From the IMG/VR virus record IMGVR_UViG_3300042450_001219: a DNA stretch of 54,669 nucleotides; one strand, written 5' to 3'. The DNA is from an uncultured virus (IMG/VR IMGVR_UViG_3300042450_001219). Its lineage: Duplodnaviria; Heunggongvirae; Uroviricota; Caudoviricetes. Under the pieces are notes generated by a model. That model was not told where the DNA came from, made no database searches, and saw only the letters and a program-made list of their open reading frames with translations. The translations under genes were made by a program, and so were the position numbers. Shown piece after piece: positions 1 to 54,669 of the stretch (position 1 is the first letter of the stretch; every line of letters starts with the position of its first letter).

Positions 1-1
1 G

Positions 2-280
2 CCTTTCATGCGCTTGTGTTCCTTGTGCCATGTTTGCAACTGCAACAGCATCATTGTTATCAATAAATACTGCTCCTGAAAACGCCATGTACCAATATCT
101 TGGGCAAGTTCCATGACCATATCCAAGCGAGCTTGGGCTAAATGATTTCTTTGTCATTTCTCCATCAGCTCTTTTGGTATTCCTGTAGGACTCATCAAGC
201 ATTTCTGCAAAGCCTTCAGGGTCAAAGAACTTCCCTGTGTGCTTTTTAAACTTTAAGTTCTTTACTATATTTCTTCCCAT
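2..280 (-). CDS. Cas4-like / PD-(D/E)XK exonuclease, N-terminal part (runs off window start)
   Basis: Manual translation MGRNIVKN...SFSPSSLGYGHGTCPRYWY...MAQGTQAHER. The SPSS-x-CPR and GT-x-x-H motifs are typical of phage Cas4-like nucleases. ATG overlaps the upstream TAA (TAATG). Confidence 0.65.
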   Translation of the reverse strand, partial: MGRNIVKNLKFKKHTGKFFDPEGFAEMLDESYRNTKRADGEMTKKSFSPSSLGYGHGTCPRYWYMAFSGAVFIDNNDAVAVANMAQGTQAHER

Positions 281-618
281 TACAAATTATACCTAACGAC
301 ATACTTAAGTGCATCTACAAGTTTGTCTATGGACTCCTTTGCTGAGTAATATATATTCTTTTTATTATTGTTTGTTGTTCCAGCTTTATCTTTTGCTATT
401 GTTGAATAGTAAGAAGCCATCATGGCAAACTTAGTGGACATGGCCTGAAGCTCAATAATAAGTTGTGGTGCTTTAGCAGCAGGAACATCTGGGTTCAATA
501 AAAGCTTTACTATAACAGCCAATGCCCTATCTAATTGAGCATCATTCATGTACTCATGCAGATCATTGAACTCAGTTATAGAGTTTATTAACTCTAATGT
601 GTTTTTATCTTCTGTCAT
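280..618 (-). CDS. hypothetical protein (112 aa)
   Basis: ORF track; tightly packed between neighbours in the replication operon. Confidence 0.75.
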   Translation of the reverse strand: MTEDKNTLELINSITEFNDLHEYMNDAQLDRALAVIVKLLLNPDVPAAKAPQLIIELQAMSTKFAMMASYYSTIAKDKAGTTNNNKKNIYYSAKESIDKLVDALKYVVRYNL

Positions 619-709
619 TTTTAATCTTCTTGTCCCATTTATCCATTAAAAGTCCCATGCCGTAGCCGACCACAAAACCAATCATTGCTCCTAAAGTAAA
701 CATTATCAT
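605..709 (-). CDS. small membrane protein (34 aa)
   Basis: Manual translation MIMFTLGAMIGFVVGYGMGLLMDKWDKKIKNDRR; one hydrophobic segment plus basic tail; TAATG coupling to the upstream gene. Confidence 0.6.
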   Translation of the reverse strand: MIMFTLGAMIGFVVGYGMGLLMDKWDKKIKNDRR

Positions 710-864
710 TATATCAGCCTTTGAACAAGTCCGTACCCAAGCCAAAGCCCAAAGATACCCATAAGCCCAGAGAATACTGGCGGAGCTGGAATAGGAAGTT
801 TAAACAAACTAAATATTCCGCCCACTCCAATTCCTACTACTGTTGTAAGAATTATCTCTTTCAT
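709..864 (-). CDS. XapX / DUF1427-like small membrane protein (51 aa)
   Basis: Manual translation MKEIILTTVVGIGVGGIFSLFKLPIPAPPVFSGLMGIFGLWLGYGLVQRLI; LPIPAPP motif between two hydrophobic helices is the XapX signature; TAATG overlaps at both ends. Confidence 0.75.
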   Translation of the reverse strand: MKEIILTTVVGIGVGGIFSLFKLPIPAPPVFSGLMGIFGLWLGYGLVQRLI

Positions 865-1256
865 TAAAATGGAACCTCTGCATAAGTTTTATATGATGGG
901 AACTGATCATTATTTGGCGCCTTATCCTTAGATAAAGTATAAGCTGTTACAGAAATCGAATCAGCATTAATTTCATAAGATGTTCTATTTACGCCTTCTT
1001 TGTCTGTCCAGCTTTCTTCGTAAATCTTTCCTACAATAATAACTTCCATGCCCTTTTTAATTACAGACTTTGATTGCGCTGCAAGTGTGCGCCAAGCCTT
1101 GACTGTCCACCAAGAGGTGTTCTTGTCTTCCCACTCTCCAGTGGTGTCATTCTTAACGCGATCATTTGTTGCAACTCTAAAACGAAGACCATTTGATCCT
1201 ACAGTTTCTGGTTCGCTACCAACTCTGCCTACGATTGTAATCATTGGATTAGCCAT
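864..1256 (-). CDS. ssb: single-stranded DNA-binding protein (bacterial type)
   Basis: ITIVGRVGSEPE, FRVATNDR, WWTVKAWR, KGMEVIIVGK OB-fold motifs; C-terminal VPF. Start placed at MANP (1256) rather than the track's 1280. Confidence 0.9.
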   Translation of the reverse strand: MANPMITIVGRVGSEPETVGSNGLRFRVATNDRVKNDTTGEWEDKNTSWWTVKAWRTLAAQSKSVIKKGMEVIIVGKIYEESWTDKEGVNRTSYEINADSISVTAYTLSKDKAPNNDQFPSYKTYAEVPF

Positions 1257-1557
1257 TTTTATTTTCCTCCCAAAATGCAATCAGCTCTTCTAGAACTGAC
1301 CACTCTATGATTCCAAGACGAACCTTGGAATCCTCACCGATAATAATTTTAAGTGCTGGATGCATATCCCTGCTTACCTTAAAAGTATCTGTACATATTT
1401 TAGCCCATACATCTTTATTTAAATTAAATGATGATTTAGACTCTTTGTAATCTACTACAAAGCTTTTCCATTTTGCATCACCTTTTTGATAAGCGCCTCT
1501 ACCGCTATTCTTTTGTGCTTTAGCGCCATCTCTTTTTACTTCTGCTCTTTCTGACAT
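1249..1557 (-). CDS. Holliday junction resolvase-like PD-(D/E)XK nuclease
   Basis: E...NSGRG...KGD...VVDYKES pattern; position beside RecA. Confidence 0.65.
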   Translation of the reverse strand: MSERAEVKRDGAKAQKNSGRGAYQKGDAKWKSFVVDYKESKSSFNLNKDVWAKICTDTFKVSRDMHPALKIIIGEDSKVRLGIIEWSVLEELIAFWEENKNG

Positions 1558-1751
1558 CAGTTTAGCTTGTACCTTGTTTCATGCCCATCTGGACATTTCC
1601 AATACATTTCTAAAGTTACCTGATTAAAATTATAAAACGGAGAAGACAGTTTGCATTTACTGCATGGTCTTTCCTGATCTATTCTTTCAACTCGGCCATC
1701 CTGAATGTCTTCTGGTTTAGAAGTAAAAAACTCATTAATTTTTGGCATCAA
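1557..1751 (-). CDS. small zinc-ribbon protein
   Basis: CSKC ... CPDGH ligand pattern. Confidence 0.65.
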   Translation of the reverse strand: MMPKINEFFTSKPEDIQDGRVERIDQERPCSKCKLSSPFYNFNQVTLEMYWKCPDGHETRYKLN

Positions 1752-2739
1752 TTTCTTTCCTTATGTCTTCAAGTACTTCTTTGTTGTCACGCAGATATTG
1801 AACAGCCTTTGCACGTCCCTGAATTCTTTCTTTATTAATAGTATACCAAGCTCCGCCTTTTTCAATAGCTCCGCACATCTCTGCAACGTCTAACGTTTCT
1901 CCAACGTAATCTATACCAAGAGCTTCCCCTTGGTAGTAAAAGTCGTATTGTCCTGATAAATTTGGGGGGCCCACCTTGTTGTAATCAACAATCCAGTTAA
2001 CTGGCCTGCCAACTCTTTGTTCAATAATTTTGTCACCAACTTTAATGCCAGCCTTAATAGCATTAGCCTCAGCTTCTGAGGACCAAAGCTTAACGACGGT
2101 TGAAGAGAAGAACTTAACTGCCATGCCACCTGTTGGGATGTGACTAGCATGCATAGATCCAAACTGATTTCGTTGTTGCGAGATGAGAACAAGTAATGTG
2201 TCTTTGTTTGCATAATTTAACATCTTGACTGCGTGAGTCATATCCTTTGCTTCTGCGCCGATTTGCTTGGTGTCTTGCAAATCCTTCATTTCATTTCCGT
2301 CTTTTTCAAAATAGATTGCTGGAAGCAGTGCTGAAATAGAATCAACCACTATTAGGTCTACTCCTGCTTCCATAAGCTTTGTTGCAACATCAACCATGTC
2401 GTTAATAGTTTTAGCTGGTGAGTATATTAACTCTTTTGAATTAACACCAAGTTTCTCTGCCCATTGAGGATCATAAGAGTGCTCAGCATCTATCCAAGCA
2501 CAAGTCTTTCCTTCTTTTTGAGCGAGGGCTATCATCTGTAAACAAAAAGAAGATTTTCCTGCAGACTTATTACCCCACACAAGTATCTGCCTACCGTAAG
2601 CAAACCCACCATTTAATGCAAGGTTTAGTCCTATGCTTGGTGTTGGCTGTTTATGTATTTGGATATCGACAGCCGATTGAACTCTGGCTCTTGTTTTAGG
2701 ATCTAGCTTTGCTAAGATATCATCTAATTGAATGTCCAT
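1735..2739 (-). CDS. recA: RecA-family recombinase
   Basis: Walker A GNKSAGKS, WIDAEH, IVVDSISAL Walker B, PTGGMAVKF, KGGAWY, QGRAKA. Confidence 0.95.
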   Translation of the reverse strand: MDIQLDDILAKLDPKTRARVQSAVDIQIHKQPTPSIGLNLALNGGFAYGRQILVWGNKSAGKSSFCLQMIALAQKEGKTCAWIDAEHSYDPQWAEKLGVNSKELIYSPAKTINDMVDVATKLMEAGVDLIVVDSISALLPAIYFEKDGNEMKDLQDTKQIGAEAKDMTHAVKMLNYANKDTLLVLISQQRNQFGSMHASHIPTGGMAVKFFSSTVVKLWSSEAEANAIKAGIKVGDKIIEQRVGRPVNWIVDYNKVGPPNLSGQYDFYYQGEALGIDYVGETLDVAEMCGAIEKGGAWYTINKERIQGRAKAVQYLRDNKEVLEDIRKEIDAKN

Positions 2740-2744
2740 GCTAA

Positions 2745-2969
2745 TTAATTATTAGCCAGTTCTTCATCAGAATCAGTAGGCTTTGCCTCTAACTTAAACT
2801 CAAATGATAGGGACTGATCATTATAAGAAACTGAAAGCTGAGTGTCTTCACCATTAGACTTAATGAAATCCTCTGTTGGTATCTCAATTGATCCAATTTT
2901 ATTTAGAATTGCAACTAGCACTCTAGATGCGTTCATTGTCTTAAAAATATCTTCTGTATTATCTGTCAT
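2745..2969 (-). CDS. hypothetical protein (74 aa)
   Basis: ORF track; ATGA overlap with the dnaE stop. Confidence 0.7.
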   Translation of the reverse strand: MTDNTEDIFKTMNASRVLVAILNKIGSIEIPTEDFIKSNGEDTQLSVSYNDQSLSFEFKLEAKPTDSDEELANN

Positions 2970-5900
2970 TTTACTTCCTTAACCATAAGTGTTCCATCTT
3001 CTAAAGTTTTTAGAACTGGTTCGCATATCATTCCTTCTCGCATTTTTGCCAACGATAATGGGTACATGCTTGAGAATACAATTGCTCTATTTAGATTCTT
3101 ATCTTTATCTGACAGAACCAGGTGTGCCATAGTCTTGCCAGCTTTTGTTTTGTATGGTGTATAGCTTATCACAAACCTTTGATTTTCGTCAATAGGATAA
3201 GACTGTGCATACAGGTATTTAACAAAAGCATCTTCAGAGTCTTTATTAATTAAATCAACCTCTACATATCTAGATATTCTATTGTCACCAACAAGAACAA
3301 AATACATTTTGTTTGTTTCTATTTTTGTTTGTTCTATATCAAACAAACCAACCGATCCGCTTTCGTCAACAAGTTCGATTCTTGACCAGCCAGATCCACG
3401 CTTTATTGCCTTAGCCATTCCGAACATAACAAATGATCCGAGCTCTTCAAATTCATCAATTGGTCTTGCTTGAGCTTTAATTTTTGGATCTAGGCTAGAT
3501 AGATTAAATGATGGTATACCTAAAAATTCGTAATAAGACTCGGCTTCTTTACCGCTTCTAGGGTTATCATCAAAAGCAGCACCGCCAATAGCGTTAAGAG
3601 AAGAAATGGCCCTAGAATTAATGCCACTGCCCTTTTTGGATGCTTTATCAACAAAGTCTTTATAGTTTTCATAGGGTCTCTTTTCAATAATTTTATTTGC
3701 AATACTGTCTGAAATAAATTTAATCTCTGCCAATCCAAATCTAATTGAATCTTTTTGCAACGAGAAGTTTACATCAGATTCATTTACATGGGGAAGCTTT
3801 ACTTTAATCCCAAGTCTTTTTGCTTCAATCAAATAACCTGTTCTGGCGTCTTTGTCGCCTTCGTTTTTGAGGATCGAGAATAAAAATTCCAAAGGATAAT
3901 AGCACTTAAGCCAAGCGGTATAATAAGAAAGCATAGAATAAGCGACAGCGTGACTACGATTGAATGAGTATCCAGCGTGAGCTTCGAATGTTTTCCAGAG
4001 GTTGTCGGCTTCTTCTGCGCTGATATGCTTTTTAGCGCCTTGAATAAATTTATCTTTGAATGGACCAAGTTCTTTTGCATCTTGCTTTTTACCAATAACC
4101 TTTCTAACTTTGTCAGCCTCTGACCAAGTCATTCCTCCTAGGTGTACGCATGCTTGCATAACCTGTTCTTGATAAATAATAACTCCATATGTATTTTCTG
4201 TAAACGGCTTCATGATTGGATGAATATAATTTACCGCTTCATTACCATGCTTACGCTTAATGTAAGAAGCTCCAACTGTATTCATAGCTCCTGGTCTAAC
4301 CAAAGCATTTGATGCAGCCAAGTCTTCAAACTTATCGACACGCATCTTTATGAGTAGGTTGGTGTATGGAGTTGCTTCCGCTTGGAATATACCCTTTGTG
4401 TAACCATCATTAAAAATCTTGTATACATTCTCATCATCTAAAGCAATATCGTAAAGATTTATATCTTTATTGTATCTATCTTTAATTGACTTTAATGTAT
4501 CAGAGATCACAGATAAAGTCTTAAGACCTAGGGCATCTAGCTTAATAAGACCTATATCTGCAACCGTATCCATATCGTATGCCACGACTGGAATTCTTCC
4601 AGATACATCGTCATTCGCGTCTGCTCTGGATTCTATTGGTGCATACTTTCTTAAATCATCTTTTGCAACCACAACACCAGCAGCATGAACTCCAACACTT
4701 CGAATCTTTCCACGAAGTTTTTCTGCAAGCCAAGTTACCTCTGGATACTTTGCTCTAAATTCTTTTGTATTAGGAGAATCCATAAAGTCTTCGAAGGTGT
4801 CAATTGATTTCATTGCACGATTAACATCAGATAGGGGTACCATAAACACACGGGCAGCATCTCTAATTACACCCTTATCTTTAAAGTAGGTGTATGTGGA
4901 AATAGAAGCAACGTGCTTAAACTTCTTCTTTAAATAATCTTTAACTTCTTTACGGCGACGGTCTTCAAAGTCGGTATCAATATCTGGAAAGTCATTACGC
5001 TCAGGATTAATAAATCGGAAGAACAATAAGTCATACTTAATTGGATCTACATCTGTAATACCAAGAGCGTAGCAAACCAATGAGCCAGCTGCAGAACCAC
5101 GACCTGGACCAACCATAATATTATTTGACTTAGCCCATGTAATCATATCTGCTACAACTAGGAAATATGAAGCAAATGCCTTATCTTTAATTATAGATAA
5201 CTCTTCTGCAATTCTATCCAAGTAGACCTGATCTTTGTCCAGAGATAGTCTTTTAAGGCCTTCTAAGGCCATATCAGCCAGTTTCTTATCAGCATTGGTC
5301 TTTGGGATAGGCAGCAGATCTAGACCCTCATAGAAGTCATACTCGCCAATCTTATTAGCAATTTCCATTGTATTATCATATATATCTGTACGAGTAATAC
5401 CTGCCTTATTAAAGTCCGCCTCAATTTCAGACCTACTTTGAATAAATAGATTATAGTCTTGAAATGATATTCTACGGTCTGGGTATAAGTAATTAAATCT
5501 ATCCATCATGTCTGGCATTTGTCTAGACATTTCAAAGTCTGCATCTTTATCTGACTTAGGAGATGTTGATAGAATAAGCATTGCTTCTTCTAATACTCTA
5601 TCTTCTTCTTTAGCAAAGTGAGCATCTCCTGTTGCCACCGCCTTAATTCCTAACTCATCCGCTAATTCTAATAGGGTCGAGTTGATTTCATAGGGGTTAT
5701 GTGATTGGACTTCCACGTAGAAATCTTCCATAAAGATCTGTTTAAAATCTTGAAGTATAAGCTTGGCTTCTGATAGTTCGCCCTTTTCGATGCATTTACT
5801 AATAAGTCCATTAAGACATCCACTAAGTACAATAATGCCTTCCGCATATTCTTTTAAAACCTCTCTGTCAATTCTTGGCTTGTGATAAAACCCTTCTGTC

Positions 5901-6235
5901 CAAGCAAGCTCTTGGAGGGTATTAACATTTTCTAATCCCTTTTTGTTTTTAGCAAGTAGAATGATATGGTTATAGGCCTGAATTGATTTATCAGTCTTAG
6001 AAGATCTATCAAATCTATCTGTTGGGGAAATGTATGCTTCTACTCCAAGGATCGGCTTGATTCCTTGCTCTTTACATGCAATTTGCATTTCACGGTGTGA
6101 AGATAATGTTCCGTGGTCAGTAATAGCCAGAGAAGTCTGACCAGCTTCTTTCGCAGCCTTTACAAGTTCGGCAGGAGAATTAAGCCCATCCATTAATGAA
6201 TAGAAAGAATGCACATGCAAATGTGTGAAGTTCAA
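2966..6235 (-). CDS. dnaE: DNA polymerase III alpha subunit (PHP + Pol-C family catalytic + HhH + OB)
   Basis: HLHVHSFYSLMDG, AITDHG, GPGRGSAAGSLV, FPDIDTDF, HAAGVV, KLDALGL, YSFNRSHAVAY. No intein-sized insertion. Confidence 0.97.
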   Translation of the reverse strand: MNFTHLHVHSFYSLMDGLNSPAELVKAAKEAGQTSLAITDHGTLSSHREMQIACKEQGIKPILGVEAYISPTDRFDRSSKTDKSIQAYNHIILLAKNKKGLENVNTLQELAWTEGFYHKPRIDREVLKEYAEGIIVLSGCLNGLISKCIEKGELSEAKLILQDFKQIFMEDFYVEVQSHNPYEINSTLLELADELGIKAVATGDAHFAKEEDRVLEEAMLILSTSPKSDKDADFEMSRQMPDMMDRFNYLYPDRRISFQDYNLFIQSRSEIEADFNKAGITRTDIYDNTMEIANKIGEYDFYEGLDLLPIPKTNADKKLADMALEGLKRLSLDKDQVYLDRIAEELSIIKDKAFASYFLVVADMITWAKSNNIMVGPGRGSAAGSLVCYALGITDVDPIKYDLLFFRFINPERNDFPDIDTDFEDRRRKEVKDYLKKKFKHVASISTYTYFKDKGVIRDAARVFMVPLSDVNRAMKSIDTFEDFMDSPNTKEFRAKYPEVTWLAEKLRGKIRSVGVHAAGVVVAKDDLRKYAPIESRADANDDVSGRIPVVAYDMDTVADIGLIKLDALGLKTLSVISDTLKSIKDRYNKDINLYDIALDDENVYKIFNDGYTKGIFQAEATPYTNLLIKMRVDKFEDLAASNALVRPGAMNTVGASYIKRKHGNEAVNYIHPIMKPFTENTYGVIIYQEQVMQACVHLGGMTWSEADKVRKVIGKKQDAKELGPFKDKFIQGAKKHISAEEADNLWKTFEAHAGYSFNRSHAVAYSMLSYYTAWLKCYYPLEFLFSILKNEGDKDARTGYLIEAKRLGIKVKLPHVNESDVNFSLQKDSIRFGLAEIKFISDSIANKIIEKRPYENYKDFVDKASKKGSGINSRAISSLNAIGGAAFDDNPRSGKEAESYYEFLGIPSFNLSSLDPKIKAQARPIDEFEELGSFVMFGMAKAIKRGSGWSRIELVDESGSVGLFDIEQTKIETNKMYFVLVGDNRISRYVEVDLINKDSEDAFVKYLYAQSYPIDENQRFVISYTPYKTKAGKTMAHLVLSDKDKNLNRAIVFSSMYPLSLAKMREGMICEPVLKTLEDGTLMVKEVK

Positions 6236-6260
6236 CTTAATTCTCCGCCTATACTCTCTC

Positions 6261-6935
6261 TTACCAGTCTACGCTGCTACTTGTTGAAGATGATTCTCGT
6301 TCTTCTGGAGATGACTCACCAGTATAGAATGCTTCCTGCTCTGCGTATGGAACGCTACGCACTGCTGTCTTTTCTAAATCAAACAGCTCTACTGCAGAAA
6401 AATCAAACGGCTTTTCATCTTTAGCTAAAGGAATGATTGTGTAGCTTGTGTCTGTTTTAAGACCGCTACGCTTTACTCTCCACATTAGATTTGAGATGCT
6501 TCCCATTTCATTTGCGTATTCAATTAATGTTGGTGTAATTGTTTTTCCACTTACACCCTGAGAAAGAATAGCAACATATGGCTCAGTCTTTCCATCATCA
6601 ACTAGAACGTTAATGTAAAGGCGCTTTCTTGCACCCCACCCAGCTTTTGGATCTTTGCGATGTTGTTCTTGAGCCCAGTCACGGCCTTCGTCTTCCATTG
6701 TGTCTAGTGCCTTACGGCGATAATCTTTAGGGTTTGTGTGTTCAATTGCAAAAAATCCGCAACCCATTTTTTCATTATAGTTTGGTGAGTCTGGATCGAG
6801 CTCTTGTAGGAAGCGAATCTTTACTGCTTCTCCGTCTTCAATCTTTAACCACTTTGCCTTGCTATCTTCTGAACTAGTATATGTAACCTTGTCCATTGCT
6901 TTTGTCATTCCTGACAAACCTTTTACTATTCCCAT
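6261..6935 (-). CDS. phage ssDNA-binding / annealing protein (gp32-like)
   Basis: WLKIEDGEAVKIRFL, LYINVLV, KRSGLKTDTSYTIIP motifs; acidic Ser-rich tail ending DW; strong AAGGAG RBS; between primase and polymerase. Confidence 0.65.
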   Translation of the reverse strand: MGIVKGLSGMTKAMDKVTYTSSEDSKAKWLKIEDGEAVKIRFLQELDPDSPNYNEKMGCGFFAIEHTNPKDYRRKALDTMEDEGRDWAQEQHRKDPKAGWGARKRLYINVLVDDGKTEPYVAILSQGVSGKTITPTLIEYANEMGSISNLMWRVKRSGLKTDTSYTIIPLAKDEKPFDFSAVELFDLEKTAVRSVPYAEQEAFYTGESSPEERESSSTSSSVDW

Positions 6936-6992
6936 TTTATTCTCCTTATGTATGTAACGGTATATATCCGTTTGTAACCACTTATATTATTT

Positions 6993-7982
6993 TTATAGCC
7001 TGTATTCAAAATTAGATATGGCATTTGTTATACAGGCTTTAATGTCTTCATCTGACATATCACCTGCATCTTTTACACCCTCTGGATATATTCTACCATA
7101 AGAATGCGATGCCCACAAGATGTTTTTATTACTTAGTTTATAAGCAATAGCTGAGCCTAAGTCTCTTCCCGCCTTATCAGAATCCGTCATTATAATAACT
7201 GTATTAAAATATCTGTTTAGCAGTTTTAAATTGTCTCCAGATATATGACCTCCGAGTGTAGCAACTACATTTGGAAACCCAGCCTGATGCACACGGATTG
7301 CATCAAAACTGGACTCCACGACTATGACCTTGTCACCAATTTTTTTAGCACGATGAATATTAAACATTGTTTTGCTTCTTGGCAGGTCTTTACTATTCTT
7401 AAATCTTTTATCAGATATAGATCGGCCAACAACTCCAACTGGAGTTCCATCTGGACTATGAACTGGAACAGTTATCATGTCCATATTTTCAGAATAACCT
7501 AATGAAAAATATGCCATTGATTCTAAATCAATACCACGTGACCTTAAATACTCTTTTGCCTTATCGCTTTTAACCAATCCATTATATAAACTCTTTAATG
7601 TATCTTCTGAAAACTCTATAAAGTCTGGCTTATCTTCAAGCATATCCTTAAGGGACTCGTCAAAATGCTCTAGCGCTTCTGATTGTTTTGATTCAATAAA
7701 CCTTAAAGACTGAAACTCATTCTTGTTTAAAATCTTTTTTACAAGATCACTCAGTGTTCCAGATTCTCCGCAAGAGGGATTGAAGCATAGGTATGCTCCT
7801 TTTGTTTTGCTTATGCTAAAGCTTGATGTGTGTCTATTAGAATGAAATGGGCAGTACGCAAGGTAATCATTCGATGTTTCCCCCACCATATCTATCCCAA
7901 GGCTTTGTACTATTGACTTGATATGGGCAGGGGTGTACTCCGAGCTATCAACTTGCCTTGAGTTATACCCTCTAATTGCCAT
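6993..7982 (-). CDS. dnaG: DNA primase (CHC2 zinc finger + TOPRIM)
   Basis: CPFH...CFNPSC zinc finger, YLRSRGI, VVESSFDA, DSDKAG, KDAGD. Start placed at MAIRG (7982). Confidence 0.92.
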   Translation of the reverse strand: MAIRGYNSRQVDSSEYTPAHIKSIVQSLGIDMVGETSNDYLAYCPFHSNRHTSSFSISKTKGAYLCFNPSCGESGTLSDLVKKILNKNEFQSLRFIESKQSEALEHFDESLKDMLEDKPDFIEFSEDTLKSLYNGLVKSDKAKEYLRSRGIDLESMAYFSLGYSENMDMITVPVHSPDGTPVGVVGRSISDKRFKNSKDLPRSKTMFNIHRAKKIGDKVIVVESSFDAIRVHQAGFPNVVATLGGHISGDNLKLLNRYFNTVIIMTDSDKAGRDLGSAIAYKLSNKNILWASHSYGRIYPEGVKDAGDMSDEDIKACITNAISNFEYRL

Positions 7983-8209
7983 GCCTTCTTCTTTCCTACA
8001 TAGATTCCGTGGATAGTCATTAAGAACTTCCAAGTTTGTCCGTCAAATTCTACCGAAAAAGCTGGGTCTATGTCAAGCACCCTGGCATAACCAGAGTCTT
8101 TCATCTGACCAGTTAGTAGATCTTCGTACTGCTTTTTAATCCTAATCATATTAGAATCATCTAGAAACTCAACTTGTATTTGAAACCTTTTAATATTTTG
8201 ATGTGTCAC
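7910..8209 (-). CDS. hypothetical protein (99 aa)
   Basis: ORF track; GTGA overlap with the helicase stop. Confidence 0.7.
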   Translation of the reverse strand: MTHQNIKRFQIQVEFLDDSNMIRIKKQYEDLLTGQMKDSGYARVLDIDPAFSVEFDGQTWKFLMTIHGIYVGKKKAWQLEGITQGKLIARSTPLPISSQ

Positions 8210-9441
8210 TTGCTCAACTCTGGAAGGTCTTCATAGATTGGAGTGATAACTCCTCTATTTATATCCCAGTCAAGGAAGAATCTAAAGTCATGTCCATGCC
8301 TGTTTTTTCTAGATACAACCTCAATCAAATCTGTATTAGCATGCTTGTGAATAGCAATAGCCATGTCAGCATCATACTCAATAGCCTTTGACCATGCAAC
8401 TTGACTCATCATTGGTGGCTCTTTTTGATCTGAAATATCATCTGCAGTTGCTGCAGTAATATCAATGATTGGGATTCCGTTTGTAACTGCAAGCAGCTTA
8501 AAGTCTCTTGAGATATTTCTATTTCGCTCAACTTCAGAATTGCTTCGCTTGTTATCATTAAACAATTGATGATAGTCGAGAATTACAAGATCTGGTTTAT
8601 GCTGATCAATCTTACCTTGAATAGTTGCTGGTGTTACTTCTCCAGCACCTTCATTAGAAACAAGAATAAAACTATTCTTTCCTTCAGTCTTCTTCTTGCC
8701 CCATGTTTTAAAATCATCAATATTAATATCACCTTTTGAAAGATCACTTGCTCTAAACAATCCAGAACCTAGCATTGTATAAATTCTATCTCGCATATTC
8801 TCTGGTGCCATTTCAAGAGAAACAATCATAGGCTTAAAGCCTTGCTCCCACGCCTTGCATGCCAAGTAAGATGTAAACCATGTCTTACCACGTCCTGGCC
8901 ATCCAATAGCGACGATAAGGTGACCTGGAGCCATTCCTGTTGGGTAAGCTTTATCAATTGCCTCAAATCCAGTTAGGATTCCTGGGCTACCGCCCATTGC
9001 CAATGATCGAGTTCTTACTGACTCATAGTGTCTTTCTGCTGAATCTAAATCTGTTATGTCTAAATCTTTTACGTTATTTGTATATCTACTTAAGTTTGCT
9101 AACTGTGACTGCATTGTACCTAACACTCTAGAAGGGGCATCCTCTTTCAAAGATGATCCTGCCTGCAAAAGAATACCCTTAAGCTTGTTCCCAACAAATT
9201 CATTTTTAAGTTTGTCTAAATAGTATCCAGTCTCTCCTTTAGTTTCAACTGGCTCAAAGTCTTTAAACTTATCCTGCAAAATTCCAGCCTCTGGAACTGC
9301 CCTAAACTTATAATAGTATGACTTGAGACCTTCCCAGATATCTTTATGAGATACAAATAGGTCGTCTGAATTATCTGCAAGAATGGTGCTTATGTCTTTG
9401 TTTTTACAAACTGCTGAAATTAGTTCTGCTTCTGTATTCAC
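8206..9441 (-). CDS. dnaB: replicative DnaB-like (SF4) helicase
   Basis: GWPGRGKT Walker A, SLEM, VILDYHQL Walker B, AIEYDAD, KNRHG. Confidence 0.93.
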   Translation of the reverse strand: MNTEAELISAVCKNKDISTILADNSDDLFVSHKDIWEGLKSYYYKFRAVPEAGILQDKFKDFEPVETKGETGYYLDKLKNEFVGNKLKGILLQAGSSLKEDAPSRVLGTMQSQLANLSRYTNNVKDLDITDLDSAERHYESVRTRSLAMGGSPGILTGFEAIDKAYPTGMAPGHLIVAIGWPGRGKTWFTSYLACKAWEQGFKPMIVSLEMAPENMRDRIYTMLGSGLFRASDLSKGDINIDDFKTWGKKKTEGKNSFILVSNEGAGEVTPATIQGKIDQHKPDLVILDYHQLFNDNKRSNSEVERNRNISRDFKLLAVTNGIPIIDITAATADDISDQKEPPMMSQVAWSKAIEYDADMAIAIHKHANTDLIEVVSRKNRHGHDFRFFLDWDINRGVITPIYEDLPELSK

Positions 9442-9755
9442 TAATTATCCTCAACCATTCTTTTAGTTTCTTGCAACAGACGGCTTCTGTTAACTTTATC
9501 TTCTTTAATTTGAATCATCATGTCTTCTATTCTGTCAAAATTATTGTAAAAGAAATTAAGTGGGTGTCTATTCTTTCCAGTCTTAAAATAATATTCTAAA
9601 ACATCTCTAGATCTATCAAACCCTATGCTATCAATTACATCCTGCATAGCCCACTTCTCTTTATATCTATTAATTGTTGGCTTTGTATTGTACAGGCCTT
9701 CGTATAAGTTTGAATATAAAGATAAGAGGATGTAGGGTTCTTTATTTACTGCCAC
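9441..9755 (-). CDS. hypothetical protein (104 aa), possible helicase accessory
   Basis: ORF track; coupled to the helicase start. Function is positional inference only. Confidence 0.7.
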   Translation of the reverse strand: MAVNKEPYILLSLYSNLYEGLYNTKPTINRYKEKWAMQDVIDSIGFDRSRDVLEYYFKTGKNRHPLNFFYNNFDRIEDMMIQIKEDKVNRSRLLQETKRMVEDN

Positions 9756-9951
9756 GCAATTCCTCTTCTACTTCTTGTGTCTTTTGAATAAGCTTGTCTT
9801 CAACAAACTTATAGACTCTGTCTGCTGCAGCATCTACTGTCTCGCCGTCTCGAACAAAGTCGTCAACGCCAATACCAATCTTAATGCTTTCAAAGTTGCC
9901 TAGGTTGCGTGTAAAAGATAAATCAACTCTAACCTGAGTTCCTTTTTCCAT
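9742..9951 (-). CDS. hypothetical phage protein (69 aa)
   Basis: TRNLGNFESIKI motif; RBS-like GGAG upstream. Confidence 0.75.
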   Translation of the reverse strand: MEKGTQVRVDLSFTRNLGNFESIKIGIGVDDFVRDGETVDAAADRVYKFVEDKLIQKTQEVEEELRGSK

Positions 9952-10073
9952 TAGTGCTCCGCCTTTCTATGTCTGCTTAAAGTGTCATGAGCAAAAATGC
10001 CCCAACGCACTACTAATTCTTTCTTACATACTTCACATACTACAACTCTTGCTGGTGCTACTCTGCTTTCCAT
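9951..10073 (-). CDS. small C2H2-type zinc finger protein (40 aa)
   Basis: Manual translation MESRVAPARVVVCEVCKKELVVRWGIFAHDTLSRHRKAEH; fills the gap and its stop overlaps the next ATG (TAATG). Confidence 0.65.
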   Translation of the reverse strand: MESRVAPARVVVCEVCKKELVVRWGIFAHDTLSRHRKAEH

Positions 10074-10540
10074 ACTGGTACAAAGTTCCCTTCTGTTGTC
10101 TTAGTATACAATATAGTGTTGTGTTTGAGAAGAGCCCTCATCTCATTTCTTGAAGGCATATTATTAGAATAACCTGATTCTAATATAAACTCATGAATGT
10201 CCATAATGTCCGATTCGCTATACATAAACTTATACCATGTGCTATCTGGATTACCTATCGGATATACTTTTTGTGGGTATCTTATCTTCCCGTCCAAAAT
10301 GTAATCTTCTATAGTAACCTTATGCTTGCCAAGCATTTGAGCTACTTGACTAGTTGAATATGCATTCTCCATAGTTTTTAAAACTTGTGAATAAGAATAC
10401 AACAATCTTTTTTTATCAGGATAGCACCAAGCAACCATTTGGTCTTTAGATCTTGAATGACTTAATACTTTATGTATCTTGTTATTTAAGAAGAAATACC
10501 GAATGCTTTTAGTTGGCTGTTTTCTCTTTTTTCTATCCAT
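10058..10540 (-). CDS. helix-turn-helix DNA-binding protein (MerR/excisionase-like)
   Basis: YSTSQVAQMLGKHKVTIEDYILDGKI winged-HTH pattern. Confidence 0.7.
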   Translation of the reverse strand: MDRKKRKQPTKSIRYFFLNNKIHKVLSHSRSKDQMVAWCYPDKKRLLYSYSQVLKTMENAYSTSQVAQMLGKHKVTIEDYILDGKIRYPQKVYPIGNPDSTWYKFMYSESDIMDIHEFILESGYSNNMPSRNEMRALLKHNTILYTKTTEGNFVPVWKAE

Positions 10541-10674
10541 TTACCTAGTGCACTCGTATCCTTATTAATCATCCATCTTTTACCGCACATCATGCAGAAA
10601 AGCTCTACGTGTAATTTTTGTGAGAATACTCTATCTACAAAAACCCTACCTTGACACTTATTGCATTTCATCAT
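10486..10674 (-). CDS. small zinc-ribbon protein
   Basis: CNKC...CMMCGKRW. Confidence 0.75.
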   Translation of the reverse strand: MMKCNKCQGRVFVDRVFSQKLHVELFCMMCGKRWMINKDTSALGKWIEKRENSQLKAFGISS

Positions 10675-11471
10675 AATGTAAATAGCTTCCCATCAACAAC
10701 ACATGAATAATCTGGTGCCACATGTATCATCTGAATATGTGGGTAATCATTTACAATATGCGCTATAGCAAAACCTTTTTGCCAATCATGGTGTTGCATA
10801 TACTTCATTCCTGGACCCTTTTCATCACACATATGCCCAAGTTCATAACCTCTAAGGGTTTCTCCTTGACCACCGTTTCTTAATTCATAGGTAACAAGGT
10901 GGGAAGCAATTCTGTGTGAGTGCCCTCTAATTAAAGATACCTGCAAATCTTCCATATCTTTACGAACAGATCCAGTTGCTGCAATTGAAAGCCCATGGTG
11001 AACATGGATATCTCCAAAGCGGCGCTTTGGCAATTCGTTGTAATGTATATATTCATAACCTAAAGAGTCTAGACCCCATAGTGCTTCTGGAGTAACCTCA
11101 TTAATATAATCTGGTAGCTTTGCGTCTACATAATTAAAAATTCTAACATCGTGGTTTCCTAGTGCTGAAAAAAGCTGAGCGTCTGGAAGCATCTCTCTTG
11201 TTTTTGTGTAAAAGTCTCTAGCTCCTTTTGCCTCATGTCGCATCATTGGAACAATAAGATCTCTACTGTCAGTCTTGTGAAGGTTTAAAAATTCTGCTGA
11301 GCGTCCTTCAGTATACTTGCTGTAGCATGCTTGGTCATCTGTATCTCCAAGGTAGTCTACCACGTCTGGCTTAAACCATTTCATAACCTTAAACCAAAGT
11401 GCGATCATATTGTCATCCTGATATGGAAATTGCTGGTCGGATGAAATCATCCACTTTAAATCGTTACTCAT
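10671..11471 (-). CDS. calcineurin-like metallophosphoesterase
   Basis: SDQQ, LGDTDD, GNHD, HHG, GHSH motifs in canonical order. Confidence 0.85.
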   Translation of the reverse strand: MSNDLKWMISSDQQFPYQDDNMIALWFKVMKWFKPDVVDYLGDTDDQACYSKYTEGRSAEFLNLHKTDSRDLIVPMMRHEAKGARDFYTKTREMLPDAQLFSALGNHDVRIFNYVDAKLPDYINEVTPEALWGLDSLGYEYIHYNELPKRRFGDIHVHHGLSIAATGSVRKDMEDLQVSLIRGHSHRIASHLVTYELRNGGQGETLRGYELGHMCDEKGPGMKYMQHHDWQKGFAIAHIVNDYPHIQMIHVAPDYSCVVDGKLFTL

Positions 11472-11492
11472 GAAAACCCTTAATATATATAA

Positions 11493-11512
11493 AAGCCACG
11501 ATATCGTGGCTT
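11493..11512. other. perfect 20-bp palindrome (operator or terminator/attenuator hairpin)
   Basis: AAGCCACGAT-ATCGTGGCTT; on the minus strand followed by TTATATATATT; lies between a promoter and the phosphoesterase start. Confidence 0.6.
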
Positions 11513-11524
11513 AATCTTATACCA

Positions 11525-11552
11525 ATTGTAACATATTAAGCTAGTGTGTCAA
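11525..11552 (-). promoter_or_regulatory. sigma70-type promoter for the replication module
   Basis: TTGACA-N16-TACAAT with extended -10 TG (TGTTACAAT). Confidence 0.7.
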
Positions 11553-11563
11553 TAGATGTACTA

Positions 11564-11992
11564 CTACAGTGTAGAAGGTTTAATTGCAGCGCTTATCCAA
11601 TGGAAATTAAATGGACCTAATTTATAGTCTGAATAAACAACTATCTTTGCAGTTCCGTTATTAGTTACCTCGCCAGATATTGACCATCTGATATTGCTGG
11701 CCTTTGGGTCTTTAAGCTTTGGGGATGCAACTATAAAAGCATCTGTGTATTCTTCTCCCCAACCAGGATTTACATCTACCGAGACTGGATCTGCTTTGGC
11801 GGTTATTCCATTTTCAAATCTAGCCATGCCAGATCTTATATGATGTATTCCAAGTGTTGTGATATCACCTGCTGTAGTCTTACTTAAATTATAAGATTGA
11901 TCTGATATTTCTTTTATTTGATCTATCTGATTTTGAAGATTCTGTAGCTTTTTTGGATCTGCTGGCTCTCCATCTGCCCATACTTCGCCCAT
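11564..11992 (-). CDS. hypothetical protein, possibly a small virion/tail protein (142 aa)
   Basis: ORF track; short N-terminal coiled coil then beta-rich domain ending FHWISAA; GGAGG RBS. Confidence 0.7.
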   Translation of the reverse strand: MGEVWADGEPADPKKLQNLQNQIDQIKEISDQSYNLSKTTAGDITTLGIHHIRSGMARFENGITAKADPVSVDVNPGWGEEYTDAFIVASPKLKDPKASNIRWSISGEVTNNGTAKIVVYSDYKLGPFNFHWISAAIKPSTL

Positions 11993-11993
11993 T

Positions 11994-12167
11994 TTATGCC
12001 TCCTCTAACTTAGAATCAATTGATTTAGCATAGCTTTCTTTTTCCTGCTGTGCATTCATTAATTCTGTTAGTTCCGCCCTTAATACTGCGATCTGAGTCT
12101 CATATCCAGAAACTAGTTGCCCAATTCTTTCTTGCAGGGCATTAACAATTAATTCTAATTTTTCCAT
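11994..12167 (-). CDS. small coiled-coil protein (57 aa)
   Basis: Manual translation MEKLELIVNALQERIGQLVSGYETQIAVLRAELTELMNAQQEKESYAKSIDSKLEEA. Confidence 0.7.
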   Translation of the reverse strand: MEKLELIVNALQERIGQLVSGYETQIAVLRAELTELMNAQQEKESYAKSIDSKLEEA

Positions 12168-12173
12168 TTTTAC

Positions 12174-12398
12174 CTACTCGGCTAGCTCATTTACTTCTGC
12201 AAGTTCTGAGTTTAGAACATCCAGTTGATTATTACATTCATCAATAGCATTAGTTAAATTTGTAACAGCTTCTTCTAATGGTTCGCTTTTATTGTTTTCA
12301 ACAACAAGATCTATTCCAAGGCTATATTTTTTATATTCTATAGCCTTTAGTCTTGCTTCAATAATTTGAATCTTGTCTTCTTTTTTTAATGTGGTCAT
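12174..12398 (-). CDS. small coiled-coil protein (74 aa)
   Basis: ORF track; GAGGAGG RBS. Confidence 0.75.
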   Translation of the reverse strand: MTTLKKEDKIQIIEARLKAIEYKKYSLGIDLVVENNKSEPLEEAVTNLTNAIDECNNQLDVLNSELAEVNELAE

Positions 12399-12414
12399 TT
12401 TTTCCTCCTCGTTT

Positions 12415-12442
12415 ATTATACCATTTAGGTTATATTAGTCAA
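12415..12442 (-). promoter_or_regulatory. sigma70-type promoter
   Basis: TTGACT-N16-TATAAT with extended -10 (TGGTATAAT). Confidence 0.7.
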
Positions 12443-12523
12443 TAGTATCATATTACTATTTAATACATCTTACCGCCGCGACAGGAAGAACGGTGTGAGT
12501 AACGGTGGGAATAACGTTCATCA

Positions 12524-15500
12524 TCAAGTTGTTGTAAAGGTTGTTGAGGCAGATGCTGAGGTTCCAGTTTGCGATGCCCCTGAGTAAACAGTTACCGTAA
12601 CAGTATATTCTGTTAAACGGGTTGCTCCAGTAACTTGTCTACTTCTAACGGTGGAACCACCAGTGGCTCCATTAAGAGCTGTGGAAGGAGAGGTTGCAAT
12701 AGAATATGAAGCCTGACCAGTAGAAGTCCAGGTTATAACTGCTCCAGTTCTAATTATGTTACTAGCTGTAATACTAGAAATTGTTGGGGCTGATGGGAAG
12801 AACGGTGGGAAGAACGGTGGGAAGAACGGTGGGAAGAATGGTGGGAAGAACGGGAAGAACGGCGGGAAGAACGGTGGGAAGAATGGTGGGAAGAACGGTG
12901 GGAAGAATGGGCCGACTGCAACTCTTGTTCCAGATACTCCAGGGCTAGACCAAGCTCCGTTGCCAACACTATTTTTTGCACGAACGTAGTAGTTGTTTGT
13001 GCCTACTGGGGCTCCAGTCCATACTGTAGTTATTATTGCTCCAACGGTGTGATCTGGGGTGTCGCTTGCTGATGGTACTCCGCCATACCAAATATCATAT
13101 CCAGTTGCGCCACTTACCTCAGTCCAAGATATCTCTACTCCGTCTGATCTAGTTGTAGAACAAGTTACTCCTGTAACCTGCGTTGGAAGTGATGGGAAGA
13201 ACGGTGGGAAGAACGGTGGGAAGAACGGTGGGAAGAATGGTGGGAAGAACGGACCAGCTGCTGCATTGACAGAAACTGCAGCAGAACGTGAGGCAGTTGA
13301 TGATCCACCTGAGTTAGTTGCCACTACGTCACAATACAAAGCGGACCCATATAGGGTTCTGTAGTTTGCTGGAGGCCTGTATGTTTGTCCTGTGCTTGTA
13401 AATGGAGATACAATACTTGCTGGTGCAGCTGGGTAAACGCTTCCTTGATCAAAGTATCTCCACTGATATGTAAAAGAAGTTGGAGAGTTAGTCCATGTTC
13501 CATCAGTAGTTGTGTATGTTGTAACTCCCTGTGTTCCAGTGCTAGGTGTTACAACTGGAGCTGTAAGTATTGTTGGAGCAACGACTGGCTTTATTGCTGT
13601 AATTAAAGTAAAGTTATCATCTACTCCATCTCTGCTAGTATTTCTAGTCATTCCTGCTACTGCAAAGTTGTCTGATGTTTGCAATGTAGATTCAGCCCAT
13701 GTTTGCGTAACAACATTATTATTATAAACAGCATTAGTGCTGTAAGAATCTACCCCGTTACTAATAAAATTAACATCAACTATGTTTGAGTCATAATAAA
13801 ATTTTGCTTGATATTCTGATATTTTTGTAGCATCTTGCCAATCAGCGCCTTTCCATCTTATATAAAAATTTGTAGAGTCTGAATAATGATATAGGAAAGT
13901 TTGCCTCTGGTCTCTCATTATAGGTGTTAAAAATACTCCAGTTATTGGTGGAGTTGATCCTGTTGACGTACTAGTTCCTATTCCAATAAAACCATTTGTT
14001 GATATATAAACATTTGTATTATTAGTAAAATTGCTTGGGAGGGTAACTCTTCTTTTAGCTAATGCTAACTGATTATTTGCATAGTAAGTATAGCTTAAAG
14101 AAGAAGTTGAGGATGTTGAAGTTGGCTTTGCTATAGAAGACAAGGAGGTTGGTGAGCCTGCAGTCCCAGCTCTAGTAGCTCCCGTCTGATTTAATCCAGA
14201 GTATGCCGTTACGCTATTTATAGATACAGTTGGATTAGAGGCTCCACCTACTGTAATGGTAAGTGGCATTGAATTTGTGTTTGATATGTATGTGCCATTT
14301 CCTCCTGATGCTCCAGACAAGTTCCAGCTTACAGCCCAGCTCTGCGCTCCAGACGTTGTGCTTACGTTAACATTTATTAATCTTGATTTTCCATATGCTT
14401 TAGTAAATGTGCTTATTGAAGAGCTTGAAGCAGAAGGAGATATGCTTAAAATCGCATCAGATGTACCTCCAGTAGGAACAAAATTTCCTGAAGAATTATA
14501 TTGATTTAATGTTGTTACTGCTTGAGTAATTGGTGCAGATATCGTTCCCCCCGTATTAGATCCAGCACCATAACTCAAAAGATCATAGGACTCAGTATCA
14601 GAAGGAAAAGATGCAGCCATTTCAACAAGAACGGTGTTTGATGTGGAAGAAACTCTAGTTTGTGTAGGCGCAGAAGGCGTAGTTACAGAGCTTACATTTG
14701 TCAATGAATATGTAAATGTACTTGGAGCTGAGGCAACTACATTAGTAGTCACTACTGAGACTTCAACACCAGTTGCCATACCCAGATCATAATCTGTTCC
14801 AGAGTTCTGTCTTGTTTCTGTAACATATAAATATTTACCATTGTCTGCTTCTACTGGAGTGTAAGATGCTCCATTTGCAAGAAAAGTTCCGCCGACTGTT
14901 GTGTTTGTTGAATTTCTATGCCATTGTACAAACGTGCTACGTGGTTTGTATGCTTCTCCAGCTTCCCATGTTGATGAATATGTTATTGGTGTTCCAACTG
15001 ACGGGCTATTTGTACTTAAGCTTGCTGTTAAATTTATAGGACTTTCTCTAATAACTTTTACTCTTGTTGAAAAAGACACACCATTGTATTGAGAGTTGGA
15101 TGAATTGTTTGCTGTAACTTCAAATGCTAAATATTGCTCATCCGCATTTGCTGAGTTGGTTGATGTCCATATTGCATATGGTAATTGATCTTGTCCACTA
15201 CCTGTAGAGTTTGGTGCTACAACAGACCAAGTTGTTCCGCTTCTTAAGGTTGTTAATAAATCTGTACCATTCTGATCGTAAAGTTTCCATCTGTATGTAT
15301 ATGATGATACATTCCATCCATTTAAATCCCAGTCAGCATTATTTCCAAAATAGGAGTCGCCTATTCTAATTACTGGATAAGTGGAATTAGGCATTCTTCC
15401 TGCATATGCATCTGATGCAAGGTATCCAATATATGGAACTCTTGTAGCAAAAATTCCTGACAGGGGCCAAACCTTAAGCCACTGAGTGGTATTTTTAATC

Positions 15501-15616
15501 CATACGCCAGCTGCCGCCTTCCATCCACCAGATCCAGTAGTACTCTTAACAAAAAGATTAGTTATTTTTTTCCAACCACCAGAGCCCGTAGTGCTTTTAA
15601 TAAAAATGTCTGACAT
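12524..15616 (-). CDS. tail fibre / adhesin with Ig- and FN3-like domains and PPFF-repeat linkers (1030 aa)
   Basis: Ser/Thr-rich; N-terminal KSTTGSGGWK duplication; Ig-like GTWTNSPTSFTYQW...CDVVATNSGG; FN3-like ISWTEVSGATGYDIW...YYVRAKNSVGNG; last gene of the tail block. Confidence 0.8.
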   Translation of the reverse strand: MSDIFIKSTTGSGGWKKITNLFVKSTTGSGGWKAAAGVWIKNTTQWLKVWPLSGIFATRVPYIGYLASDAYAGRMPNSTYPVIRIGDSYFGNNADWDLNGWNVSSYTYRWKLYDQNGTDLLTTLRSGTTWSVVAPNSTGSGQDQLPYAIWTSTNSANADEQYLAFEVTANNSSNSQYNGVSFSTRVKVIRESPINLTASLSTNSPSVGTPITYSSTWEAGEAYKPRSTFVQWHRNSTNTTVGGTFLANGASYTPVEADNGKYLYVTETRQNSGTDYDLGMATGVEVSVVTTNVVASAPSTFTYSLTNVSSVTTPSAPTQTRVSSTSNTVLVEMAASFPSDTESYDLLSYGAGSNTGGTISAPITQAVTTLNQYNSSGNFVPTGGTSDAILSISPSASSSSISTFTKAYGKSRLINVNVSTTSGAQSWAVSWNLSGASGGNGTYISNTNSMPLTITVGGASNPTVSINSVTAYSGLNQTGATRAGTAGSPTSLSSIAKPTSTSSTSSLSYTYYANNQLALAKRRVTLPSNFTNNTNVYISTNGFIGIGTSTSTGSTPPITGVFLTPIMRDQRQTFLYHYSDSTNFYIRWKGADWQDATKISEYQAKFYYDSNIVDVNFISNGVDSYSTNAVYNNNVVTQTWAESTLQTSDNFAVAGMTRNTSRDGVDDNFTLITAIKPVVAPTILTAPVVTPSTGTQGVTTYTTTDGTWTNSPTSFTYQWRYFDQGSVYPAAPASIVSPFTSTGQTYRPPANYRTLYGSALYCDVVATNSGGSSTASRSAAVSVNAAAGPFFPPFFPPFFPPFFPPFFPSLPTQVTGVTCSTTRSDGVEISWTEVSGATGYDIWYGGVPSASDTPDHTVGAIITTVWTGAPVGTNNYYVRAKNSVGNGAWSSPGVSGTRVAVGPFFPPFFPPFFPPFFPPFFPFFPPFFPPFFPPFFPPFFPSAPTISSITASNIIRTGAVITWTSTGQASYSIATSPSTALNGATGGSTVRSRQVTGATRLTEYTVTVTVYSGASQTGTSASASTTFTTT
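12794..12910 (-). repeat. coding tandem repeat [PFF(PPFF)4]x2 + P
   Basis: 12-bp unit CC(A/G)CC(A/G)TTCTTC with one internal 9-bp unit; 117 bp, 39 codons. Confidence 0.97.
13193..13252 (-). repeat. coding tandem repeat PFF(PPFF)4 + P
   Basis: Same 12-bp unit; 60 bp, 20 codons. Confidence 0.97.
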
Positions 15617-15624
15617 CTATTATC

Positions 15625-18600
15625 CTATGCGAACTGAATATATATGTCGCCACGGATGCCATCTGCAGCCGATGCTAGTTTAGGATCAGTACCCATACTT
15701 ATATTTCTAAAAACTGGCTCAGTAAGAACTGCAGAAGCAAGATTTTTTACATACAAAGAATTAAATGTAGCATAAGATGAATCTATTGTCAGCCCTCCAA
15801 TGCTATTACCTGCTGCATTAGTTACCTGAAGAGAAACTGATGAAGGTGAAAGACTTACCATTCCAGCAGAAGATGGGAAAGCAGAATAATCTCCGCCAGC
15901 ACCTGAAGCAATAATCGTTTGATTTCCTGCATACACAAATGCTCTTCCAATAACAACGGCGTTAGTTCCAAGCCATTCTAATTGATTGTTTGATGAATTC
16001 ATTCTCAGGGATCCGTTAAAGTTTCCAGATGTCGATATATTAGATCCAGTTATAGTGCCACCTGTTATTGTTCCAGTAGAAGTTATATTTCCAGCAAACG
16101 TTCCGCTTGTAAATGTAGCTGCTCCAGATGTATTTATTGAAAATCCTGCAGCAGATATTCCATTAAGACCTATTGTTATTGCTCCCCCACCAGCTTTTAC
16201 ATCTCCCAGAAAGTCTCCTGCTGTGGCTTTAATTGTTCCTCTTACTTCGAGTGTCTGGGTAGAATTTGAATATTTAAGATAAGCTAAATTATTACCTACA
16301 TTGAATGCAGGATAGATTGCTCCTCCAGGTCCTGTTTCCCAGCCTAAAAAATATCCTGGCACATCACTTGAATATGTACTTTTTGCAAATATAGTTTGGC
16401 CAATCTGGTATTGGGAGTTTATAGATCCTGGTGTGGGTGAGTTAAACTTTACCGTTAGATTTGAAGCTAAGCTTCCATCTTCACCAAATTTAACTACTTT
16501 TGCCAAAGCATTGTCTGCTTTTTCATTGATTGCAGTTATATTAGTTTGAGCCTGCGATAGATCTCCATCTTTTAATCTAACCCAGGCTGCTGGTGTTACA
16601 GTAGTACTCCACACTTTAAAATAATTAAAATTGATGTCAAACCAAATATCACCAGCTTTGGGAGATGATGGAGCAGTATCTGAAGATGTTGTTGTTGATT
16701 TTTTTTCTGCTTCAGTAAGAGCGCTTGCTGCTTTTATATCTGCTGCAGTTATATCAGAGTCCTTCATTCTTACAAATTGGGTGCCATTATAAACTTTAAA
16801 ATGATTAATTCCAGTATTTGTATCGTACCAGACATCACCTAAAATTGAATTTGTTGGCTGTGTTGGTCCATATGTTGTTTTAGTTTTTTGATTTGCAACT
16901 GCTATCGCAGCCGCAGAATCTTGTGTTACCACCCATGCCGTTCCACTCCAAATTTTTAGCTGATTTCCGTTTGCAGTATCTACCCAAGAATCTCCTTGCT
17001 TGTGACCACCAGCTGGAACTACGGGGGTAGTTCCTGAATAGTAAACCTTAGAAGAATCTGGGACTAGGCCTCCCAAAGAGGATCCAGATTCTAAACTTAC
17101 AACTCCAGATATAATTGCGCCAGTTGCTCGCATTTGACCATTAGCATTTACTTGAAATCCAGCTTGACCGCTTGCTGCATTATTTGCCGTTGGAGATGCA
17201 GTGTTACCTGCCCATAAAACAATATCCGAACCATCATTTCCTTTTGGCTTTATTCCAACGTATCCGCCCGCATTTCCTGCTATGATAGAAGTTGCCCCAG
17301 GTGTAGAACCCGAAGTTAAAGTCATTCCAGAAGAAGATATAGTGCTTGTTCCTACATTCCAACCACCTATTTCTGCACTTGAGGTAATAAACCTTCCAGT
17401 AGTTCCGCTTATAGTTGTTATATCTGGAATTGTCGATGAGCTAAATTTTAATCCAGTGTTGTTTAATATAAAACCAGCTCCAGTAATGCCAGACTGGTTT
17501 TGATTCATTACCCCGCTAAATAATGAACCACCAGAAATTATTTCAACGCTGCCAGAAAAATTTCCTTTCTTTGCTCTTAGGTCACCCTGTACAATAAATG
17601 TTTGCCCATTCCATTGAATATAATTTTCATTGTCTCCGCCAAGTTTAAATAGTGCTGATGCATCTGAATCAATGTACCAATAATTATTTGGATTAAATGT
17701 TATGCCACGCTTACCAGATTCAACTCCATACCCAAACCTAAAGGCATTGCTTGTGTTTCCCGATCCTGGAAATGCTTCAAAGTAACCAGTTGTAGTTACA
17801 TTTGTACCAATAAATGGGGTTCCAGGAACAAGTACGTTTGTTCCGCTAGTATAAGAAATTGATTCTTTATTAAATTCATTAAAAGATCCTACAGCAATTT
17901 CATAGGTAGTCCCAACTGCTAATCCAGCCAGCCTATACTTTGTTCCAGTTCCTGGAGAGTCAACATAAGAAAATTCTTCAAAAGGTGCGGCTGCTTTATA
18001 CGGCCTAAACTTAATCCTATAACCTCTTACGTTTGAAGAGGATACATCTGGAGTCCATGTAAAGTTAATAACTCCATTAAATCCTATAACTCCGCTGCTA
18101 TCTACAGATCCAACTCCAGAAAAAGATGTAGGTTTATTTGGTGCCTGATCATTAAAAGAAACTAATGGGTCTGGCGTTACACTAACAATATTACTATACC
18201 CAGTAAGACCACCGCGTATCTTAGAAAATCTTGCACGTACTTGTCTTGGCGCAGAGTTTCCAGATGAAACATAAACTGGGTTTGAAGAAGAAGAGCCTCT
18301 GTCTACCCAAGTAACACCACTGTCAATACTGTCTTCAATATATATCCTATCAAATTCTGAGTCATTGGTAAATGAAACATTGTAAGATAAAGGACCCTTT
18401 ATTACTGAAATAACTGGAGCGGTAAGTGGATCAGAGTACTTTGTTAAGGCATAGCCAGTTACAAGGCTCGTCTGTAAATTTTTATCTCTAACATAAATAA
18501 AGCTGGCATAGTCTGTTTGAAATGCTGTAACGTTACCAAACACTTTTTGTAAATCGTTTGCAGATATTGTTATTTTTTGTTCTAATGGAGGTATTTTATC

Positions 18601-19281
18601 TTTTTCTACAGCTGTCCACCAGGTGCCGTCAACATCATTTGTTTCATCAAGCATCTGTAATCCAAATTGATCTGCCATAGTGTTATCATTTGTTGCATCT
18701 TTAAGTGTTGGATCAAACTTCCAGAATACAGATAGGTTTCCTACCTTATCCCATGTATGTCTTACATCATACACAGCCTTTGGCTGCTTCAACATTGTTA
18801 CGCAGAATTCATTTGAGAAAAGTGAAAAATCTCCATTTTTTGATTCGGCTTGAAGTTTTACACAGTATGTTGTTTTTTGTGTAGCATTAATTTGTATGAG
18901 ACCAGATTTTGCAAAAGAAGTTGCGTATTGAACAAACTCTGTTCCAAAGTCTCCGCCTTTGATCCAAATGTTTACCTGCTTTAAAATTGATTCTGAATAC
19001 TCTGCGCCGCTAGAGTCTTTGCCGTTCCAGTTAATATAAAGTATTGAGTTGATTGCATAAAGGTCAGATAATACAAATTTAGGAGCGAGTAGGCCTTCCT
19101 GTTGAGGTGTTGTGAAATTGTATCTATCCGAATATTCGCTTGCACCTTTTGTTTTATCTAAATAAGACCAGGCTACTTGCAGTGAATAGTCTGTTTCAAA
19201 ATCCAGATCAGAAACAACTATATCCCAATAGTCTCCGTCTTGGCTTTGGCTAATTCCTAAATCTGGATATTGTTCTGACAC
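15625..19281 (-). CDS. large minor tail protein with FN3-like domains (1218 aa)
   Basis: FTWTPD...GYRIKFR...LAGLAVGTTYEIAVGSFN FN3 pattern; three P-x(n)-GDxWxD repeats; G-x-I beta-helix-like stretches; GTG start. Confidence 0.8.
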   Translation of the reverse strand: MSEQYPDLGISQSQDGDYWDIVVSDLDFETDYSLQVAWSYLDKTKGASEYSDRYNFTTPQQEGLLAPKFVLSDLYAINSILYINWNGKDSSGAEYSESILKQVNIWIKGGDFGTEFVQYATSFAKSGLIQINATQKTTYCVKLQAESKNGDFSLFSNEFCVTMLKQPKAVYDVRHTWDKVGNLSVFWKFDPTLKDATNDNTMADQFGLQMLDETNDVDGTWWTAVEKDKIPPLEQKITISANDLQKVFGNVTAFQTDYASFIYVRDKNLQTSLVTGYALTKYSDPLTAPVISVIKGPLSYNVSFTNDSEFDRIYIEDSIDSGVTWVDRGSSSSNPVYVSSGNSAPRQVRARFSKIRGGLTGYSNIVSVTPDPLVSFNDQAPNKPTSFSGVGSVDSSGVIGFNGVINFTWTPDVSSSNVRGYRIKFRPYKAAAPFEEFSYVDSPGTGTKYRLAGLAVGTTYEIAVGSFNEFNKESISYTSGTNVLVPGTPFIGTNVTTTGYFEAFPGSGNTSNAFRFGYGVESGKRGITFNPNNYWYIDSDASALFKLGGDNENYIQWNGQTFIVQGDLRAKKGNFSGSVEIISGGSLFSGVMNQNQSGITGAGFILNNTGLKFSSSTIPDITTISGTTGRFITSSAEIGGWNVGTSTISSSGMTLTSGSTPGATSIIAGNAGGYVGIKPKGNDGSDIVLWAGNTASPTANNAASGQAGFQVNANGQMRATGAIISGVVSLESGSSLGGLVPDSSKVYYSGTTPVVPAGGHKQGDSWVDTANGNQLKIWSGTAWVVTQDSAAAIAVANQKTKTTYGPTQPTNSILGDVWYDTNTGINHFKVYNGTQFVRMKDSDITAADIKAASALTEAEKKSTTTSSDTAPSSPKAGDIWFDINFNYFKVWSTTVTPAAWVRLKDGDLSQAQTNITAINEKADNALAKVVKFGEDGSLASNLTVKFNSPTPGSINSQYQIGQTIFAKSTYSSDVPGYFLGWETGPGGAIYPAFNVGNNLAYLKYSNSTQTLEVRGTIKATAGDFLGDVKAGGGAITIGLNGISAAGFSINTSGAATFTSGTFAGNITSTGTITGGTITGSNISTSGNFNGSLRMNSSNNQLEWLGTNAVVIGRAFVYAGNQTIIASGAGGDYSAFPSSAGMVSLSPSSVSLQVTNAAGNSIGGLTIDSSYATFNSLYVKNLASAVLTEPVFRNISMGTDPKLASAADGIRGDIYIQFA

Positions 19282-19282
19282 A

Positions 19283-20149
19283 CTAAACTCCGAACGATAG
19301 GTCTAGTTTAAATTCTATTGCTGCTTCTCTTCCATTTACTTTGATCAGAGTTGAATCTAATATAGATCTAGCAATTAATCCATATGCTGGATCAAACGTA
19401 TCTTCATCATTAATTCTTAAGCCATCCATAGATACATATGTTTGAGCAGATGTTGGAGTAACAACAATACCTAACTTAACAACACTTTGTGGATTAAATG
19501 TTCCTACTGATACTCCAGCAGACATGTTTAAACTTTTAATATTATATCCGACTGAATGTCCAGTAAATGTAAACTGCATATAATCAGTGTCTGAGCTATA
19601 CAGTCTAACCTTTAATGATGATAGGTTTGCATCATTTGCCTTGTATGAAAAACATAATGTATCTGATGGATCATATCCAGATACATCTAGGCTTCCAAGT
19701 TCATAGGTGTACTCTCTAGCAGCCGCCGCATTTGAACCAAATATCAGCGAGCTGTCTCCAATTCTATAATTGGTTTGATCTAATGCTGGCTCAGGGTTCC
19801 ATTTGTATGGCAACTCAAAGTTAGATATAAACTTGCTATCGTATAAATTTCTCGTATAAGATTCTCCTGAGTATATTCCTATCTCATTAATCTTACCTGC
19901 AATATTTGTAGGAATTGTAGCAGAATAGATAACTGTATATTTGGGTGGTGATACGGATGTGTCTACATCTATTCCGCCCTGTCTAATTGGAACTCTATAA
20001 AATTCAAATCCTAATCTTGAGTTTGTATCGGACAAAGGGTACTCAAGAGATGATCCAGTTGCAATACCTAATGCCATTTGCTTTGAATCAAAAGTTGAAT
20101 TGCCTGCAACAAAATTGGTTAAAAATCGTTTACCAAATTTAGTTATCAT
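19283..20149 (-). CDS. tail/baseplate-associated protein (288 aa)
   Basis: MITKFGKRFL...MALG...LGFEFYR...INEIGIY resembles the N-terminus of phage tail-fibre/baseplate attachment proteins; synteny. Confidence 0.6.
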   Translation of the reverse strand: MITKFGKRFLTNFVAGNSTFDSKQMALGIATGSSLEYPLSDTNSRLGFEFYRVPIRQGGIDVDTSVSPPKYTVIYSATIPTNIAGKINEIGIYSGESYTRNLYDSKFISNFELPYKWNPEPALDQTNYRIGDSSLIFGSNAAAAREYTYELGSLDVSGYDPSDTLCFSYKANDANLSSLKVRLYSSDTDYMQFTFTGHSVGYNIKSLNMSAGVSVGTFNPQSVVKLGIVVTPTSAQTYVSMDGLRINDEDTFDPAYGLIARSILDSTLIKVNGREAAIEFKLDLSFGV

Positions 20150-20484
20150 GATCTTCCCCCCTGTGTATCTGACATTGTTAACGTATAAAGGAATCCATCT
20201 ATTTCCTCATCACTTGAATTATAAATTCTAAATTTTGCTCTTACTCTTTGTGTTTTAGAAGAATCATCATAAGTTTCAAATCCTTTAAACACTATGTCTG
20301 AAAGCTGTGGCCTTTTAACATTTGGAGGAAAAGATGGTCCTGGGCCTCCGCCGTCTGAGCCACCACTTGAAAATGGAAAAGGGTTTTCAAGCGCTCTTGT
20401 TTCCCTAATCTCACCCTTCCAGACTGCGGCAAGGCGTGGGTCATCGTCAAATATGACCGCAATTTTTCCTACTTCAATTCCCAT
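20146..20484 (-). CDS. hypothetical protein (112 aa)
   Basis: ORF track; ATGA overlap with the downstream gene. Confidence 0.7.
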   Translation of the reverse strand: MGIEVGKIAVIFDDDPRLAAVWKGEIRETRALENPFPFSSGGSDGGGPGPSFPPNVKRPQLSDIVFKGFETYDDSSKTQRVRAKFRIYNSSDEEIDGFLYTLTMSDTQGGRS

Positions 20485-20490
20485 TTATTT

Positions 20491-20499
20491 ATTATACCA
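20491..20499 (-). promoter_or_regulatory. extended -10 promoter, probably leaderless transcript
   Basis: TGGTATAAT followed after 6 nt by the ATG at 20484; no Shine-Dalgarno in between. Confidence 0.6.
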
Positions 20500-20507
20500 T
20501 TACGTTA

Positions 20508-23500
20508 TTAGATAGCTCTACACGAAATTGTGGTAGTGATCCCTTCTGAATACTCTAAAGTACACTTAGTTACTAGGTATTTAGCGCTAGATTCTGACAT
20601 CCCCAATATTGGATACTTTATGCTAACAATATCTCCAGCAGATATTAATGGGTTACCGAAAACTGTCATGTCAACAAACCTACCCTTATTTAAAGAGTTT
20701 GTTTTAATCCAATTTGCAAGTTTTTCTGCATCCTGCTCATTCTGAATCCATGACGATTCAAATATTACAGACTCCTTGTTTTGGGAATCTTCTGATTGAT
20801 CTGTATTATACTCTATAGCAGAGGATCGGCTAATTTTATTTCCAAGGACATAGAAAGTTGTGTAGTCGCTATCGTGCAAAACAACTGAGGTGGATGTATT
20901 GTTTAAAATATACGTCTCCGCAGAAAATGGCTGGAGCCTTTGGTCAAGGACTGTAGCGTAAGGATTTTTGGAAGTTCTAAACATAATAGGCAGAGCAGGC
21001 CTTTCATCTGGATCATAAGCAATTTTTACCTTTCTTATTTCTCTTGCGGTTGTTCCAAACTCAATTAGTGCTCCATTTTGGTCTGCGACTGTGTTCCCAT
21101 TATTATAAATTAAATCTCCGTATAGCATAGAAATTGTGTCGTCTGCATAAGAGCCAACGTGTTTGTATGATGACACTGTGGATCTTTCATTATAAAGAGC
21201 TTCATCAATACTCTTTCCGTATAAAAAATCAAAGTAGGACATGCCACGTCCACAATGAACTGCTATATTTTTTGTAATAGTAAGTGGTGGAATGTATAGA
21301 TTTGTAGAATCACTTCCAACATCAACCGCTCTTATCTTAAATCCATTAATAAAAACAGTAATCGTATTTTTAACTAGGGTGCCTGATGTAGTTTGAGACT
21401 TAACAAGTACGTCTATGTTGTAAGATTGGCCTGCATATATTCCAGCCAAAGTCTTTGGAGATGTTTGCTGACTATCTTTTAAAACAGTAATCTTTCCATT
21501 TTGAACTTTTACAATCATTATGTCGTTTTCTAAAACAGCATAAGCCGTAGTACGTATTAGAACATAGTAGCCATTTTGGCCAGTTGAGTCTAAGCAAAAT
21601 GCAATGCCTCCAACCTGAGCTGGGCTTACTAGCTGGCTATCAAAAAACATTCTGGTTCCGCATGCCATATATAAAGATCCTGTGCTAATTGTATTAAATG
21701 GCTTTATCAATAAATTAACTTGTTTTTTGTCTTTAACTAAACTTGATACCATCAAAAAGTTTTTAGCTTTACTATCAAATCTCGGATTTGCTGGCGCAGT
21801 TAGGTTTCCGCCTGTCCATTTTGTAATAGCTGTTTCTCCCAGAGAAACTGAATAAGGTTTAAATTTATTTGCATCATTTTCACCTACATCGTTAATATAA
21901 GAAGTTACCTGCTTTTGATGATCCCTTTTGTTTTTCAGTGTGCCAAGCGCTCCCCTGGTCTTAATATTGTACTCCCCAGTTGGAAAAAAATACTTAGACC
22001 CTGGTTTTGCCAAAGCTTCGTACTTCCAAAAATCTGATTGGCTTTTCATTAGAACTCGAACTGCAGGCTTATCACGTGGTGGAGAAAACGAGTAATCTTT
22101 TTCTTTGGGAACATACTGATACCAAAGCCCTTCGTACTCAATTATCTCATCGTTAATTAAAACATAACCATTAAAAGCATCTAGCACCTTATCAATTCTA
22201 TCTTTATTTATTGTATTTGGTTTTAGCTTGAACATTGTGCTACTGTCTACGATATTGTCATCAAGTCTGCCAGCTCCAAGAAATGAATCAGAAGATGTCC
22301 ATAGAGGCTGGCTAGAGGTGCTATTTACCGAAGTAGATGCTGAAGAGTATTTTACAGTAACCTGATTTGCAGAAAACATTTCTCTTGATGACAAGCTTGC
22401 TATGCTTGGTGCATAATCAACAACACCTCCACTGGTAATTTCTTTATCTGTAAATACCCAACTTGATGGGGTATCTGCGTCATAAATTACATTTCTGCTA
22501 TAGAAGTTTAAGATATTATTTTCATTCACAAACGCGTTCATCTGAATATCTCTACATAACTCTTGCAATACTTCCCAAACTGTTTTATCTCCATCACACC
22601 ACCAATAGGCTAGAGATGGAATTGAGTCATCATCAACCTCGCCATCAGTCATCTTTATGTTAATGTTGTAATTAGAAAACCCGACAGCGTCAAGTACTCT
22701 TTTTATGACTGAAGTTACTGGTGAATCTTGAACTAATAATTGTGGGCAAACAGTATCTTGTAATATTTTTGCTGCATCGGTTGCATCAATGGTGGCTTCT
22801 CCAAATTCAGAAAGAGTCCATGAGTTGGCATAAAATATACCCTGCGTTACTTTTTCTGGATCTACGTCTCCAATATTAATATATGGTTTTATAATTGCAT
22901 TTTTAAATAGATACAGCTTTGTATCATCTATATCATCTTTTACGTTATACTCCATCACCGATCTAGATGTTTCGCCGTGCTGCCTAAACAAAGATAAGCT
23001 TAAGTAGTTTGCTGTAATCACTCCAACTGGAACAACAGAGTCGCTATCTGCTGTTGTTTCTTTATTAACAGTAAATGATACTATGTCTGAACTTATGTCT
23101 ACCACCCACCTTGGGCTCAATTCAATTACACCAAGTAGTTTACCATTCATTCTGTTTGTTGCAGATAAAGTTATTTTTTTTAACTTTTGAGTTGTAGTAT
23201 ATTCACCAGGCTCATCTGTTGACCATGCATCTCCATCATAATATATCACTGCCTCCCCGTTTTCATTAAGAGATGTTCCAGGTACATTTACGACTGAGTT
23301 GTCTTCCTTAACTACAGATATTATCCAAGACAGCGGTGTGTCATGATTAGTTTCAAACCTTGCGATAATTTTATTTGCAGGGACTAGCTTTACGGTAGTC
23401 TTTGCTTCATTTGAAAAATATTCTAAAGAAACACTAATGTTTGTATTTTTAGGAGCAAGCCAATATTTATATGTCATCTCTGGGCCAGGGTAGTATAATC

Positions 23501-23825
23501 TAGGCTTACCCAAAAAAGCTACATCCCTAGGATTTTCATACAAATCTTGACGTGGTGAGTCTGTTTGATTTCCAGATGCATCCTTTGTATAAACTAAATA
23601 TTTAATTCCTGGGGACACAGGTCTAAATGGTTTATATATTGTATCTATTGGGAACAATTTCTTAAAAGCAGCTGAATATGTATTAACTATCTCTGCTGGT
23701 GTAGTTGTTGCTTTTATATATTCAACCATGGAGTTTAGGTTATATTCCATTGTTGCACTTGCAGAAGTTTTTATTGATGACCCCCGCTTAATTAAATTCT
23801 TAGTTGTATTACTTACAGTTATCAT
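20508..23825 (-). CDS. tail tip / baseplate hub protein (Tal-like, 1105 aa)
   Basis: Second gene after the tape measure; VWEVLQELCRDIQMNAFVNENNILNFY and FGNPLISAGDIVSI...YLVTKCTLEY hub-type motifs. Confidence 0.7.
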   Translation of the reverse strand: MITVSNTTKNLIKRGSSIKTSASATMEYNLNSMVEYIKATTTPAEIVNTYSAAFKKLFPIDTIYKPFRPVSPGIKYLVYTKDASGNQTDSPRQDLYENPRDVAFLGKPRLYYPGPEMTYKYWLAPKNTNISVSLEYFSNEAKTTVKLVPANKIIARFETNHDTPLSWIISVVKEDNSVVNVPGTSLNENGEAVIYYDGDAWSTDEPGEYTTTQKLKKITLSATNRMNGKLLGVIELSPRWVVDISSDIVSFTVNKETTADSDSVVPVGVITANYLSLSLFRQHGETSRSVMEYNVKDDIDDTKLYLFKNAIIKPYINIGDVDPEKVTQGIFYANSWTLSEFGEATIDATDAAKILQDTVCPQLLVQDSPVTSVIKRVLDAVGFSNYNINIKMTDGEVDDDSIPSLAYWWCDGDKTVWEVLQELCRDIQMNAFVNENNILNFYSRNVIYDADTPSSWVFTDKEITSGGVVDYAPSIASLSSREMFSANQVTVKYSSASTSVNSTSSQPLWTSSDSFLGAGRLDDNIVDSSTMFKLKPNTINKDRIDKVLDAFNGYVLINDEIIEYEGLWYQYVPKEKDYSFSPPRDKPAVRVLMKSQSDFWKYEALAKPGSKYFFPTGEYNIKTRGALGTLKNKRDHQKQVTSYINDVGENDANKFKPYSVSLGETAITKWTGGNLTAPANPRFDSKAKNFLMVSSLVKDKKQVNLLIKPFNTISTGSLYMACGTRMFFDSQLVSPAQVGGIAFCLDSTGQNGYYVLIRTTAYAVLENDIMIVKVQNGKITVLKDSQQTSPKTLAGIYAGQSYNIDVLVKSQTTSGTLVKNTITVFINGFKIRAVDVGSDSTNLYIPPLTITKNIAVHCGRGMSYFDFLYGKSIDEALYNERSTVSSYKHVGSYADDTISMLYGDLIYNNGNTVADQNGALIEFGTTAREIRKVKIAYDPDERPALPIMFRTSKNPYATVLDQRLQPFSAETYILNNTSTSVVLHDSDYTTFYVLGNKISRSSAIEYNTDQSEDSQNKESVIFESSWIQNEQDAEKLANWIKTNSLNKGRFVDMTVFGNPLISAGDIVSIKYPILGMSESSAKYLVTKCTLEYSEGITTTISCRAI

Positions 23826-24418
23826 ACCTGCTCCATTGATATAGATACACTCCAGAAGGTCTGCAGGCCTCTTTTAAGGACAGTAAAGTCACATGAGGTA
23901 AACATTACCGTATAAGTATAATCATCGGCCAAGGTGCCAGCATCAGCAGTTATTAGGGATGGATTAAATACCGTTGGATTTAGTTTTATCCTAAAAGATC
24001 CTCTTCCTGCATCCGACTCATAAAAATTCTTTATGTCTTCTGCACCCCATCCACCATCTACTGTTTCATTTCTAAATGATGGCAACATTTCCCAAGATAC
24101 ACTTATGTTTAGCTTATCGGCAATAAAATATTTTCTTAGTGTTCCATTTGACATTCTTTGGCTAGATTCAATTCTATTTGTAGTTATAGCAAGGGGATCT
24201 CTATTATGCTCTGTAACTCTTCTAAATTTTAACTCCGCTCTATCCTCGTATCGTAGCGGCCAAGTTTTTGTTAGAGCATTATAGGCAGGATAAACATTTC
24301 CTGGCGGAGTAATTGTTTCACCCTTGTAGTTAAAAGTATTGTTTGCAGTATTAATTGCAAATGGGTCAATTGCTTCGATATATAACACAGATCCTTTTGC
24401 TAAGTTTTGAAAACTCAT
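23822..24418 (-). CDS. distal tail protein (Dit-like)
   Basis: Directly after the tape measure; RMSNGTLRKYFIADK...SVSW...WSVSISMEQV. Confidence 0.6.
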   Translation of the reverse strand: MSFQNLAKGSVLYIEAIDPFAINTANNTFNYKGETITPPGNVYPAYNALTKTWPLRYEDRAELKFRRVTEHNRDPLAITTNRIESSQRMSNGTLRKYFIADKLNISVSWEMLPSFRNETVDGGWGAEDIKNFYESDAGRGSFRIKLNPTVFNPSLITADAGTLADDYTYTVMFTSCDFTVLKRGLQTFWSVSISMEQV

Positions 24419-27400
24419 TACCCACCAACCCTTCTATTTACTCCAGCTGCCATTTCCTTTAATCTCATCTCTCTGTGTATTTGAGTTGCAACATCTTGTG
24501 CTGTTACATTAGTTCCATTTAATTCTACGTTAATATTATATACTGAACCTGATACAGCCGCCGATGCATTTGGATTAAATGGGTTCATATTAGCTGGGAT
24601 AACAGCTTCATCTTTATGAAGCATTGCCAGCATATTTGCAGGAACCATATTAATACCATTCTCAAACATTGGAACGCCTAGATTTTTTAATGAAGAATTT
24701 GAGAAGTTTTGGACAAGCCCGCCCATTGCATATCCACCGTTGCCTCTGCGTAGGCTTTCCAAGTACGCTTCGCCAGTCAGCATCTGTCTGTTACTTAAAG
24801 GCTGTCTTGCTTCAAAAGCTCTTTCTAAAGCAAGAATTCTTTCTAGCTCTGGTAAAGCCATTGGCTCTATATATCCGTTTGGACCATATGGGAAGGTTGC
24901 TGATGTGCGGTATGGACTTCCATACCATTCTACAACTTCTGGTCTAAGGCTATTTCTCAGCTCATCAGCGGAGCTCCAGTAAAGAAGTCTATCATCTTGA
25001 AAACCAATTATGCTGTTCCTATCATTAAATCTGTTACTATCACTGCCGAAGACGCCAATACCGCTGCTTGGTTGGGATGTTGGTTGTGATGGCTGGCGTG
25101 ATGGAGTATGGCCGCTTAGCCAAGATCCGATGCCGCTTCTTGCTTCTCCAGTTGATGGCTTTGGCTTCTTAGACTTTCCAATCTTCATAAGCATATCTAA
25201 ATATTGTTTTAAATTAGGAATTGAAGTTACTGCGCCATAGTAAGGATCATCTGCCATAAAACCACCGATACGAAGAGCTGATGGTCTACCCATGTCAGTT
25301 AAAGTATCAGAGTGTTTTATTCTAGTAATTGAAGTTGCTTTATTCCATAGAGCATCTGAAAGATGTTGGCCTCTATATCCTACATGTGTTCCACGATAAT
25401 GAACATATCCAGTAACTGGATCATAGTTTACCCAAGACAGTTGTTTTTTAGTAATAGGATCTAGAATTTCTGCTTGGTGCATTCCACCTGCACTAAAAGT
25501 TTTTGAAGTTTCTTTTCCTTCTTTTAAGCCTGCAAGGAATTTGTCTATATACGGTGCATCAGTAGGTAAAATATCTCCTTTTTCAAATCTAAAAAGATAA
25601 TCTTTTCCTTCTATTTTAATAAGCTCTTCTATAGTTTTTGGCAAATTCTTATTTTCTTCAATAAGATTGGCAGCGGTGGTATTTTTTAAATCTGGTAGTG
25701 CAGTAAACTTATTTCTCTTTGCTGCTCTAAGTGCATCAGATAGCGCAAGCTCATATCTTGCTTTTGCAAATTCTGGGCTATTAAGGTCACCTTCTTTTTT
25801 AAGAGCAACAAAATTACTTCTAAGTTTAGCATTTGGAAGAAGTGAGACTCTAGCTTCTGATGGTAAGCTTATAGCTGCTTTATCTATTATTTTATATGCT
25901 GCAGAACGTGCACGAAGTGCACTAACTCCTTTTATGGCACCTACTCCTGGAACAAAATTTAATCCTGCGCTAACCCAGTCTCCTGTAGTTGCGCTTCCTT
26001 TTGCAATTTCTGCAAAAGGATTAAACATACCTTGCATTAAAGCAGAAACATGTTGCTCATAAGATTTTGGATTTAAATCAGCAGCACCATTTTTTCCAAA
26101 TCCTGGAGTTTTGCCTTGAAAGTATACTCCAAAAAGATCTGCAGCTAATGCTCCAAGTGGGGCAAAAATTCCAAACGGTCCACTAGTAAGTATTTTTGCA
26201 CTAGTATCTGAGTAATTCTTTATAGGGCCATCTATTTTAGGGTCGTAGTATGAAAGATTTTTATTCTTTCTTGCTTTTTGTTCTTGGTTTAAAGGGAGAT
26301 TTCTTCCGTGTCTATGTCCTACTGGACCGCCTTTATGGTATCCAACTAGACCTCCATTTGCAAAATTGTTTTCCTTGGCCCAATACTTTAGCGCTACCCA
26401 TTTAGGGTCCATTGGATCCATGCCTGGGGTGATTTCATACTCTTTCATTTTATCTACCCAGCTTTGATATCTTGCACGAATAGATGCAGGCATTGCCTTA
26501 GATGCGCCTTCTGCTAAAAATCCTTCTGGATATGCTGGTGATCTCCAACTAGGATTTTCATCTAAAACTCTTGCCATGTGAGTAAAGTTACTAAAGTAAC
26601 CAGTTCCGTGTGCGTAAGGATTTCCAATTAATCTTGCAATGTCTAGCTTACCTTGACCAACCAAGCTATTATAAAGTCCAGCAGTTTTATCTGTTGCCAC
26701 TCCTTCTTGAACTGCTCTATAGTTTCCAATTAAATTTGGATTTTTACTAGAAAAATTTGTTAATATATTTTCTATAGCAGCTTGGCCTTGACCTAATTTA
26801 ATTTCTTGTGCAGAATCATAAGCTTTTCTAAGATATGCTAGTGCACCATCATCAAAATTATCTTTTGCTGAATTTAGCCAAGCATCGAAAGACCAATTTT
26901 TAGTTGTAAAGTCTAAATGATGAGCATACTCATGGACTGCAGTTCCCCCACTCATTCCACTTGGTGGCATTGTTATTGTTGTTTTATTTGGACTGTATTC
27001 ACCAGCAGAAGTTGATGTCATTTTAAAGTCTCTTGCAAGGTTGTAAGGAATTGCATCGTCAGCTGCTACCTTAGACAACAAATTATTTATACCAGTTTTG
27101 GTATTTATTTTTACACCATCGTTAGGAAGAGATTTTTTAAACCTTAAAATACCATTTTCAATTGATAGCTTTGCAGAATTTTGAGATATAGCAGCAGGCT
27201 TAGATAATAATGATGTTGAGTTAGTAGCTAGCTTAGTTAATCCGCCAATGGCTGGTAGCAGTGCAAGTAAGTCAGCTGAAACACCTAGAGACTTATTTCC
27301 AAAAATTTCTGGGCTAGTATTATTCTTCAAATTAAATGCTGATGTATAACCTGAAAGCATTTGTGCTGTTTGCAGTAGAGCTCTATCTTTTTCTTGCTGC

Positions 27401-30400
27401 GTTAATCCAAGCTTAACATTGGTAGCTTTGCCCTGAGTTTGGCGACCCATCATTCCGCTACCTATCCCCTCTATAAATGAGGTGATAGCATTTACTGGAT
27501 TAAACTTACTAAACCAGTTACCGTTTTTATTACCTACGAAACCGCCAGTTGCAAATGTCATAAAACCAGGTCCGTAAACGCCGTTTCCAATGCCTCCCAT
27601 AGAAGCTCCAGATCCTGCGTAACGCATTGGATCCTTGTCAAGACCCATTCCTGGCCCACTATACTTAATAGGCTGCTCGGCTATCTGATGCCAGTAATCT
27701 GAGCGATTAGCTATCTTTCCACTAAACGGAAGTCCTGGTATCTCTGTTCCGCCCCAAATATCTTTACCCTTGGCAGGACCGTATCTTAGCGCTCCCCATC
27801 TTTGAGTATAAGGACTTCCTGAAGGACTTCCATCACTCCAGTAATCTGGCATGTCTTCATCATATGGATTCCATCTAAATTTTGACCCTGGTAAATTTCT
27901 TCCATGTCTATGGCCAACTGGCCCTCCCTTATGTAGCTTTTGTGCATTTAATGCATCAAGTGCCTCTACGCCATATTTTGCAACAGAAGATGCTCTAACT
28001 ACATATTCTCCATTTGAAAGCATTGCTGGAATTGAATCTGATGTTCCAGTTCCTTCACCTCTGACTGGCCCACCATCAGCTTTTGTAGTAATTTTTTGTA
28101 GCTGGATGTTACCATCCTTAAGTACAACAAATTGTTTTATTGTTCCATCGGCTTCTCTAAAGTAAAAGTTAGTTCCTGGCTTATAGCCTTTCTTTTGGGC
28201 AAACTTTTTTACCTGTTCTCTACTGCTATTTGGATCATACTTATCTCCCCAATTAATAGAACTCTTACCCAATTGTCCAACAGTCGTTCCAGCATTTATT
28301 GGGTCAGAATAAGTTCCAGTGCCTTTTCCTTTTAGAGCAGCAACGATTTCTTCAGTCATTGTTTTTATCGAGTAGCCTTTACCTCCAGTAATCTGAGTAG
28401 CCATACTAGATACCAATGCAACGTCTCTATCAAGTATCTTTAAAATATCTTTATTTAAAGTGGTAATTGTTGTTGCGGTTACACCCCTGGTTGTAGCGTC
28501 AGGTAAACCAGGAGATTCAACATAAACCTTCTTTACTGTTCCATCTTTATTAAAGTACTGGGCAAAAGATTCTCTTATAGCTTTTGCGGTTTCGCTTGAT
28601 CCAGTTCCAGCTACACCAACTTTTTTAAGCAAATCGTCTAGCTTGCCGACAAGCTGGGCCTCCGCCTTTCTTTTCGCTTCGCTTTCTGGCATCATGCTAT
28701 TTGTTATTCTTAAAGCGGTTATCTCATCGTAAGTTGCTTTAAATCCTTTAACTACATCCATAACTGCAGCAGCATTTGTTGCATTATCTTGTCTGTCCTG
28801 GAAAGCAATTGCTTTTTTATCAGCTGCAGCTTGTTTTGCATCTATTTTCTTTTGCTCAATAGCTTTTAGTCTAGCTGCTTCATCTTGTATTGCTTTTTCA
28901 GCTAAGTCCGCTTGTCTATTAGATGTAAGCTGATCAATGCTTATTCTTGCTCTGGCTGCACCAGAAACATCTCCACGAGCAACAGCGTCCGCATATTCTA
29001 TTTGAAGTTTTTGCAATTCTAATGCATAGTTAGATGCGTCTTGAGTTGCTCTTAAAGAATCTAGCTTTTTATTTTTTTCATCTTCAATAAGGCTAATTTT
29101 TTTAGCAATTAATTTTATTTCTTCCTGAATGTTTCTTTGAGAAACTGCTGCTGCTTTTTGTGAAGCTGCTGAAGTAGCTAAAATTGATTCTTGCAGTCTC
29201 TTTAATACCTTGCCAGTTGACCCATATGTATTATTTTCATCACCAGCTTTAGTTAATTCAGAAATACCTGATCCAATTGCTGCAGTAAATCCAGCTAGCT
29301 TTATAGCTAAATTAGCATCGATAGCCTTTAGATCAATATTAATTCCAGAAGTAAACAGTTTAGTTTTTGCTATAATTGATTTTAATGTATCAAACTTATT
29401 TGTAATTTCTGCTAGCTTTGGGCTCATCTCTACCAAAGTATCATACGTATCTTTGCCAATTGGAATATTAAATTCAGGTATATTCTTTTCTGTGCTGGCC
29501 AATATTGTTTGATATGCTTCATGCTCATCAATAAGATCTCCTTGAGCATTTTTTGTTCCAATGAGCGCTTGAGTGCCTGCGTTAACTATGCCAATCATGC
29601 TTTCAAAACCAGAGATAACAGCTTTCTTTTGTGCGTTAGCATCTGCAAAAGTATCTGTTATAGCGTTATATGGAGACATTGGGTTCCACAAGCTTACATC
29701 TTTAGTATTAAATATCTGCCATACTGACTTATTGTTATTTAATGTGTTTACTAAATTGCTAACAGCATATTCTGCTGCAGTTGATTTATCTTGAATTGCG
29801 CCAAAGCCTTGATCTGCCAACAACTTGTAAGCCTGTGAAGCCTTTTCGCTATTAGCAATTGCTCCATATATCATGGAGTTTGCTTGCTCTATACTTAAGC
29901 CTCCTGCAACATATTGTGCTTTTTGATTATTTATTAATCTTTGAAGTTCACCTGTGCTTGAAGTTCTATTAATAGATTCAATTAACTCTTTAAGGACCTT
30001 GCCATCTTCTTTTGCCTTTTTCATTTCGTCTATGGACTGAGGTATGCCAGGCATTCCTATTGAGTTGCTTTTCGATCCTTGTGCTGCTGCGTTTGCTAAT
30101 TTCTGTTTTTCAATATAGTCTGTTAAGTACTGATTAAGATTGAAATATTTTATTCCAGCTTGTTCAGCACCTTTTGCGGTAATAGATAGAGCCATTGCAG
30201 CATCTTGTTGAGCATTGCTATACTTCTTCCAAATATCAAGTCCTACCAAAACAACTGATAAAGTTGCGCCAAGTAATTTAAACTTTTTAACAAAATCTGC
30301 TGCGGCTGCGCCTGTTTTAGAAATTGCATCTTTAAAGTTCTTAAAAGCTTTAACTGATGCTACTATAGAAGCTGTAGTTGATTTTACTGAACTTGCCATT

Positions 30401-33400
30401 GTTTTCCATGGCAACATAGGCAGTATAGTAGAGGCACCCATAACGGCTAATCCAGCTGTCATTCCGCTCATGCCCAAAACTTTTTCCTGTTGCATTAATG
30501 ACATGGCGCCCATAGAGCCAGCCATTCCGATACCCATTTGGGCACCCATGCCCATTCCGCCTCTTACTCTAGTGTCAATTCCTGCGGCTTTTGCAGCCTT
30601 TGTGTTATAGATCTTGCCATCTGCATCCATAAATTCTCGGCGTCTATAGCCATAAGTTCCTACTTTACGACTCTTGACTCCATCTTGTCCAGAGTCTTTC
30701 CAAGCGCCAACTGCTCCAAGGCTTCCAACACCAGCCCCTGGGCCAGACATATACATCGGCATCATTTGTCCTGGATATGCTGCAGACAGCCTCTTGGACT
30801 GCTCTCTTAAAATACCTTCTCTAATAGTTCTTGTAGTTGTTCTTGCAGAGCTTATTCGTTCTTTTGCATAATCTGCATAAGCTGAACTCAGATATTTTCC
30901 TGAATTCATAATTCCGTATCTTAATCCTACTGTGCCTAATTTAATTGAGTCAGTTAAAGATTTAAAAGATCTAGTTATTCCTGCTGGAAGCTGACCAATT
31001 TGTGAAAGTCTCAAAGTGTTTATAGCCTGCTGAGATTGTCCAGTTTGCGATGCACCAAATGCGTTTCCAAAAACTCCAGCTCCGCCAACATAAGGAATTT
31101 GTTGTACTTGCATTTGAGGATTGCCTGAAGATGTGTATCCAGATCTAGATACAGGTGTTACTGATCGCTCAGCCTTTAATCTTTCCTGCTGAGCTCTTTT
31201 TGCTGGATTTCCTGATACTCTAGATCCATCTTTTTTACGTCCATAAGCATATCTACTTCTTTGAACAGGGCCTCCACCAACTGGTCCTCCAGCATTAAGA
31301 TATTTTGGATTAACGTGCATTGCATGATACTTAGACCAATCAACATCCATTCCTTCTTCAAATCTCTTAAGCAATGCATCATAAGGCTTTCTATCTTTTT
31401 TAGGAAGAGACTTGATGTATCTCTTTAATTCTGGATATGCGGCTTCCATCTTTTCTTTAATCTTATCGCCATATTCTTTTGCAGTCATCTTTGCAATAAT
31501 AGGAGCGGTATCACGAGCAAAATCTTTTCTAGATCCACCCTTGACTTGCAACAAGTTTGCCAGTGCCATCTCTTCCATAGATGGTAATGTTTTTGCATAG
31601 TCATCATTCATAGATGCTTTAGCTAAAACTCCACCGTTGCCAACATCTGCTAATCTTCTTCCGTGTACATTTGATCTAGACAAATCTTTATTTGCAAGAA
31701 TCATTGATGCAATAAATTGATCTAAAACTTCATCTTGAGTAAACTTTCCAGGTACTGATGTATTTGGATTAATAAAGCCTTCATCGTAATCTGACTCTGC
31801 TCCAAGGAATCTAGACTTGCCAGTTGGGTCCAGTGGATTGCGAATTGATCTTGCAACTTGAACTGGAGTTACAAGACCTAGGATTCTTCCAATTTCTGTT
31901 CCACGCATTTCTGCTGTTAAGCTAACTTCATTTGGAACCGCTTTAAAGAACACCTTTTTCTTTTCTTCGTTTTGATAAACCCCAGCAACTCCAGGAACTG
32001 GGAAACTTCTTCCTGTGCTTGGTGTTAGCAAATGACTATATGATGCTGGAATATATCCAGCAGGTGTTGTGGCGGACATTTCACGAGCTTGCTGCAATAT
32101 TTTAAGTTGTTGTGCTGGCGCCAATAATCTTAGAGCTGGGGATACAAATCCATAATTTTTTCTGTTTCTAGATATTGATCCACCTGGAATCATTCCGCCC
32201 TTGTTAAATGCTCCAGCAAGTGGACCTAGTGCTGGTTTTGCAAAAGAAATTCCCCTGCCCGCCAACCTTCCACCAAGTGTTGTGACCATTTTAGAGTTAT
32301 AGCCCACTCCAGATTTTATTCTCGACAAGGTAAGCTGTCTAATGATTTCCTTCATTGTTGTGGGGCCTGTAATTCCCAACTTAGCTTTAAGTTTTTTAAT
32401 CCCTGCTATAAAGTTGCTTTTCGCTTCGTCTTTAAATGGTGAAACTTCATCTAGAAAAACACCATCTGTACTTTGCTGTAACCAGTTGCCCATTGTGTTA
32501 AATGATCTCGAAAGTCCAGTAGATTGACCAACAAAATTATTTGATCTTACTCCAGTAACACCAGCATATTTTTCTGCTTCTGCTCTTGACATTCCTTCTT
32601 CAACAAGCAGGGCTTGCAACTCTCCTGGCTTAAATATTGAAGCAGATCTTTTTGCAGTCATAGTATGAGATTTAGAAATTGGATCGTAAAAATCTGATGT
32701 TTGGCCTAAAATTCCAAAGACTTTCTTTGCTTGAGCTTGAGTTAAAACTCCTTCTTTTACTAAATCGTCAATCACAGATCTCATTGTTCCTGCATATGTC
32801 TGAGGAGCTATAGCTTTCATACGAGCTGATTTTGCATTTTGATCGTACTTATTTTTATCTGAATATTTATCTAGAATTAAATTTGCACCTGGGAACTCTT
32901 TGCTCAATCTAATAAGCTGAGCTGTTCTTGCCTTTACAAACTCTTCTGTTTTTCTTGTCCCATTTTTGGCTGCTGCTTTTTTAGCATGCTCTATTGCTGA
33001 ATCATAATCTGCAGAAACTCTCTTTGTGGCATCTTTAATATCCATTCCAGTAAGTTGTGAAAGGATTGCAGCATCAGAAGCAACTGTTGCTGCTCTAATT
33101 ACTTTTGGATAATCCTTAGAGTTAACTAATCTTGCCCATATTGATAGAGTGCTTTCTCTTCCATACCCATATGTGCCACTCATGATCTGCCCACCAAAAT
33201 TGTATCCGCTATTTGCGGCATCAACTGCTGCATAAAGCTCAGGCATTCTTTGAATTTGAGGACCAAAAACTACTTCCCGTGGAGTAAGAGCTGCTGTAAT
33301 ATTTCCACCGTCATTTAAATATGTGCTTGGAGCCATTGCAACTAATGCGGCATTTGCTGGATCCATTGCAGCTTGCTGGTTCAAAACATATCCACCCAGA

Positions 33401-36192
33401 GGAACGCTTCCAAGTCTGTCGTCGTAATTAATTGAAGAAGGTCCAGAAACCATAGTCTTGTTTGGTCCAAACGATTCAATGTCTCCACCAGTATTAAACT
33501 TAGGCATTCTTGTTGTTTGAATACTATATGGTGCTCCAAATGTTCTTACGCCACGAACTCTTCCAAACTCTTCCATAACAGAAGCGTTTGTTTTTTTCTT
33601 GTATAAATCTCTAAGTGTAAATTGTCCATTAGCATCAACAACTGGTTGATCCATCATTGGGGCTCTTGTTAAATCAATTCTTCTTCCTCGACCAGCAGCA
33701 TATGCTGTTACTGCAGAACCCATGTCTGCTTCTATCTGTGCATTAAGTGCAAGTATTCTTGCCTTAGCCTGATCAACTGTTATTTCTGCATTTCTCATTT
33801 GCTGAACAATTAATGCAGATTGAGTTGCTGCGCTATCTGCAAATCTTTGAGTTATTGGAAGGATGTCATCAAATGTATCCAAAAGTTCTCTGCTTACAGT
33901 TCCACCCATTGCAATTGTTTTCTTAAGCACTGCAACTTCTTGTTCTGTTTGCATTCCAAGTGTTGCCATTAGCGCATGGAACTTGGCAGCCTCTGGCGCA
34001 ACAATTCCTGTAGATATTCCCTTAACGCTTGTTAGGCCTTCAACATTTGGAAGTCTATCATGCATATAAATTTGAGGAGTTCTTGATATACCTCTATTAA
34101 CTGGGATAGCTCCTGGGACTCCGCCAAATATAGTTGCAGGATTATTTAAATCTCTTGGTCTAATATGAGACATTGCTCTAGTGTTAGGATCTCCAACATA
34201 TGGATCGTTAGGGTCTACAACTCTTCTTCCGCCAACCATCACTGGGTTACCAGCAACAGTGCTAACTCCTCCATTTACTGGAACTGCATTTTTCATTGAT
34301 GCCGCTTGTAGACTTTGATAATCTAAAACAAGCTTTTGTAACGCATTGTGAAGAACTTGAGCTGCTGCTGCATCTGAATAAAATGCATTTTCAACCATAA
34401 GTGCTGCTTTTTCAGCAGCAATAATTTCTGGAGTAAGCATCTTCCAGCCATTGGCCTTCATAAAGAATGCTCTTAGTTGAACAACTCCCTTAGTTATATA
34501 TCCAAAGAAGTTTGCGAGCACACCAGTTAACATAATAAGAGGACCAACCAGTGCTGTAAATCCAGCTAAAAATGTTAATCCCTTTTTAATTGGGTCAGGC
34601 AACTTAGTAAAGAAATCCAAAATCTTTGTGGCTGCGCTTATAAGCTTGGTAGCAACTCCAAGAAACTCTTCTCCGACATCTGCAAGCTCTGCCTTAAGGC
34701 CTTCTATAGCTCTCTTGTATTTACCAGATGCGGACTCTGTAACCATTTTTAATTCTCGGCTAGCAACATCTGCTAGGTCTGCAGTACTTGCTTTCATTAG
34801 ATCTAAAACCTGAAGCGTCTGGCTACCTTGCTTGCCTAAGTTATTAAGCAATGCGCTCATTCTTGCAAACTGGAACTTACCAAACATCTGCTCCATCGCT
34901 CTTGCTTTACTTAGTGGATCAAGTGAGTCTAATGCTTTTTGTAAATCCATAAGAAGCCCAGTTGTGTCTCCTGTGTTTTTAGAAACCATACCCATTACAT
35001 CTATGCCAAATTCTGACATCATGCCAACGGTTTGCTTTGTTGGATTAATAAGAGAGGCTAGACCAGACTTTAAAGCGTTAGCACCTTCTGATGCGCTGAT
35101 TCCACCTTCTCTCATTGCGGTTAGATAAAGAGCTAAATCTTTAACGTCACCACCTAATTGCTGAATTACTGGACCAGCTTTTGGAATAGCTTCTACTAGA
35201 TCGTTAAGAGTTGTTGACGTCTGGTTTTCAACTGCGTTAAGAAAGTTAATTGATTCTGTTAGCTGTTCTGTATTTTGCTTAAAAGCTGTTTGAATTGATA
35301 GAGTTGCTTTCATTGCATCTTGTCTATCAACTTCACCGAGTATTGCTAGTCTTGTTGTTTCTGCAATTGATCCAAGAAGCTCGTCACCAGTTTGTCCTGT
35401 TGCCGCGATATCAGCACCTAGCGCAATAGTTTCTTTAAAAGATGCACCCATTGTCTTGGATAAAACTTTTGCTGTTTCAACAACTTCTTCTCTAATTGCT
35501 CTTAAATCTGAAGCGGATGTAGCTGCAAGACCGCCATAAACTTTTGTTAATCTTACAAGCTCTGCGTCTGCTTCTCTAAATGCTTTTCCAGCTGCCGCCC
35601 CAAACATAGTGAGGGGAACTGTGAGTCCTACTGTAAGCTGTCTACCTGCCCACTGAGTATTTTTACCCCAGTTAATTAAAGACCCTGCTCCTTCAGATAA
35701 TGCACGATTCATAATCTGCATTTCCATGCGAGCTAATTTTCCGCTATTTGCTATTGCATCTAAGCCTCTAGGAATCATTACATTGTATTGCATTAAACCT
35801 TGAGCATTTCTGCCCAGAGGTTGCAGTACTGAATTTTGAAGCATTACCTGTTCTTTGGCAAGCTCCCTGATCATACCCTTTTGAGTTGTAGAGTGCTCTC
35901 TAAATGTTTGGAAATAGTTCTTAAGCTTTAGTCTACCAGCATCTAAGTTTTTACCAAATTTATCTACATCAGAATTAAGGTTTACAAAGTGGCTAGAGAA
36001 CTGCCCGCTTCCAGTTAATGTATCTCTAAATAAATTGTTTGCTAACTTTGTTGAAGAAGATATTGCTTTGTTTGATGCAAGGAGTTCTCTTTGTAGTTGC
36101 TGGAGACTAGCACTAGCCCTGTGTACTTCAGACACAAGGCTAGACAAGTCGGCTTTGGCGACTATACTGGTTACAATTTGTTCGTCAGCCAT
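24418..36192 (-). CDS. tape measure protein with appended cargo domains (3924 aa)
   Basis: TP901-type core (LTVGLTVPL...AVENQTSTTLNDL...GANALKSGL); GGPVRGEGTGTSDSIPAMLSNGEYVV and AMLHKDEAVIP motifs; directly after the tail chaperones. Confidence 0.93.
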   Translation of the reverse strand: MADEQIVTSIVAKADLSSLVSEVHRASASLQQLQRELLASNKAISSSTKLANNLFRDTLTGSGQFSSHFVNLNSDVDKFGKNLDAGRLKLKNYFQTFREHSTTQKGMIRELAKEQVMLQNSVLQPLGRNAQGLMQYNVMIPRGLDAIANSGKLARMEMQIMNRALSEGAGSLINWGKNTQWAGRQLTVGLTVPLTMFGAAAGKAFREADAELVRLTKVYGGLAATSASDLRAIREEVVETAKVLSKTMGASFKETIALGADIAATGQTGDELLGSIAETTRLAILGEVDRQDAMKATLSIQTAFKQNTEQLTESINFLNAVENQTSTTLNDLVEAIPKAGPVIQQLGGDVKDLALYLTAMREGGISASEGANALKSGLASLINPTKQTVGMMSEFGIDVMGMVSKNTGDTTGLLMDLQKALDSLDPLSKARAMEQMFGKFQFARMSALLNNLGKQGSQTLQVLDLMKASTADLADVASRELKMVTESASGKYKRAIEGLKAELADVGEEFLGVATKLISAATKILDFFTKLPDPIKKGLTFLAGFTALVGPLIMLTGVLANFFGYITKGVVQLRAFFMKANGWKMLTPEIIAAEKAALMVENAFYSDAAAAQVLHNALQKLVLDYQSLQAASMKNAVPVNGGVSTVAGNPVMVGGRRVVDPNDPYVGDPNTRAMSHIRPRDLNNPATIFGGVPGAIPVNRGISRTPQIYMHDRLPNVEGLTSVKGISTGIVAPEAAKFHALMATLGMQTEQEVAVLKKTIAMGGTVSRELLDTFDDILPITQRFADSAATQSALIVQQMRNAEITVDQAKARILALNAQIEADMGSAVTAYAAGRGRRIDLTRAPMMDQPVVDANGQFTLRDLYKKKTNASVMEEFGRVRGVRTFGAPYSIQTTRMPKFNTGGDIESFGPNKTMVSGPSSINYDDRLGSVPLGGYVLNQQAAMDPANAALVAMAPSTYLNDGGNITAALTPREVVFGPQIQRMPELYAAVDAANSGYNFGGQIMSGTYGYGRESTLSIWARLVNSKDYPKVIRAATVASDAAILSQLTGMDIKDATKRVSADYDSAIEHAKKAAAKNGTRKTEEFVKARTAQLIRLSKEFPGANLILDKYSDKNKYDQNAKSARMKAIAPQTYAGTMRSVIDDLVKEGVLTQAQAKKVFGILGQTSDFYDPISKSHTMTAKRSASIFKPGELQALLVEEGMSRAEAEKYAGVTGVRSNNFVGQSTGLSRSFNTMGNWLQQSTDGVFLDEVSPFKDEAKSNFIAGIKKLKAKLGITGPTTMKEIIRQLTLSRIKSGVGYNSKMVTTLGGRLAGRGISFAKPALGPLAGAFNKGGMIPGGSISRNRKNYGFVSPALRLLAPAQQLKILQQAREMSATTPAGYIPASYSHLLTPSTGRSFPVPGVAGVYQNEEKKKVFFKAVPNEVSLTAEMRGTEIGRILGLVTPVQVARSIRNPLDPTGKSRFLGAESDYDEGFINPNTSVPGKFTQDEVLDQFIASMILANKDLSRSNVHGRRLADVGNGGVLAKASMNDDYAKTLPSMEEMALANLLQVKGGSRKDFARDTAPIIAKMTAKEYGDKIKEKMEAAYPELKRYIKSLPKKDRKPYDALLKRFEEGMDVDWSKYHAMHVNPKYLNAGGPVGGGPVQRSRYAYGRKKDGSRVSGNPAKRAQQERLKAERSVTPVSRSGYTSSGNPQMQVQQIPYVGGAGVFGNAFGASQTGQSQQAINTLRLSQIGQLPAGITRSFKSLTDSIKLGTVGLRYGIMNSGKYLSSAYADYAKERISSARTTTRTIREGILREQSKRLSAAYPGQMMPMYMSGPGAGVGSLGAVGAWKDSGQDGVKSRKVGTYGYRRREFMDADGKIYNTKAAKAAGIDTRVRGGMGMGAQMGIGMAGSMGAMSLMQQEKVLGMSGMTAGLAVMGASTILPMLPWKTMASSVKSTTASIVASVKAFKNFKDAISKTGAAAADFVKKFKLLGATLSVVLVGLDIWKKYSNAQQDAAMALSITAKGAEQAGIKYFNLNQYLTDYIEKQKLANAAAQGSKSNSIGMPGIPQSIDEMKKAKEDGKVLKELIESINRTSSTGELQRLINNQKAQYVAGGLSIEQANSMIYGAIANSEKASQAYKLLADQGFGAIQDKSTAAEYAVSNLVNTLNNNKSVWQIFNTKDVSLWNPMSPYNAITDTFADANAQKKAVISGFESMIGIVNAGTQALIGTKNAQGDLIDEHEAYQTILASTEKNIPEFNIPIGKDTYDTLVEMSPKLAEITNKFDTLKSIIAKTKLFTSGINIDLKAIDANLAIKLAGFTAAIGSGISELTKAGDENNTYGSTGKVLKRLQESILATSAASQKAAAVSQRNIQEEIKLIAKKISLIEDEKNKKLDSLRATQDASNYALELQKLQIEYADAVARGDVSGAARARISIDQLTSNRQADLAEKAIQDEAARLKAIEQKKIDAKQAAADKKAIAFQDRQDNATNAAAVMDVVKGFKATYDEITALRITNSMMPESEAKRKAEAQLVGKLDDLLKKVGVAGTGSSETAKAIRESFAQYFNKDGTVKKVYVESPGLPDATTRGVTATTITTLNKDILKILDRDVALVSSMATQITGGKGYSIKTMTEEIVAALKGKGTGTYSDPINAGTTVGQLGKSSINWGDKYDPNSSREQVKKFAQKKGYKPGTNFYFREADGTIKQFVVLKDGNIQLQKITTKADGGPVRGEGTGTSDSIPAMLSNGEYVVRASSVAKYGVEALDALNAQKLHKGGPVGHRHGRNLPGSKFRWNPYDEDMPDYWSDGSPSGSPYTQRWGALRYGPAKGKDIWGGTEIPGLPFSGKIANRSDYWHQIAEQPIKYSGPGMGLDKDPMRYAGSGASMGGIGNGVYGPGFMTFATGGFVGNKNGNWFSKFNPVNAITSFIEGIGSGMMGRQTQGKATNVKLGLTQQEKDRALLQTAQMLSGYTSAFNLKNNTSPEIFGNKSLGVSADLLALLPAIGGLTKLATNSTSLLSKPAAISQNSAKLSIENGILRFKKSLPNDGVKINTKTGINNLLSKVAADDAIPYNLARDFKMTSTSAGEYSPNKTTITMPPSGMSGGTAVHEYAHHLDFTTKNWSFDAWLNSAKDNFDDGALAYLRKAYDSAQEIKLGQGQAAIENILTNFSSKNPNLIGNYRAVQEGVATDKTAGLYNSLVGQGKLDIARLIGNPYAHGTGYFSNFTHMARVLDENPSWRSPAYPEGFLAEGASKAMPASIRARYQSWVDKMKEYEITPGMDPMDPKWVALKYWAKENNFANGGLVGYHKGGPVGHRHGRNLPLNQEQKARKNKNLSYYDPKIDGPIKNYSDTSAKILTSGPFGIFAPLGALAADLFGVYFQGKTPGFGKNGAADLNPKSYEQHVSALMQGMFNPFAEIAKGSATTGDWVSAGLNFVPGVGAIKGVSALRARSAAYKIIDKAAISLPSEARVSLLPNAKLRSNFVALKKEGDLNSPEFAKARYELALSDALRAAKRNKFTALPDLKNTTAANLIEENKNLPKTIEELIKIEGKDYLFRFEKGDILPTDAPYIDKFLAGLKEGKETSKTFSAGGMHQAEILDPITKKQLSWVNYDPVTGYVHYRGTHVGYRGQHLSDALWNKATSITRIKHSDTLTDMGRPSALRIGGFMADDPYYGAVTSIPNLKQYLDMLMKIGKSKKPKPSTGEARSGIGSWLSGHTPSRQPSQPTSQPSSGIGVFGSDSNRFNDRNSIIGFQDDRLLYWSSADELRNSLRPEVVEWYGSPYRTSATFPYGPNGYIEPMALPELERILALERAFEARQPLSNRQMLTGEAYLESLRRGNGGYAMGGLVQNFSNSSLKNLGVPMFENGINMVPANMLAMLHKDEAVIPANMNPFNPNASAAVSGSVYNINVELNGTNVTAQDVATQIHREMRLKEMAAGVNRRVGG

Positions 36193-36563
36193 TAATTACT
36201 CCTAGAATATCCTAACCCTGCGCCAATTCCAAATCCAGCTTGTGCTGCGAATGTCCCTTGTAATCCAACAACATCATCTGCTGATGCTGTTATACCAAGT
36301 GCTCTTCTTTGGATATCTTCAAAGGTAGAACCTTTTTTTTCTTCTTCCACATCATCATCTAATTGTATTCCTTTTAGTGATGCTGCAAACTTTCTTTGGT
36401 TGTGCTCTTTTAGGTTTATCGCTGTTATGGTTTGAACCAACTCTGGCATCGATAAATTTTCTTCTAGCTCTTCGTAATTCTTCCAGTGTCCCAGAAGAAA
36501 AACTTGGCCTTCTAAAGCGGCTAAATCTAGTTCTGACCAGCCAGTACTGCTGCCGCTATCAGG
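36192..36563 (-). CDS. tail assembly chaperone, frameshifted C-terminal part (gpT-like)
   Basis: The -1 frame is open from the slippery site (PDSGSSTGWSELDLAALEGQVFLLGHWKNYEELEENLS) into the track ORF 36192..36449. Confidence 0.8.
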   Translation of the reverse strand, partial: PDSGSSTGWSELDLAALEGQVFLLGHWKNYEELEENLSMPELVQTITAINLKEHNQRKFAASLKGIQLDDDVEEEKKGSTFEDIQRRALGITASADDVVGLQGTFAAQAGFGIGAGLGYSRSN

Positions 36564-36859
36564 TTTGGGTCGTCCATCTTAATTCCTCCGCAAACTTCAA
36601 GGATGCGGTTAATTGTTGGAACGTCTAATGCTTCTTCAAGCTTATCTATATCTTTAACAAGATCAGGAAGTTGAGTTTCAATTGCTACTCCACATGCTTC
36701 AACTAAAATTCCAAGTGTGGCAGCTTCGTCTTCTGCATCTTGTACTTTCTTAATTACTTCCATAAACTTACGCAGTTGCTTGATTGATAATGGCTTGAGC
36801 TTTACTTTAGCTCCGCTTTGTAGTTCAATCTCTTCTACGTCATATACTGTTGTTGCCAT
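36527..36859 (-). CDS. tail assembly chaperone (gpG-like)
   Basis: Between major tail and tape measure genes; KLKPLSIKQLRKF; AAGGAGG RBS. Confidence 0.85.
   Translation of the reverse strand: MATTVYDVEEIELQSGAKVKLKPLSIKQLRKFMEVIKKVQDAEDEAATLGILVEACGVAIETQLPDLVKDIDKLEEALDVPTINRILEVCGGIKMDDPNLIAAAVLAGQN
36563..36569 (-). other. -1 programmed ribosomal frameshift heptamer C-CCA-AAC
   Basis: X-XXY-YYZ pattern in the correct phase (GAC CCA AAC, codons 97-99); shift joins gpG to gpT. Confidence 0.8.
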
Positions 36860-36887
36860 TGTATCCTCCTTAAGGATCGTCTAAATT

Positions 36888-36916
36888 ATTATAGCATAAT
36901 CATTATAAGGGTACAA
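36888..36916 (-). promoter_or_regulatory. sigma70-type promoter for chaperone/tape measure genes
   Basis: TTGTAC-N17-TATAAT with extended -10 (TGCTATAAT). Confidence 0.6.
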
Positions 36917-36920
36917 CAGC

Positions 36921-36946
36921 AAAGCCCCCAATTTCTTGGGGGCTTT
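36921..36946 (-). terminator. intrinsic terminator after the major tail gene
   Basis: Perfect 11-bp stem AAAGCCCCCAA / TTGGGGGCTTT with 4-nt loop. Confidence 0.8.
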
Positions 36947-36966
36947 GATATTAATTATTAATATAA

Positions 36967-37746
36967 TTAAACTTTTAGTACTCGGTCAATAATCTTACCG
37001 TATTCTGAACCTATGTGATCTTGCTCACCTGATGGTAGAAGACGGAATGTTACTGGAAATGTTGTTGCTGCTGTACGAGCCAAAGAGAACTGTGACTGCT
37101 CAACAGACAAAACACGACGTGCATAATATACACGCTCAGCTGCAGTTGCCTCTGATGTTGGGGCTTGTCCGACTGCAATTAGTTGACGCTCTGTTGGAGC
37201 TGAACCAAGTGCACCTGCTTCTAAGCCAAGGTGATCTTCTGCTGCTAGTCCTGTTAGAACTGCTTCTGGTGTTCCACCCTTTTTTTCTGTCAATGTGCTT
37301 GACTTCTGACCAAATACTGCAAGAACGTTCTCTAGAGTACCTTCTGCCATTTCTGTAGAAATTTGAACCTGCATAGCAGACTTAAATAGCTTAGCTGTAT
37401 CTAGCAACTGGTCAACAGTTACTGAGTCGTATGTTGGCTGATAGCTGATCTGAAGACCATTGTTTGTGTAACCTACGTTACGATATGCTGCTGCCAGTAC
37501 TCCACCTGCTTTATCTGGTGTTGCTGCATTTAAAGTATCTGTATAAGATACTCCTGATGCAAAAATTGGTACTAGTGTGGATGGTGCAACTCTTGCTGCT
37601 CCAGTTCCTGTTGCTGCTGTTCCAGCATTTGTTAAACCTGCTTCCATGCTATTGTCGTATCCTGGAGTTGTAGAATCGTCTACAGACAGGAATAGCGGTG
37701 AAGCTCCTACGAGAATATTCTTCTCATTACCGACTTTTTGTGCCAT
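36967..37746 (-). CDS. major tail (tube) protein
   Basis: NILVGASPLF, RNVGYTNNGLQISYQP, VDQLLD, TEMAEGTLEN, FPVTFRLLP; own promoter, AGGAGG RBS and terminator. Confidence 0.85.
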   Translation of the reverse strand: MAQKVGNEKNILVGASPLFLSVDDSTTPGYDNSMEAGLTNAGTAATGTGAARVAPSTLVPIFASGVSYTDTLNAATPDKAGGVLAAAYRNVGYTNNGLQISYQPTYDSVTVDQLLDTAKLFKSAMQVQISTEMAEGTLENVLAVFGQKSSTLTEKKGGTPEAVLTGLAAEDHLGLEAGALGSAPTERQLIAVGQAPTSEATAAERVYYARRVLSVEQSQFSLARTAATTFPVTFRLLPSGEQDHIGSEYGKIIDRVLKV

Positions 37747-37819
37747 GATGTATTGCCTCCTGATTTCATATGAAATTAATATATATATTTTGGCTGGCTA
37801 GGCCCTTTCCTCTGTTCTA

Positions 37820-37848
37820 ATTTTACTCTACTATATTATAAAAGGCAA
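37820..37848 (-). promoter_or_regulatory. promoter for the major tail gene
   Basis: TTGCCT-N17-TAAAAT. Confidence 0.6.
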
Positions 37849-37849
37849 A

Positions 37850-38359
37850 CTAGGCAAACCTGCCCTGGCCATTTGTTATTCTTGAATATTTGACCTCTAA
37901 TATTACATCTGCAGCATAGAATCCTTGGATTTCTTCTGATGGGGCTGTAGATGATATGTCTGCTATGTGGATACTATGGAACTTGAATTTATCTGATAAC
38001 CCCGCCCATTTATTGACATCCCTTGCAGACTCATCCATTCTTCTAAACTCATCAGTTAGGAAGTTTCTTATCTCAACAATATCAAGGAGATCTGGTGAAT
38101 ATAGGGTTAATAGAATCTGTTCGCAGCATATCATCCAGTTGTTCTCATAAGACATTCCTATCTTGTCGTAAACTATGTGCTTCTTTCCGCTCAAGAACTG
38201 ATTCATCTCTGGCTGTTGCTGGACTGGAACAATTGGGACAAGTGTCTCATTTAGATTGTCTGAATAGTAGTCTTCTTGATTGAATATATTAAGTGCTGTA
38301 AGTCTGCTCCACAGGAACTTTCTTATTTCAAACATTGCATCTAATTTATAATTAGCCAT
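37850..38359 (-). CDS. tail terminator / completion protein
   Basis: Synteny (directly before the major tail gene) and size. Confidence 0.6.
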   Translation of the reverse strand: MANYKLDAMFEIRKFLWSRLTALNIFNQEDYYSDNLNETLVPIVPVQQQPEMNQFLSGKKHIVYDKIGMSYENNWMICCEQILLTLYSPDLLDIVEIRNFLTDEFRRMDESARDVNKWAGLSDKFKFHSIHIADISSTAPSEEIQGFYAADVILEVKYSRITNGQGRFA

Positions 38360-39143
38360 GTGCTAACCTCGCAAAAGCTGCTGATGTAGCGGCCTCGGCT
38401 TCACTTGCTAATTGATTTGCCGAGAAACTATATTTAACTGATTTAACTTGTGCTGGTACACCTAGCGCTCTAGACAATGATGAATTAAATAATCTCTGGA
38501 ATCCAGATTTTTTTATAGACATATTGACTAGCTGTCCAGTAAAGAAATATCTATACTGTGCAAAGAAGGCGTTTTTGGTTGCCGCCCCTCCTGGTTTTCT
38601 AACAGTAACGGATTCGCCTTTTGGCATAAATATTGTGTATCCGTCTACATCAAATACCAGCCTTTCAGAAAATCTTGGCCTTATGACTACAGTCTTTCCC
38701 TCTTCCATAACAGAAGCTTTTTTTACAAAGACGTGTTTATTGTTAGAGTTTTCAGATGGTACAAAAGACTTTGAGTCAGTTAGTTCGTAATTAATTTTTA
38801 ATGATAGTCCATCTGCAGGAAGCTTATTTAATTTAAATAGTCTTGCCTCGCTATCTCCTACTCTTCCCCATTCGTAAACATGGTGAAAAGATTTTGGAGA
38901 TGTTCTTGCTTTTGCGTCTATATAGTCTGCAAAGTCGATCTGAACCTGATCAAATATTACACTTCTAAATGCTGATTGGAATTGCGGATTAGCAGCTAGT
39001 TTAGCCATTACATTTGTTTTATAGAACAATGCAGCAGATATTTGTGCAACTGTACTATCTTTTATTGCACCACTTACTGGCTTATTAGTCATTAAATTAA
39101 CTAATCCGCTTGCTGCTTTAATCGCTAAAATTTCAGACGCCAA
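38352..39143 (-). CDS. neck / tail completion protein (putative)
   Basis: Synteny; HHVYEW motif. Confidence 0.55.
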   Translation of the reverse strand: MASEILAIKAASGLVNLMTNKPVSGAIKDSTVAQISAALFYKTNVMAKLAANPQFQSAFRSVIFDQVQIDFADYIDAKARTSPKSFHHVYEWGRVGDSEARLFKLNKLPADGLSLKINYELTDSKSFVPSENSNNKHVFVKKASVMEEGKTVVIRPRFSERLVFDVDGYTIFMPKGESVTVRKPGGAATKNAFFAQYRYFFTGQLVNMSIKKSGFQRLFNSSLSRALGVPAQVKSVKYSFSANQLASEAEAATSAAFARLAHG

Positions 39144-39558
39144 TTTGCTGATTCTCCGCTCTTTGCAATGAAGAGTTATATCCTACAACATTTCCAAATG
39201 GATCTGATATTGGTGTAGTTCCAACAACATCAAAAACTGTATCTGTATCGCTTGGATAGTTTAACTCATACCAGATAGGCTTTCCATTTACATCCCTAAT
39301 GTTTTTAACTTTATCTCTTGCAGTTAATCTGTCAGATGTTCTAGCCTCAATATACTGGTTATTTGAATACTTATTTGAAAACTTCTGACTATCGTTAGAC
39401 CTATTTCTGCTTTCGGTAATTACTCCTCTAGCATAGCAATCAATTGTTTTTATAAAAGAAAACTCTCTTATCATTGCACCAGTATCTTTATCCTGCTGCT
39501 CAGTTTGTCGATATACGTCCATCTTCATTGTCATGAGGCCGTCTACTAAATCAAACAT
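39133..39558 (-). CDS. head closure / stopper protein (putative)
   Basis: Synteny; beta-rich 141 aa. Confidence 0.6.
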   Translation of the reverse strand: MFDLVDGLMTMKMDVYRQTEQQDKDTGAMIREFSFIKTIDCYARGVITESRNRSNDSQKFSNKYSNNQYIEARTSDRLTARDKVKNIRDVNGKPIWYELNYPSDTDTVFDVVGTTPISDPFGNVVGYNSSLQRAENQQIGV

Positions 39559-40541
39559 TACACCAGAACCATTTGTGTTATTACATAGTCTGCAAGTAGC
39601 TTGTCTGCATATGAGGAGCCAGTTCCACTAAATGCTTCTGAAGAATATTCAAAGTCCCAATCTGTTGTGGAAACCTTTTTAACATATCTGTCTTTCCAAA
39701 CACGATCTTTTGCAAAGTACATCTTCATTATTTCTACAGCTGCGTCACGAACCTCATTTGGAACATACTCCCAACCAAATCTAGCGTAGACTTTATAATT
39801 CTTAGACCTTCTAAATATATCTGGAGAAGAGTCGTGAATTGATGGAGGGACCATTCCGTTAGCTATATAAACATCATTGTCTAAAATAGACGCTATGTTT
39901 ACCTTTAATCCAAAGCCGCTTGTCGTGATATCAATAGTAAGGCCTAGGTTATTAACTTCATTTAAATTATCGATAAGGATCTGATCATTTGCGTGAAGAG
40001 TATGCAATCTATTTATCTTTTTAGTAAGAGGCATAGTGTCAGAATCATTTCCTACTGAAGAAAAATAATCATCGTGTAGGAAAAATTTTTGACCAGTGTA
40101 CCCATCAATTATATTTCTTGCATATCTTTCAGCAAGCTTGAGCTCTTGATATGTCTTATGGTTTGGATCATTTGAATCTGATCCCAATCCCATTTCTTGT
40201 GCAGCCTCCTGTATATCTACATAAGGTGTTACAATATCAAGCATAGTTGTATTAGAATAAGAAGATCCTTCATATTGCCATTCCCATACCAACTTGAACT
40301 TTCTTGATCTTGCTGTGTACGAGATAGGTAGATAAACTTTGTATGACCCTATATCAACTTCGCTTTGCTCCGCCGTAAGAGTTGTAAGTATTGATGTTGA
40401 ATTAATTGGTGGAGATATAACTGGATCGCCAGTTATGTCATAAACTTTGACAGTTACTGGAGAGCTAAGTGTTACAGCCTCACCCTTTACATAAATCTTT
40501 GTTGTTGCAGGTGTGCTTGTGTTTACATATATCTCTGCCAT
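39558..40541 (-). CDS. head-tail adaptor with extra N-terminal beta domain
   Basis: AERYARNIIDGYTGQKF and FGWEYVPNEVRDAA adaptor motifs; TGSSYADKLLADY C-terminus. Confidence 0.7.
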   Translation of the reverse strand: MAEIYVNTSTPATTKIYVKGEAVTLSSPVTVKVYDITGDPVISPPINSTSILTTLTAEQSEVDIGSYKVYLPISYTARSRKFKLVWEWQYEGSSYSNTTMLDIVTPYVDIQEAAQEMGLGSDSNDPNHKTYQELKLAERYARNIIDGYTGQKFFLHDDYFSSVGNDSDTMPLTKKINRLHTLHANDQILIDNLNEVNNLGLTIDITTSGFGLKVNIASILDNDVYIANGMVPPSIHDSSPDIFRRSKNYKVYARFGWEYVPNEVRDAAVEIMKMYFAKDRVWKDRYVKKVSTTDWDFEYSSEAFSGTGSSYADKLLADYVITQMVLV

Positions 40542-40550
40542 TTGTTAGGC

Positions 40551-40949
40551 TTAGTTGTAGTACTCCTGTACTTCTCTAGGGGTAGCTAGTCTAAACCCTT
40601 CCTCCTTATCAAAAATTTCTTGCGCCACATCGGGCTTCATTGCTACAAATGGATGATCTCTTGTAAATGTGAAGCCTAGGGCATCATATCTAGCATTTGG
40701 TCTGTCCATCTTTACTAGAATCATATCTTCATCAAGTTTTTGATTTGGATCCAGTCTAGGAAGAATCTCATCTGCATCTTCTTTTGCGCTTTCAATATTC
40801 TTGAGTGTCCCTTGGTAAACTGACCAAGTAACTCCCTCTTCTGCAAGTGCCGCAATTACATCTGCTTTATTTTTTAGTCCATCGACATCAACTGCAAAGT
40901 TTGCTGCTAATGTCTTTAGATCCTTGACCTTAAGTGTGTCAAATGACAT
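40551..40949 (-). CDS. hypothetical protein with N-terminal Rho-N/HeH-like domain
   Basis: TLKVKDLKTLAANFAVDVDGLKNKADVIAAL helix-extension-helix pattern. Confidence 0.65.
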   Translation of the reverse strand: MSFDTLKVKDLKTLAANFAVDVDGLKNKADVIAALAEEGVTWSVYQGTLKNIESAKEDADEILPRLDPNQKLDEDMILVKMDRPNARYDALGFTFTRDHPFVAMKPDVAQEIFDKEEGFRLATPREVQEYYN

Positions 40950-40974
40950 ATATACTCCTTTGGTATGTATATAA

Positions 40975-40983
40975 ATTATAGCA
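40975..40983 (-). promoter_or_regulatory. extended -10 promoter after the capsid terminator
   Basis: TGCTATAAT upstream of an AAGGAG RBS. Confidence 0.55.
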
Positions 40984-40999
40984 CTAGAAAATTAAAATG

Positions 41000-41025
41000 A
41001 AAAGCCCCCAAAATTAATTGGGGGC
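41000..41025 (-). terminator. intrinsic terminator after the major capsid gene
   Basis: GCCCCCAA / TTGGGGGC stem followed on the minus strand by TTTTCATTTT. Confidence 0.85.
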
Positions 41026-41049
41026 CTTTCCAGCAAGTTATTTCTTAAA

Positions 41050-42099
41050 TTAAGAAGCAACCTTAACGTCTTTTACGACTACCCATGCATCTGCCTGCTC
41101 AATTTGGGTACCAACACGAGTATACATTGTATATTCGATTGAGTCCTTCTTTGGCCAGAAGAAGCGGTAAACAGTTACATCACGCTTGATACCAATAACA
41201 ACGTTATTTGGGAATGTCAAGTGGACGTCTCCGTGCTCTCCTGTTGGTGTTGCATATGAACCAGTCTGAGTTTCTTTTAGTAGCGGAACTTCAACAATTG
41301 GAATACCAAATGCGAATGGTGCTACATACCCTGCTGGACCACCTAGACCACCCTGGTCACCACGGATAATGCTTGAAGCAATATCTTGTGGGTTGACGTT
41401 CTGGATGTTCTGTGATGTTGAGTACAAGTAGTCTTGAATTAGGTTTGAGCCTGCAAGGAAGCGTAGGTCTGGACGACGCTGCTTGTACTTACGTGGCATT
41501 GCCTTAAGAGCCTTATTGAAGATGTCACGGGAAATTACTGCACCCGCTCCAGCTACTACGTGGCCGTTTGCCTTTGCAATCTTAACAACACCGTCGAATG
41601 ACTTATAAAGTGCATCTCCAGTTAGAGCTGTGTTACCGTTAAGAACTACGTCCTCAAGGTCGTTACCAGCCTGTGTTGCCATAAGTCTTGCGATGTGATC
41701 TTCTAGATCTGCACCTTCAATGTTGTCTTCTAGAGACTCAGTTGAAAGCTCCCAATCTAGGCGAAGCTTCTTTGTTGTGAGAGAAATCTTTGAGAACTGT
41801 ACGGCTGCATTTGTGCCAGTGTTCTCTGCTTCAGCTGCAAGCTTCATAAGCTTCTCACCGACGCCAATACGATCAATCTCTGTAGTGTCAGCTCTCATTC
41901 GAACTGTACGTGCTACCTTACCGATTACTGTTGCATCGAACATGTAATCGAGGAATCTTGCGGATTGCTCAGGATTGAGCAAGCCTCCCTTACCCTCGGA
42001 ACCTACGTGAATTCCGTCGGTAGGGTTTGCTGCGCCAGTCATTCCACCTGTTAGTGTTGTGCCTGCTTCAGCTGCTTTTGCTAATAGTTCATTACTCAT
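41050..42099 (-). CDS. major capsid protein (HK97 fold)
   Basis: GGLLNPEQSARF, LSTESLEDNIEG, AGNDLEDVVLNG, FGIPIVEVP; follows protease/scaffold. Confidence 0.92.
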   Translation of the reverse strand: MSNELLAKAAEAGTTLTGGMTGAANPTDGIHVGSEGKGGLLNPEQSARFLDYMFDATVIGKVARTVRMRADTTEIDRIGVGEKLMKLAAEAENTGTNAAVQFSKISLTTKKLRLDWELSTESLEDNIEGADLEDHIARLMATQAGNDLEDVVLNGNTALTGDALYKSFDGVVKIAKANGHVVAGAGAVISRDIFNKALKAMPRKYKQRRPDLRFLAGSNLIQDYLYSTSQNIQNVNPQDIASSIIRGDQGGLGGPAGYVAPFAFGIPIVEVPLLKETQTGSYATPTGEHGDVHLTFPNNVVIGIKRDVTVYRFFWPKKDSIEYTMYTRVGTQIEQADAWVVVKDVKVAS

Positions 42100-42116
42100 T
42101 AGTTTTCACCATACCC

Positions 42117-43436
42117 TTATTTTGTTAATTCGCTAACGGAACCGAGGAAAGTGCCGTTCCATTTTGATTTTTTGATTGTTGTTACTCCAACTGACCCGCC
42201 AAGGTCAGAGGACTTCTTAATTGCAGTGTCTGATTCTACTGCGTCTACTCTTTTTTCAACTGTGTCCATGATGGACTTGATTGAATCAACTGCTGTTGAG
42301 AGTTCTGTGTGCTTTTCTGCTAATTCTGAAATTCTCAAATCGACATTCTTGCTAAAAGCTTCGACTGTCTCCTTGATTGTTGAAACCTGAGCAGCGTTTG
42401 CCTCAGAGGCCTTTTCCAAAGTCTCTGAGAAGAAACCCTTAAGGTCGCCTAGCATTTTAACAAAGTCAGGTGATTCCTGAGTTGTTAGTTCTGCTGATTT
42501 TTCCAGAACTTCGGCAGAAGTTTCTTCAGCTACAACTTCAGCAGACTCTTGTTCTACTGGGGCAACTTCTTCAATAATTTCTGCAGGTGCTTCTGGAGCC
42601 ACTGCTTCTTCTACTACTGGAGTTGCTTCTGTTACATTAAGCTTTTCCACTTCATTTCCTCCTTCTGCAATTGCCATATTTATATTTGTGTTGTCAGGCA
42701 ATGTTTGCAATCTTGATCTACGTGAATCAAGAATCTTCTCTATTTCTTTTCCTTTGTTTACGTCGTTTGATTCTACCCATCCAATGAGTTCTGTTTTTTT
42801 ACCAGTAACTGGAGATATGTATTCTGATTCTGTTGACATAAATACAGAATCACTTTCTGCACAATAAAAAATATTTTCCATTTTAACATCTGCTGCGATG
42901 CCTTTAAAAATCATTTGTCCATTTACTTTTTCAATAGATAAAATGTTACATAGTTCATTTGCTGGTGAATCAACGATTGATAGTTCAACTAGTGCATAGT
43001 CTTTAATAAACCTTACTGATGCTCCTGTTGATTTGTTTACTTCGTTATCTGATTCAATAATCTTTCCGCCGATGGAAAATCCTGTTAGTGTTCCGTCTAG
43101 AACCTTTTCCCAAGTATCTTGAGCGCCCTTAGAAATGTATGCATCAACGTAAACACCATTGTAAAATTCTTTTGTTGCAGGGTCATAAAAAGTTTCTGGT
43201 CTAAATGATGCTACCTTGCCAACTGCAAGTGGCTGATGCATTTCTCTTAGATTACCTCTAAAGCTTTCGAACGCTTTCATGCTAGCTTCTTGAGTAACGA
43301 CATCACCAGTCTGATCCAGGTTATCTAATGTTGCGAATCCTGAGACTGTTCTTTTCTCTCTATTGACCTTCGTAAATGGAACTGATAAATTAATAGCATT
43401 TCCATTAGAAGACCAATGTGACTTTTCTATGATCAT
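42117..43436 (-). CDS. prohead protease fused to acidic scaffold-like C-terminus
   Basis: RTVSGFATLDNLDQTGD, LREMH, GTLTGFSIGG, ELSIVDSPAN; Glu/Ala-rich and coiled-coil C-terminal half. Confidence 0.9.
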   Translation of the reverse strand: MIIEKSHWSSNGNAINLSVPFTKVNREKRTVSGFATLDNLDQTGDVVTQEASMKAFESFRGNLREMHQPLAVGKVASFRPETFYDPATKEFYNGVYVDAYISKGAQDTWEKVLDGTLTGFSIGGKIIESDNEVNKSTGASVRFIKDYALVELSIVDSPANELCNILSIEKVNGQMIFKGIAADVKMENIFYCAESDSVFMSTESEYISPVTGKKTELIGWVESNDVNKGKEIEKILDSRRSRLQTLPDNTNINMAIAEGGNEVEKLNVTEATPVVEEAVAPEAPAEIIEEVAPVEQESAEVVAEETSAEVLEKSAELTTQESPDFVKMLGDLKGFFSETLEKASEANAAQVSTIKETVEAFSKNVDLRISELAEKHTELSTAVDSIKSIMDTVEKRVDAVESDTAIKKSSDLGGSVGVTTIKKSKWNGTFLGSVSELTK

Positions 43437-43445
43437 ATGTTATAT

Positions 43446-43474
43446 ATTATAGAGATTGTTGTATCAAAAGGCAA
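43446..43474 (-). promoter_or_regulatory. promoter for protease/capsid genes
   Basis: TTGCCT-N17-TATAAT, 9 nt before the ATG; shares TTTGCCTTTT with the major tail promoter. Confidence 0.65.
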
Positions 43475-43492
43475 ATAAGTAGTTGAGTAGGA

Positions 43493-45073
43493 CTAGTTGA
43501 CTTGTCTTCCATCCCCTTTTGCATTTCTGCCCTCCCCAGATTTATCTGGGGAATTTGCTGATCTCTCTTGGTCACGAGTTCTACTTTGAGTAGCCTGAGC
43601 CTTAATTTCGGCTGCCTGGGCTGCAAGGTCTACTGGGACATCTCCACCTTCTCGTGGGACCATTCCCATTCTTACTCTAATTTCATTTGGAGTAATTACC
43701 TGGAATCTAAGATATCTTTCATCTATTTTAGACTGAGTATCTGCATCTGTTAGAGAAAGTTCATTGAACTTTAGATCCATTGCATCAGTCATTTCTTGAA
43801 TTATTTTACTTAGCTTTTTTTCTAGATTTTGTTGTGCTGGAAGACAAACTTGCTCTTTAAATGTCTTATCTGCGTCTCTAGCTGCAGCCAGGTTAATCCC
43901 TGCGGGGGTGCCAATTTTATTAATTGGTACTCTGTGAGCCATTAATATTTCATCTCTATTTGAATTCCTATACTTTTCAAATGAGCCTTCTTGCGCCCCT
44001 GCTTCAATTGGCTCCATTTTAAATTCAGTTTTTGAGTCTGGGGAGTCTGGTGGAAGTGGTATATATAAAGATCTGTGGTTCTTTCCCTTTAATCCGACCT
44101 GGAAAAATTCAAGCAATTTTCTTTCAGATTCTGGAGAAAGCTTTGCTCCCTTTACTGTAATAATGTATCGAGGGACCGCTTTATTTTCAAAATAATCTAA
44201 GTTATATTTACCAGCAAATTCGTTTCCAGCCATTGCATTTTGTGCAGCAATTATATCTGGGATTCCATAATAGTTATTTTTTGGTGTGTACTTTTTTAAA
44301 TGAATAATTTCGTTAGGTCTATCTTCTTGTCCTGCTATAGGGTTTATTGTTTCTGTATCCCCAAAGTTTCTAAAGAATACAGCCTTGCCGTAAAGAAGCT
44401 GTATAAAACCGTCTCTAAGGCGTCTCACACGCATTGTCTTTGAGGGTATGTGGCCAATGTACCCAATCTTTCCATTCGTCGTTCTACCGACCTCCAGATA
44501 GCCATTACCAGTAGCCTCTACGTCAGTATAGAACTTAATAAGTGTTTCTTTAAAAGTTTCATCTTCGTTACAATCTTCAAGCCATTTATGCAAGTCTTGC
44601 TTAATTCTATTCAGCTTCTTACGTGCTCTTTCTAATTGCTTTTCATCATTAATTTCATCTAAGGCATCCGTTGTCTTTTTTGATTCAATAAAATCAAATC
44701 CAAGACCGACTATGTTTGCTACCTTTGCATTTATAGCAGCGTAGTTGTATGGAGAAATTTCATAAATTGTTGATAGATAATCTAAGTTGTATTCTGGTTG
44801 AATTAGATCAAACGTAGCGTACCCGCTAACTGCTTGTTGATGTTGAAGCTGCTGGCTTACTGCGCCGTCTTTTCCAACAAAAGATTTTTGCAGATCTCTA
44901 GAAACTTTTCTTCTAAATGAAGCTCCCAGTCCTGAAAGCTTTAAAATATCTTCGCCCTCTATATCAAATAGATCGTCTGATTTTTGAGTGGTTGGATTAT
45001 TAAATCTCATCCAGTCCGCCACGTTAGAAACCTCTATGTTATTAATAAGCATATCGTCTTCATTCTCAATCAT
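43493..45073 (-). CDS. portal protein (PBSX/HK97 family)
   Basis: TGNGYLEV, EIIHLK, YYGIPD, YFENKAVP, ILMAHRVP, ITPNEIR. Confidence 0.93.
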   Translation of the reverse strand: MIENEDDMLINNIEVSNVADWMRFNNPTTQKSDDLFDIEGEDILKLSGLGASFRRKVSRDLQKSFVGKDGAVSQQLQHQQAVSGYATFDLIQPEYNLDYLSTIYEISPYNYAAINAKVANIVGLGFDFIESKKTTDALDEINDEKQLERARKKLNRIKQDLHKWLEDCNEDETFKETLIKFYTDVEATGNGYLEVGRTTNGKIGYIGHIPSKTMRVRRLRDGFIQLLYGKAVFFRNFGDTETINPIAGQEDRPNEIIHLKKYTPKNNYYGIPDIIAAQNAMAGNEFAGKYNLDYFENKAVPRYIITVKGAKLSPESERKLLEFFQVGLKGKNHRSLYIPLPPDSPDSKTEFKMEPIEAGAQEGSFEKYRNSNRDEILMAHRVPINKIGTPAGINLAAARDADKTFKEQVCLPAQQNLEKKLSKIIQEMTDAMDLKFNELSLTDADTQSKIDERYLRFQVITPNEIRVRMGMVPREGGDVPVDLAAQAAEIKAQATQSRTRDQERSANSPDKSGEGRNAKGDGRQVN

Positions 45074-45414
45074 TTTTTACCACCATTCAGCTTAGCCATC
45101 TCTTCTTTATGTACACTAATATCTAAAGGATCTGGAGTAAGTCCCCATCTTAATCTTTGCTTTTGATACTCAAACTCTTCGTCGTCAATTTGTCTACTTC
45201 CTTCAATAAACTTAGGCTGGCCGACGTCAATTCCATAGTGAGCAACTGCTGATGCTAGCAGAGCAATTCTTTCTTTATTACCAATCATTGATGCTATTGA
45301 TAGGAAGTTGTTGTCTTCATCTCCAACCCATCTGCCATCTGGCATCTCCCAGACATAAACACCCAATCTGGTATCCCCAGATTTCATTTGAGCATTAATT
45401 CTTTTTATGTCCAT
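45070..45414 (-). CDS. hypothetical protein (114 aa)
   Basis: ORF track; ATGA overlap with the portal start. Confidence 0.75.
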   Translation of the reverse strand: MDIKRINAQMKSGDTRLGVYVWEMPDGRWVGDEDNNFLSIASMIGNKERIALLASAVAHYGIDVGQPKFIEGSRQIDDEEFEYQKQRLRWGLTPDPLDISVHKEEMAKLNGGKK

Positions 45415-45422
45415 AGTTAATT

Positions 45423-45451
45423 ATTTTACCATTCTTATATACATAAGTCCA
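45423..45451 (-). promoter_or_regulatory. promoter, probably leaderless transcript
   Basis: TGGACT-N17-TAAAAT (TGGTAAAAT), 8 nt before the ATG at 45414. Confidence 0.55.
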
Positions 45452-45477
45452 GCTTTTTGTCACTCAACCTGACAAAA

Positions 45478-47241
45478 TTACAGAGTTTGGAACACTACCC
45501 TGTCTCTTGAGTATGTTGACACAGGCCCTTGTGTCATTGACATTGACGATCCTTGCCCAACAGATAAAGATTTGCCTATATAAAGGTCATAATGCTCTTG
45601 GTGGCTAATTGATGGATCTTGGTACAGTGCAATATTCTGATACTGGTTATCGTCAAGGACTCCAGACCTTACTCCTAAAAGCTGCTTGCCATTAAACCAA
45701 ATGGGTCCAGTTATTGTTGAAGCTGTTTTTATTAATATATAATTTGGCTCACCTATATATAAATAAGAAGATATGTTTGTTGCCGAAGAAATGTCCTGAC
45801 CATTTACGTATACATTGCTAATATTAGATTTTGATATTGCCCCTCCTGCCGCCCAAGAAAACGATGTTTCTACTTCTCCAGTTTTATTAAATATAAGGTT
45901 ACCACTAGATAATGATTTTGGAGTAAGTATCATTTCAATGTTTCTAACATCCTCTACTGAGTTTATAAAAAATGCTGAAGATTTTGGCCTTATTCCATTA
46001 TCAGAGCTTCTGGTTCTAATTGGATATTTATTGTTTGATACATCAAAGTCCCAAGTGCTCCCAATAGTTGGTTGCGAAGTAGCCAATGTGCTTCCTCCAT
46101 TATGAGAAAACACTTTCTTTTCAGAATGGAAGTAAATTTTTAAAGAGTAAAGCTCTGGCAAGTAAATGTCTGAGTTTGTAGAGGTAAACACAAATTTAAA
46201 ATATAGTATTTTATTTGAAGAAAATCCAGAACCTTGAGAAAATCCTGGTATAGATGATCCATTTACACACGGTGTCCAGGGGCCAGATTCAGATGTTTCT
46301 GATACATATACTGAAACTCCTTTTGAAGATACCCACTCTATACTTGAAGATACATATTGATTTGTAATGTTTAAAACTAGATCTTCTATAAACTCTCCGC
46401 TAGTAAATCCTGAATTTAAATAAATACTGTTATTCTTTTGGCTATATGACAATGCTGCATTATCGTATACAAGGTCTCTCCAGGGTACCTGAACGGGATA
46501 AACATATTTTGTTGCTATGTCTTGATATCTTTCTGCCCCTATAAATAACTCACCTAACTCTGGAACTGCAACCTGCTCATCATTATTTAAAAATAAATTA
46601 TTGTAATGCGATAATATTGAATTTCCAGAAAGAGCATATCTGTAAACTGCTGGACAGTCAATTATAAAATGTTCTCCTGCTGGGGCTGGCCCAGATGATA
46701 ACGTTATGCTTGGATTTGTAAAAGATATAGATATGGGCTTGCTTTCAACCAAAACTCCATCTATATACAAACTCATTGAGCTTACAGAGTATACTCCAAC
46801 AACATGAAGCACTCTGCTTGGATTAGGGACAGAGTAATCAAGTCTTTCATTTTCTAATTTAAAAACTACGTTGCCGTTGTCCCAATATAAACCAATTCCA
46901 TCTATATCTGCAAATATTGGAGTTATAGATGTTAGCGTTTTTGGATGAAACCATGCTTCAAGCGTAAAGTCGTTGTCGTAGGTTGATGGGGTTCCAAATC
47001 CTCCCGTGCCAGTAGTTCCAGAAAAATCTTTTGAAATGACAAACTGAATTGATTTAGTGCTATCTATTTTATTTGAATGCCGACCTCCAGAGACTATTGG
47101 CATTCCAGATATCTCAATTCCACCCACATAAGATCCATTGTTACCGCACCCAGAAATATCGTAGGCAACAGAGCCAGAAGTCTCATCAAGCTTCCATAGT
47201 CCCGTAGGAAAATCTTTTATTGTAGAAAGGTAGTATGACAT
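45478..47241 (-). CDS. LamG / concanavalin A-like domain protein (587 aa), probable virion protein
   Basis: WKLDETSGSVAYDISG.GNNG, FTLEAWF, HVVGVY...LYIDGVLV, AVYRYALS. Confidence 0.8.
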   Translation of the reverse strand: MSYYLSTIKDFPTGLWKLDETSGSVAYDISGCGNNGSYVGGIEISGMPIVSGGRHSNKIDSTKSIQFVISKDFSGTTGTGGFGTPSTYDNDFTLEAWFHPKTLTSITPIFADIDGIGLYWDNGNVVFKLENERLDYSVPNPSRVLHVVGVYSVSSMSLYIDGVLVESKPISISFTNPSITLSSGPAPAGEHFIIDCPAVYRYALSGNSILSHYNNLFLNNDEQVAVPELGELFIGAERYQDIATKYVYPVQVPWRDLVYDNAALSYSQKNNSIYLNSGFTSGEFIEDLVLNITNQYVSSSIEWVSSKGVSVYVSETSESGPWTPCVNGSSIPGFSQGSGFSSNKILYFKFVFTSTNSDIYLPELYSLKIYFHSEKKVFSHNGGSTLATSQPTIGSTWDFDVSNNKYPIRTRSSDNGIRPKSSAFFINSVEDVRNIEMILTPKSLSSGNLIFNKTGEVETSFSWAAGGAISKSNISNVYVNGQDISSATNISSYLYIGEPNYILIKTASTITGPIWFNGKQLLGVRSGVLDDNQYQNIALYQDPSISHQEHYDLYIGKSLSVGQGSSMSMTQGPVSTYSRDRVVFQTL

Positions 47242-47408
47242 TATTTCCTAAAAAATAGTTTTTTTAATTTCTTTATTATCTTAGAGGCAGACTGCTTATT
47301 TTTTTCGTGTGCAGCATCTGTTCTCTCAATAAAGGCATGGCTCTTAAAGTAGGGGTTAAATTGAAAATCTGTAAAATGTCTTCTAGGGATTCTTTTGTAA
47401 GGAGTCAT
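47241..47408 (-). CDS. small basic protein (55 aa)
   Basis: Manual translation MTPYKRIPRRHFTDFQFNPYFKSHAFIERTDAAHEKNKQSASKIIKKLKKLFFRK; TAATG coupling to the LamG gene. Confidence 0.65.
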   Translation of the reverse strand: MTPYKRIPRRHFTDFQFNPYFKSHAFIERTDAAHEKNKQSASKIIKKLKKLFFRK

Positions 47409-47415
47409 ATTTAAT

Positions 47416-47443
47416 ATTATACTACAACAACTACTAAAATCAA
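47416..47443 (-). promoter_or_regulatory. promoter, probably leaderless transcript
   Basis: TTGATT-N16-TATAAT, 7 nt before the ATG at 47408. Confidence 0.6.
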
Positions 47444-47913
47444 CAGTCTAGCTTTTTGTCAATTCCCAGATTTGATAGGAATCTTTCTGGGTCAAATCTC
47501 CAGTTATCCTTGGCAAATGAGGTCATTATTTCCATGCATGCATCCTCATATGATTCGATTGAAATTAAAGGCTTTAGCTTTAATAGGGTTTCTGTAATAT
47601 CAATATAATTTGTTCTTAAAAATGTAGGATCCCCAGCTTGATTTCTCTTGAATACCTTTTCGTTAATTCTTCCATTTGGCTCATATAGCCTAACCGTTAA
47701 ATATTGCTTTGCAAATCCCCAGTCCTTATACATATTATATGCTTCTGCTGCTTCAATGGCATTAGGAAAGAATATAATTGATCTTGCTGGTTCTTCCCCG
47801 TCTCTTGCAATCGTAAGCATGTACGCATCACTTTTTTTGCTGGCTACCGTTTCAAGATAATCTTTAACTATATCATGATGTTCTTGCTTTAGCTGACCAC
47901 TCATTATGTCCAT
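47440..47913 (-). CDS. hypothetical protein (157 aa)
   Basis: ORF track; DNWRFDPERF C-terminal motif; true start may be the third-residue-downstream Met (MSGQ). Confidence 0.7.
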   Translation of the reverse strand: MDIMSGQLKQEHHDIVKDYLETVASKKSDAYMLTIARDGEEPARSIIFFPNAIEAAEAYNMYKDWGFAKQYLTVRLYEPNGRINEKVFKRNQAGDPTFLRTNYIDITETLLKLKPLISIESYEDACMEIMTSFAKDNWRFDPERFLSNLGIDKKLDC

Positions 47914-48491
47914 CCCATATTAAAGTGTTCTCTATATTCCAGATAATCAATTGCGTATGGGTCTACCCACCAGTCTTCATGCCATTGTCTTACAACTAAT
48001 TTGTAGCCAAGTGAGGACAGGATTTCTCTTTGAGCTTCTCTCATGCCCTTATTGTTATATTCAATTTGTGCATCATGTTCAAAAGTTATTATAGAATATC
48101 TGTACTTGCTCAGAGGCACTGCTAATAGTCCATGCAATGTTAAATAAGGATTTCCAACAGCATTTCCCTGCTGGGTGTATCCAGCATCAATATCTACTTG
48201 TAAATAATCAATTTGTTTTGGGAAGTTGTTTTCTTCAAAGTAGGACAGATAATTAAAATGTGTAGCATCTCCAAGGATACATGGGTTCTTTCTGTTTGCA
48301 ACAAATTCAGCATGTCTTTGCTTGTCTATCTCAAACGATACGCCGTTCCAATTATAATCTGTTTCTAAATGATATGTGTTGCTTCCTTGCTTAGAATCAA
48401 AAGCACCAAGCTCTACATAAAAACCATTTTCTTTATTTTTGAGCAATTGGGTGACAAATCTTTCTTGACCGCTAGTTCCTTTATATTCCAT
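47904..48491 (-). CDS. FkbM / Methyltransf_21-like SAM-dependent methyltransferase
   Basis: SGQERFV, GFYVELGAFD...SNTY.LE...WNGVSFE, IDYLQVDID, ITFEH, LGYKLV. Confidence 0.8.
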   Translation of the reverse strand: MEYKGTSGQERFVTQLLKNKENGFYVELGAFDSKQGSNTYHLETDYNWNGVSFEIDKQRHAEFVANRKNPCILGDATHFNYLSYFEENNFPKQIDYLQVDIDAGYTQQGNAVGNPYLTLHGLLAVPLSKYRYSIITFEHDAQIEYNNKGMREAQREILSSLGYKLVVRQWHEDWWVDPYAIDYLEYREHFNMGWT

Positions 48492-49071
48492 TTATTTCTC
48501 CAAAAACATCTTTATTTAAAGACACAACTTCATTTAGTTTATGCTTTACAAACATTGTAGACATATATCTAGTTATATTATCTTGAACTGGAAGCGTTCC
48601 GTGAAGTATTTCTCCTCCATGTAAAAGCAATGACCCTGCAGTTGGTTTATGAATTATTTTAAGATCTGGATAATTTAGTTCTCCACCCTTATAGTCATCG
48701 TTATAGTAAATAACTACACCATAAAAAATTTTTTCATCGTTAATTCTATGGCCCTCATGATCGTCAGTATGCTCTCCTAGGGCATCGTTTATCAAGTATC
48801 TTTGTAAATTTATTCCAGTCACTTGTACGTAACCAGTAAACAATCTACAGACTCTCTCATAAATCTTAATAAACATTGGGTCTTCATTTATAAAACTGCT
48901 ATTTAAAACTTTATCTTTCCAGAAATCGTAAGTAATGTTTTCTTCATGCCAGTCTGAATTGACCCTTGCTTTTATAAATTGCATTACCTGATCAAGCTCG
49001 TCTTCTGTTATAAAATTTTGTATTTCATAAACTTGATCAGATAACTTTACAATTTTATAGTCTAGCATCAA
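48481..49071 (-). CDS. 2OG-Fe(II) oxygenase, prolyl-hydroxylase-like
   Basis: HTD, VIYYNDDYKGGEL, LHG, RY. Confidence 0.9.
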   Translation of the reverse strand: MMLDYKIVKLSDQVYEIQNFITEDELDQVMQFIKARVNSDWHEENITYDFWKDKVLNSSFINEDPMFIKIYERVCRLFTGYVQVTGINLQRYLINDALGEHTDDHEGHRINDEKIFYGVVIYYNDDYKGGELNYPDLKIIHKPTAGSLLLHGGEILHGTLPVQDNITRYMSTMFVKHKLNEVVSLNKDVFGEINGI

Positions 49072-49076
49072 CTACA

Positions 49077-49835
49077 TTACTCTTGGTTTTGTTCATGGTA
49101 TGCTTTAATGTATTCTTCTGATGGTCCACCTGGGCCACCTACAACATAACCATCAACAAATATAAATCCAGGAGTAATAAACTTTTCTCCTTCTTTCATA
49201 ATATGAACTTGGTGCTTGTATGGATCTGTAGATGGGAAAATTAATGCGCTTCCAGCTTTTGGCTTTGCAGTAAATGTAACCATATCTTTAGTCCTTGGGT
49301 CTAGCGCATCATCTGGTGGTCTAAGATGACCATTCATTTCTAACCTGAGATCTTCTGGTCTAATAACAAACGATATTTCTCCGCCTTCATAGTCATCATT
49401 CCAGTAAATAATAATTGACCACTCTAGGCTATTATCTCCAGCTTGTCTATCAAAGTGAGCTCCCATTGCACAGCCTGGGATATACTTTTGTATACCAACA
49501 AACGGTGATACGTTTGGAACTCCCTTAAGGCCTCGATCAACAATAAAGGATTCTGATATATTCTTAATAGCATTTCTAATTGTTGATATGATAAAGTCTA
49601 CATCTTTTCTTATATCTTCATCTAAATTTTCTACTTCAGAAAGATTAAAGTCCTTTTTCTTTCCAAAGATGTTACCGTCTCTGCTGCTTGAATTCCAGTT
49701 TTTCCAGCTTGGAATAACCTTGTGAACTCTTTCATCAGAATCTAGCTTATTTATCAAATCAATAATTGCTTGTGGATTCTCAATTACATCTGAGTACATG
49801 TAAACATTTTCATGTAATTTTTCTTCTAGCTTCAT
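49077..49835 (-). CDS. 2OG-Fe(II) oxygenase, prolyl-hydroxylase-like
   Basis: HFD, IYWNDDYEGGEI, KPKAGSALIFPS, HQV, GEKF. Confidence 0.9.
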   Translation of the reverse strand: MKLEEKLHENVYMYSDVIENPQAIIDLINKLDSDERVHKVIPSWKNWNSSSRDGNIFGKKKDFNLSEVENLDEDIRKDVDFIISTIRNAIKNISESFIVDRGLKGVPNVSPFVGIQKYIPGCAMGAHFDRQAGDNSLEWSIIIYWNDDYEGGEISFVIRPEDLRLEMNGHLRPPDDALDPRTKDMVTFTAKPKAGSALIFPSTDPYKHQVHIMKEGEKFITPGFIFVDGYVVGGPGGPSEEYIKAYHEQNQE

Positions 49836-50578
49836 TAGTCGTTCTCCTCTATTTTGTATTTATTTCCGTCTAGATCTATTCTGTATCCTTCTTTTAATGC
49901 ATCTTGCCATTCCGACTTTATTACTTCTTGCTCTTCTCTAATTTTTTTCATCTCTGCATCCCAAGCATCTATTGTTTCTTGAGGATATGACTCTGGTGAC
50001 CGATTGTCCCAAAATGATCCGAGAGTGTATCTTATTCCAGAAGTTATCATTGTAACCTCATGAGTATTATCAAAGCCACCTGCAAAAGATGCAAGTGTGC
50101 CAGTCTCTGGAACTAGTGTATGGTTTTGTTTATTAAATATTAGATTGCCACCTTCAAAATCATCATTTAGATACAAGAAAGCTGCGTATCTACTTCTTTC
50201 AAACGGGCCTGTTTTTCCTTCTAAATCTGTATTGTCAGAATGCTCTTTAGCATAAGCTCCTGGCTCCCACTTTTGAGCATGAAATCCAATTTTATGAATA
50301 TCAGATGAAGAATTTCCATGCACCTCAGCTACAGCATCAATAATTCTATTTTGAAGAACTGAAAAGAAATCTGATGGCAAGCCGAACTGCTCTAGCTCTT
50401 CATCTCCGTCTTGGGGCAAAACTGATGAGTATGATTCATAGAAAGTGATAGGTGTCCAAGATAGCTTTTCATTTGCAACCTGCGCCTCTAAAACATCTAT
50501 AACCTTTTTAGATTCTTCTTTTGTTAAAAAGTTTTTAAATACTAAAATGTCTGGCGTTAATCTTTCTGAAGTACTCAT
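49835..50578 (-). CDS. 2OG-Fe(II) oxygenase, prolyl-hydroxylase-like
   Basis: HSD, LYLNDDFEGGNL, HEV, GIRY. Confidence 0.9.
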   Translation of the reverse strand: MSTSERLTPDILVFKNFLTKEESKKVIDVLEAQVANEKLSWTPITFYESYSSVLPQDGDEELEQFGLPSDFFSVLQNRIIDAVAEVHGNSSSDIHKIGFHAQKWEPGAYAKEHSDNTDLEGKTGPFERSRYAAFLYLNDDFEGGNLIFNKQNHTLVPETGTLASFAGGFDNTHEVTMITSGIRYTLGSFWDNRSPESYPQETIDAWDAEMKKIREEQEVIKSEWQDALKEGYRIDLDGNKYKIEEND

Positions 50579-51306
50579 TTATTTATATCTCCATCTAGTA
50601 GTATTCTGTGATATTTTTTATTTGGGTCTGGCTGATTTTCTCCAGTATGTTTTAGTATTTCCCAGAAAAATGGGCAAGTGTACCTGATAGCGCCTTTTAT
50701 TTCTGTTACCCCATGAATATAATTCATATCTCCTGGGAAGAAGTATGCTGCTCCTTTTTTAGGCTTAAACTGTACACCTTGAAGTGGAAAATATAATTCT
50801 CCACCTTCGTATTCATCATTTAAATAAAATAAACTTGAAAGATCATAATAAGGAAAATCATTTGGCATTCCAATATCTGGCAGCTCGTGAAGCTCTTTGT
50901 CGGCATGAGGCTTTTGAAATTGGCCAGGAAGCCAGCGAACAATTGTTGTGCCTGTTGGAGTTACTTTAACTTTATAAAAATCTTCAACAATAGGCTTTAG
51001 CCTTTCAAACAAACCTTGAAGAACTGGCCTAATTGCTGGGTCATTTTTGTCTAAAGAAGGGCTTGTGCAAACTCTATCTTTCCAGTAGTTAGCGTCGTAT
51101 ACAGTTGTACCATTTTCATTTACATGGCTTTCTGTTACATCCCAAATAGTAATCTTTCTGGCAGCTGATTCGAGAAACTCTATCTCTTCCTCGGTCATAA
51201 AGTTTTCTATCTCAACTATCATGTCTTTGCTTGACCCAAAAAACCCAGAAGGAGTTAAGGAAGGGGTCTTGTATACGACTGAAGCGTCTTGATTTGTCTG
51301 ATTCAT
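50575..51306 (-). CDS. 2OG-Fe(II) oxygenase, prolyl-hydroxylase-like
   Basis: HAD, FYLNDEYEGGELYF, HGV, IRY. Confidence 0.9.
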   Translation of the reverse strand: MNQTNQDASVVYKTPSLTPSGFFGSSKDMIVEIENFMTEEEIEFLESAARKITIWDVTESHVNENGTTVYDANYWKDRVCTSPSLDKNDPAIRPVLQGLFERLKPIVEDFYKVKVTPTGTTIVRWLPGQFQKPHADKELHELPDIGMPNDFPYYDLSSLFYLNDEYEGGELYFPLQGVQFKPKKGAAYFFPGDMNYIHGVTEIKGAIRYTCPFFWEILKHTGENQPDPNKKYHRILLDGDINK

Positions 51307-51312
51307 ATTATT

Positions 51313-51321
51313 ATTATATCA
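51313..51321 (-). promoter_or_regulatory. extended -10 promoter, probably leaderless transcript
   Basis: TGATATAAT followed after 6 nt by the ATG at 51306. Confidence 0.55.
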
Positions 51322-52041
51322 TTTCTTATTGCCTGAAGTAAGGTCTGTAATCTTCAACTTTAAAGACTTAACCTCATGATGGCCGCTTCCCATAGGACTG
51401 CCATCGTAATCCACTGCATCTCTATAAAAATTTGTATGCTCTCCTGTTTGAGTAATTTTTTCCCAGACTTTTAGTCTTTCTTCTCTGCGTGTATAATCAG
51501 ACTCTTTAAAGAATTTATCTTTTATTTCAAGCTCTATATTTTGATACTCCCCTAAAGATATTGGAATAAATGTTGCTACAGGCATTCCTGCTGGAATTTT
51601 TATAACTGTATTTGGCCTTGTTATTTTCCACGCAATGGGTATGCCTTCTTTCAAAACAGATGTTGAAATAATTGTTGTAAATGGAGTAGCCCCATCCACA
51701 AAAAAATTAGGGGGGACTATTTGAAGCATAGACATATTTGGTTCTGTTTCAAAGTAGTATCCAGAATAAAAACTAATTGTGGCATTTGCTCTTTGCCCAG
51801 TGGCGACCATTCCTGGATCTGATATTATTGTTACATGATCTGGGGTTGTATCTGAAATGCCGTCCCAACTAAACTCAATATCATCTAGAAAAGAAATTGA
51901 CCAACCAATAGTATTTGCTAAAGAAACAGGAAAACATTTATATGCATGGGCATTTAAAGTTTCATCCATCCAATCTCTTTTAAGTTTAGTTTGTTCAATC
52001 TTAGATCTAGTTGATTTATTTTTATAGGCTGTTATTTTCAT
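51319..52041 (-). CDS. DUF6065-like protein
   Basis: RDWMDET..HAYKCFPVSLANTIGW, PPNFFVDG, WKITRPN, GMPVATFIP. Confidence 0.7.
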   Translation of the reverse strand: MKITAYKNKSTRSKIEQTKLKRDWMDETLNAHAYKCFPVSLANTIGWSISFLDDIEFSWDGISDTTPDHVTIISDPGMVATGQRANATISFYSGYYFETEPNMSMLQIVPPNFFVDGATPFTTIISTSVLKEGIPIAWKITRPNTVIKIPAGMPVATFIPISLGEYQNIELEIKDKFFKESDYTRREERLKVWEKITQTGEHTNFYRDAVDYDGSPMGSGHHEVKSLKLKITDLTSGNKK

Positions 52042-52732
52042 TTATCTCATTGTCCCATTTTGGATCATACATCTCTTGAGTATGAAACTTTTTGCTATAA
52101 TCAAGCATGGTTACTATTGAATATTTTGTTCCTTTTGTTACGGCTTTTGCTTGATGTGGATACATAAAGTTAGATGGGAAAATATACAGGTCCCCAGCTT
52201 TTGGCTTAATATCTAAGCCTTGCAGTCTAAAAAATAATCCGCCATCATCATAATCATCGTTTACATATCCCACTAAAGAAACTACACAGTTGTAAGAATA
52301 TCCGTGATCTTGATGTTCCATAAAATGCTGGCTCTCTCCATACTTAATAAAGTTAAAAGCTTCCCAATATTTAAGCTCCATAATATTATGAGCCTTGCAA
52401 TAATCTACAACTACTGGATATTGAGCATCATAAACATCTTGCCATAAAGATTTTAGTTTTTCAGCGTCTTCGCTTTTATCAAGGGCAATGTCGCTTTTTT
52501 TAAATTTAAAATCTACGCAATCTCTATAGTCTGGCATTAGTTGCTGATAGCCAACATAGGCTGGTTGATAATTATATCTTTTTTCTTTACCGCCAACTGG
52601 ACCCACTGCTCCTTCAAGCCTATTTATAATGTCAAATTCTTTTTTTAATACGTCTCTATATACAAATATTCCAGGAGCTAGTTCTTCTTTGCTACTCCAT
52701 GTTGGAGCTGTACTTTTTGTTTCTGTTGTCAT
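52022..52732 (-). CDS. 2OG-Fe(II) oxygenase, prolyl-hydroxylase-like
   Basis: HQD, YVNDDYDDGGLFF, KPKAGDLYIFPSNFMYPH, GTKYS. Confidence 0.9.
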   Translation of the reverse strand: MTTETKSTAPTWSSKEELAPGIFVYRDVLKKEFDIINRLEGAVGPVGGKEKRYNYQPAYVGYQQLMPDYRDCVDFKFKKSDIALDKSEDAEKLKSLWQDVYDAQYPVVVDYCKAHNIMELKYWEAFNFIKYGESQHFMEHQDHGYSYNCVVSLVGYVNDDYDDGGLFFRLQGLDIKPKAGDLYIFPSNFMYPHQAKAVTKGTKYSIVTMLDYSKKFHTQEMYDPKWDNEINENNSL

Positions 52733-53502
52733 TTATACTCTCTCTTTTTCCAAATTTTTGATTTGTATACTCCACCGTCAGGCTGACGATAAAACTTTGC
52801 ATTGTCCATTAATTTTTTTTGCATTTCTTTTACCTCAAGGTACTCGACTTCATGATTCCAGTCTTCTCTTTTAAATGGTAGAATTTGCAAAAATGGTGTC
52901 CCTTTTGGAATTGTTCCTTCCCAATCTTTTGCAATAAAAAATGGGAAAGTTCCAAGTAAGTGTACTTCGTCGTTATCAACAACTCCGCTTGTATTTAAAA
53001 ATGGCAAATCAAATCTGTTCATTGGTGTCATAAATAACGCACTGTATCCTTTTGGAACTTGAATTCCCCATTCTGGATACCAGGCAAAATGGTCTTCGTA
53101 ATATCCAACTGGAGATGGAAATTGTTGCATAGGAGGTCTTTCTGTTACAAAGCCTACATGCTTTTTATCTTTTATTTCTACAGATATTGTTCCCTTTTTA
53201 TTTTTTGAAAATATTAAATCACACGGGGTACTTAATACATATCCAGTCATAAAAGCATCTAATATTGCTGGACAAGCTTTCCATGTTGGAATTTTGCCAT
53301 AGTCGTCCTTTGTGCCTTCTCTTGGAACAGGGCAAACTTCTTTAGGAGCTTTATAGTATTCTCCGTTAGGCATTTTTGCAAATCTGTCCGCCTCTTTATA
53401 CCATTCAGGAATGCTGCTTTGTGTTGGTTTTGGCAAAGAGGGGCTAAACTTATCTAGCCACGGCCTAAAAGATTGAAATAATATTTTAATATTTTTCTCC
53501 AA
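52729..53502 (-). CDS. DUF6065-related protein (possible dUTPase-like fold)
   Basis: IPEWYK, TWKACPAILDAFMTGY, PKGYSALF..PMNRFDLPF..SGVVDND, IPKGTPFLQILPFKREDW. Start tentatively the TTG at 53502 (GAGG upstream); track gives 53526. Confidence 0.6.
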   Translation of the reverse strand: MEKNIKILFQSFRPWLDKFSPSLPKPTQSSIPEWYKEADRFAKMPNGEYYKAPKEVCPVPREGTKDDYGKIPTWKACPAILDAFMTGYVLSTPCDLIFSKNKKGTISVEIKDKKHVGFVTERPPMQQFPSPVGYYEDHFAWYPEWGIQVPKGYSALFMTPMNRFDLPFLNTSGVVDNDEVHLLGTFPFFIAKDWEGTIPKGTPFLQILPFKREDWNHEVEYLEVKEMQKKLMDNAKFYRQPDGGVYKSKIWKKREYK

Positions 53503-54190
53503 CCTCTTCTTTATGATAAAGATCATTATAATCCATCATGATAACTACGGAATATTTTGTTCCAGACGATATATTTAAAGAAGCATGCTCATAAACAAAG
53601 TTAGATGGGAACAATATTATGTCTCCCGCTTTTGGCTTTAAAGTAAGATTATGTCTTGGGAATTCAATTTCCCCGCCATCGTAATCATCATTTAAATATA
53701 CAACTGCTGACACTGTACATGTATAATATGGACCGTGGTCAGCATGTACTTTAAAAAATTCTCCTGGCAAATACTTTACAAAGTTAAATGCTTCCTTGTA
53801 ATTAATGTGAAAATTCCATACTGATTCATAATGTCTTAATGATTTATTTAATCCCGCATCGACAATGTCATAGCATTCTTTTAAAACATCGCTGTCAGAA
53901 ATATATTTACCCAGCTGATCTTTTTTAAATTTTAAATCATAGCAATTTCTAGCGTGAGTAGTTCTTTCTTTTCCATTAACTTTTGCGCCGTTCCATTGAA
54001 TTCCGTTTTTGCCTAAAGATATTTCTTCTTCAAGCATAGTGATTACTCTTTGACAGTCTTCTTGACTTATTGCATTTCTATAAAGGTTTATGCCGTAGTC
54101 TAGGTTCTCAACAAGTATATTATCGTCAATTTTTTTTGACTCAACTCTTGAACTTGTTTTTTCAATTCTTGGTAGGTCGTACCATTCCAT
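53486..54190 (-). CDS. 2OG-Fe(II) oxygenase, prolyl-hydroxylase-like
   Basis: HAD, VYLNDDYDGGEIEF, KPKAGDIILFPSNFVYEH, GTKYS. Confidence 0.9.
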   Translation of the reverse strand: MEWYDLPRIEKTSSRVESKKIDDNILVENLDYGINLYRNAISQEDCQRVITMLEEEISLGKNGIQWNGAKVNGKERTTHARNCYDLKFKKDQLGKYISDSDVLKECYDIVDAGLNKSLRHYESVWNFHINYKEAFNFVKYLPGEFFKVHADHGPYYTCTVSAVVYLNDDYDGGEIEFPRHNLTLKPKAGDIILFPSNFVYEHASLNISSGTKYSVVIMMDYNDLYHKEEVGEKY

Positions 54191-54252
54191 ATTATCTCAT
54201 TTCTACGATAACATCTTATCATACTATTCTAGAAAAGAAAAGTATATTTTAT

Positions 54253-54669
54253 TTAGTACATTCCTCCGCCGAAGTAAGGTGGGAAGAACGGGAAGGACGG
54301 TCCGAATGATGGGAAGAACGGTCCGAATGATGGGAAAAACGGTCCGAATGCTGGGAAGAACGGTGGGAAGAACGGTCCGAATAGTGGGAAGAACGGGAAG
54401 GACGGGCCTTTAAAGAATGGGAAGTATGGTGGGAAGAATGGTGGGAAGAACGGTGGGAAGAATGGTGGGAAGAACGGCGGGAAGAATGGGAAGAACGGTG
54501 GGAAGAATGGTGGGAAGAACGGTGGGAAGAACGGTGGGAAGAATGGGAAGAACGGTGGGAAGAACGGTGGGAAGAATGGTGGGAAGAACGGCGGGAAGAA
54601 TGGGAAGAACGGTGGGAAGAATGGTGGGAAGAACGGTGGGAAGAACGGTGGGAAGAATGGGAAGAACGG
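54253..54669 (-). CDS. Pro/Phe-repeat protein, C-terminal 138 aa (start lies beyond window end)
   Basis: Open frame to the window edge: tandem PFF(PPFF)4 units then PPYFPFFKGPSFPFFPLFGPFFPPFFPAFGPFFPSFGPFFPSFGPSFPFFPPYFGGGMY-stop; variation in the pure array is at third codon positions of this frame. Confidence 0.85.
   Translation of the reverse strand, partial: PFFPFFPPFFPPFFPPFFPPFFPFFPPFFPPFFPPFFPPFFPFFPPFFPPFFPPFFPPFFPFFPPFFPPFFPPFFPPFFPPYFPFFKGPSFPFFPLFGPFFPPFFPAFGPFFPSFGPFFPSFGPSFPFFPPYFGGGMY
54427..54669 (-). repeat. coding tandem repeat with 12-bp, 57-bp and 114-bp periodicity
   Basis: PPFF units, with a single-Pro PFF unit every 57 bp; the rare CCG-CCG unit recurs at 54475 and 54589. 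Confidence 0.95.

What the first reader, a model, noticed from the sequence alone, without database searches (positions are those of the whole stretch)
12794..13252. A strict 19-residue register, PFF(PPFF)4, shared by three arrays in two distant genes
Seen: the tail-fibre array at 13193-13252 is exactly one PFF(PPFF)4 unit, the array at 12794-12910 is exactly two, and the terminal ORF (54427-54669) repeats the same unit with single-Pro breaks every 57 bp. Both tail-fibre arrays are bracketed by G- and -PS and sit between FN3/Ig-like domains. Free slippage of a 12-bp unit would not hold four PPFF per unit. Inference: 19 residues is a structural or recognition module, such as a rigid aromatic-zipper rod, a docking site linking the two proteins, or an enzyme-recognition unit. 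Established: Pro-Phe-Phe peptides self-assemble, and PPFF occurs in the cyclic peptides antamanide and cyclolinopeptide A.
Basis: partly seen in the sequence, partly recalled or inferred. Interest (0 to 1): 0.78.

Follow-up and report, generated by a model that had tools for sequence, protein, structure and literature searches.

The report
Phage Pro-Phe arrays, register not fixed
The 19-residue rhythm in these proline-phenylalanine repeats is a block that this phage lineage has been copying, not a fixed structural unit; the repeats themselves are a real, widespread feature of lake-phage tail proteins and a candidate, untested target of the hydroxylase-like genes next door.

Summary
The three arrays are as described, but the register is not strict. 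The same terminal gene, continued at the contig start, has runs of 0, 2, 4 and 5 PPFF. The window's last 102 bases are an extra 114-bp copy absent from a record with 2 mismatches in 9.1 kb of flank. Tail-protein orthologues at 96-98% identity carry 3+4, 4+4 or 7. Of 688 internal units in 169 distinct arrays, 58 hold four PPFF: 33 of 87 in this phage's own clade, 25 of 601 elsewhere. So 57 bp is a clade-specific higher-order repeat spread by block duplication. Selection acts on composition and reading frame. The arrays mark tail-region proteins of a 116.7-kb WhiB-encoding lake phage, and the terminal one heads a cassette of six prolyl-hydroxylase-like oxygenases and two dUTPase-fold genes. The scan found this PPFF-oxygenase pairing before on other DNA. 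Added here: a second dialect, (PYSFT)n, replaces PPFF on the same carrier, with a different dUTPase-fold clade and few oxygenases; unrelated genes of one genome use the same dialect (22 of 22 pairs). No chemistry is shown.

The parts
13193..13252 (-). Array 1 in the 1030-aa tail-region protein: PFF(PPFF)4 P; DNA identical over 60 bp to the second unit of array 2
12794..12910 (-). Array 2: [PFF(PPFF)4]2 P; absent, with the last domain, from orthologues at 96-98% identity
12524..15616 (-). 1030-aa tail-region protein carrying arrays 1 and 2; last large gene of the tail block; no family hit
54253..54669 (-). 3' part of the terminal gene (leader + FN3 repeats + Pro/Phe array + degenerate PSFG/PFFP tail ending GGGMY); its 5' part is genome C1:1-1670; 626 aa in record L139
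54412..54567 (-). Part of the terminal array confirmed by the independent record L139
54568..54669 (-). Extra 114-bp block copy at the contig end, not in L139: assembly loop or recent duplication
53486..54190 (-). 2OG-Fe(II) oxygenase 1 (PF13640), HxD..H..K, starts 62 bp after the terminal gene
52729..53526 (-). dUTPase-fold protein (phrog_7084), homologous to DUF6065; its tree separates PPFF from PYSFT carriers
52022..52732 (-). 2OG-Fe(II) oxygenase 2, HxD..H..K; weak best PDB matches prolyl 3-/4-hydroxylases
51319..52041 (-). DUF6065 protein (PF19541)
48481..51306 (-). Four more PF13640 oxygenases (50575-51306, 49835-50578, 49077-49835, 48481-49071), all with HxD

Best explanation
The 19-residue register is a lineage-specific higher-order repeat inside a protein-coding minisatellite. 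Arrays are built from 12-bp PPFF and 9-bp PFF blocks; an ancestor of this clade fixed a 57-bp PFF(PPFF)4 block, and misaligned recombination or replication at whole-block offsets, where the match is longest, keeps copying it (shown: exact 114/135/171-bp duplications; inferred: the mechanism). 12-bp and 9-bp gains and losses also occur. Selection keeps an in-frame, Pro/aromatic-only tether between globular domains or before a variable tip of tail-associated virion proteins (shown: composition, frame and codon pattern; inferred: virion location and tether role). The likeliest reason for that selection is that the PPFF polymer is the substrate of the co-inherited cassette of prolyl-hydroxylase-like Fe/2OG oxygenases, which would hydroxylate Pro (and perhaps Phe) to tune a very hydrophobic stalk (inferred, about even odds; no chemistry shown). 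I put the register part at about 0.85 and the substrate part at about 0.5.
For: Register: broad counts; four-count share 38% in the near clade against 4% elsewhere; in L139 identity at offset 57 is 0.89 with a 56-bp perfect run, at offset 12 0.81 with 23 bp; L148 = L145 + an exact three-unit 171-bp block, L162 = L161 + 135 bp, window = L139 + 114 bp; orthologues 3+4 (102 bp), 4+4 (114 bp), 7 (93 bp) show single-block indels. Protein-level selection: all arrays in frame; TTC:TTT is 5023:570 in 210 DNA arrays against 101:459 in the phage's own genes and 1:23 in the rest of the same gene; runs of 5 or more T number 244 against 2112 expected at genome codon usage, while PYSFT arrays, which have no FF pair, use TTT 351:64; CCC is rare, as reported for Pro pairs in E. 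coli (PMC8129111, abstract). Cassette: of 56 pattern-found arrays with 2 kb downstream, 40 have an oxygenase there, against 2 of 37 upstream; 45 of 47 PPFF array genes with 4 kb downstream have 2-4 oxygenases, 1 of 20 PYSFT genes has one; whole records: 23 of 25 PPFF-type hold 5-11 PF13640 matches, 10 of 10 PYSFT-type hold 0-3; two array-less FN3 homologues have none in view. All six window oxygenases keep HxD.
Against: Four is modal in tail-protein-type arrays from divergent genes (16 of 44) and threes are nearly missing in the near clade (1 of 87), which history alone need not predict. Short-read assemblies break in these arrays, so some length differences between records may be assembly errors. 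The PPFF/PYSFT contrast is one change on the dUTPase-fold tree, so oxygenase association is one phylogenetic contrast and may be linkage. A PPFF lineage (L013/L022, record G006, 60% complete) has two dUTPase-fold genes beside the array but one oxygenase in 88 kb. PDB matches of the oxygenases to prolyl hydroxylases are weak (best E 0.003 and 0.05). Six or more different oxygenases is more than one simple polymer seems to need, and the genome has further oxygenases far from any array. Offset 57 is not better than offset 12 in every array (L151: 0.80 vs 0.81).
Confidence: 0.7

Rival explanations
1. One reading: 19 residues is a selected structural or docking unit (aromatic-zipper rod, or a site that pairs the two proteins in register).
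For: All three window arrays use four; four is modal in the near clade and in tail-type arrays, with few threes; the free tripeptide packs by an aromatic zipper (PMC8113556, passages).
Against: 58 of 688 units hold four, and only 2 of 169 distinct array strings are pure four-units; 96-98% identical orthologues have 3+4 and 7; record G013 pairs a 7-run tail protein with a 0,5,2,2,4,4,3 terminal array; modes agree in 3 of 16 genomes, Spearman 0.44, p 0.09.
Confidence: 0.07
2. Genome-specific peptide dialect: arrays and their end motifs are matching tags on unrelated virion proteins, read by a cassette-encoded partner (the dUTPase-fold protein, the oxygenases) or by each other; the motif matters, the count does not.
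For: 22 of 22 within-genome pairs in 20 records share the array type, against 584 of 794 between genomes; variant 6-mers are shared more within genomes (median 0.13 vs 0, p 7e-6, pairs not independent) while the longest exact DNA match is not longer (23.5 vs 26 bp, p 0.54); shared blocks differ at many synonymous sites (6 of 19, 14 of 25, 5 of 12 codons); dUTPase-fold tree splits by dialect in one change though carriers are 64-81% identical across dialects.
Against: Blocks were picked for matching residues; old copying plus general purifying selection gives the same picture; several pairs are paralogous genes; 8 of 22 within-genome pairs share no variant 6-mer and this genome's pair shares little (0.08); relatives of the dUTPase-fold gene occur in haloarchaeal viruses with no such array in the adjacent genes read, next to ribonucleotide reductase or thymidylate synthase.
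Confidence: 0.25
3. Passive hydrophobic spacer and recombination seam: the arrays are flexible linkers whose shared DNA lets phages swap tips and downstream cassettes; the oxygenases act on something else and ride along by linkage.
For: Tips behind the array vary freely (Cys-rich peptide, Hint, S74-like, none); array DNA is tens of times deeper than its flanks in lake metagenomes, so many phages share it; one contrast only; G006 exception.
Against: Within-genome arrays share no long exact DNA; an almost pure Pro/Phe chain with costly Pro-Pro pairs and shifted codons is a poor neutral linker; distant second genes match the dialect without linkage.
Confidence: 0.25
4. Precursor of cyclic PPFF peptides (antamanide- or orbitide-like RiPP).
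For: PPFF occurs in antamanide and cyclolinopeptide A (recalled, no call); modifying enzymes lie next door.
Against: Arrays are internal to 630- and 1030-aa FN3-type proteins, with no spacers between cores; no Peptidase_S9 in the complete genome, control rings in 13 of 14.
Confidence: 0.03

Closest known systems
Higher-order repeats of tandem DNA (alpha-satellite type; coding minisatellites) - concept recalled, listing only
   Same: Short variant monomers grouped into a longer block that is copied whole, lineage-specific in period, variable in copy number.
   Different: Here the array is protein-coding, 60-400 bp, in a phage, with only two monomer lengths (12 and 9 bp) and a selected peptide product.
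Chlorovirus PBCV-1 prolyl 4-hydroxylase (PDB 5c5t) and its Pro-Ala-Pro-Lys repeat substrates (PMC3634087, passage citing Eriksson 1999)
   Same: Virus encodes both Pro-rich repeat proteins and a 2OG-Fe(II) hydroxylase of this class; 5c5t is among the weak best matches (E 0.017).
   Different: Six tandem oxygenases plus two dUTPase-fold genes; repeat is hydrophobic PPFF; activity untested here.
Tandem dioxygenase array of Synechococcus phage Syn9 and the beta-hydroxylase/sulfotransferase operons with collagen-like or tail-collar proteins (Iyer et al. 2010, PMC2938197, passages)
   Same: Tandem, mutually divergent 2OG oxygenases in a phage; a co-encoded repeat or tail protein proposed as substrate. 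PYSFT carriers L211, L213, L252 have sulfotransferase-like neighbours (two at Pfam cut-off) and L211 an Asp/Asn beta-hydroxylase.
   Different: The paper proposes secondary-metabolite synthesis for the phage arrays and, in the passages seen, names no Pro/Phe repeat; no halogenase or JmjC gene was seen here.
Pro-Phe-Phe / Hyp-Phe-Phe tripeptide assemblies (PMC8113556, passages)
   Same: Same residues; aromatic zipper; hydroxylation changes packing.
   Different: Free synthetic tripeptides held by head-to-tail hydrogen bonds; no polymer and no 19-residue period.

Membership tests
Fixed-period structural repeat (19-residue module) | Unit length conserved among homologues | tested here: not met
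   58 of 688 units hold four PPFF; orthologues 3+4, 4+4, 7, 2-3-4-3
Fixed-period structural repeat (19-residue module) | Register shared by the two partner proteins across genomes | tested here: not met
   same modal run in 3 of 16 records
Fixed-period structural repeat (19-residue module) | Defined fold or oligomer of the unit | not testable with these tools
Higher-order repeat in a coding minisatellite | Tandem variant monomers | tested here: met
   12-bp and 9-bp blocks with third-base variants
Higher-order repeat in a coding minisatellite | Whole blocks more alike than adjacent monomers | tested here: met
   offset 57 vs 12: 0.89/0.81, 0.88/0.81, 0.80/0.78, 0.81/0.80 in four of five near-clade arrays; 0.80/0.81 in L151
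Higher-order repeat in a coding minisatellite | Copy number differs by whole blocks between close genomes | tested here: met
   114, 135, 171 bp exact blocks; short-read assemblies, so some may be errors
PBCV-1-type viral prolyl hydroxylase with repeat substrate | HxD...H iron triad and basic 2OG-binding residue | tested here: met
   HxD in 6 of 6; distal H..K/R matched by pattern in 4 of 6, seen by eye in the other two
PBCV-1-type viral prolyl hydroxylase with repeat substrate | Enzyme belongs to the P4H clade | tested here: inconclusive
   two of six searched; best PDB E 0.003 and 0.05, to prolyl 4-/3-hydroxylases
PBCV-1-type viral prolyl hydroxylase with repeat substrate | Hydroxylation of the repeat shown | not testable with these tools
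   needs assay or virion mass spectrometry
Antamanide/MSDIN or orbitide cyclic-peptide precursor | Short precursor with leader, delimited core and follower (recalled) | tested here: not met
   arrays lie inside 1030- and 626-aa proteins
Antamanide/MSDIN or orbitide cyclic-peptide precursor | Prolyl-oligopeptidase-type macrocyclase | tested here: not met
   no PF00326 match in the complete record; a host enzyme is not excluded
Trimeric dUTPase/dCTP deaminase (52729-53526) | dUTPase beta fold | tested here: met
   model pLDDT 90; ranks 1-23 dUTPase-fold, best Z 9.4, rmsd 3.7, 129 aligned; Foldseek best E 0.002
Trimeric dUTPase/dCTP deaminase (52729-53526) | Five catalytic motifs and activity | not tested
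   no motif mapping done; profile finds no dUTPase in PDB by sequence

The most novel reading that the evidence does not exclude
Lake actinophages use interchangeable peptide dialects: a Pro/aromatic polymer (PPFF or PYSFT) is grafted onto several unrelated virion proteins of one genome and is read by a co-travelling cassette (a dialect-specific dUTPase-fold protein plus hydroxylases for PPFF, at times a sulfotransferase or beta-hydroxylase for PYSFT), giving a phage-encoded, collagen-like post-translational tailoring system for tail appendages, in which a Hyp-Phe-Phe polymer would be a natural counterpart of a designed stiff peptide material.
Probability: 0.25. Interest if true: 0.82.

Novelty: new variant of a known kind. 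Interest (0 to 1): 0.42.

Why it matters
As posed, the finding is negative: it warns that a neat period in one assembled repeat can be a recent block copy or an assembly loop. The arrays matter more than their register. They give the unexplained tandem oxygenases of phages a concrete candidate substrate, and the PPFF/PYSFT switch on one carrier supplies a natural specificity control that makes the idea directly testable with synthetic peptides and expressed enzymes. I found no paper on them, but the scan's own notes already hold the PPFF-oxygenase pairing.

Tried and rejected
Single-sequence fold of 51319-52041 failed (pLDDT 31). ESM Atlas gave only DUF6065 and unnamed clusters. Profile searches of PDB with both dUTPase-fold alignments gave nothing under E 0.3. 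Complex prediction (dUTPase-fold trimer with the 38-mer) was not available, so binding is untested. Recent gene conversion between the two genes of this genome as the cause of the shared register: not supported; longest exact match of array 2 to the terminal array of L139 is 44 bp, simulated median 48 (95% of 400 reach it); 69 bp to L145 is reached by 13.5%. A nucleic-acid-level role of the repeat was considered for the TTC/CCG bias and not pursued: PYSFT arrays lack the TTC bias and arrays always read in frame. Cellular origin: 18 stretches in the species-genome collection; by eye 6 are the same phage-type array genes on metagenome-bin contigs and 12 are incidental frames. No cultured phage holds a relative of the terminal carrier. 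No RNA holder listed. Laying four runs gave contigs that break in the arrays and no allele counts. No tRNA in the window. Literature searches without a relevant hit: 'PPFFPPFF' 0, 'DUF6065' 0, phage tail-fibre Pro/Phe low-complexity 0, freshwater actinophage oxygenases 4 listed, one read by passages, none on this, higher-order repeats in phages none (listing only). Subscription papers are not searched; supplements of PMC2938197 were not opened and may list such neighbourhoods. The careful tree did not finish; both trees are quick ones.

Full report
Setting. The window is bases 62001-116669 of a 116,669-bp virus record with terminal repeats. It encodes a WhiB protein (E 4e-13) and a capsid protein 61-63% identical to those of Streptomyces phages such as BillNye, so the host is probably an actinobacterium (inferred); all 24 listed runs that hold 12300-14300 are lake or freshwater metagenomes. 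All long genes of the window lie on the - strand.

The observation. ORF 12524-15616 (1030 aa) carries G-PFF(PPFF)4-PS at 13193-13252 and G-[PFF(PPFF)4]2-PS at 12794-12910. The frame 54253-54669 carries four 57-bp units, then a degenerate tail. These are the only such runs in the genome. The contig, however, is broken inside the terminal array: its ends overlap by 92 bp and the gene's first 556 codons lie at the contig start. That part begins PFF PFF (PPFF)2 before the four-count units, and the last unit has five double-Pro blocks. Record L139 differs from this genome at 2 of 9,135 flanking bases, matches the contig start fully and the contig end up to window base 54567, and implies an overlap of 206 bp, not 92. 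The last 102 bases of the window are thus an extra copy of a 114-bp block: an assembly loop or a very recent duplication. L139 reads 0,2,4,4,4,5.

Homologues refute a strict register. Twelve orthologue loci of the tail protein gave 4 and 4+4 in 3 (100% identical), 3+4 in 3 (98%), 4+4 in 1 and 7 in 3 (96%), and 2,3,4,3 in 2 (44%); the 96-98% ones lack the second array and last domain. Over all loci then held (own-genome and cellular loci left out), 169 distinct arrays gave 688 internal units, 58 with four; 2 strings were pure four-units (both also found in this phage's own orthologues) and 60 had no break, at 4-30 blocks. The pattern search favours long runs, so this does not undercount fours. 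In the near clade, which I defined by its Cys-free tail, 33 of 87 units hold four, 21 one, 18 two, 10 none, 4 five and 1 three; elsewhere 25 of 601 hold four. In 16 hand-picked tail-protein-type loci four is modal, 16 of 44 runs, range 0-7. Across 16 records with two or more PPFF genes the modal run agrees in 3.

How the register is kept. Third-base codes of the Pro codons show growth by exact blocks: L148 is L145 plus three units (171 bp), L162 is L161 plus 135 bp, the window is L139 plus 114 bp, and array 1 equals the second unit of array 2 over 60 bp. In L139 the array matches itself at 0.89 with a 56-bp perfect run at offset 57, and at 0.81 with 23 bp at offset 12; four of five near-clade arrays favour 57, L151 does not. 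A block that gives the longest match is the one that misaligned recombination or replication copies (established for higher-order repeats; recalled). Single-block indels also occur (102, 114, 93 bp alleles). Recent copying between the two genes of this genome is not shown: their longest exact match, 44 bp, is below the simulated median of 48. The shared four is best read as a clade-wide ancestral block, possibly with a soft length preference.

What selection keeps. Arrays stay in frame and almost pure Pro/aromatic, with Tyr, His or Trp swaps. Phe is TTC 5023 times and TTT 570 times in 210 DNA arrays, against 101:459 in the phage's own genes and 1:23 in the rest of the tail gene; runs of five or more T are 244 against 2112 expected. 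PYSFT arrays, without adjacent Phe, use TTT 351:64. This fits selection against slippery U-runs in a translated FF polymer (inferred); rare CCC and raised CCG match what is reported for Pro pairs in E. coli (PMC8129111, abstract only).

The neighbourhood. The terminal gene follows a fibre-like gene (PHROG tail-fibre hits) and is followed after 62 bp by six PF13640 oxygenases and two DUF6065-related genes. All six keep HxD; the two searched have prolyl hydroxylases as weak best PDB matches. The model of 52729-53526 (pLDDT 90) has a dUTPase fold (best Z 9.4, rmsd 3.7, 129 aligned). With my own oxygenase profile, 40 of 56 pattern-found arrays have an oxygenase within 2 kb downstream and 2 of 37 upstream. 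The scan had noted this pairing in at least 9 other genomes; those notes are unchecked, and my counts are my own.

A second dialect. The same leader-FN3 carrier can end in (PYSFT/PFAFT)n instead. 45 of 47 PPFF genes with 4 kb downstream have 2-4 oxygenases; 1 of 20 PYSFT genes has one, though L228, L237 and L250 have two just beyond 4 kb. In whole records 23 of 25 PPFF-type hold 5-11 PF13640 matches (G006 and G027 hold 1) and 10 of 10 PYSFT-type hold 0-3, including two complete genomes with 1 and 3; most records are fragments. Some PYSFT carriers have sulfotransferase, beta-hydroxylase or glycosyltransferase neighbours, like operons for which Iyer et al. proposed repeat or tail proteins as substrates (PMC2938197, passages). 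The tree of the adjacent dUTPase-fold protein (48 rows from 105) splits the dialects in one change, support 99, while the carriers are 64-81% identical across dialects and need three changes, one forced. So array plus cassette is swapped as a unit, and the association is one contrast, not many. In 20 records with two or more array genes, 22 of 22 pairs share the dialect; rare peptide motifs are shared more within than between genomes, exact DNA is not, and shared blocks differ at many silent sites (blocks were chosen for matching residues). Against a dedicated partner: relatives of the dUTPase-fold gene occur in 49 haloarchaeal virus records, after the tail genes and beside nucleotide-metabolism genes, with no such array in the adjacent HRTV-8 genes that I read.

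Verdict. The arrays are real; the strict 19-residue module is not. It is a clade-specific higher-order repeat, half of whose terminal copies in this window may be an assembly artefact. The wider system, Pro/aromatic polymers on phage tail proteins with a matched enzyme cassette, is not in the papers I could search, resembles the PBCV-1 hydroxylase and its repeats (PMC3634087, passages) and the Syn9 array, and remains without any shown chemistry or binding. Interest 0.42.

Noticed in passing
L154:1839-2276, L155:1498-1935, L171:2950-3378 and others in L139-L218: 17 of 17 carriers with four or more Cys after the array are followed by a 128-150 aa gene of no Pfam family; 21 of 25 with fewer go straight to an oxygenase. 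Candidate tip chaperone; in PYSFT carriers a longer form ends in DUF6171.
   Followed up: partly
L169:6101-7480, L163:4030-5397, L314, L318, L330, L331: Many arrays of both dialects end in a Hint-like domain (weak Hint_2 hit); in G022 two unrelated carriers have homologous copies with 22 of 77 residues changed. Others end in an SDxR[LK] motif of S74-type chaperones (label recalled).
   Followed up: partly
L344:5857-6693 (HRTV-8 gene 36), L345, L346: Cultured haloarchaeal tailed viruses carry the dUTPase-fold family (26-29% identity) right after their tail genes, on the opposite strand: a culturable handle on this family.
   Followed up: partly
L013, L022 (record G006): A PPFF lineage with a different carrier, two divergent dUTPase-fold genes and only one oxygenase in 88 kb: the clearest exception to the pairing.
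   Followed up: no
L230:5116, L242:5059: A third motif, (FGA/FSA)n, grows out of PYSFT arrays in two carriers.
   Followed up: no
L153:7950-10241, L164:913-2694: FN3 stalks related to the terminal carrier end in a Gly-rich domain instead of an array and have no oxygenase in view.
   Followed up: partly
window 47904-48491: 195-aa gene closing the cassette; looks like a methyltransferase to me (recalled, no Pfam or PHROG hit).
   Followed up: no
window 24418-36192: Very long tape-measure-like gene, 3924 aa.
   Followed up: no
L257, L262, L265, L267, L268, L272: Phage-type array genes with oxygenases sit on contigs binned into unrelated bacterial genomes, probably mis-binned phage DNA.
   Followed up: no

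What the first reader, a model, noticed from the sequence alone, without database searches (positions are those of the whole stretch)
47904..54669. Candidate new system: PPFF-repeat proteins plus a dedicated battery of prolyl-hydroxylase-like enzymes
Seen: an ORF whose visible C-terminus is almost only Pro and Phe lies directly upstream of nine co-oriented enzyme-like genes: six 2OG-Fe(II) oxygenases with intact HxD...H triads, two DUF6065-like proteins and an FkbM-type methyltransferase. The same repeat occurs in a tail-fibre gene about 41 kb away. Established: enzymes of this prolyl 4-hydroxylase-like family hydroxylate Pro-rich repeats (collagen, plant extensins, a chlorovirus P4H), and hydroxyproline can be further glycosylated or otherwise modified. 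Inference: the phage post-translationally modifies the PPFF arrays of its own virion proteins (Pro and perhaps Phe hydroxylation, then methylation), giving a substrate-plus-tailoring-enzyme cluster resembling RiPP loci but aimed at the virion surface. I know of no description of this pairing, but could not check the literature.
Basis: partly seen in the sequence, partly recalled or inferred. Interest (0 to 1): 0.92.

Follow-up and report, generated by a model that had tools for sequence, protein, structure and literature searches.

The report
Phage Pro-Phe fibre tail with hydroxylases
An uncultured lake phage has a fibre-region protein ending in an almost pure proline-phenylalanine polymer, directly followed by six collagen-hydroxylase-like enzymes, which makes the polymer a testable candidate substrate for phage oxygenases whose role is still unknown.

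Summary
A minus-strand ORF cut by the window end (54253-54669) is 46% Phe and 40% Pro. It lies 62 nt upstream of nine abutting genes:
- six PF13640 2OG-Fe(II) oxygenases with invariant HxD...H;
- two DUF6065-like proteins with a predicted dUTPase fold;
- one class I methyltransferase-fold protein, which no FkbM model matches.

The same 12-nt unit forms two in-frame linkers in a 1030-aa fibre protein 41 kb away.

Array and cassette travel together.
- 68 of 81 long viral loci found through the repeat carry the cassette.
- 46 of 46 and 52 of 52 testable loci found through an oxygenase carry an array, in two different gene arrangements.
- Among portal relatives, 26 of 30 loci with oxygenases have an array, against 0 of 6 without. 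In four of those six, the homologous FN3 proteins end in a Gly-rich domain instead.

The nearest solved relatives of four of the six oxygenases are collagen prolyl 3- and 4-hydroxylases.

No chemistry is shown, so substrate assignment is inference. The literature searches found no description of the pairing. The Syn9 dioxygenase array (Iyer 2010) is the closest precedent. This scan has already reported the same system on at least eight other genomes.

The parts
54253..54669 (-). C-terminal 138 residues of the Pro/Phe-array protein. It is PFF/PPFF units followed by a GFG-rich tail ending GGGMY. The ORF is cut by the window end.
   Evidence: The full-length 348-aa homologue (N-terminal non-repeat region plus array) is in L002.
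53486..54190 (-). Oxygenase ox6 (234 aa), 62 nt downstream of the array ORF.
   Evidence: PF13640 at 46.5 bits. B. anthracis P4H 1e-5 and LH3 4e-4. HxD...H present.
52729..53526 (-). DUF6065-like protein duf2 (265 aa).
   Evidence: phrog_7084 at 3e-35. Aligns with duf1 in A2. No Pfam hit.
52022..52732 (-). Oxygenase ox5 (236 aa).
   Evidence: PF13640 at 45.8 bits. PDB matches are weak only (P3H1 0.048). HxD...H present.
51319..52041 (-). DUF6065 protein duf1 (240 aa) with a predicted dUTPase-like fold and an invariant Cys36.
   Evidence: PF19541 at 5e-32. AF2 model pLDDT 85.7. dUTPases reach Z up to 11.2. Invariant C36 and G46.
50575..51306 (-). Oxygenase ox4 (243 aa), the paralogue used here to trace the cassette through other loci.
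   Evidence: PF13640. Family profile against PDB: P3H1 1.6e-7, BaP4H 2.6e-6. Invariant H134, D136, H198, R208 across 16 homologues.
49835..50578 (-). Oxygenase ox3 (247 aa).
   Evidence: PF13640. P3H1 1.6e-6. Weak match below cut-off to the YhhC cyclophane-peptide oxygenase.
49077..49835 (-). Oxygenase ox2 (252 aa) with a 27-residue insert in the barrel.
   Evidence: PF13640 at 36.7 bits. HxD...H present. No meaningful PDB sequence match.
48481..49071 (-). Oxygenase ox1 (196 aa).
   Evidence: PF13640 at 27.6 bits, just over the cut-off. BaP4H 2.6e-3.
47904..48491 (-). Class I SAM-methyltransferase-fold protein (195 aa), an accessory member of the cassette.
   Evidence: AF2 model pLDDT 84.2. 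472 Foldseek matches at E<=1e-3; every row shown in the output is a methyltransferase. No Pfam, NCBIfam or PHROG hit.
47440..47913 (-). 157-aa protein of unknown family that follows the cassette in related loci.
   Evidence: 34 homologous ORFs in the fetched loci. No family hit. Atlas shows viral-only clusters.
12524..15616 (-). 1030-aa fibre-type protein with two in-frame PFF/PPFF linkers: nt 13193-13252 (residues 789-808) and nt 12794-12910 (residues 903-941).
   Evidence: A weak fn3 match at the C-terminus. It lies after the tape measure and minor tail genes.

Best explanation
**Proposed mechanism.** The window belongs to an uncultured, long-tailed lake siphovirus. Its fibre-region proteins carry arrays of P-P-[F/Y/H/W]-F units, either as C-terminal tails or as inter-domain linkers. 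The gene for one such protein is followed, operon-like, by a cassette that the phage uses in the host cytoplasm to modify these arrays after translation, before or during fibre assembly.

**Roles of the parts.**
- The six P4H/P3H-like Fe(II)/2OG oxygenases most likely hydroxylate array prolines, at different ring positions or sequence contexts. Aromatic or terminal Lys residues are possible further targets.
- The two dUTPase-fold DUF6065 proteins act as non-oxygenase helpers, in recognition, assembly or an unknown Cys-dependent step.
- The methyltransferase-fold protein is an optional extra tailoring step.

**Shown:** gene content, catalytic residues, the predicted folds of DUF6065 and the methyltransferase, and the genomic coupling of array and cassette.

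**Inferred:** that the array is the substrate, which residues are modified, and that the product sits on the virion.
For: Of the 81 with long flanks, 68 hold homologues of the window's oxygenases or DUF6065 at phmmer E<=1e-3, usually adjacent.

**2. From oxygenase to repeat, window clade.** In loci found through ox4 (74-95% identity), 46 of 46 with at least 4.5 kb upstream have an array upstream on the same strand. All 20 loci without any array have less than 4.5 kb upstream.

**3. From oxygenase to repeat, second clade.** In a second ox4 clade (36-41% identical to the window's ox4), 52 of 52 loci with at least 2 kb on both sides have an array. Here it is mostly on the opposite strand, about 1 kb away, so the gene arrangement differs.

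**4. Presence and absence among relatives.** Of 36 loci anchored on the portal gene with at least 9 kb upstream:
- 30 have oxygenases, and 26 of those have a Pro/aromatic array;
- 3 of the other 4 are cut at the locus edge;
- 6 lack oxygenases, and none of those has an array.

Fisher p = 1e-4, not corrected for relatedness. The six keep the LamG-p114-portal backbone. In 4 of them, homologues of the array protein's N-terminal (non-repeat) part lack the array; in three of these (L351, L356, L364) a Gly_rich_2 domain stands at the C-terminus instead.

**5. Different carrier proteins.** Arrays beside cassettes sit on PASTA, FN3 and He_PIG domains, and upstream of Hint/intein-like or Peptidase_S74 domains.

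**6. Closest solved relatives.** They are collagen P3H1, B. anthracis P4H and LH3 for ox1, ox3, ox4 and ox6. All six keep HxD...H plus a basic residue.

**7. Mostly viral.** The array is nearly absent from cellular genomes: 10 stretches in 185,579 species genomes, all in MAG contigs. Six are phage-like, five of them with cassette genes in the fetched flanks; four are short ORFs without a cassette.

**8. Operon-like layout.** Genes abut or overlap, with no excess of terminator-like sites.
Against: - No chemical evidence of any kind exists, and no cultured phage carries the system.
- The loci are related phages. Many agreeing loci therefore reflect few independent events: about 15 ox4 clusters at 50% identity, two of which hold 188 of 216 loci.
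- 13 of the 81 repeat-found loci show no cassette within the flanks. Eight are large fibre proteins. Three (L044, L053, L062) have at least 4 kb on both sides. One (L029) has the array at the locus edge. One (L033) is a 62-aa ORF.
- In this window, a second array-bearing gene lies 41 kb from the cassette.
- Six or more diverse paralogues seem excessive for a four-residue repeat.
- The dUTPase fold and the methyltransferase would equally suit nucleotide or small-molecule chemistry.
- The related Syn9 array has no Pro/aromatic array anywhere in its genome.
- For the chlorovirus P4H, hydroxyproline was not found in virions (PMC7019647).
- ox2 has no detectable solved relative, and ox5 has only weak ones.
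Confidence: 0.6

Rival explanations
1. The cassette makes or tailors a small peptide or secondary metabolite, or modifies other fibre or host proteins. This is the role Iyer et al. proposed for the Syn9 dioxygenase array. On this reading the array gene is merely a conserved neighbour at the end of the fibre module.
For: - The Syn9 array has ten dioxygenases, a dUTPase-fold Cys protein homologous to DUF6065 (hhalign probability 94.9%, E 4.7e-8) and Trp halogenases. It sits right after the fibre genes.
- Syn9 has no Pro/aromatic array.
- The many divergent paralogues fit multi-step chemistry (PMC2938197).
- ox3 weakly resembles a cyclophane-peptide oxygenase (E 7.8e-4, below cut-off).
- Array genes can lie far from the cassette.
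Against: - No peptide synthetase, halogenase or precursor-like small ORF lies among the nine genes.
- Adjacency survives a change of strand and of carrier protein.
- In cassette-less relatives the array specifically is missing while homologues of its carrier protein's N-terminal part remain.
Confidence: 0.2
2. The cassette acts on nucleotides or phage DNA. Base hydroxylation or hypermodification would use the oxygenases, with a dUTPase-like protein and a methyltransferase in support.
For: - DUF6065 has a dUTPase fold (Z 11.2).
- The methyltransferase's best fold matches are RNA methyltransferases.
- ox4 has a sub-threshold Tet_JBP match (E 0.0016, 18.1 bits against a 34.9 cut-off).
- Older cyanophage papers suggested DNA repair (PMC3037559).
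Against: - No oxygenase passes an AlkB or Tet/JBP model, and their significant solved relatives are protein hydroxylases.
- The cassette sits in the fibre/head module, not with the replication genes at 864-11471.
- This reading leaves the coupling to the array unexplained.
- dUTPase motifs were not examined, and sequence identity to dUTPases is 6-15%.
Confidence: 0.07
3. The oxygenases are auxiliary metabolic genes that consume 2-oxoglutarate or oxygen to reprogramme the host. This is the nitrogen-stress model proposed for cyanophages, and on it they are unrelated to the array.
For: Sullivan et al. 2010 proposed it for the numerous 2OG oxygenases of cyanomyoviruses (PMC3037559, passages read).
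Against: - It does not explain six conserved distinct paralogues, the DUF6065 partners, the position in the fibre module or the joint presence and absence with arrays.
- The phage is not a cyanomyovirus: it has a 3924-aa tape measure and its protein matches to cyanophages are all under 30% identity.
Confidence: 0.05

Closest known systems
Tandem dioxygenase array of Synechococcus phage Syn9, gp41-gp54 (Iyer, Abhiman, de Souza, Aravind 2010, PMC2938197; passages read)
   Same: Both are tandem runs of divergent Fe/2OG dioxygenases. Both include a protein with a conserved Cys and a dUTPase fold: Syn9 gp43 matches the DUF6065 profile (hhalign probability 94.9%). Both lie directly after tail-fibre genes.
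   Different: Syn9 has Trp halogenases, a JmjC member and mainly 2OG-FeII_Oxy_5 or DUF6445 types. It has no Pro/aromatic array in its genome. The authors proposed halogenated secondary metabolites, not a co-encoded protein substrate.
Chlorovirus PBCV-1 prolyl 4-hydroxylase and Pro-rich peptides (Eriksson et al. 1999, seen only as cited in PMC7019647; PDB 5c5t)
   Same: A virus-encoded P4H-type enzyme that hydroxylates Pro-rich repeat peptides in vitro.
   Different: It is a single enzyme in a eukaryotic virus with no adjacent substrate gene. Its role is unknown, and hydroxyproline was not detected in virions. Sequence similarity to the window's enzymes is not significant (5c5t E 0.2-0.5).
Animal collagen maturation enzymes (P3H1 8k0e, LH3 6fxk) and Bacillus anthracis P4H (3itq, 5hv0)
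   Same: They are the nearest solved sequence relatives of ox1, ox3, ox4 and ox6. The logic matches too: several hydroxylase types act on one short Pro-rich repeat of a fibrous protein.
   Different: The substrate repeat here has no Gly and is half aromatic. Similarity covers only the catalytic barrel, at E 1e-7 to 3e-3. No PDI-type subunit or peptide-binding domain is present.
RiPP tailoring clusters
   Same: A genetically encoded substrate sits next to dedicated tailoring enzymes.
   Different: There is no leader-core precursor and no RiPP recognition element was detected. The arrays are parts of 110- to 1570-aa structural proteins.
Mimivirus collagen-like proteins with a viral lysyl hydroxylase/glycosyltransferase, plant extensins and mussel foot proteins
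   Same: Hydroxylated Pro/aromatic-rich repeats serve as surface fibres or adhesives. In the mimivirus case both enzyme and substrate are viral.
   Different: They have different repeat chemistry and no multi-paralogue battery. No homology was tested here.

Membership tests
2OG-Fe(II) oxygenase superfamily (Pfam PF13640, 2OG-FeII_Oxy_3) | Pfam model at or above its gathering score | tested here: met
   6 of 6 pass: 27.6, 36.7, 34.7, 35.3, 45.8 and 46.5 bits against a cut-off of 27. ox1 is only just over.
2OG-Fe(II) oxygenase superfamily (Pfam PF13640, 2OG-FeII_Oxy_3) | HxD...H iron triad plus a basic residue for the 2OG C5 carboxylate | tested here: met
   H, D and H columns are invariant among the six paralogues, with R or K about 10 residues after the distal His. 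H134, D136, H198 and R208 are invariant in 16 ox4 homologues.
2OG-Fe(II) oxygenase superfamily (Pfam PF13640, 2OG-FeII_Oxy_3) | Double-stranded beta-helix fold | not tested
Collagen-type prolyl hydroxylases (P4H/P3H) | Significant sequence similarity to characterised members | tested here: inconclusive
   ox4 profile: P3H1 1.6e-7, BaP4H 2.6e-6. ox3: P3H1 1.6e-6. ox6: BaP4H 1e-5. ox1: BaP4H 2.6e-3. ox5 is weak only (0.048) and ox2 has none.
Collagen-type prolyl hydroxylases (P4H/P3H) | Forms hydroxyproline in a peptide substrate | not testable with these tools
   Needs an enzyme assay or mass spectrometry.
DUF6065 (Pfam PF19541) | Pfam model above its gathering score | tested here: met
   51319-52041 scores 111.7 bits against 26.6. 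52729-53526 has no Pfam hit. It is linked only through phrog_7084 and alignment A2 at 14-18% identity.
dUTPase / dCTP deaminase superfamily | Beta-barrel dUTPase fold | tested here: met
   For the predicted model (pLDDT 85.7), 13 chains reach Z>=8, almost all of them dUTPases (one is the HCMV tegument protein pp71); best is 1dun at Z 11.2 over 120 aligned residues. Foldseek best E is 6.8e-4.
dUTPase / dCTP deaminase superfamily | The five catalytic dUTPase motifs | not tested
   Sequence identity is 6-15%. Conserved columns (W24, C36, G46, D54, N112, G152, P154) were not mapped onto the motifs.
FkbM methyltransferase (Pfam PF05050, Methyltransf_21) | Family model match | tested here: not met
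   No Pfam hit even at E<=5 and no NCBIfam hit at E<=1. The same Pfam model did find a true FkbM protein in locus L342 (4.5e-19).
Class I SAM-dependent methyltransferases | Rossmann-like methyltransferase fold | tested here: met
   Model pLDDT 84.2. There are 472 Foldseek matches at E<=1e-3, and every row shown in the output is a methyltransferase (top: Bud23, 8.5e-7). SAM binding was not tested.
RiPP biosynthetic cluster | Short precursor with leader and core, released by proteolysis | tested here: not met
   Arrays are tails or linkers of 110- to 1570-aa FN3, PASTA or fibre proteins. Some are followed by Hint or S74 self-cleaving-type domains, which would remove a C-terminal cap rather than a leader.
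Syn9-type tandem dioxygenase array (Iyer et al. 2010) | Several divergent dioxygenases in tandem, with a Cys-bearing dUTPase-fold protein | tested here: met
   Six paralogues at 19-30% mutual identity. DUF6065 corresponds to Syn9 gp43.
Syn9-type tandem dioxygenase array (Iyer et al. 2010) | Trp halogenases and a JmjC/MINA member | tested here: not met
   None appear among the window's nine genes by Pfam, PHROG or NCBIfam.

The most novel reading that the evidence does not exclude
P-P-[F/Y/H/W]-F arrays are a previously unrecognised fibrous or adhesive protein material on phage fibres, a glycine-free counterpart of collagen or extensin. On this reading the array folds or functions only after multi-site hydroxylation by a dedicated battery of P3H/P4H/LH-like enzymes, and trimeric dUTPase-fold DUF6065 proteins serve as assembly or recognition partners. 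The Peptidase_S74 and Hint caps found on some arrays, and the recurrent free '...xFK' C-terminus, would then mark a self-processed, probably trimeric stalk. This would assign the first substrate to the tandem oxygenase arrays noted in phage genomes since 2007-2010.
Probability: 0.35. Interest if true: 0.85.

Novelty: new variant of a known kind. Interest (0 to 1): 0.72.

Why it matters
- **An orphan enzyme class gets a candidate substrate.** Multiple 2OG oxygenases in aquatic phage genomes have been attributed to DNA repair, 2OG drawdown or secondary metabolites, without experimental support in the passages read (PMC3037559, PMC2938197). A co-encoded, co-inherited substrate that is easy to synthesise turns this into a bench experiment.
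- **A possible new biomaterial.** If confirmed, this would be a new post-translationally modified protein polymer, Pro/aromatic and glycine-free, made by viruses.
- **The system is common.** At least 586 and 528 viral contig stretches encode the two ox4 clades. At least 24 lake-water metagenome runs hold this very stretch.
- **It may bear on host recognition.** The arrays sit where related phages carry Gly-rich fibre tips.

Tried and rejected
- **Complex prediction.** ox4 family alignment plus Fe plus array residues 1-60 returned 'no answer' (score 0.02, mark 0.32). This is not evidence either way.
- **RNA evidence.** No RNA holder is listed among the 24 runs.
- **Whole genome.** None is held for this window.
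- **Cultured phages, nucleotide searches.** No match.
- **Cultured phages, protein searches.**
  - ox6: only matches under 30% identity to cyanophage oxygenases.
  - ox4: five weak partial matches.
  - duf1: none.
  - duf2: only haloarchaeal viruses at about 27% identity.
- **Regulatory signals.** The promoter and terminator scan is not above shuffled controls. No tRNAs were found.
- **FkbM assignment.** Rejected at family level.
- **Tet/JBP reading of ox4.** Rejected as sub-threshold.
- **PHROG labels.** 'DNA endonuclease V' and 'ferrochelatase' for these oxygenases were not adopted. These PHROG families cover the same region as the 2OG oxygenase matches, and the same product names appear on Syn9 array genes.
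- **First array detector.** The regex (P{1,2}[FYWH]F){4,} missed (PPGFFx)n variants and gave false 'no array' calls for L293, L295, L306 and L313. It was replaced by a composition detector: at least 9 P and at least 9 F/Y/W per 30 aa.
- **Literature.** Searches for 'DUF6065' returned 0 papers and 'PPFF' with 'phage' returned 2 irrelevant papers. Searches on bacteriophage with hydroxyproline, prolyl hydroxylase and tail fiber, and on proline-phenylalanine repeat, found no description. Supplements of PMC2938197 were not opened and might list related arrays.

Full report
**Observation**

All genes in the window run on the minus strand.
- ORF 54253..54669 is open to the window end. Its 138 visible residues are 64 Phe, 55 Pro, 8 Gly and 4 Ser, built from PFF/PPFF units and ending ...PPYFGGGMY-stop.
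- The DNA is a 12-nt tandem unit (22 copies, score 357) with a 57-nt higher-order period at 94% matches.
- Because the sequence is repetitive, the other two frames of the same strand are open as well. Three results fix the frame:
  - The same unit occurs twice, in frame, inside the 1030-aa ORF 12524-15616, as GPFF(PPFF)n linkers at residues 789-808 and 903-941.
  - The 83%-identical relative L002 has a complete 348-aa ORF in that frame. It consists of an N-terminal non-repeat region (no Pfam family above threshold), about 100 aa of array and a GFG-rich tail.
  - In 120 of 121 viral stretches found with a degenerate (PPFF)4 pattern, the array lies in an ORF in this frame.
- Array codons are unusual for this genome. 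They use TTC 62 against TTT 2, and CCG for 22 of 55 Pro. The tape-measure gene uses TTT 108 against TTC 19, and CCG for 4 of 163 Pro.

**The nine downstream genes**

ORFs from 53486-54190 down to 47904-48491 abut or overlap, and the first starts 62 nt after the array ORF.
- Six pass Pfam PF13640. They share invariant HxD...H, with R or K about 10 residues after the distal His.
- ORF 51319-52041 is DUF6065 (E 5e-32).
- ORF 52729-53526 has no Pfam hit but shares phrog_7084 with it.
- ORF 47904-48491 hits no Pfam, NCBIfam or PHROG model. Its AF2 model (pLDDT 84.2) has a class I SAM methyltransferase fold, with 472 Foldseek matches at E<=1e-3. 'FkbM-type' is therefore unproven, whereas 'methyltransferase fold' is supported.
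- Promoter-like and terminator-like sites are not above shuffled controls.

**Context**

- The window carries portal, protease, major head protein, a 3924-aa tape measure, minor tail proteins, two fibre-size ORFs, and then replication genes. This is a long-tailed siphovirus, not a T4-like cyanophage.
- No cultured phage is close.
- At least 24 lake-water metagenome runs hold the stretch, and none is on record as RNA.
- In L002 the gene upstream of the array protein is a 1047-aa Mtd_N fibre protein. The array gene therefore closes a fibre block.

**Coupling of array and cassette**

*From repeat to cassette.* Of 81 pattern-found loci with long flanks, 68 contain homologues of the window's oxygenases or DUF6065, usually adjacent. 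The 13 without break down as follows:
- eight large fibre proteins like ORF 12524-15616;
- one with the array at the locus edge (L029);
- one 62-aa ORF (L033);
- three real exceptions within the fetched flanks (L044, L053, L062).

*From oxygenase to repeat.*
- Through ox4, at least 586 viral stretches encode relatives. Of the 80 kept (74-95% identity), 46 of 46 with at least 4.5 kb upstream have an array upstream on the same strand. The 20 loci without any array all have less than 4.5 kb upstream.
- Through a second ox4 clade (36-41% identical to the window's ox4), 528 stretches encode relatives. Of the 80 kept, 52 of 52 with at least 2 kb on both sides have an array, 46 of them within 3 kb. 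Most are on the opposite strand.

*Relatives anchored on the portal gene.* Of 36 loci with at least 9 kb upstream, 30 have oxygenases and 6 have none.
- With a composition detector, 26 of the 30 have a Pro/aromatic array. This count includes (PPGFFx)n variants followed by a Hint-like domain.
- Three more are cut at the locus edge (L292, L302, L303).
- One is a divergent cassette without an array (L341).
- None of the 6 loci without oxygenases has an array (Fisher p = 1e-4, not corrected for relatedness).
- The six keep the LamG-p114-portal backbone. In four of them, homologues of the array protein's N-terminal (non-repeat) part are present but lack the array; in three of these (L351, L356, L364) the C-terminus is a Gly_rich_2 domain instead. 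Collagen-repeat proteins and glycosyltransferases fill the slot in others.
- So the array and the cassette swap in and out together while the carrier protein's N-terminal part stays.

*Cellular genomes.* The pattern occurs only 10 times in 185,579 species genomes, always in MAG contigs. Six are phage-like, five of them with cassette genes in the fetched flanks; four are short ORFs without a cassette.

*Caveat on independence.* The loci are related. Single-linkage clustering of ox4-type proteins gives about 26 clusters at 70% identity and 15 at 50%, and two clusters hold 188 of 216 loci.

**What the enzymes resemble**

| Protein | Nearest solved sequences |
|---|---|
| ox4 (family profile) | P3H1 1.6e-7, B. 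anthracis P4H 2.6e-6, PiuC 8e-5 |
| ox3 | P3H1 1.6e-6 |
| ox6 | BaP4H 1e-5, LH3 4e-4 |
| ox1 | BaP4H 2.6e-3 |
| ox5 | weak only (P3H1 0.048) |
| ox2 | none |

- No oxygenase passes a nucleic-acid oxygenase model. ox4 has only a sub-threshold Tet_JBP match.
- DUF6065 (AF2 pLDDT 85.7) has a dUTPase-like fold, with Z up to 11.2 and 13 chains at Z>=8. It has an invariant Cys.

**Anatomy of arrays elsewhere**

- The unit is P-P-[F/Y/H/W]-F, or PFF.
- Arrays follow PASTA, FN3 or He_PIG domains.
- Many end the protein as ...xFK-stop. That is 90 arrays among those found in 240 array-bearing loci.
- Others are followed by Cys-rich tails, by Hint/intein-like domains starting at a Cys right after the array, or in L026 by a Peptidase_S74 'chaperone of endosialidase' domain right after ...PPAFK.
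- By recalled knowledge, S74 domains assist the folding of trimeric fibres and then cut themselves off. I therefore infer that arrays form a probably trimeric stalk whose C-terminus is freed. This is inference only.

**Literature**

- Iyer et al. 2010 described Syn9 gp41-54. [quoted passage not shown] They proposed secondary-metabolite synthesis (PMC2938197, passages read).
- Syn9 gp43 matches the DUF6065 profile (hhalign probability 94.9%). The Syn9 array follows its fibre genes.
- Syn9 has no Pro/aromatic array in the 30-kb region around its dioxygenase array and no (PP[F/Y]F)3 pattern anywhere in its genome.
- Sullivan et al. 2010 linked cyanophage 2OG oxygenases to DNA repair and 2OG levels (PMC3037559, passages read).
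- For the chlorovirus P4H, a review states that its role is unknown and that hydroxyproline was not detected in virions (PMC7019647, passages read).
- Searches for 'DUF6065', for 'PPFF' with 'phage', and two broader searches found no description of the pairing.
- This scan's earlier notes report the same system on at least eight other genomes. They pointed me to the Iyer paper, which I then read.

**Reading**

The best-supported explanation (about 0.6) is that the cassette hydroxylates the phage's own Pro/aromatic arrays, in the cytoplasm, before or during fibre assembly.
- The oxygenases differ in position or context specificity.
- DUF6065 acts as a non-oxygenase helper.
- The methyltransferase is an optional extra. 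There are 22 MT-type ORFs against 190 ox4-type ORFs in the loci.

The rivals are another peptide, protein or metabolite substrate with mere synteny (0.2), nucleotide or DNA chemistry (0.07), and host 2OG metabolism (0.05). The complex prediction gave no answer and counts for nothing.

**Verdict**

This is a real, widespread and tightly coupled gene pair, a new variant of 'virus-encoded prolyl-hydroxylase-like enzymes plus a Pro-rich viral protein', with an unprecedented substrate candidate and enzyme battery. The chemistry is untested.

Noticed in passing
window 24418-36192 (-): A 3924-aa tape measure protein, matched by several PHROG tape-measure families. By the usual length rule (recalled) this implies an exceptionally long tail, several hundred nanometres.
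   Followed up: no
window 54256-54669 versus 24418-36192: Array codons are strongly biased: TTC 62 to TTT 2, and CCG 22 of 55 Pro. This runs against the genome's preference for TTT and CCA/CCT. Both array-bearing genes, 41 kb apart, use the same 12-nt unit, which suggests repeat homogenisation, gene conversion or translational selection.
   Followed up: partly
window end 54669; many IMG/VR contigs (e.g. L005, L031, L127, L155, L168-L173): Contigs often begin or end inside a Pro/Phe array, as this window does. The repeats evidently break short-read assemblies, so array lengths and gene counts are underestimated.
   Followed up: partly
L293, L295, L306, L313 (about nt 175-1100); L327, L329 (about nt 2600-2900): Variant arrays occur with other periods, (PPGFFx)n and PPSFFSPPFFPPGFF, some followed by a Hint-like domain. 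They sit beside cassettes that lack an ox6-type first gene.
   Followed up: partly
L341 nt 437-6846: A divergent cassette holds three DUF6065-like genes and one oxygenase. It has no Pro/aromatic array, but the upstream 417-aa protein carries Cys/aromatic repeats (GPFYSQVCNSSS).
   Followed up: no
L370 (Halorubrum phage HRTV-17) nt 6857-7687: A DUF6065-like protein (about 29% identity to window 52729-53526) is encoded beside the tail-fibre and adhesin genes of haloarchaeal tailed viruses, with no oxygenase annotated nearby. This hints that the family's role is tied to fibres rather than to oxygenase chemistry.
   Followed up: partly
L351, L356, L363, L364, L367, L342 (upstream of portal): Cassette-less relatives fill the same slot with FN3 or He_PIG proteins ending in Gly_rich_2 domains, collagen-repeat proteins, glycosyltransferases and a true FkbM methyltransferase. 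The slot looks like a hot spot for fibre-tip diversification.
   Followed up: partly
L001, L013, L020, L042, L053: Small array proteins of 110-150 aa begin with a PASTA-like domain (Pfam E from 1e-9 to 5e-3, some below the cut-off). By recalled knowledge this domain occurs in peptidoglycan-binding proteins of Gram-positive bacteria, so it may be a host clue.
   Followed up: no
window 45478-47241 (-): A 587-aa Laminin_G_3 (concanavalin-like) protein lies between the cassette and the portal gene. It is conserved in all portal relatives, with or without the cassette.
   Followed up: partly
window 49835-50578 (-): ox3 weakly resembles NCBIfam NF041706, the cyclophane-containing-peptide 2OG oxygenase YhhC (E 7.8e-4, 19 bits against a cut-off of 150). 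This is a lead only.
   Followed up: no
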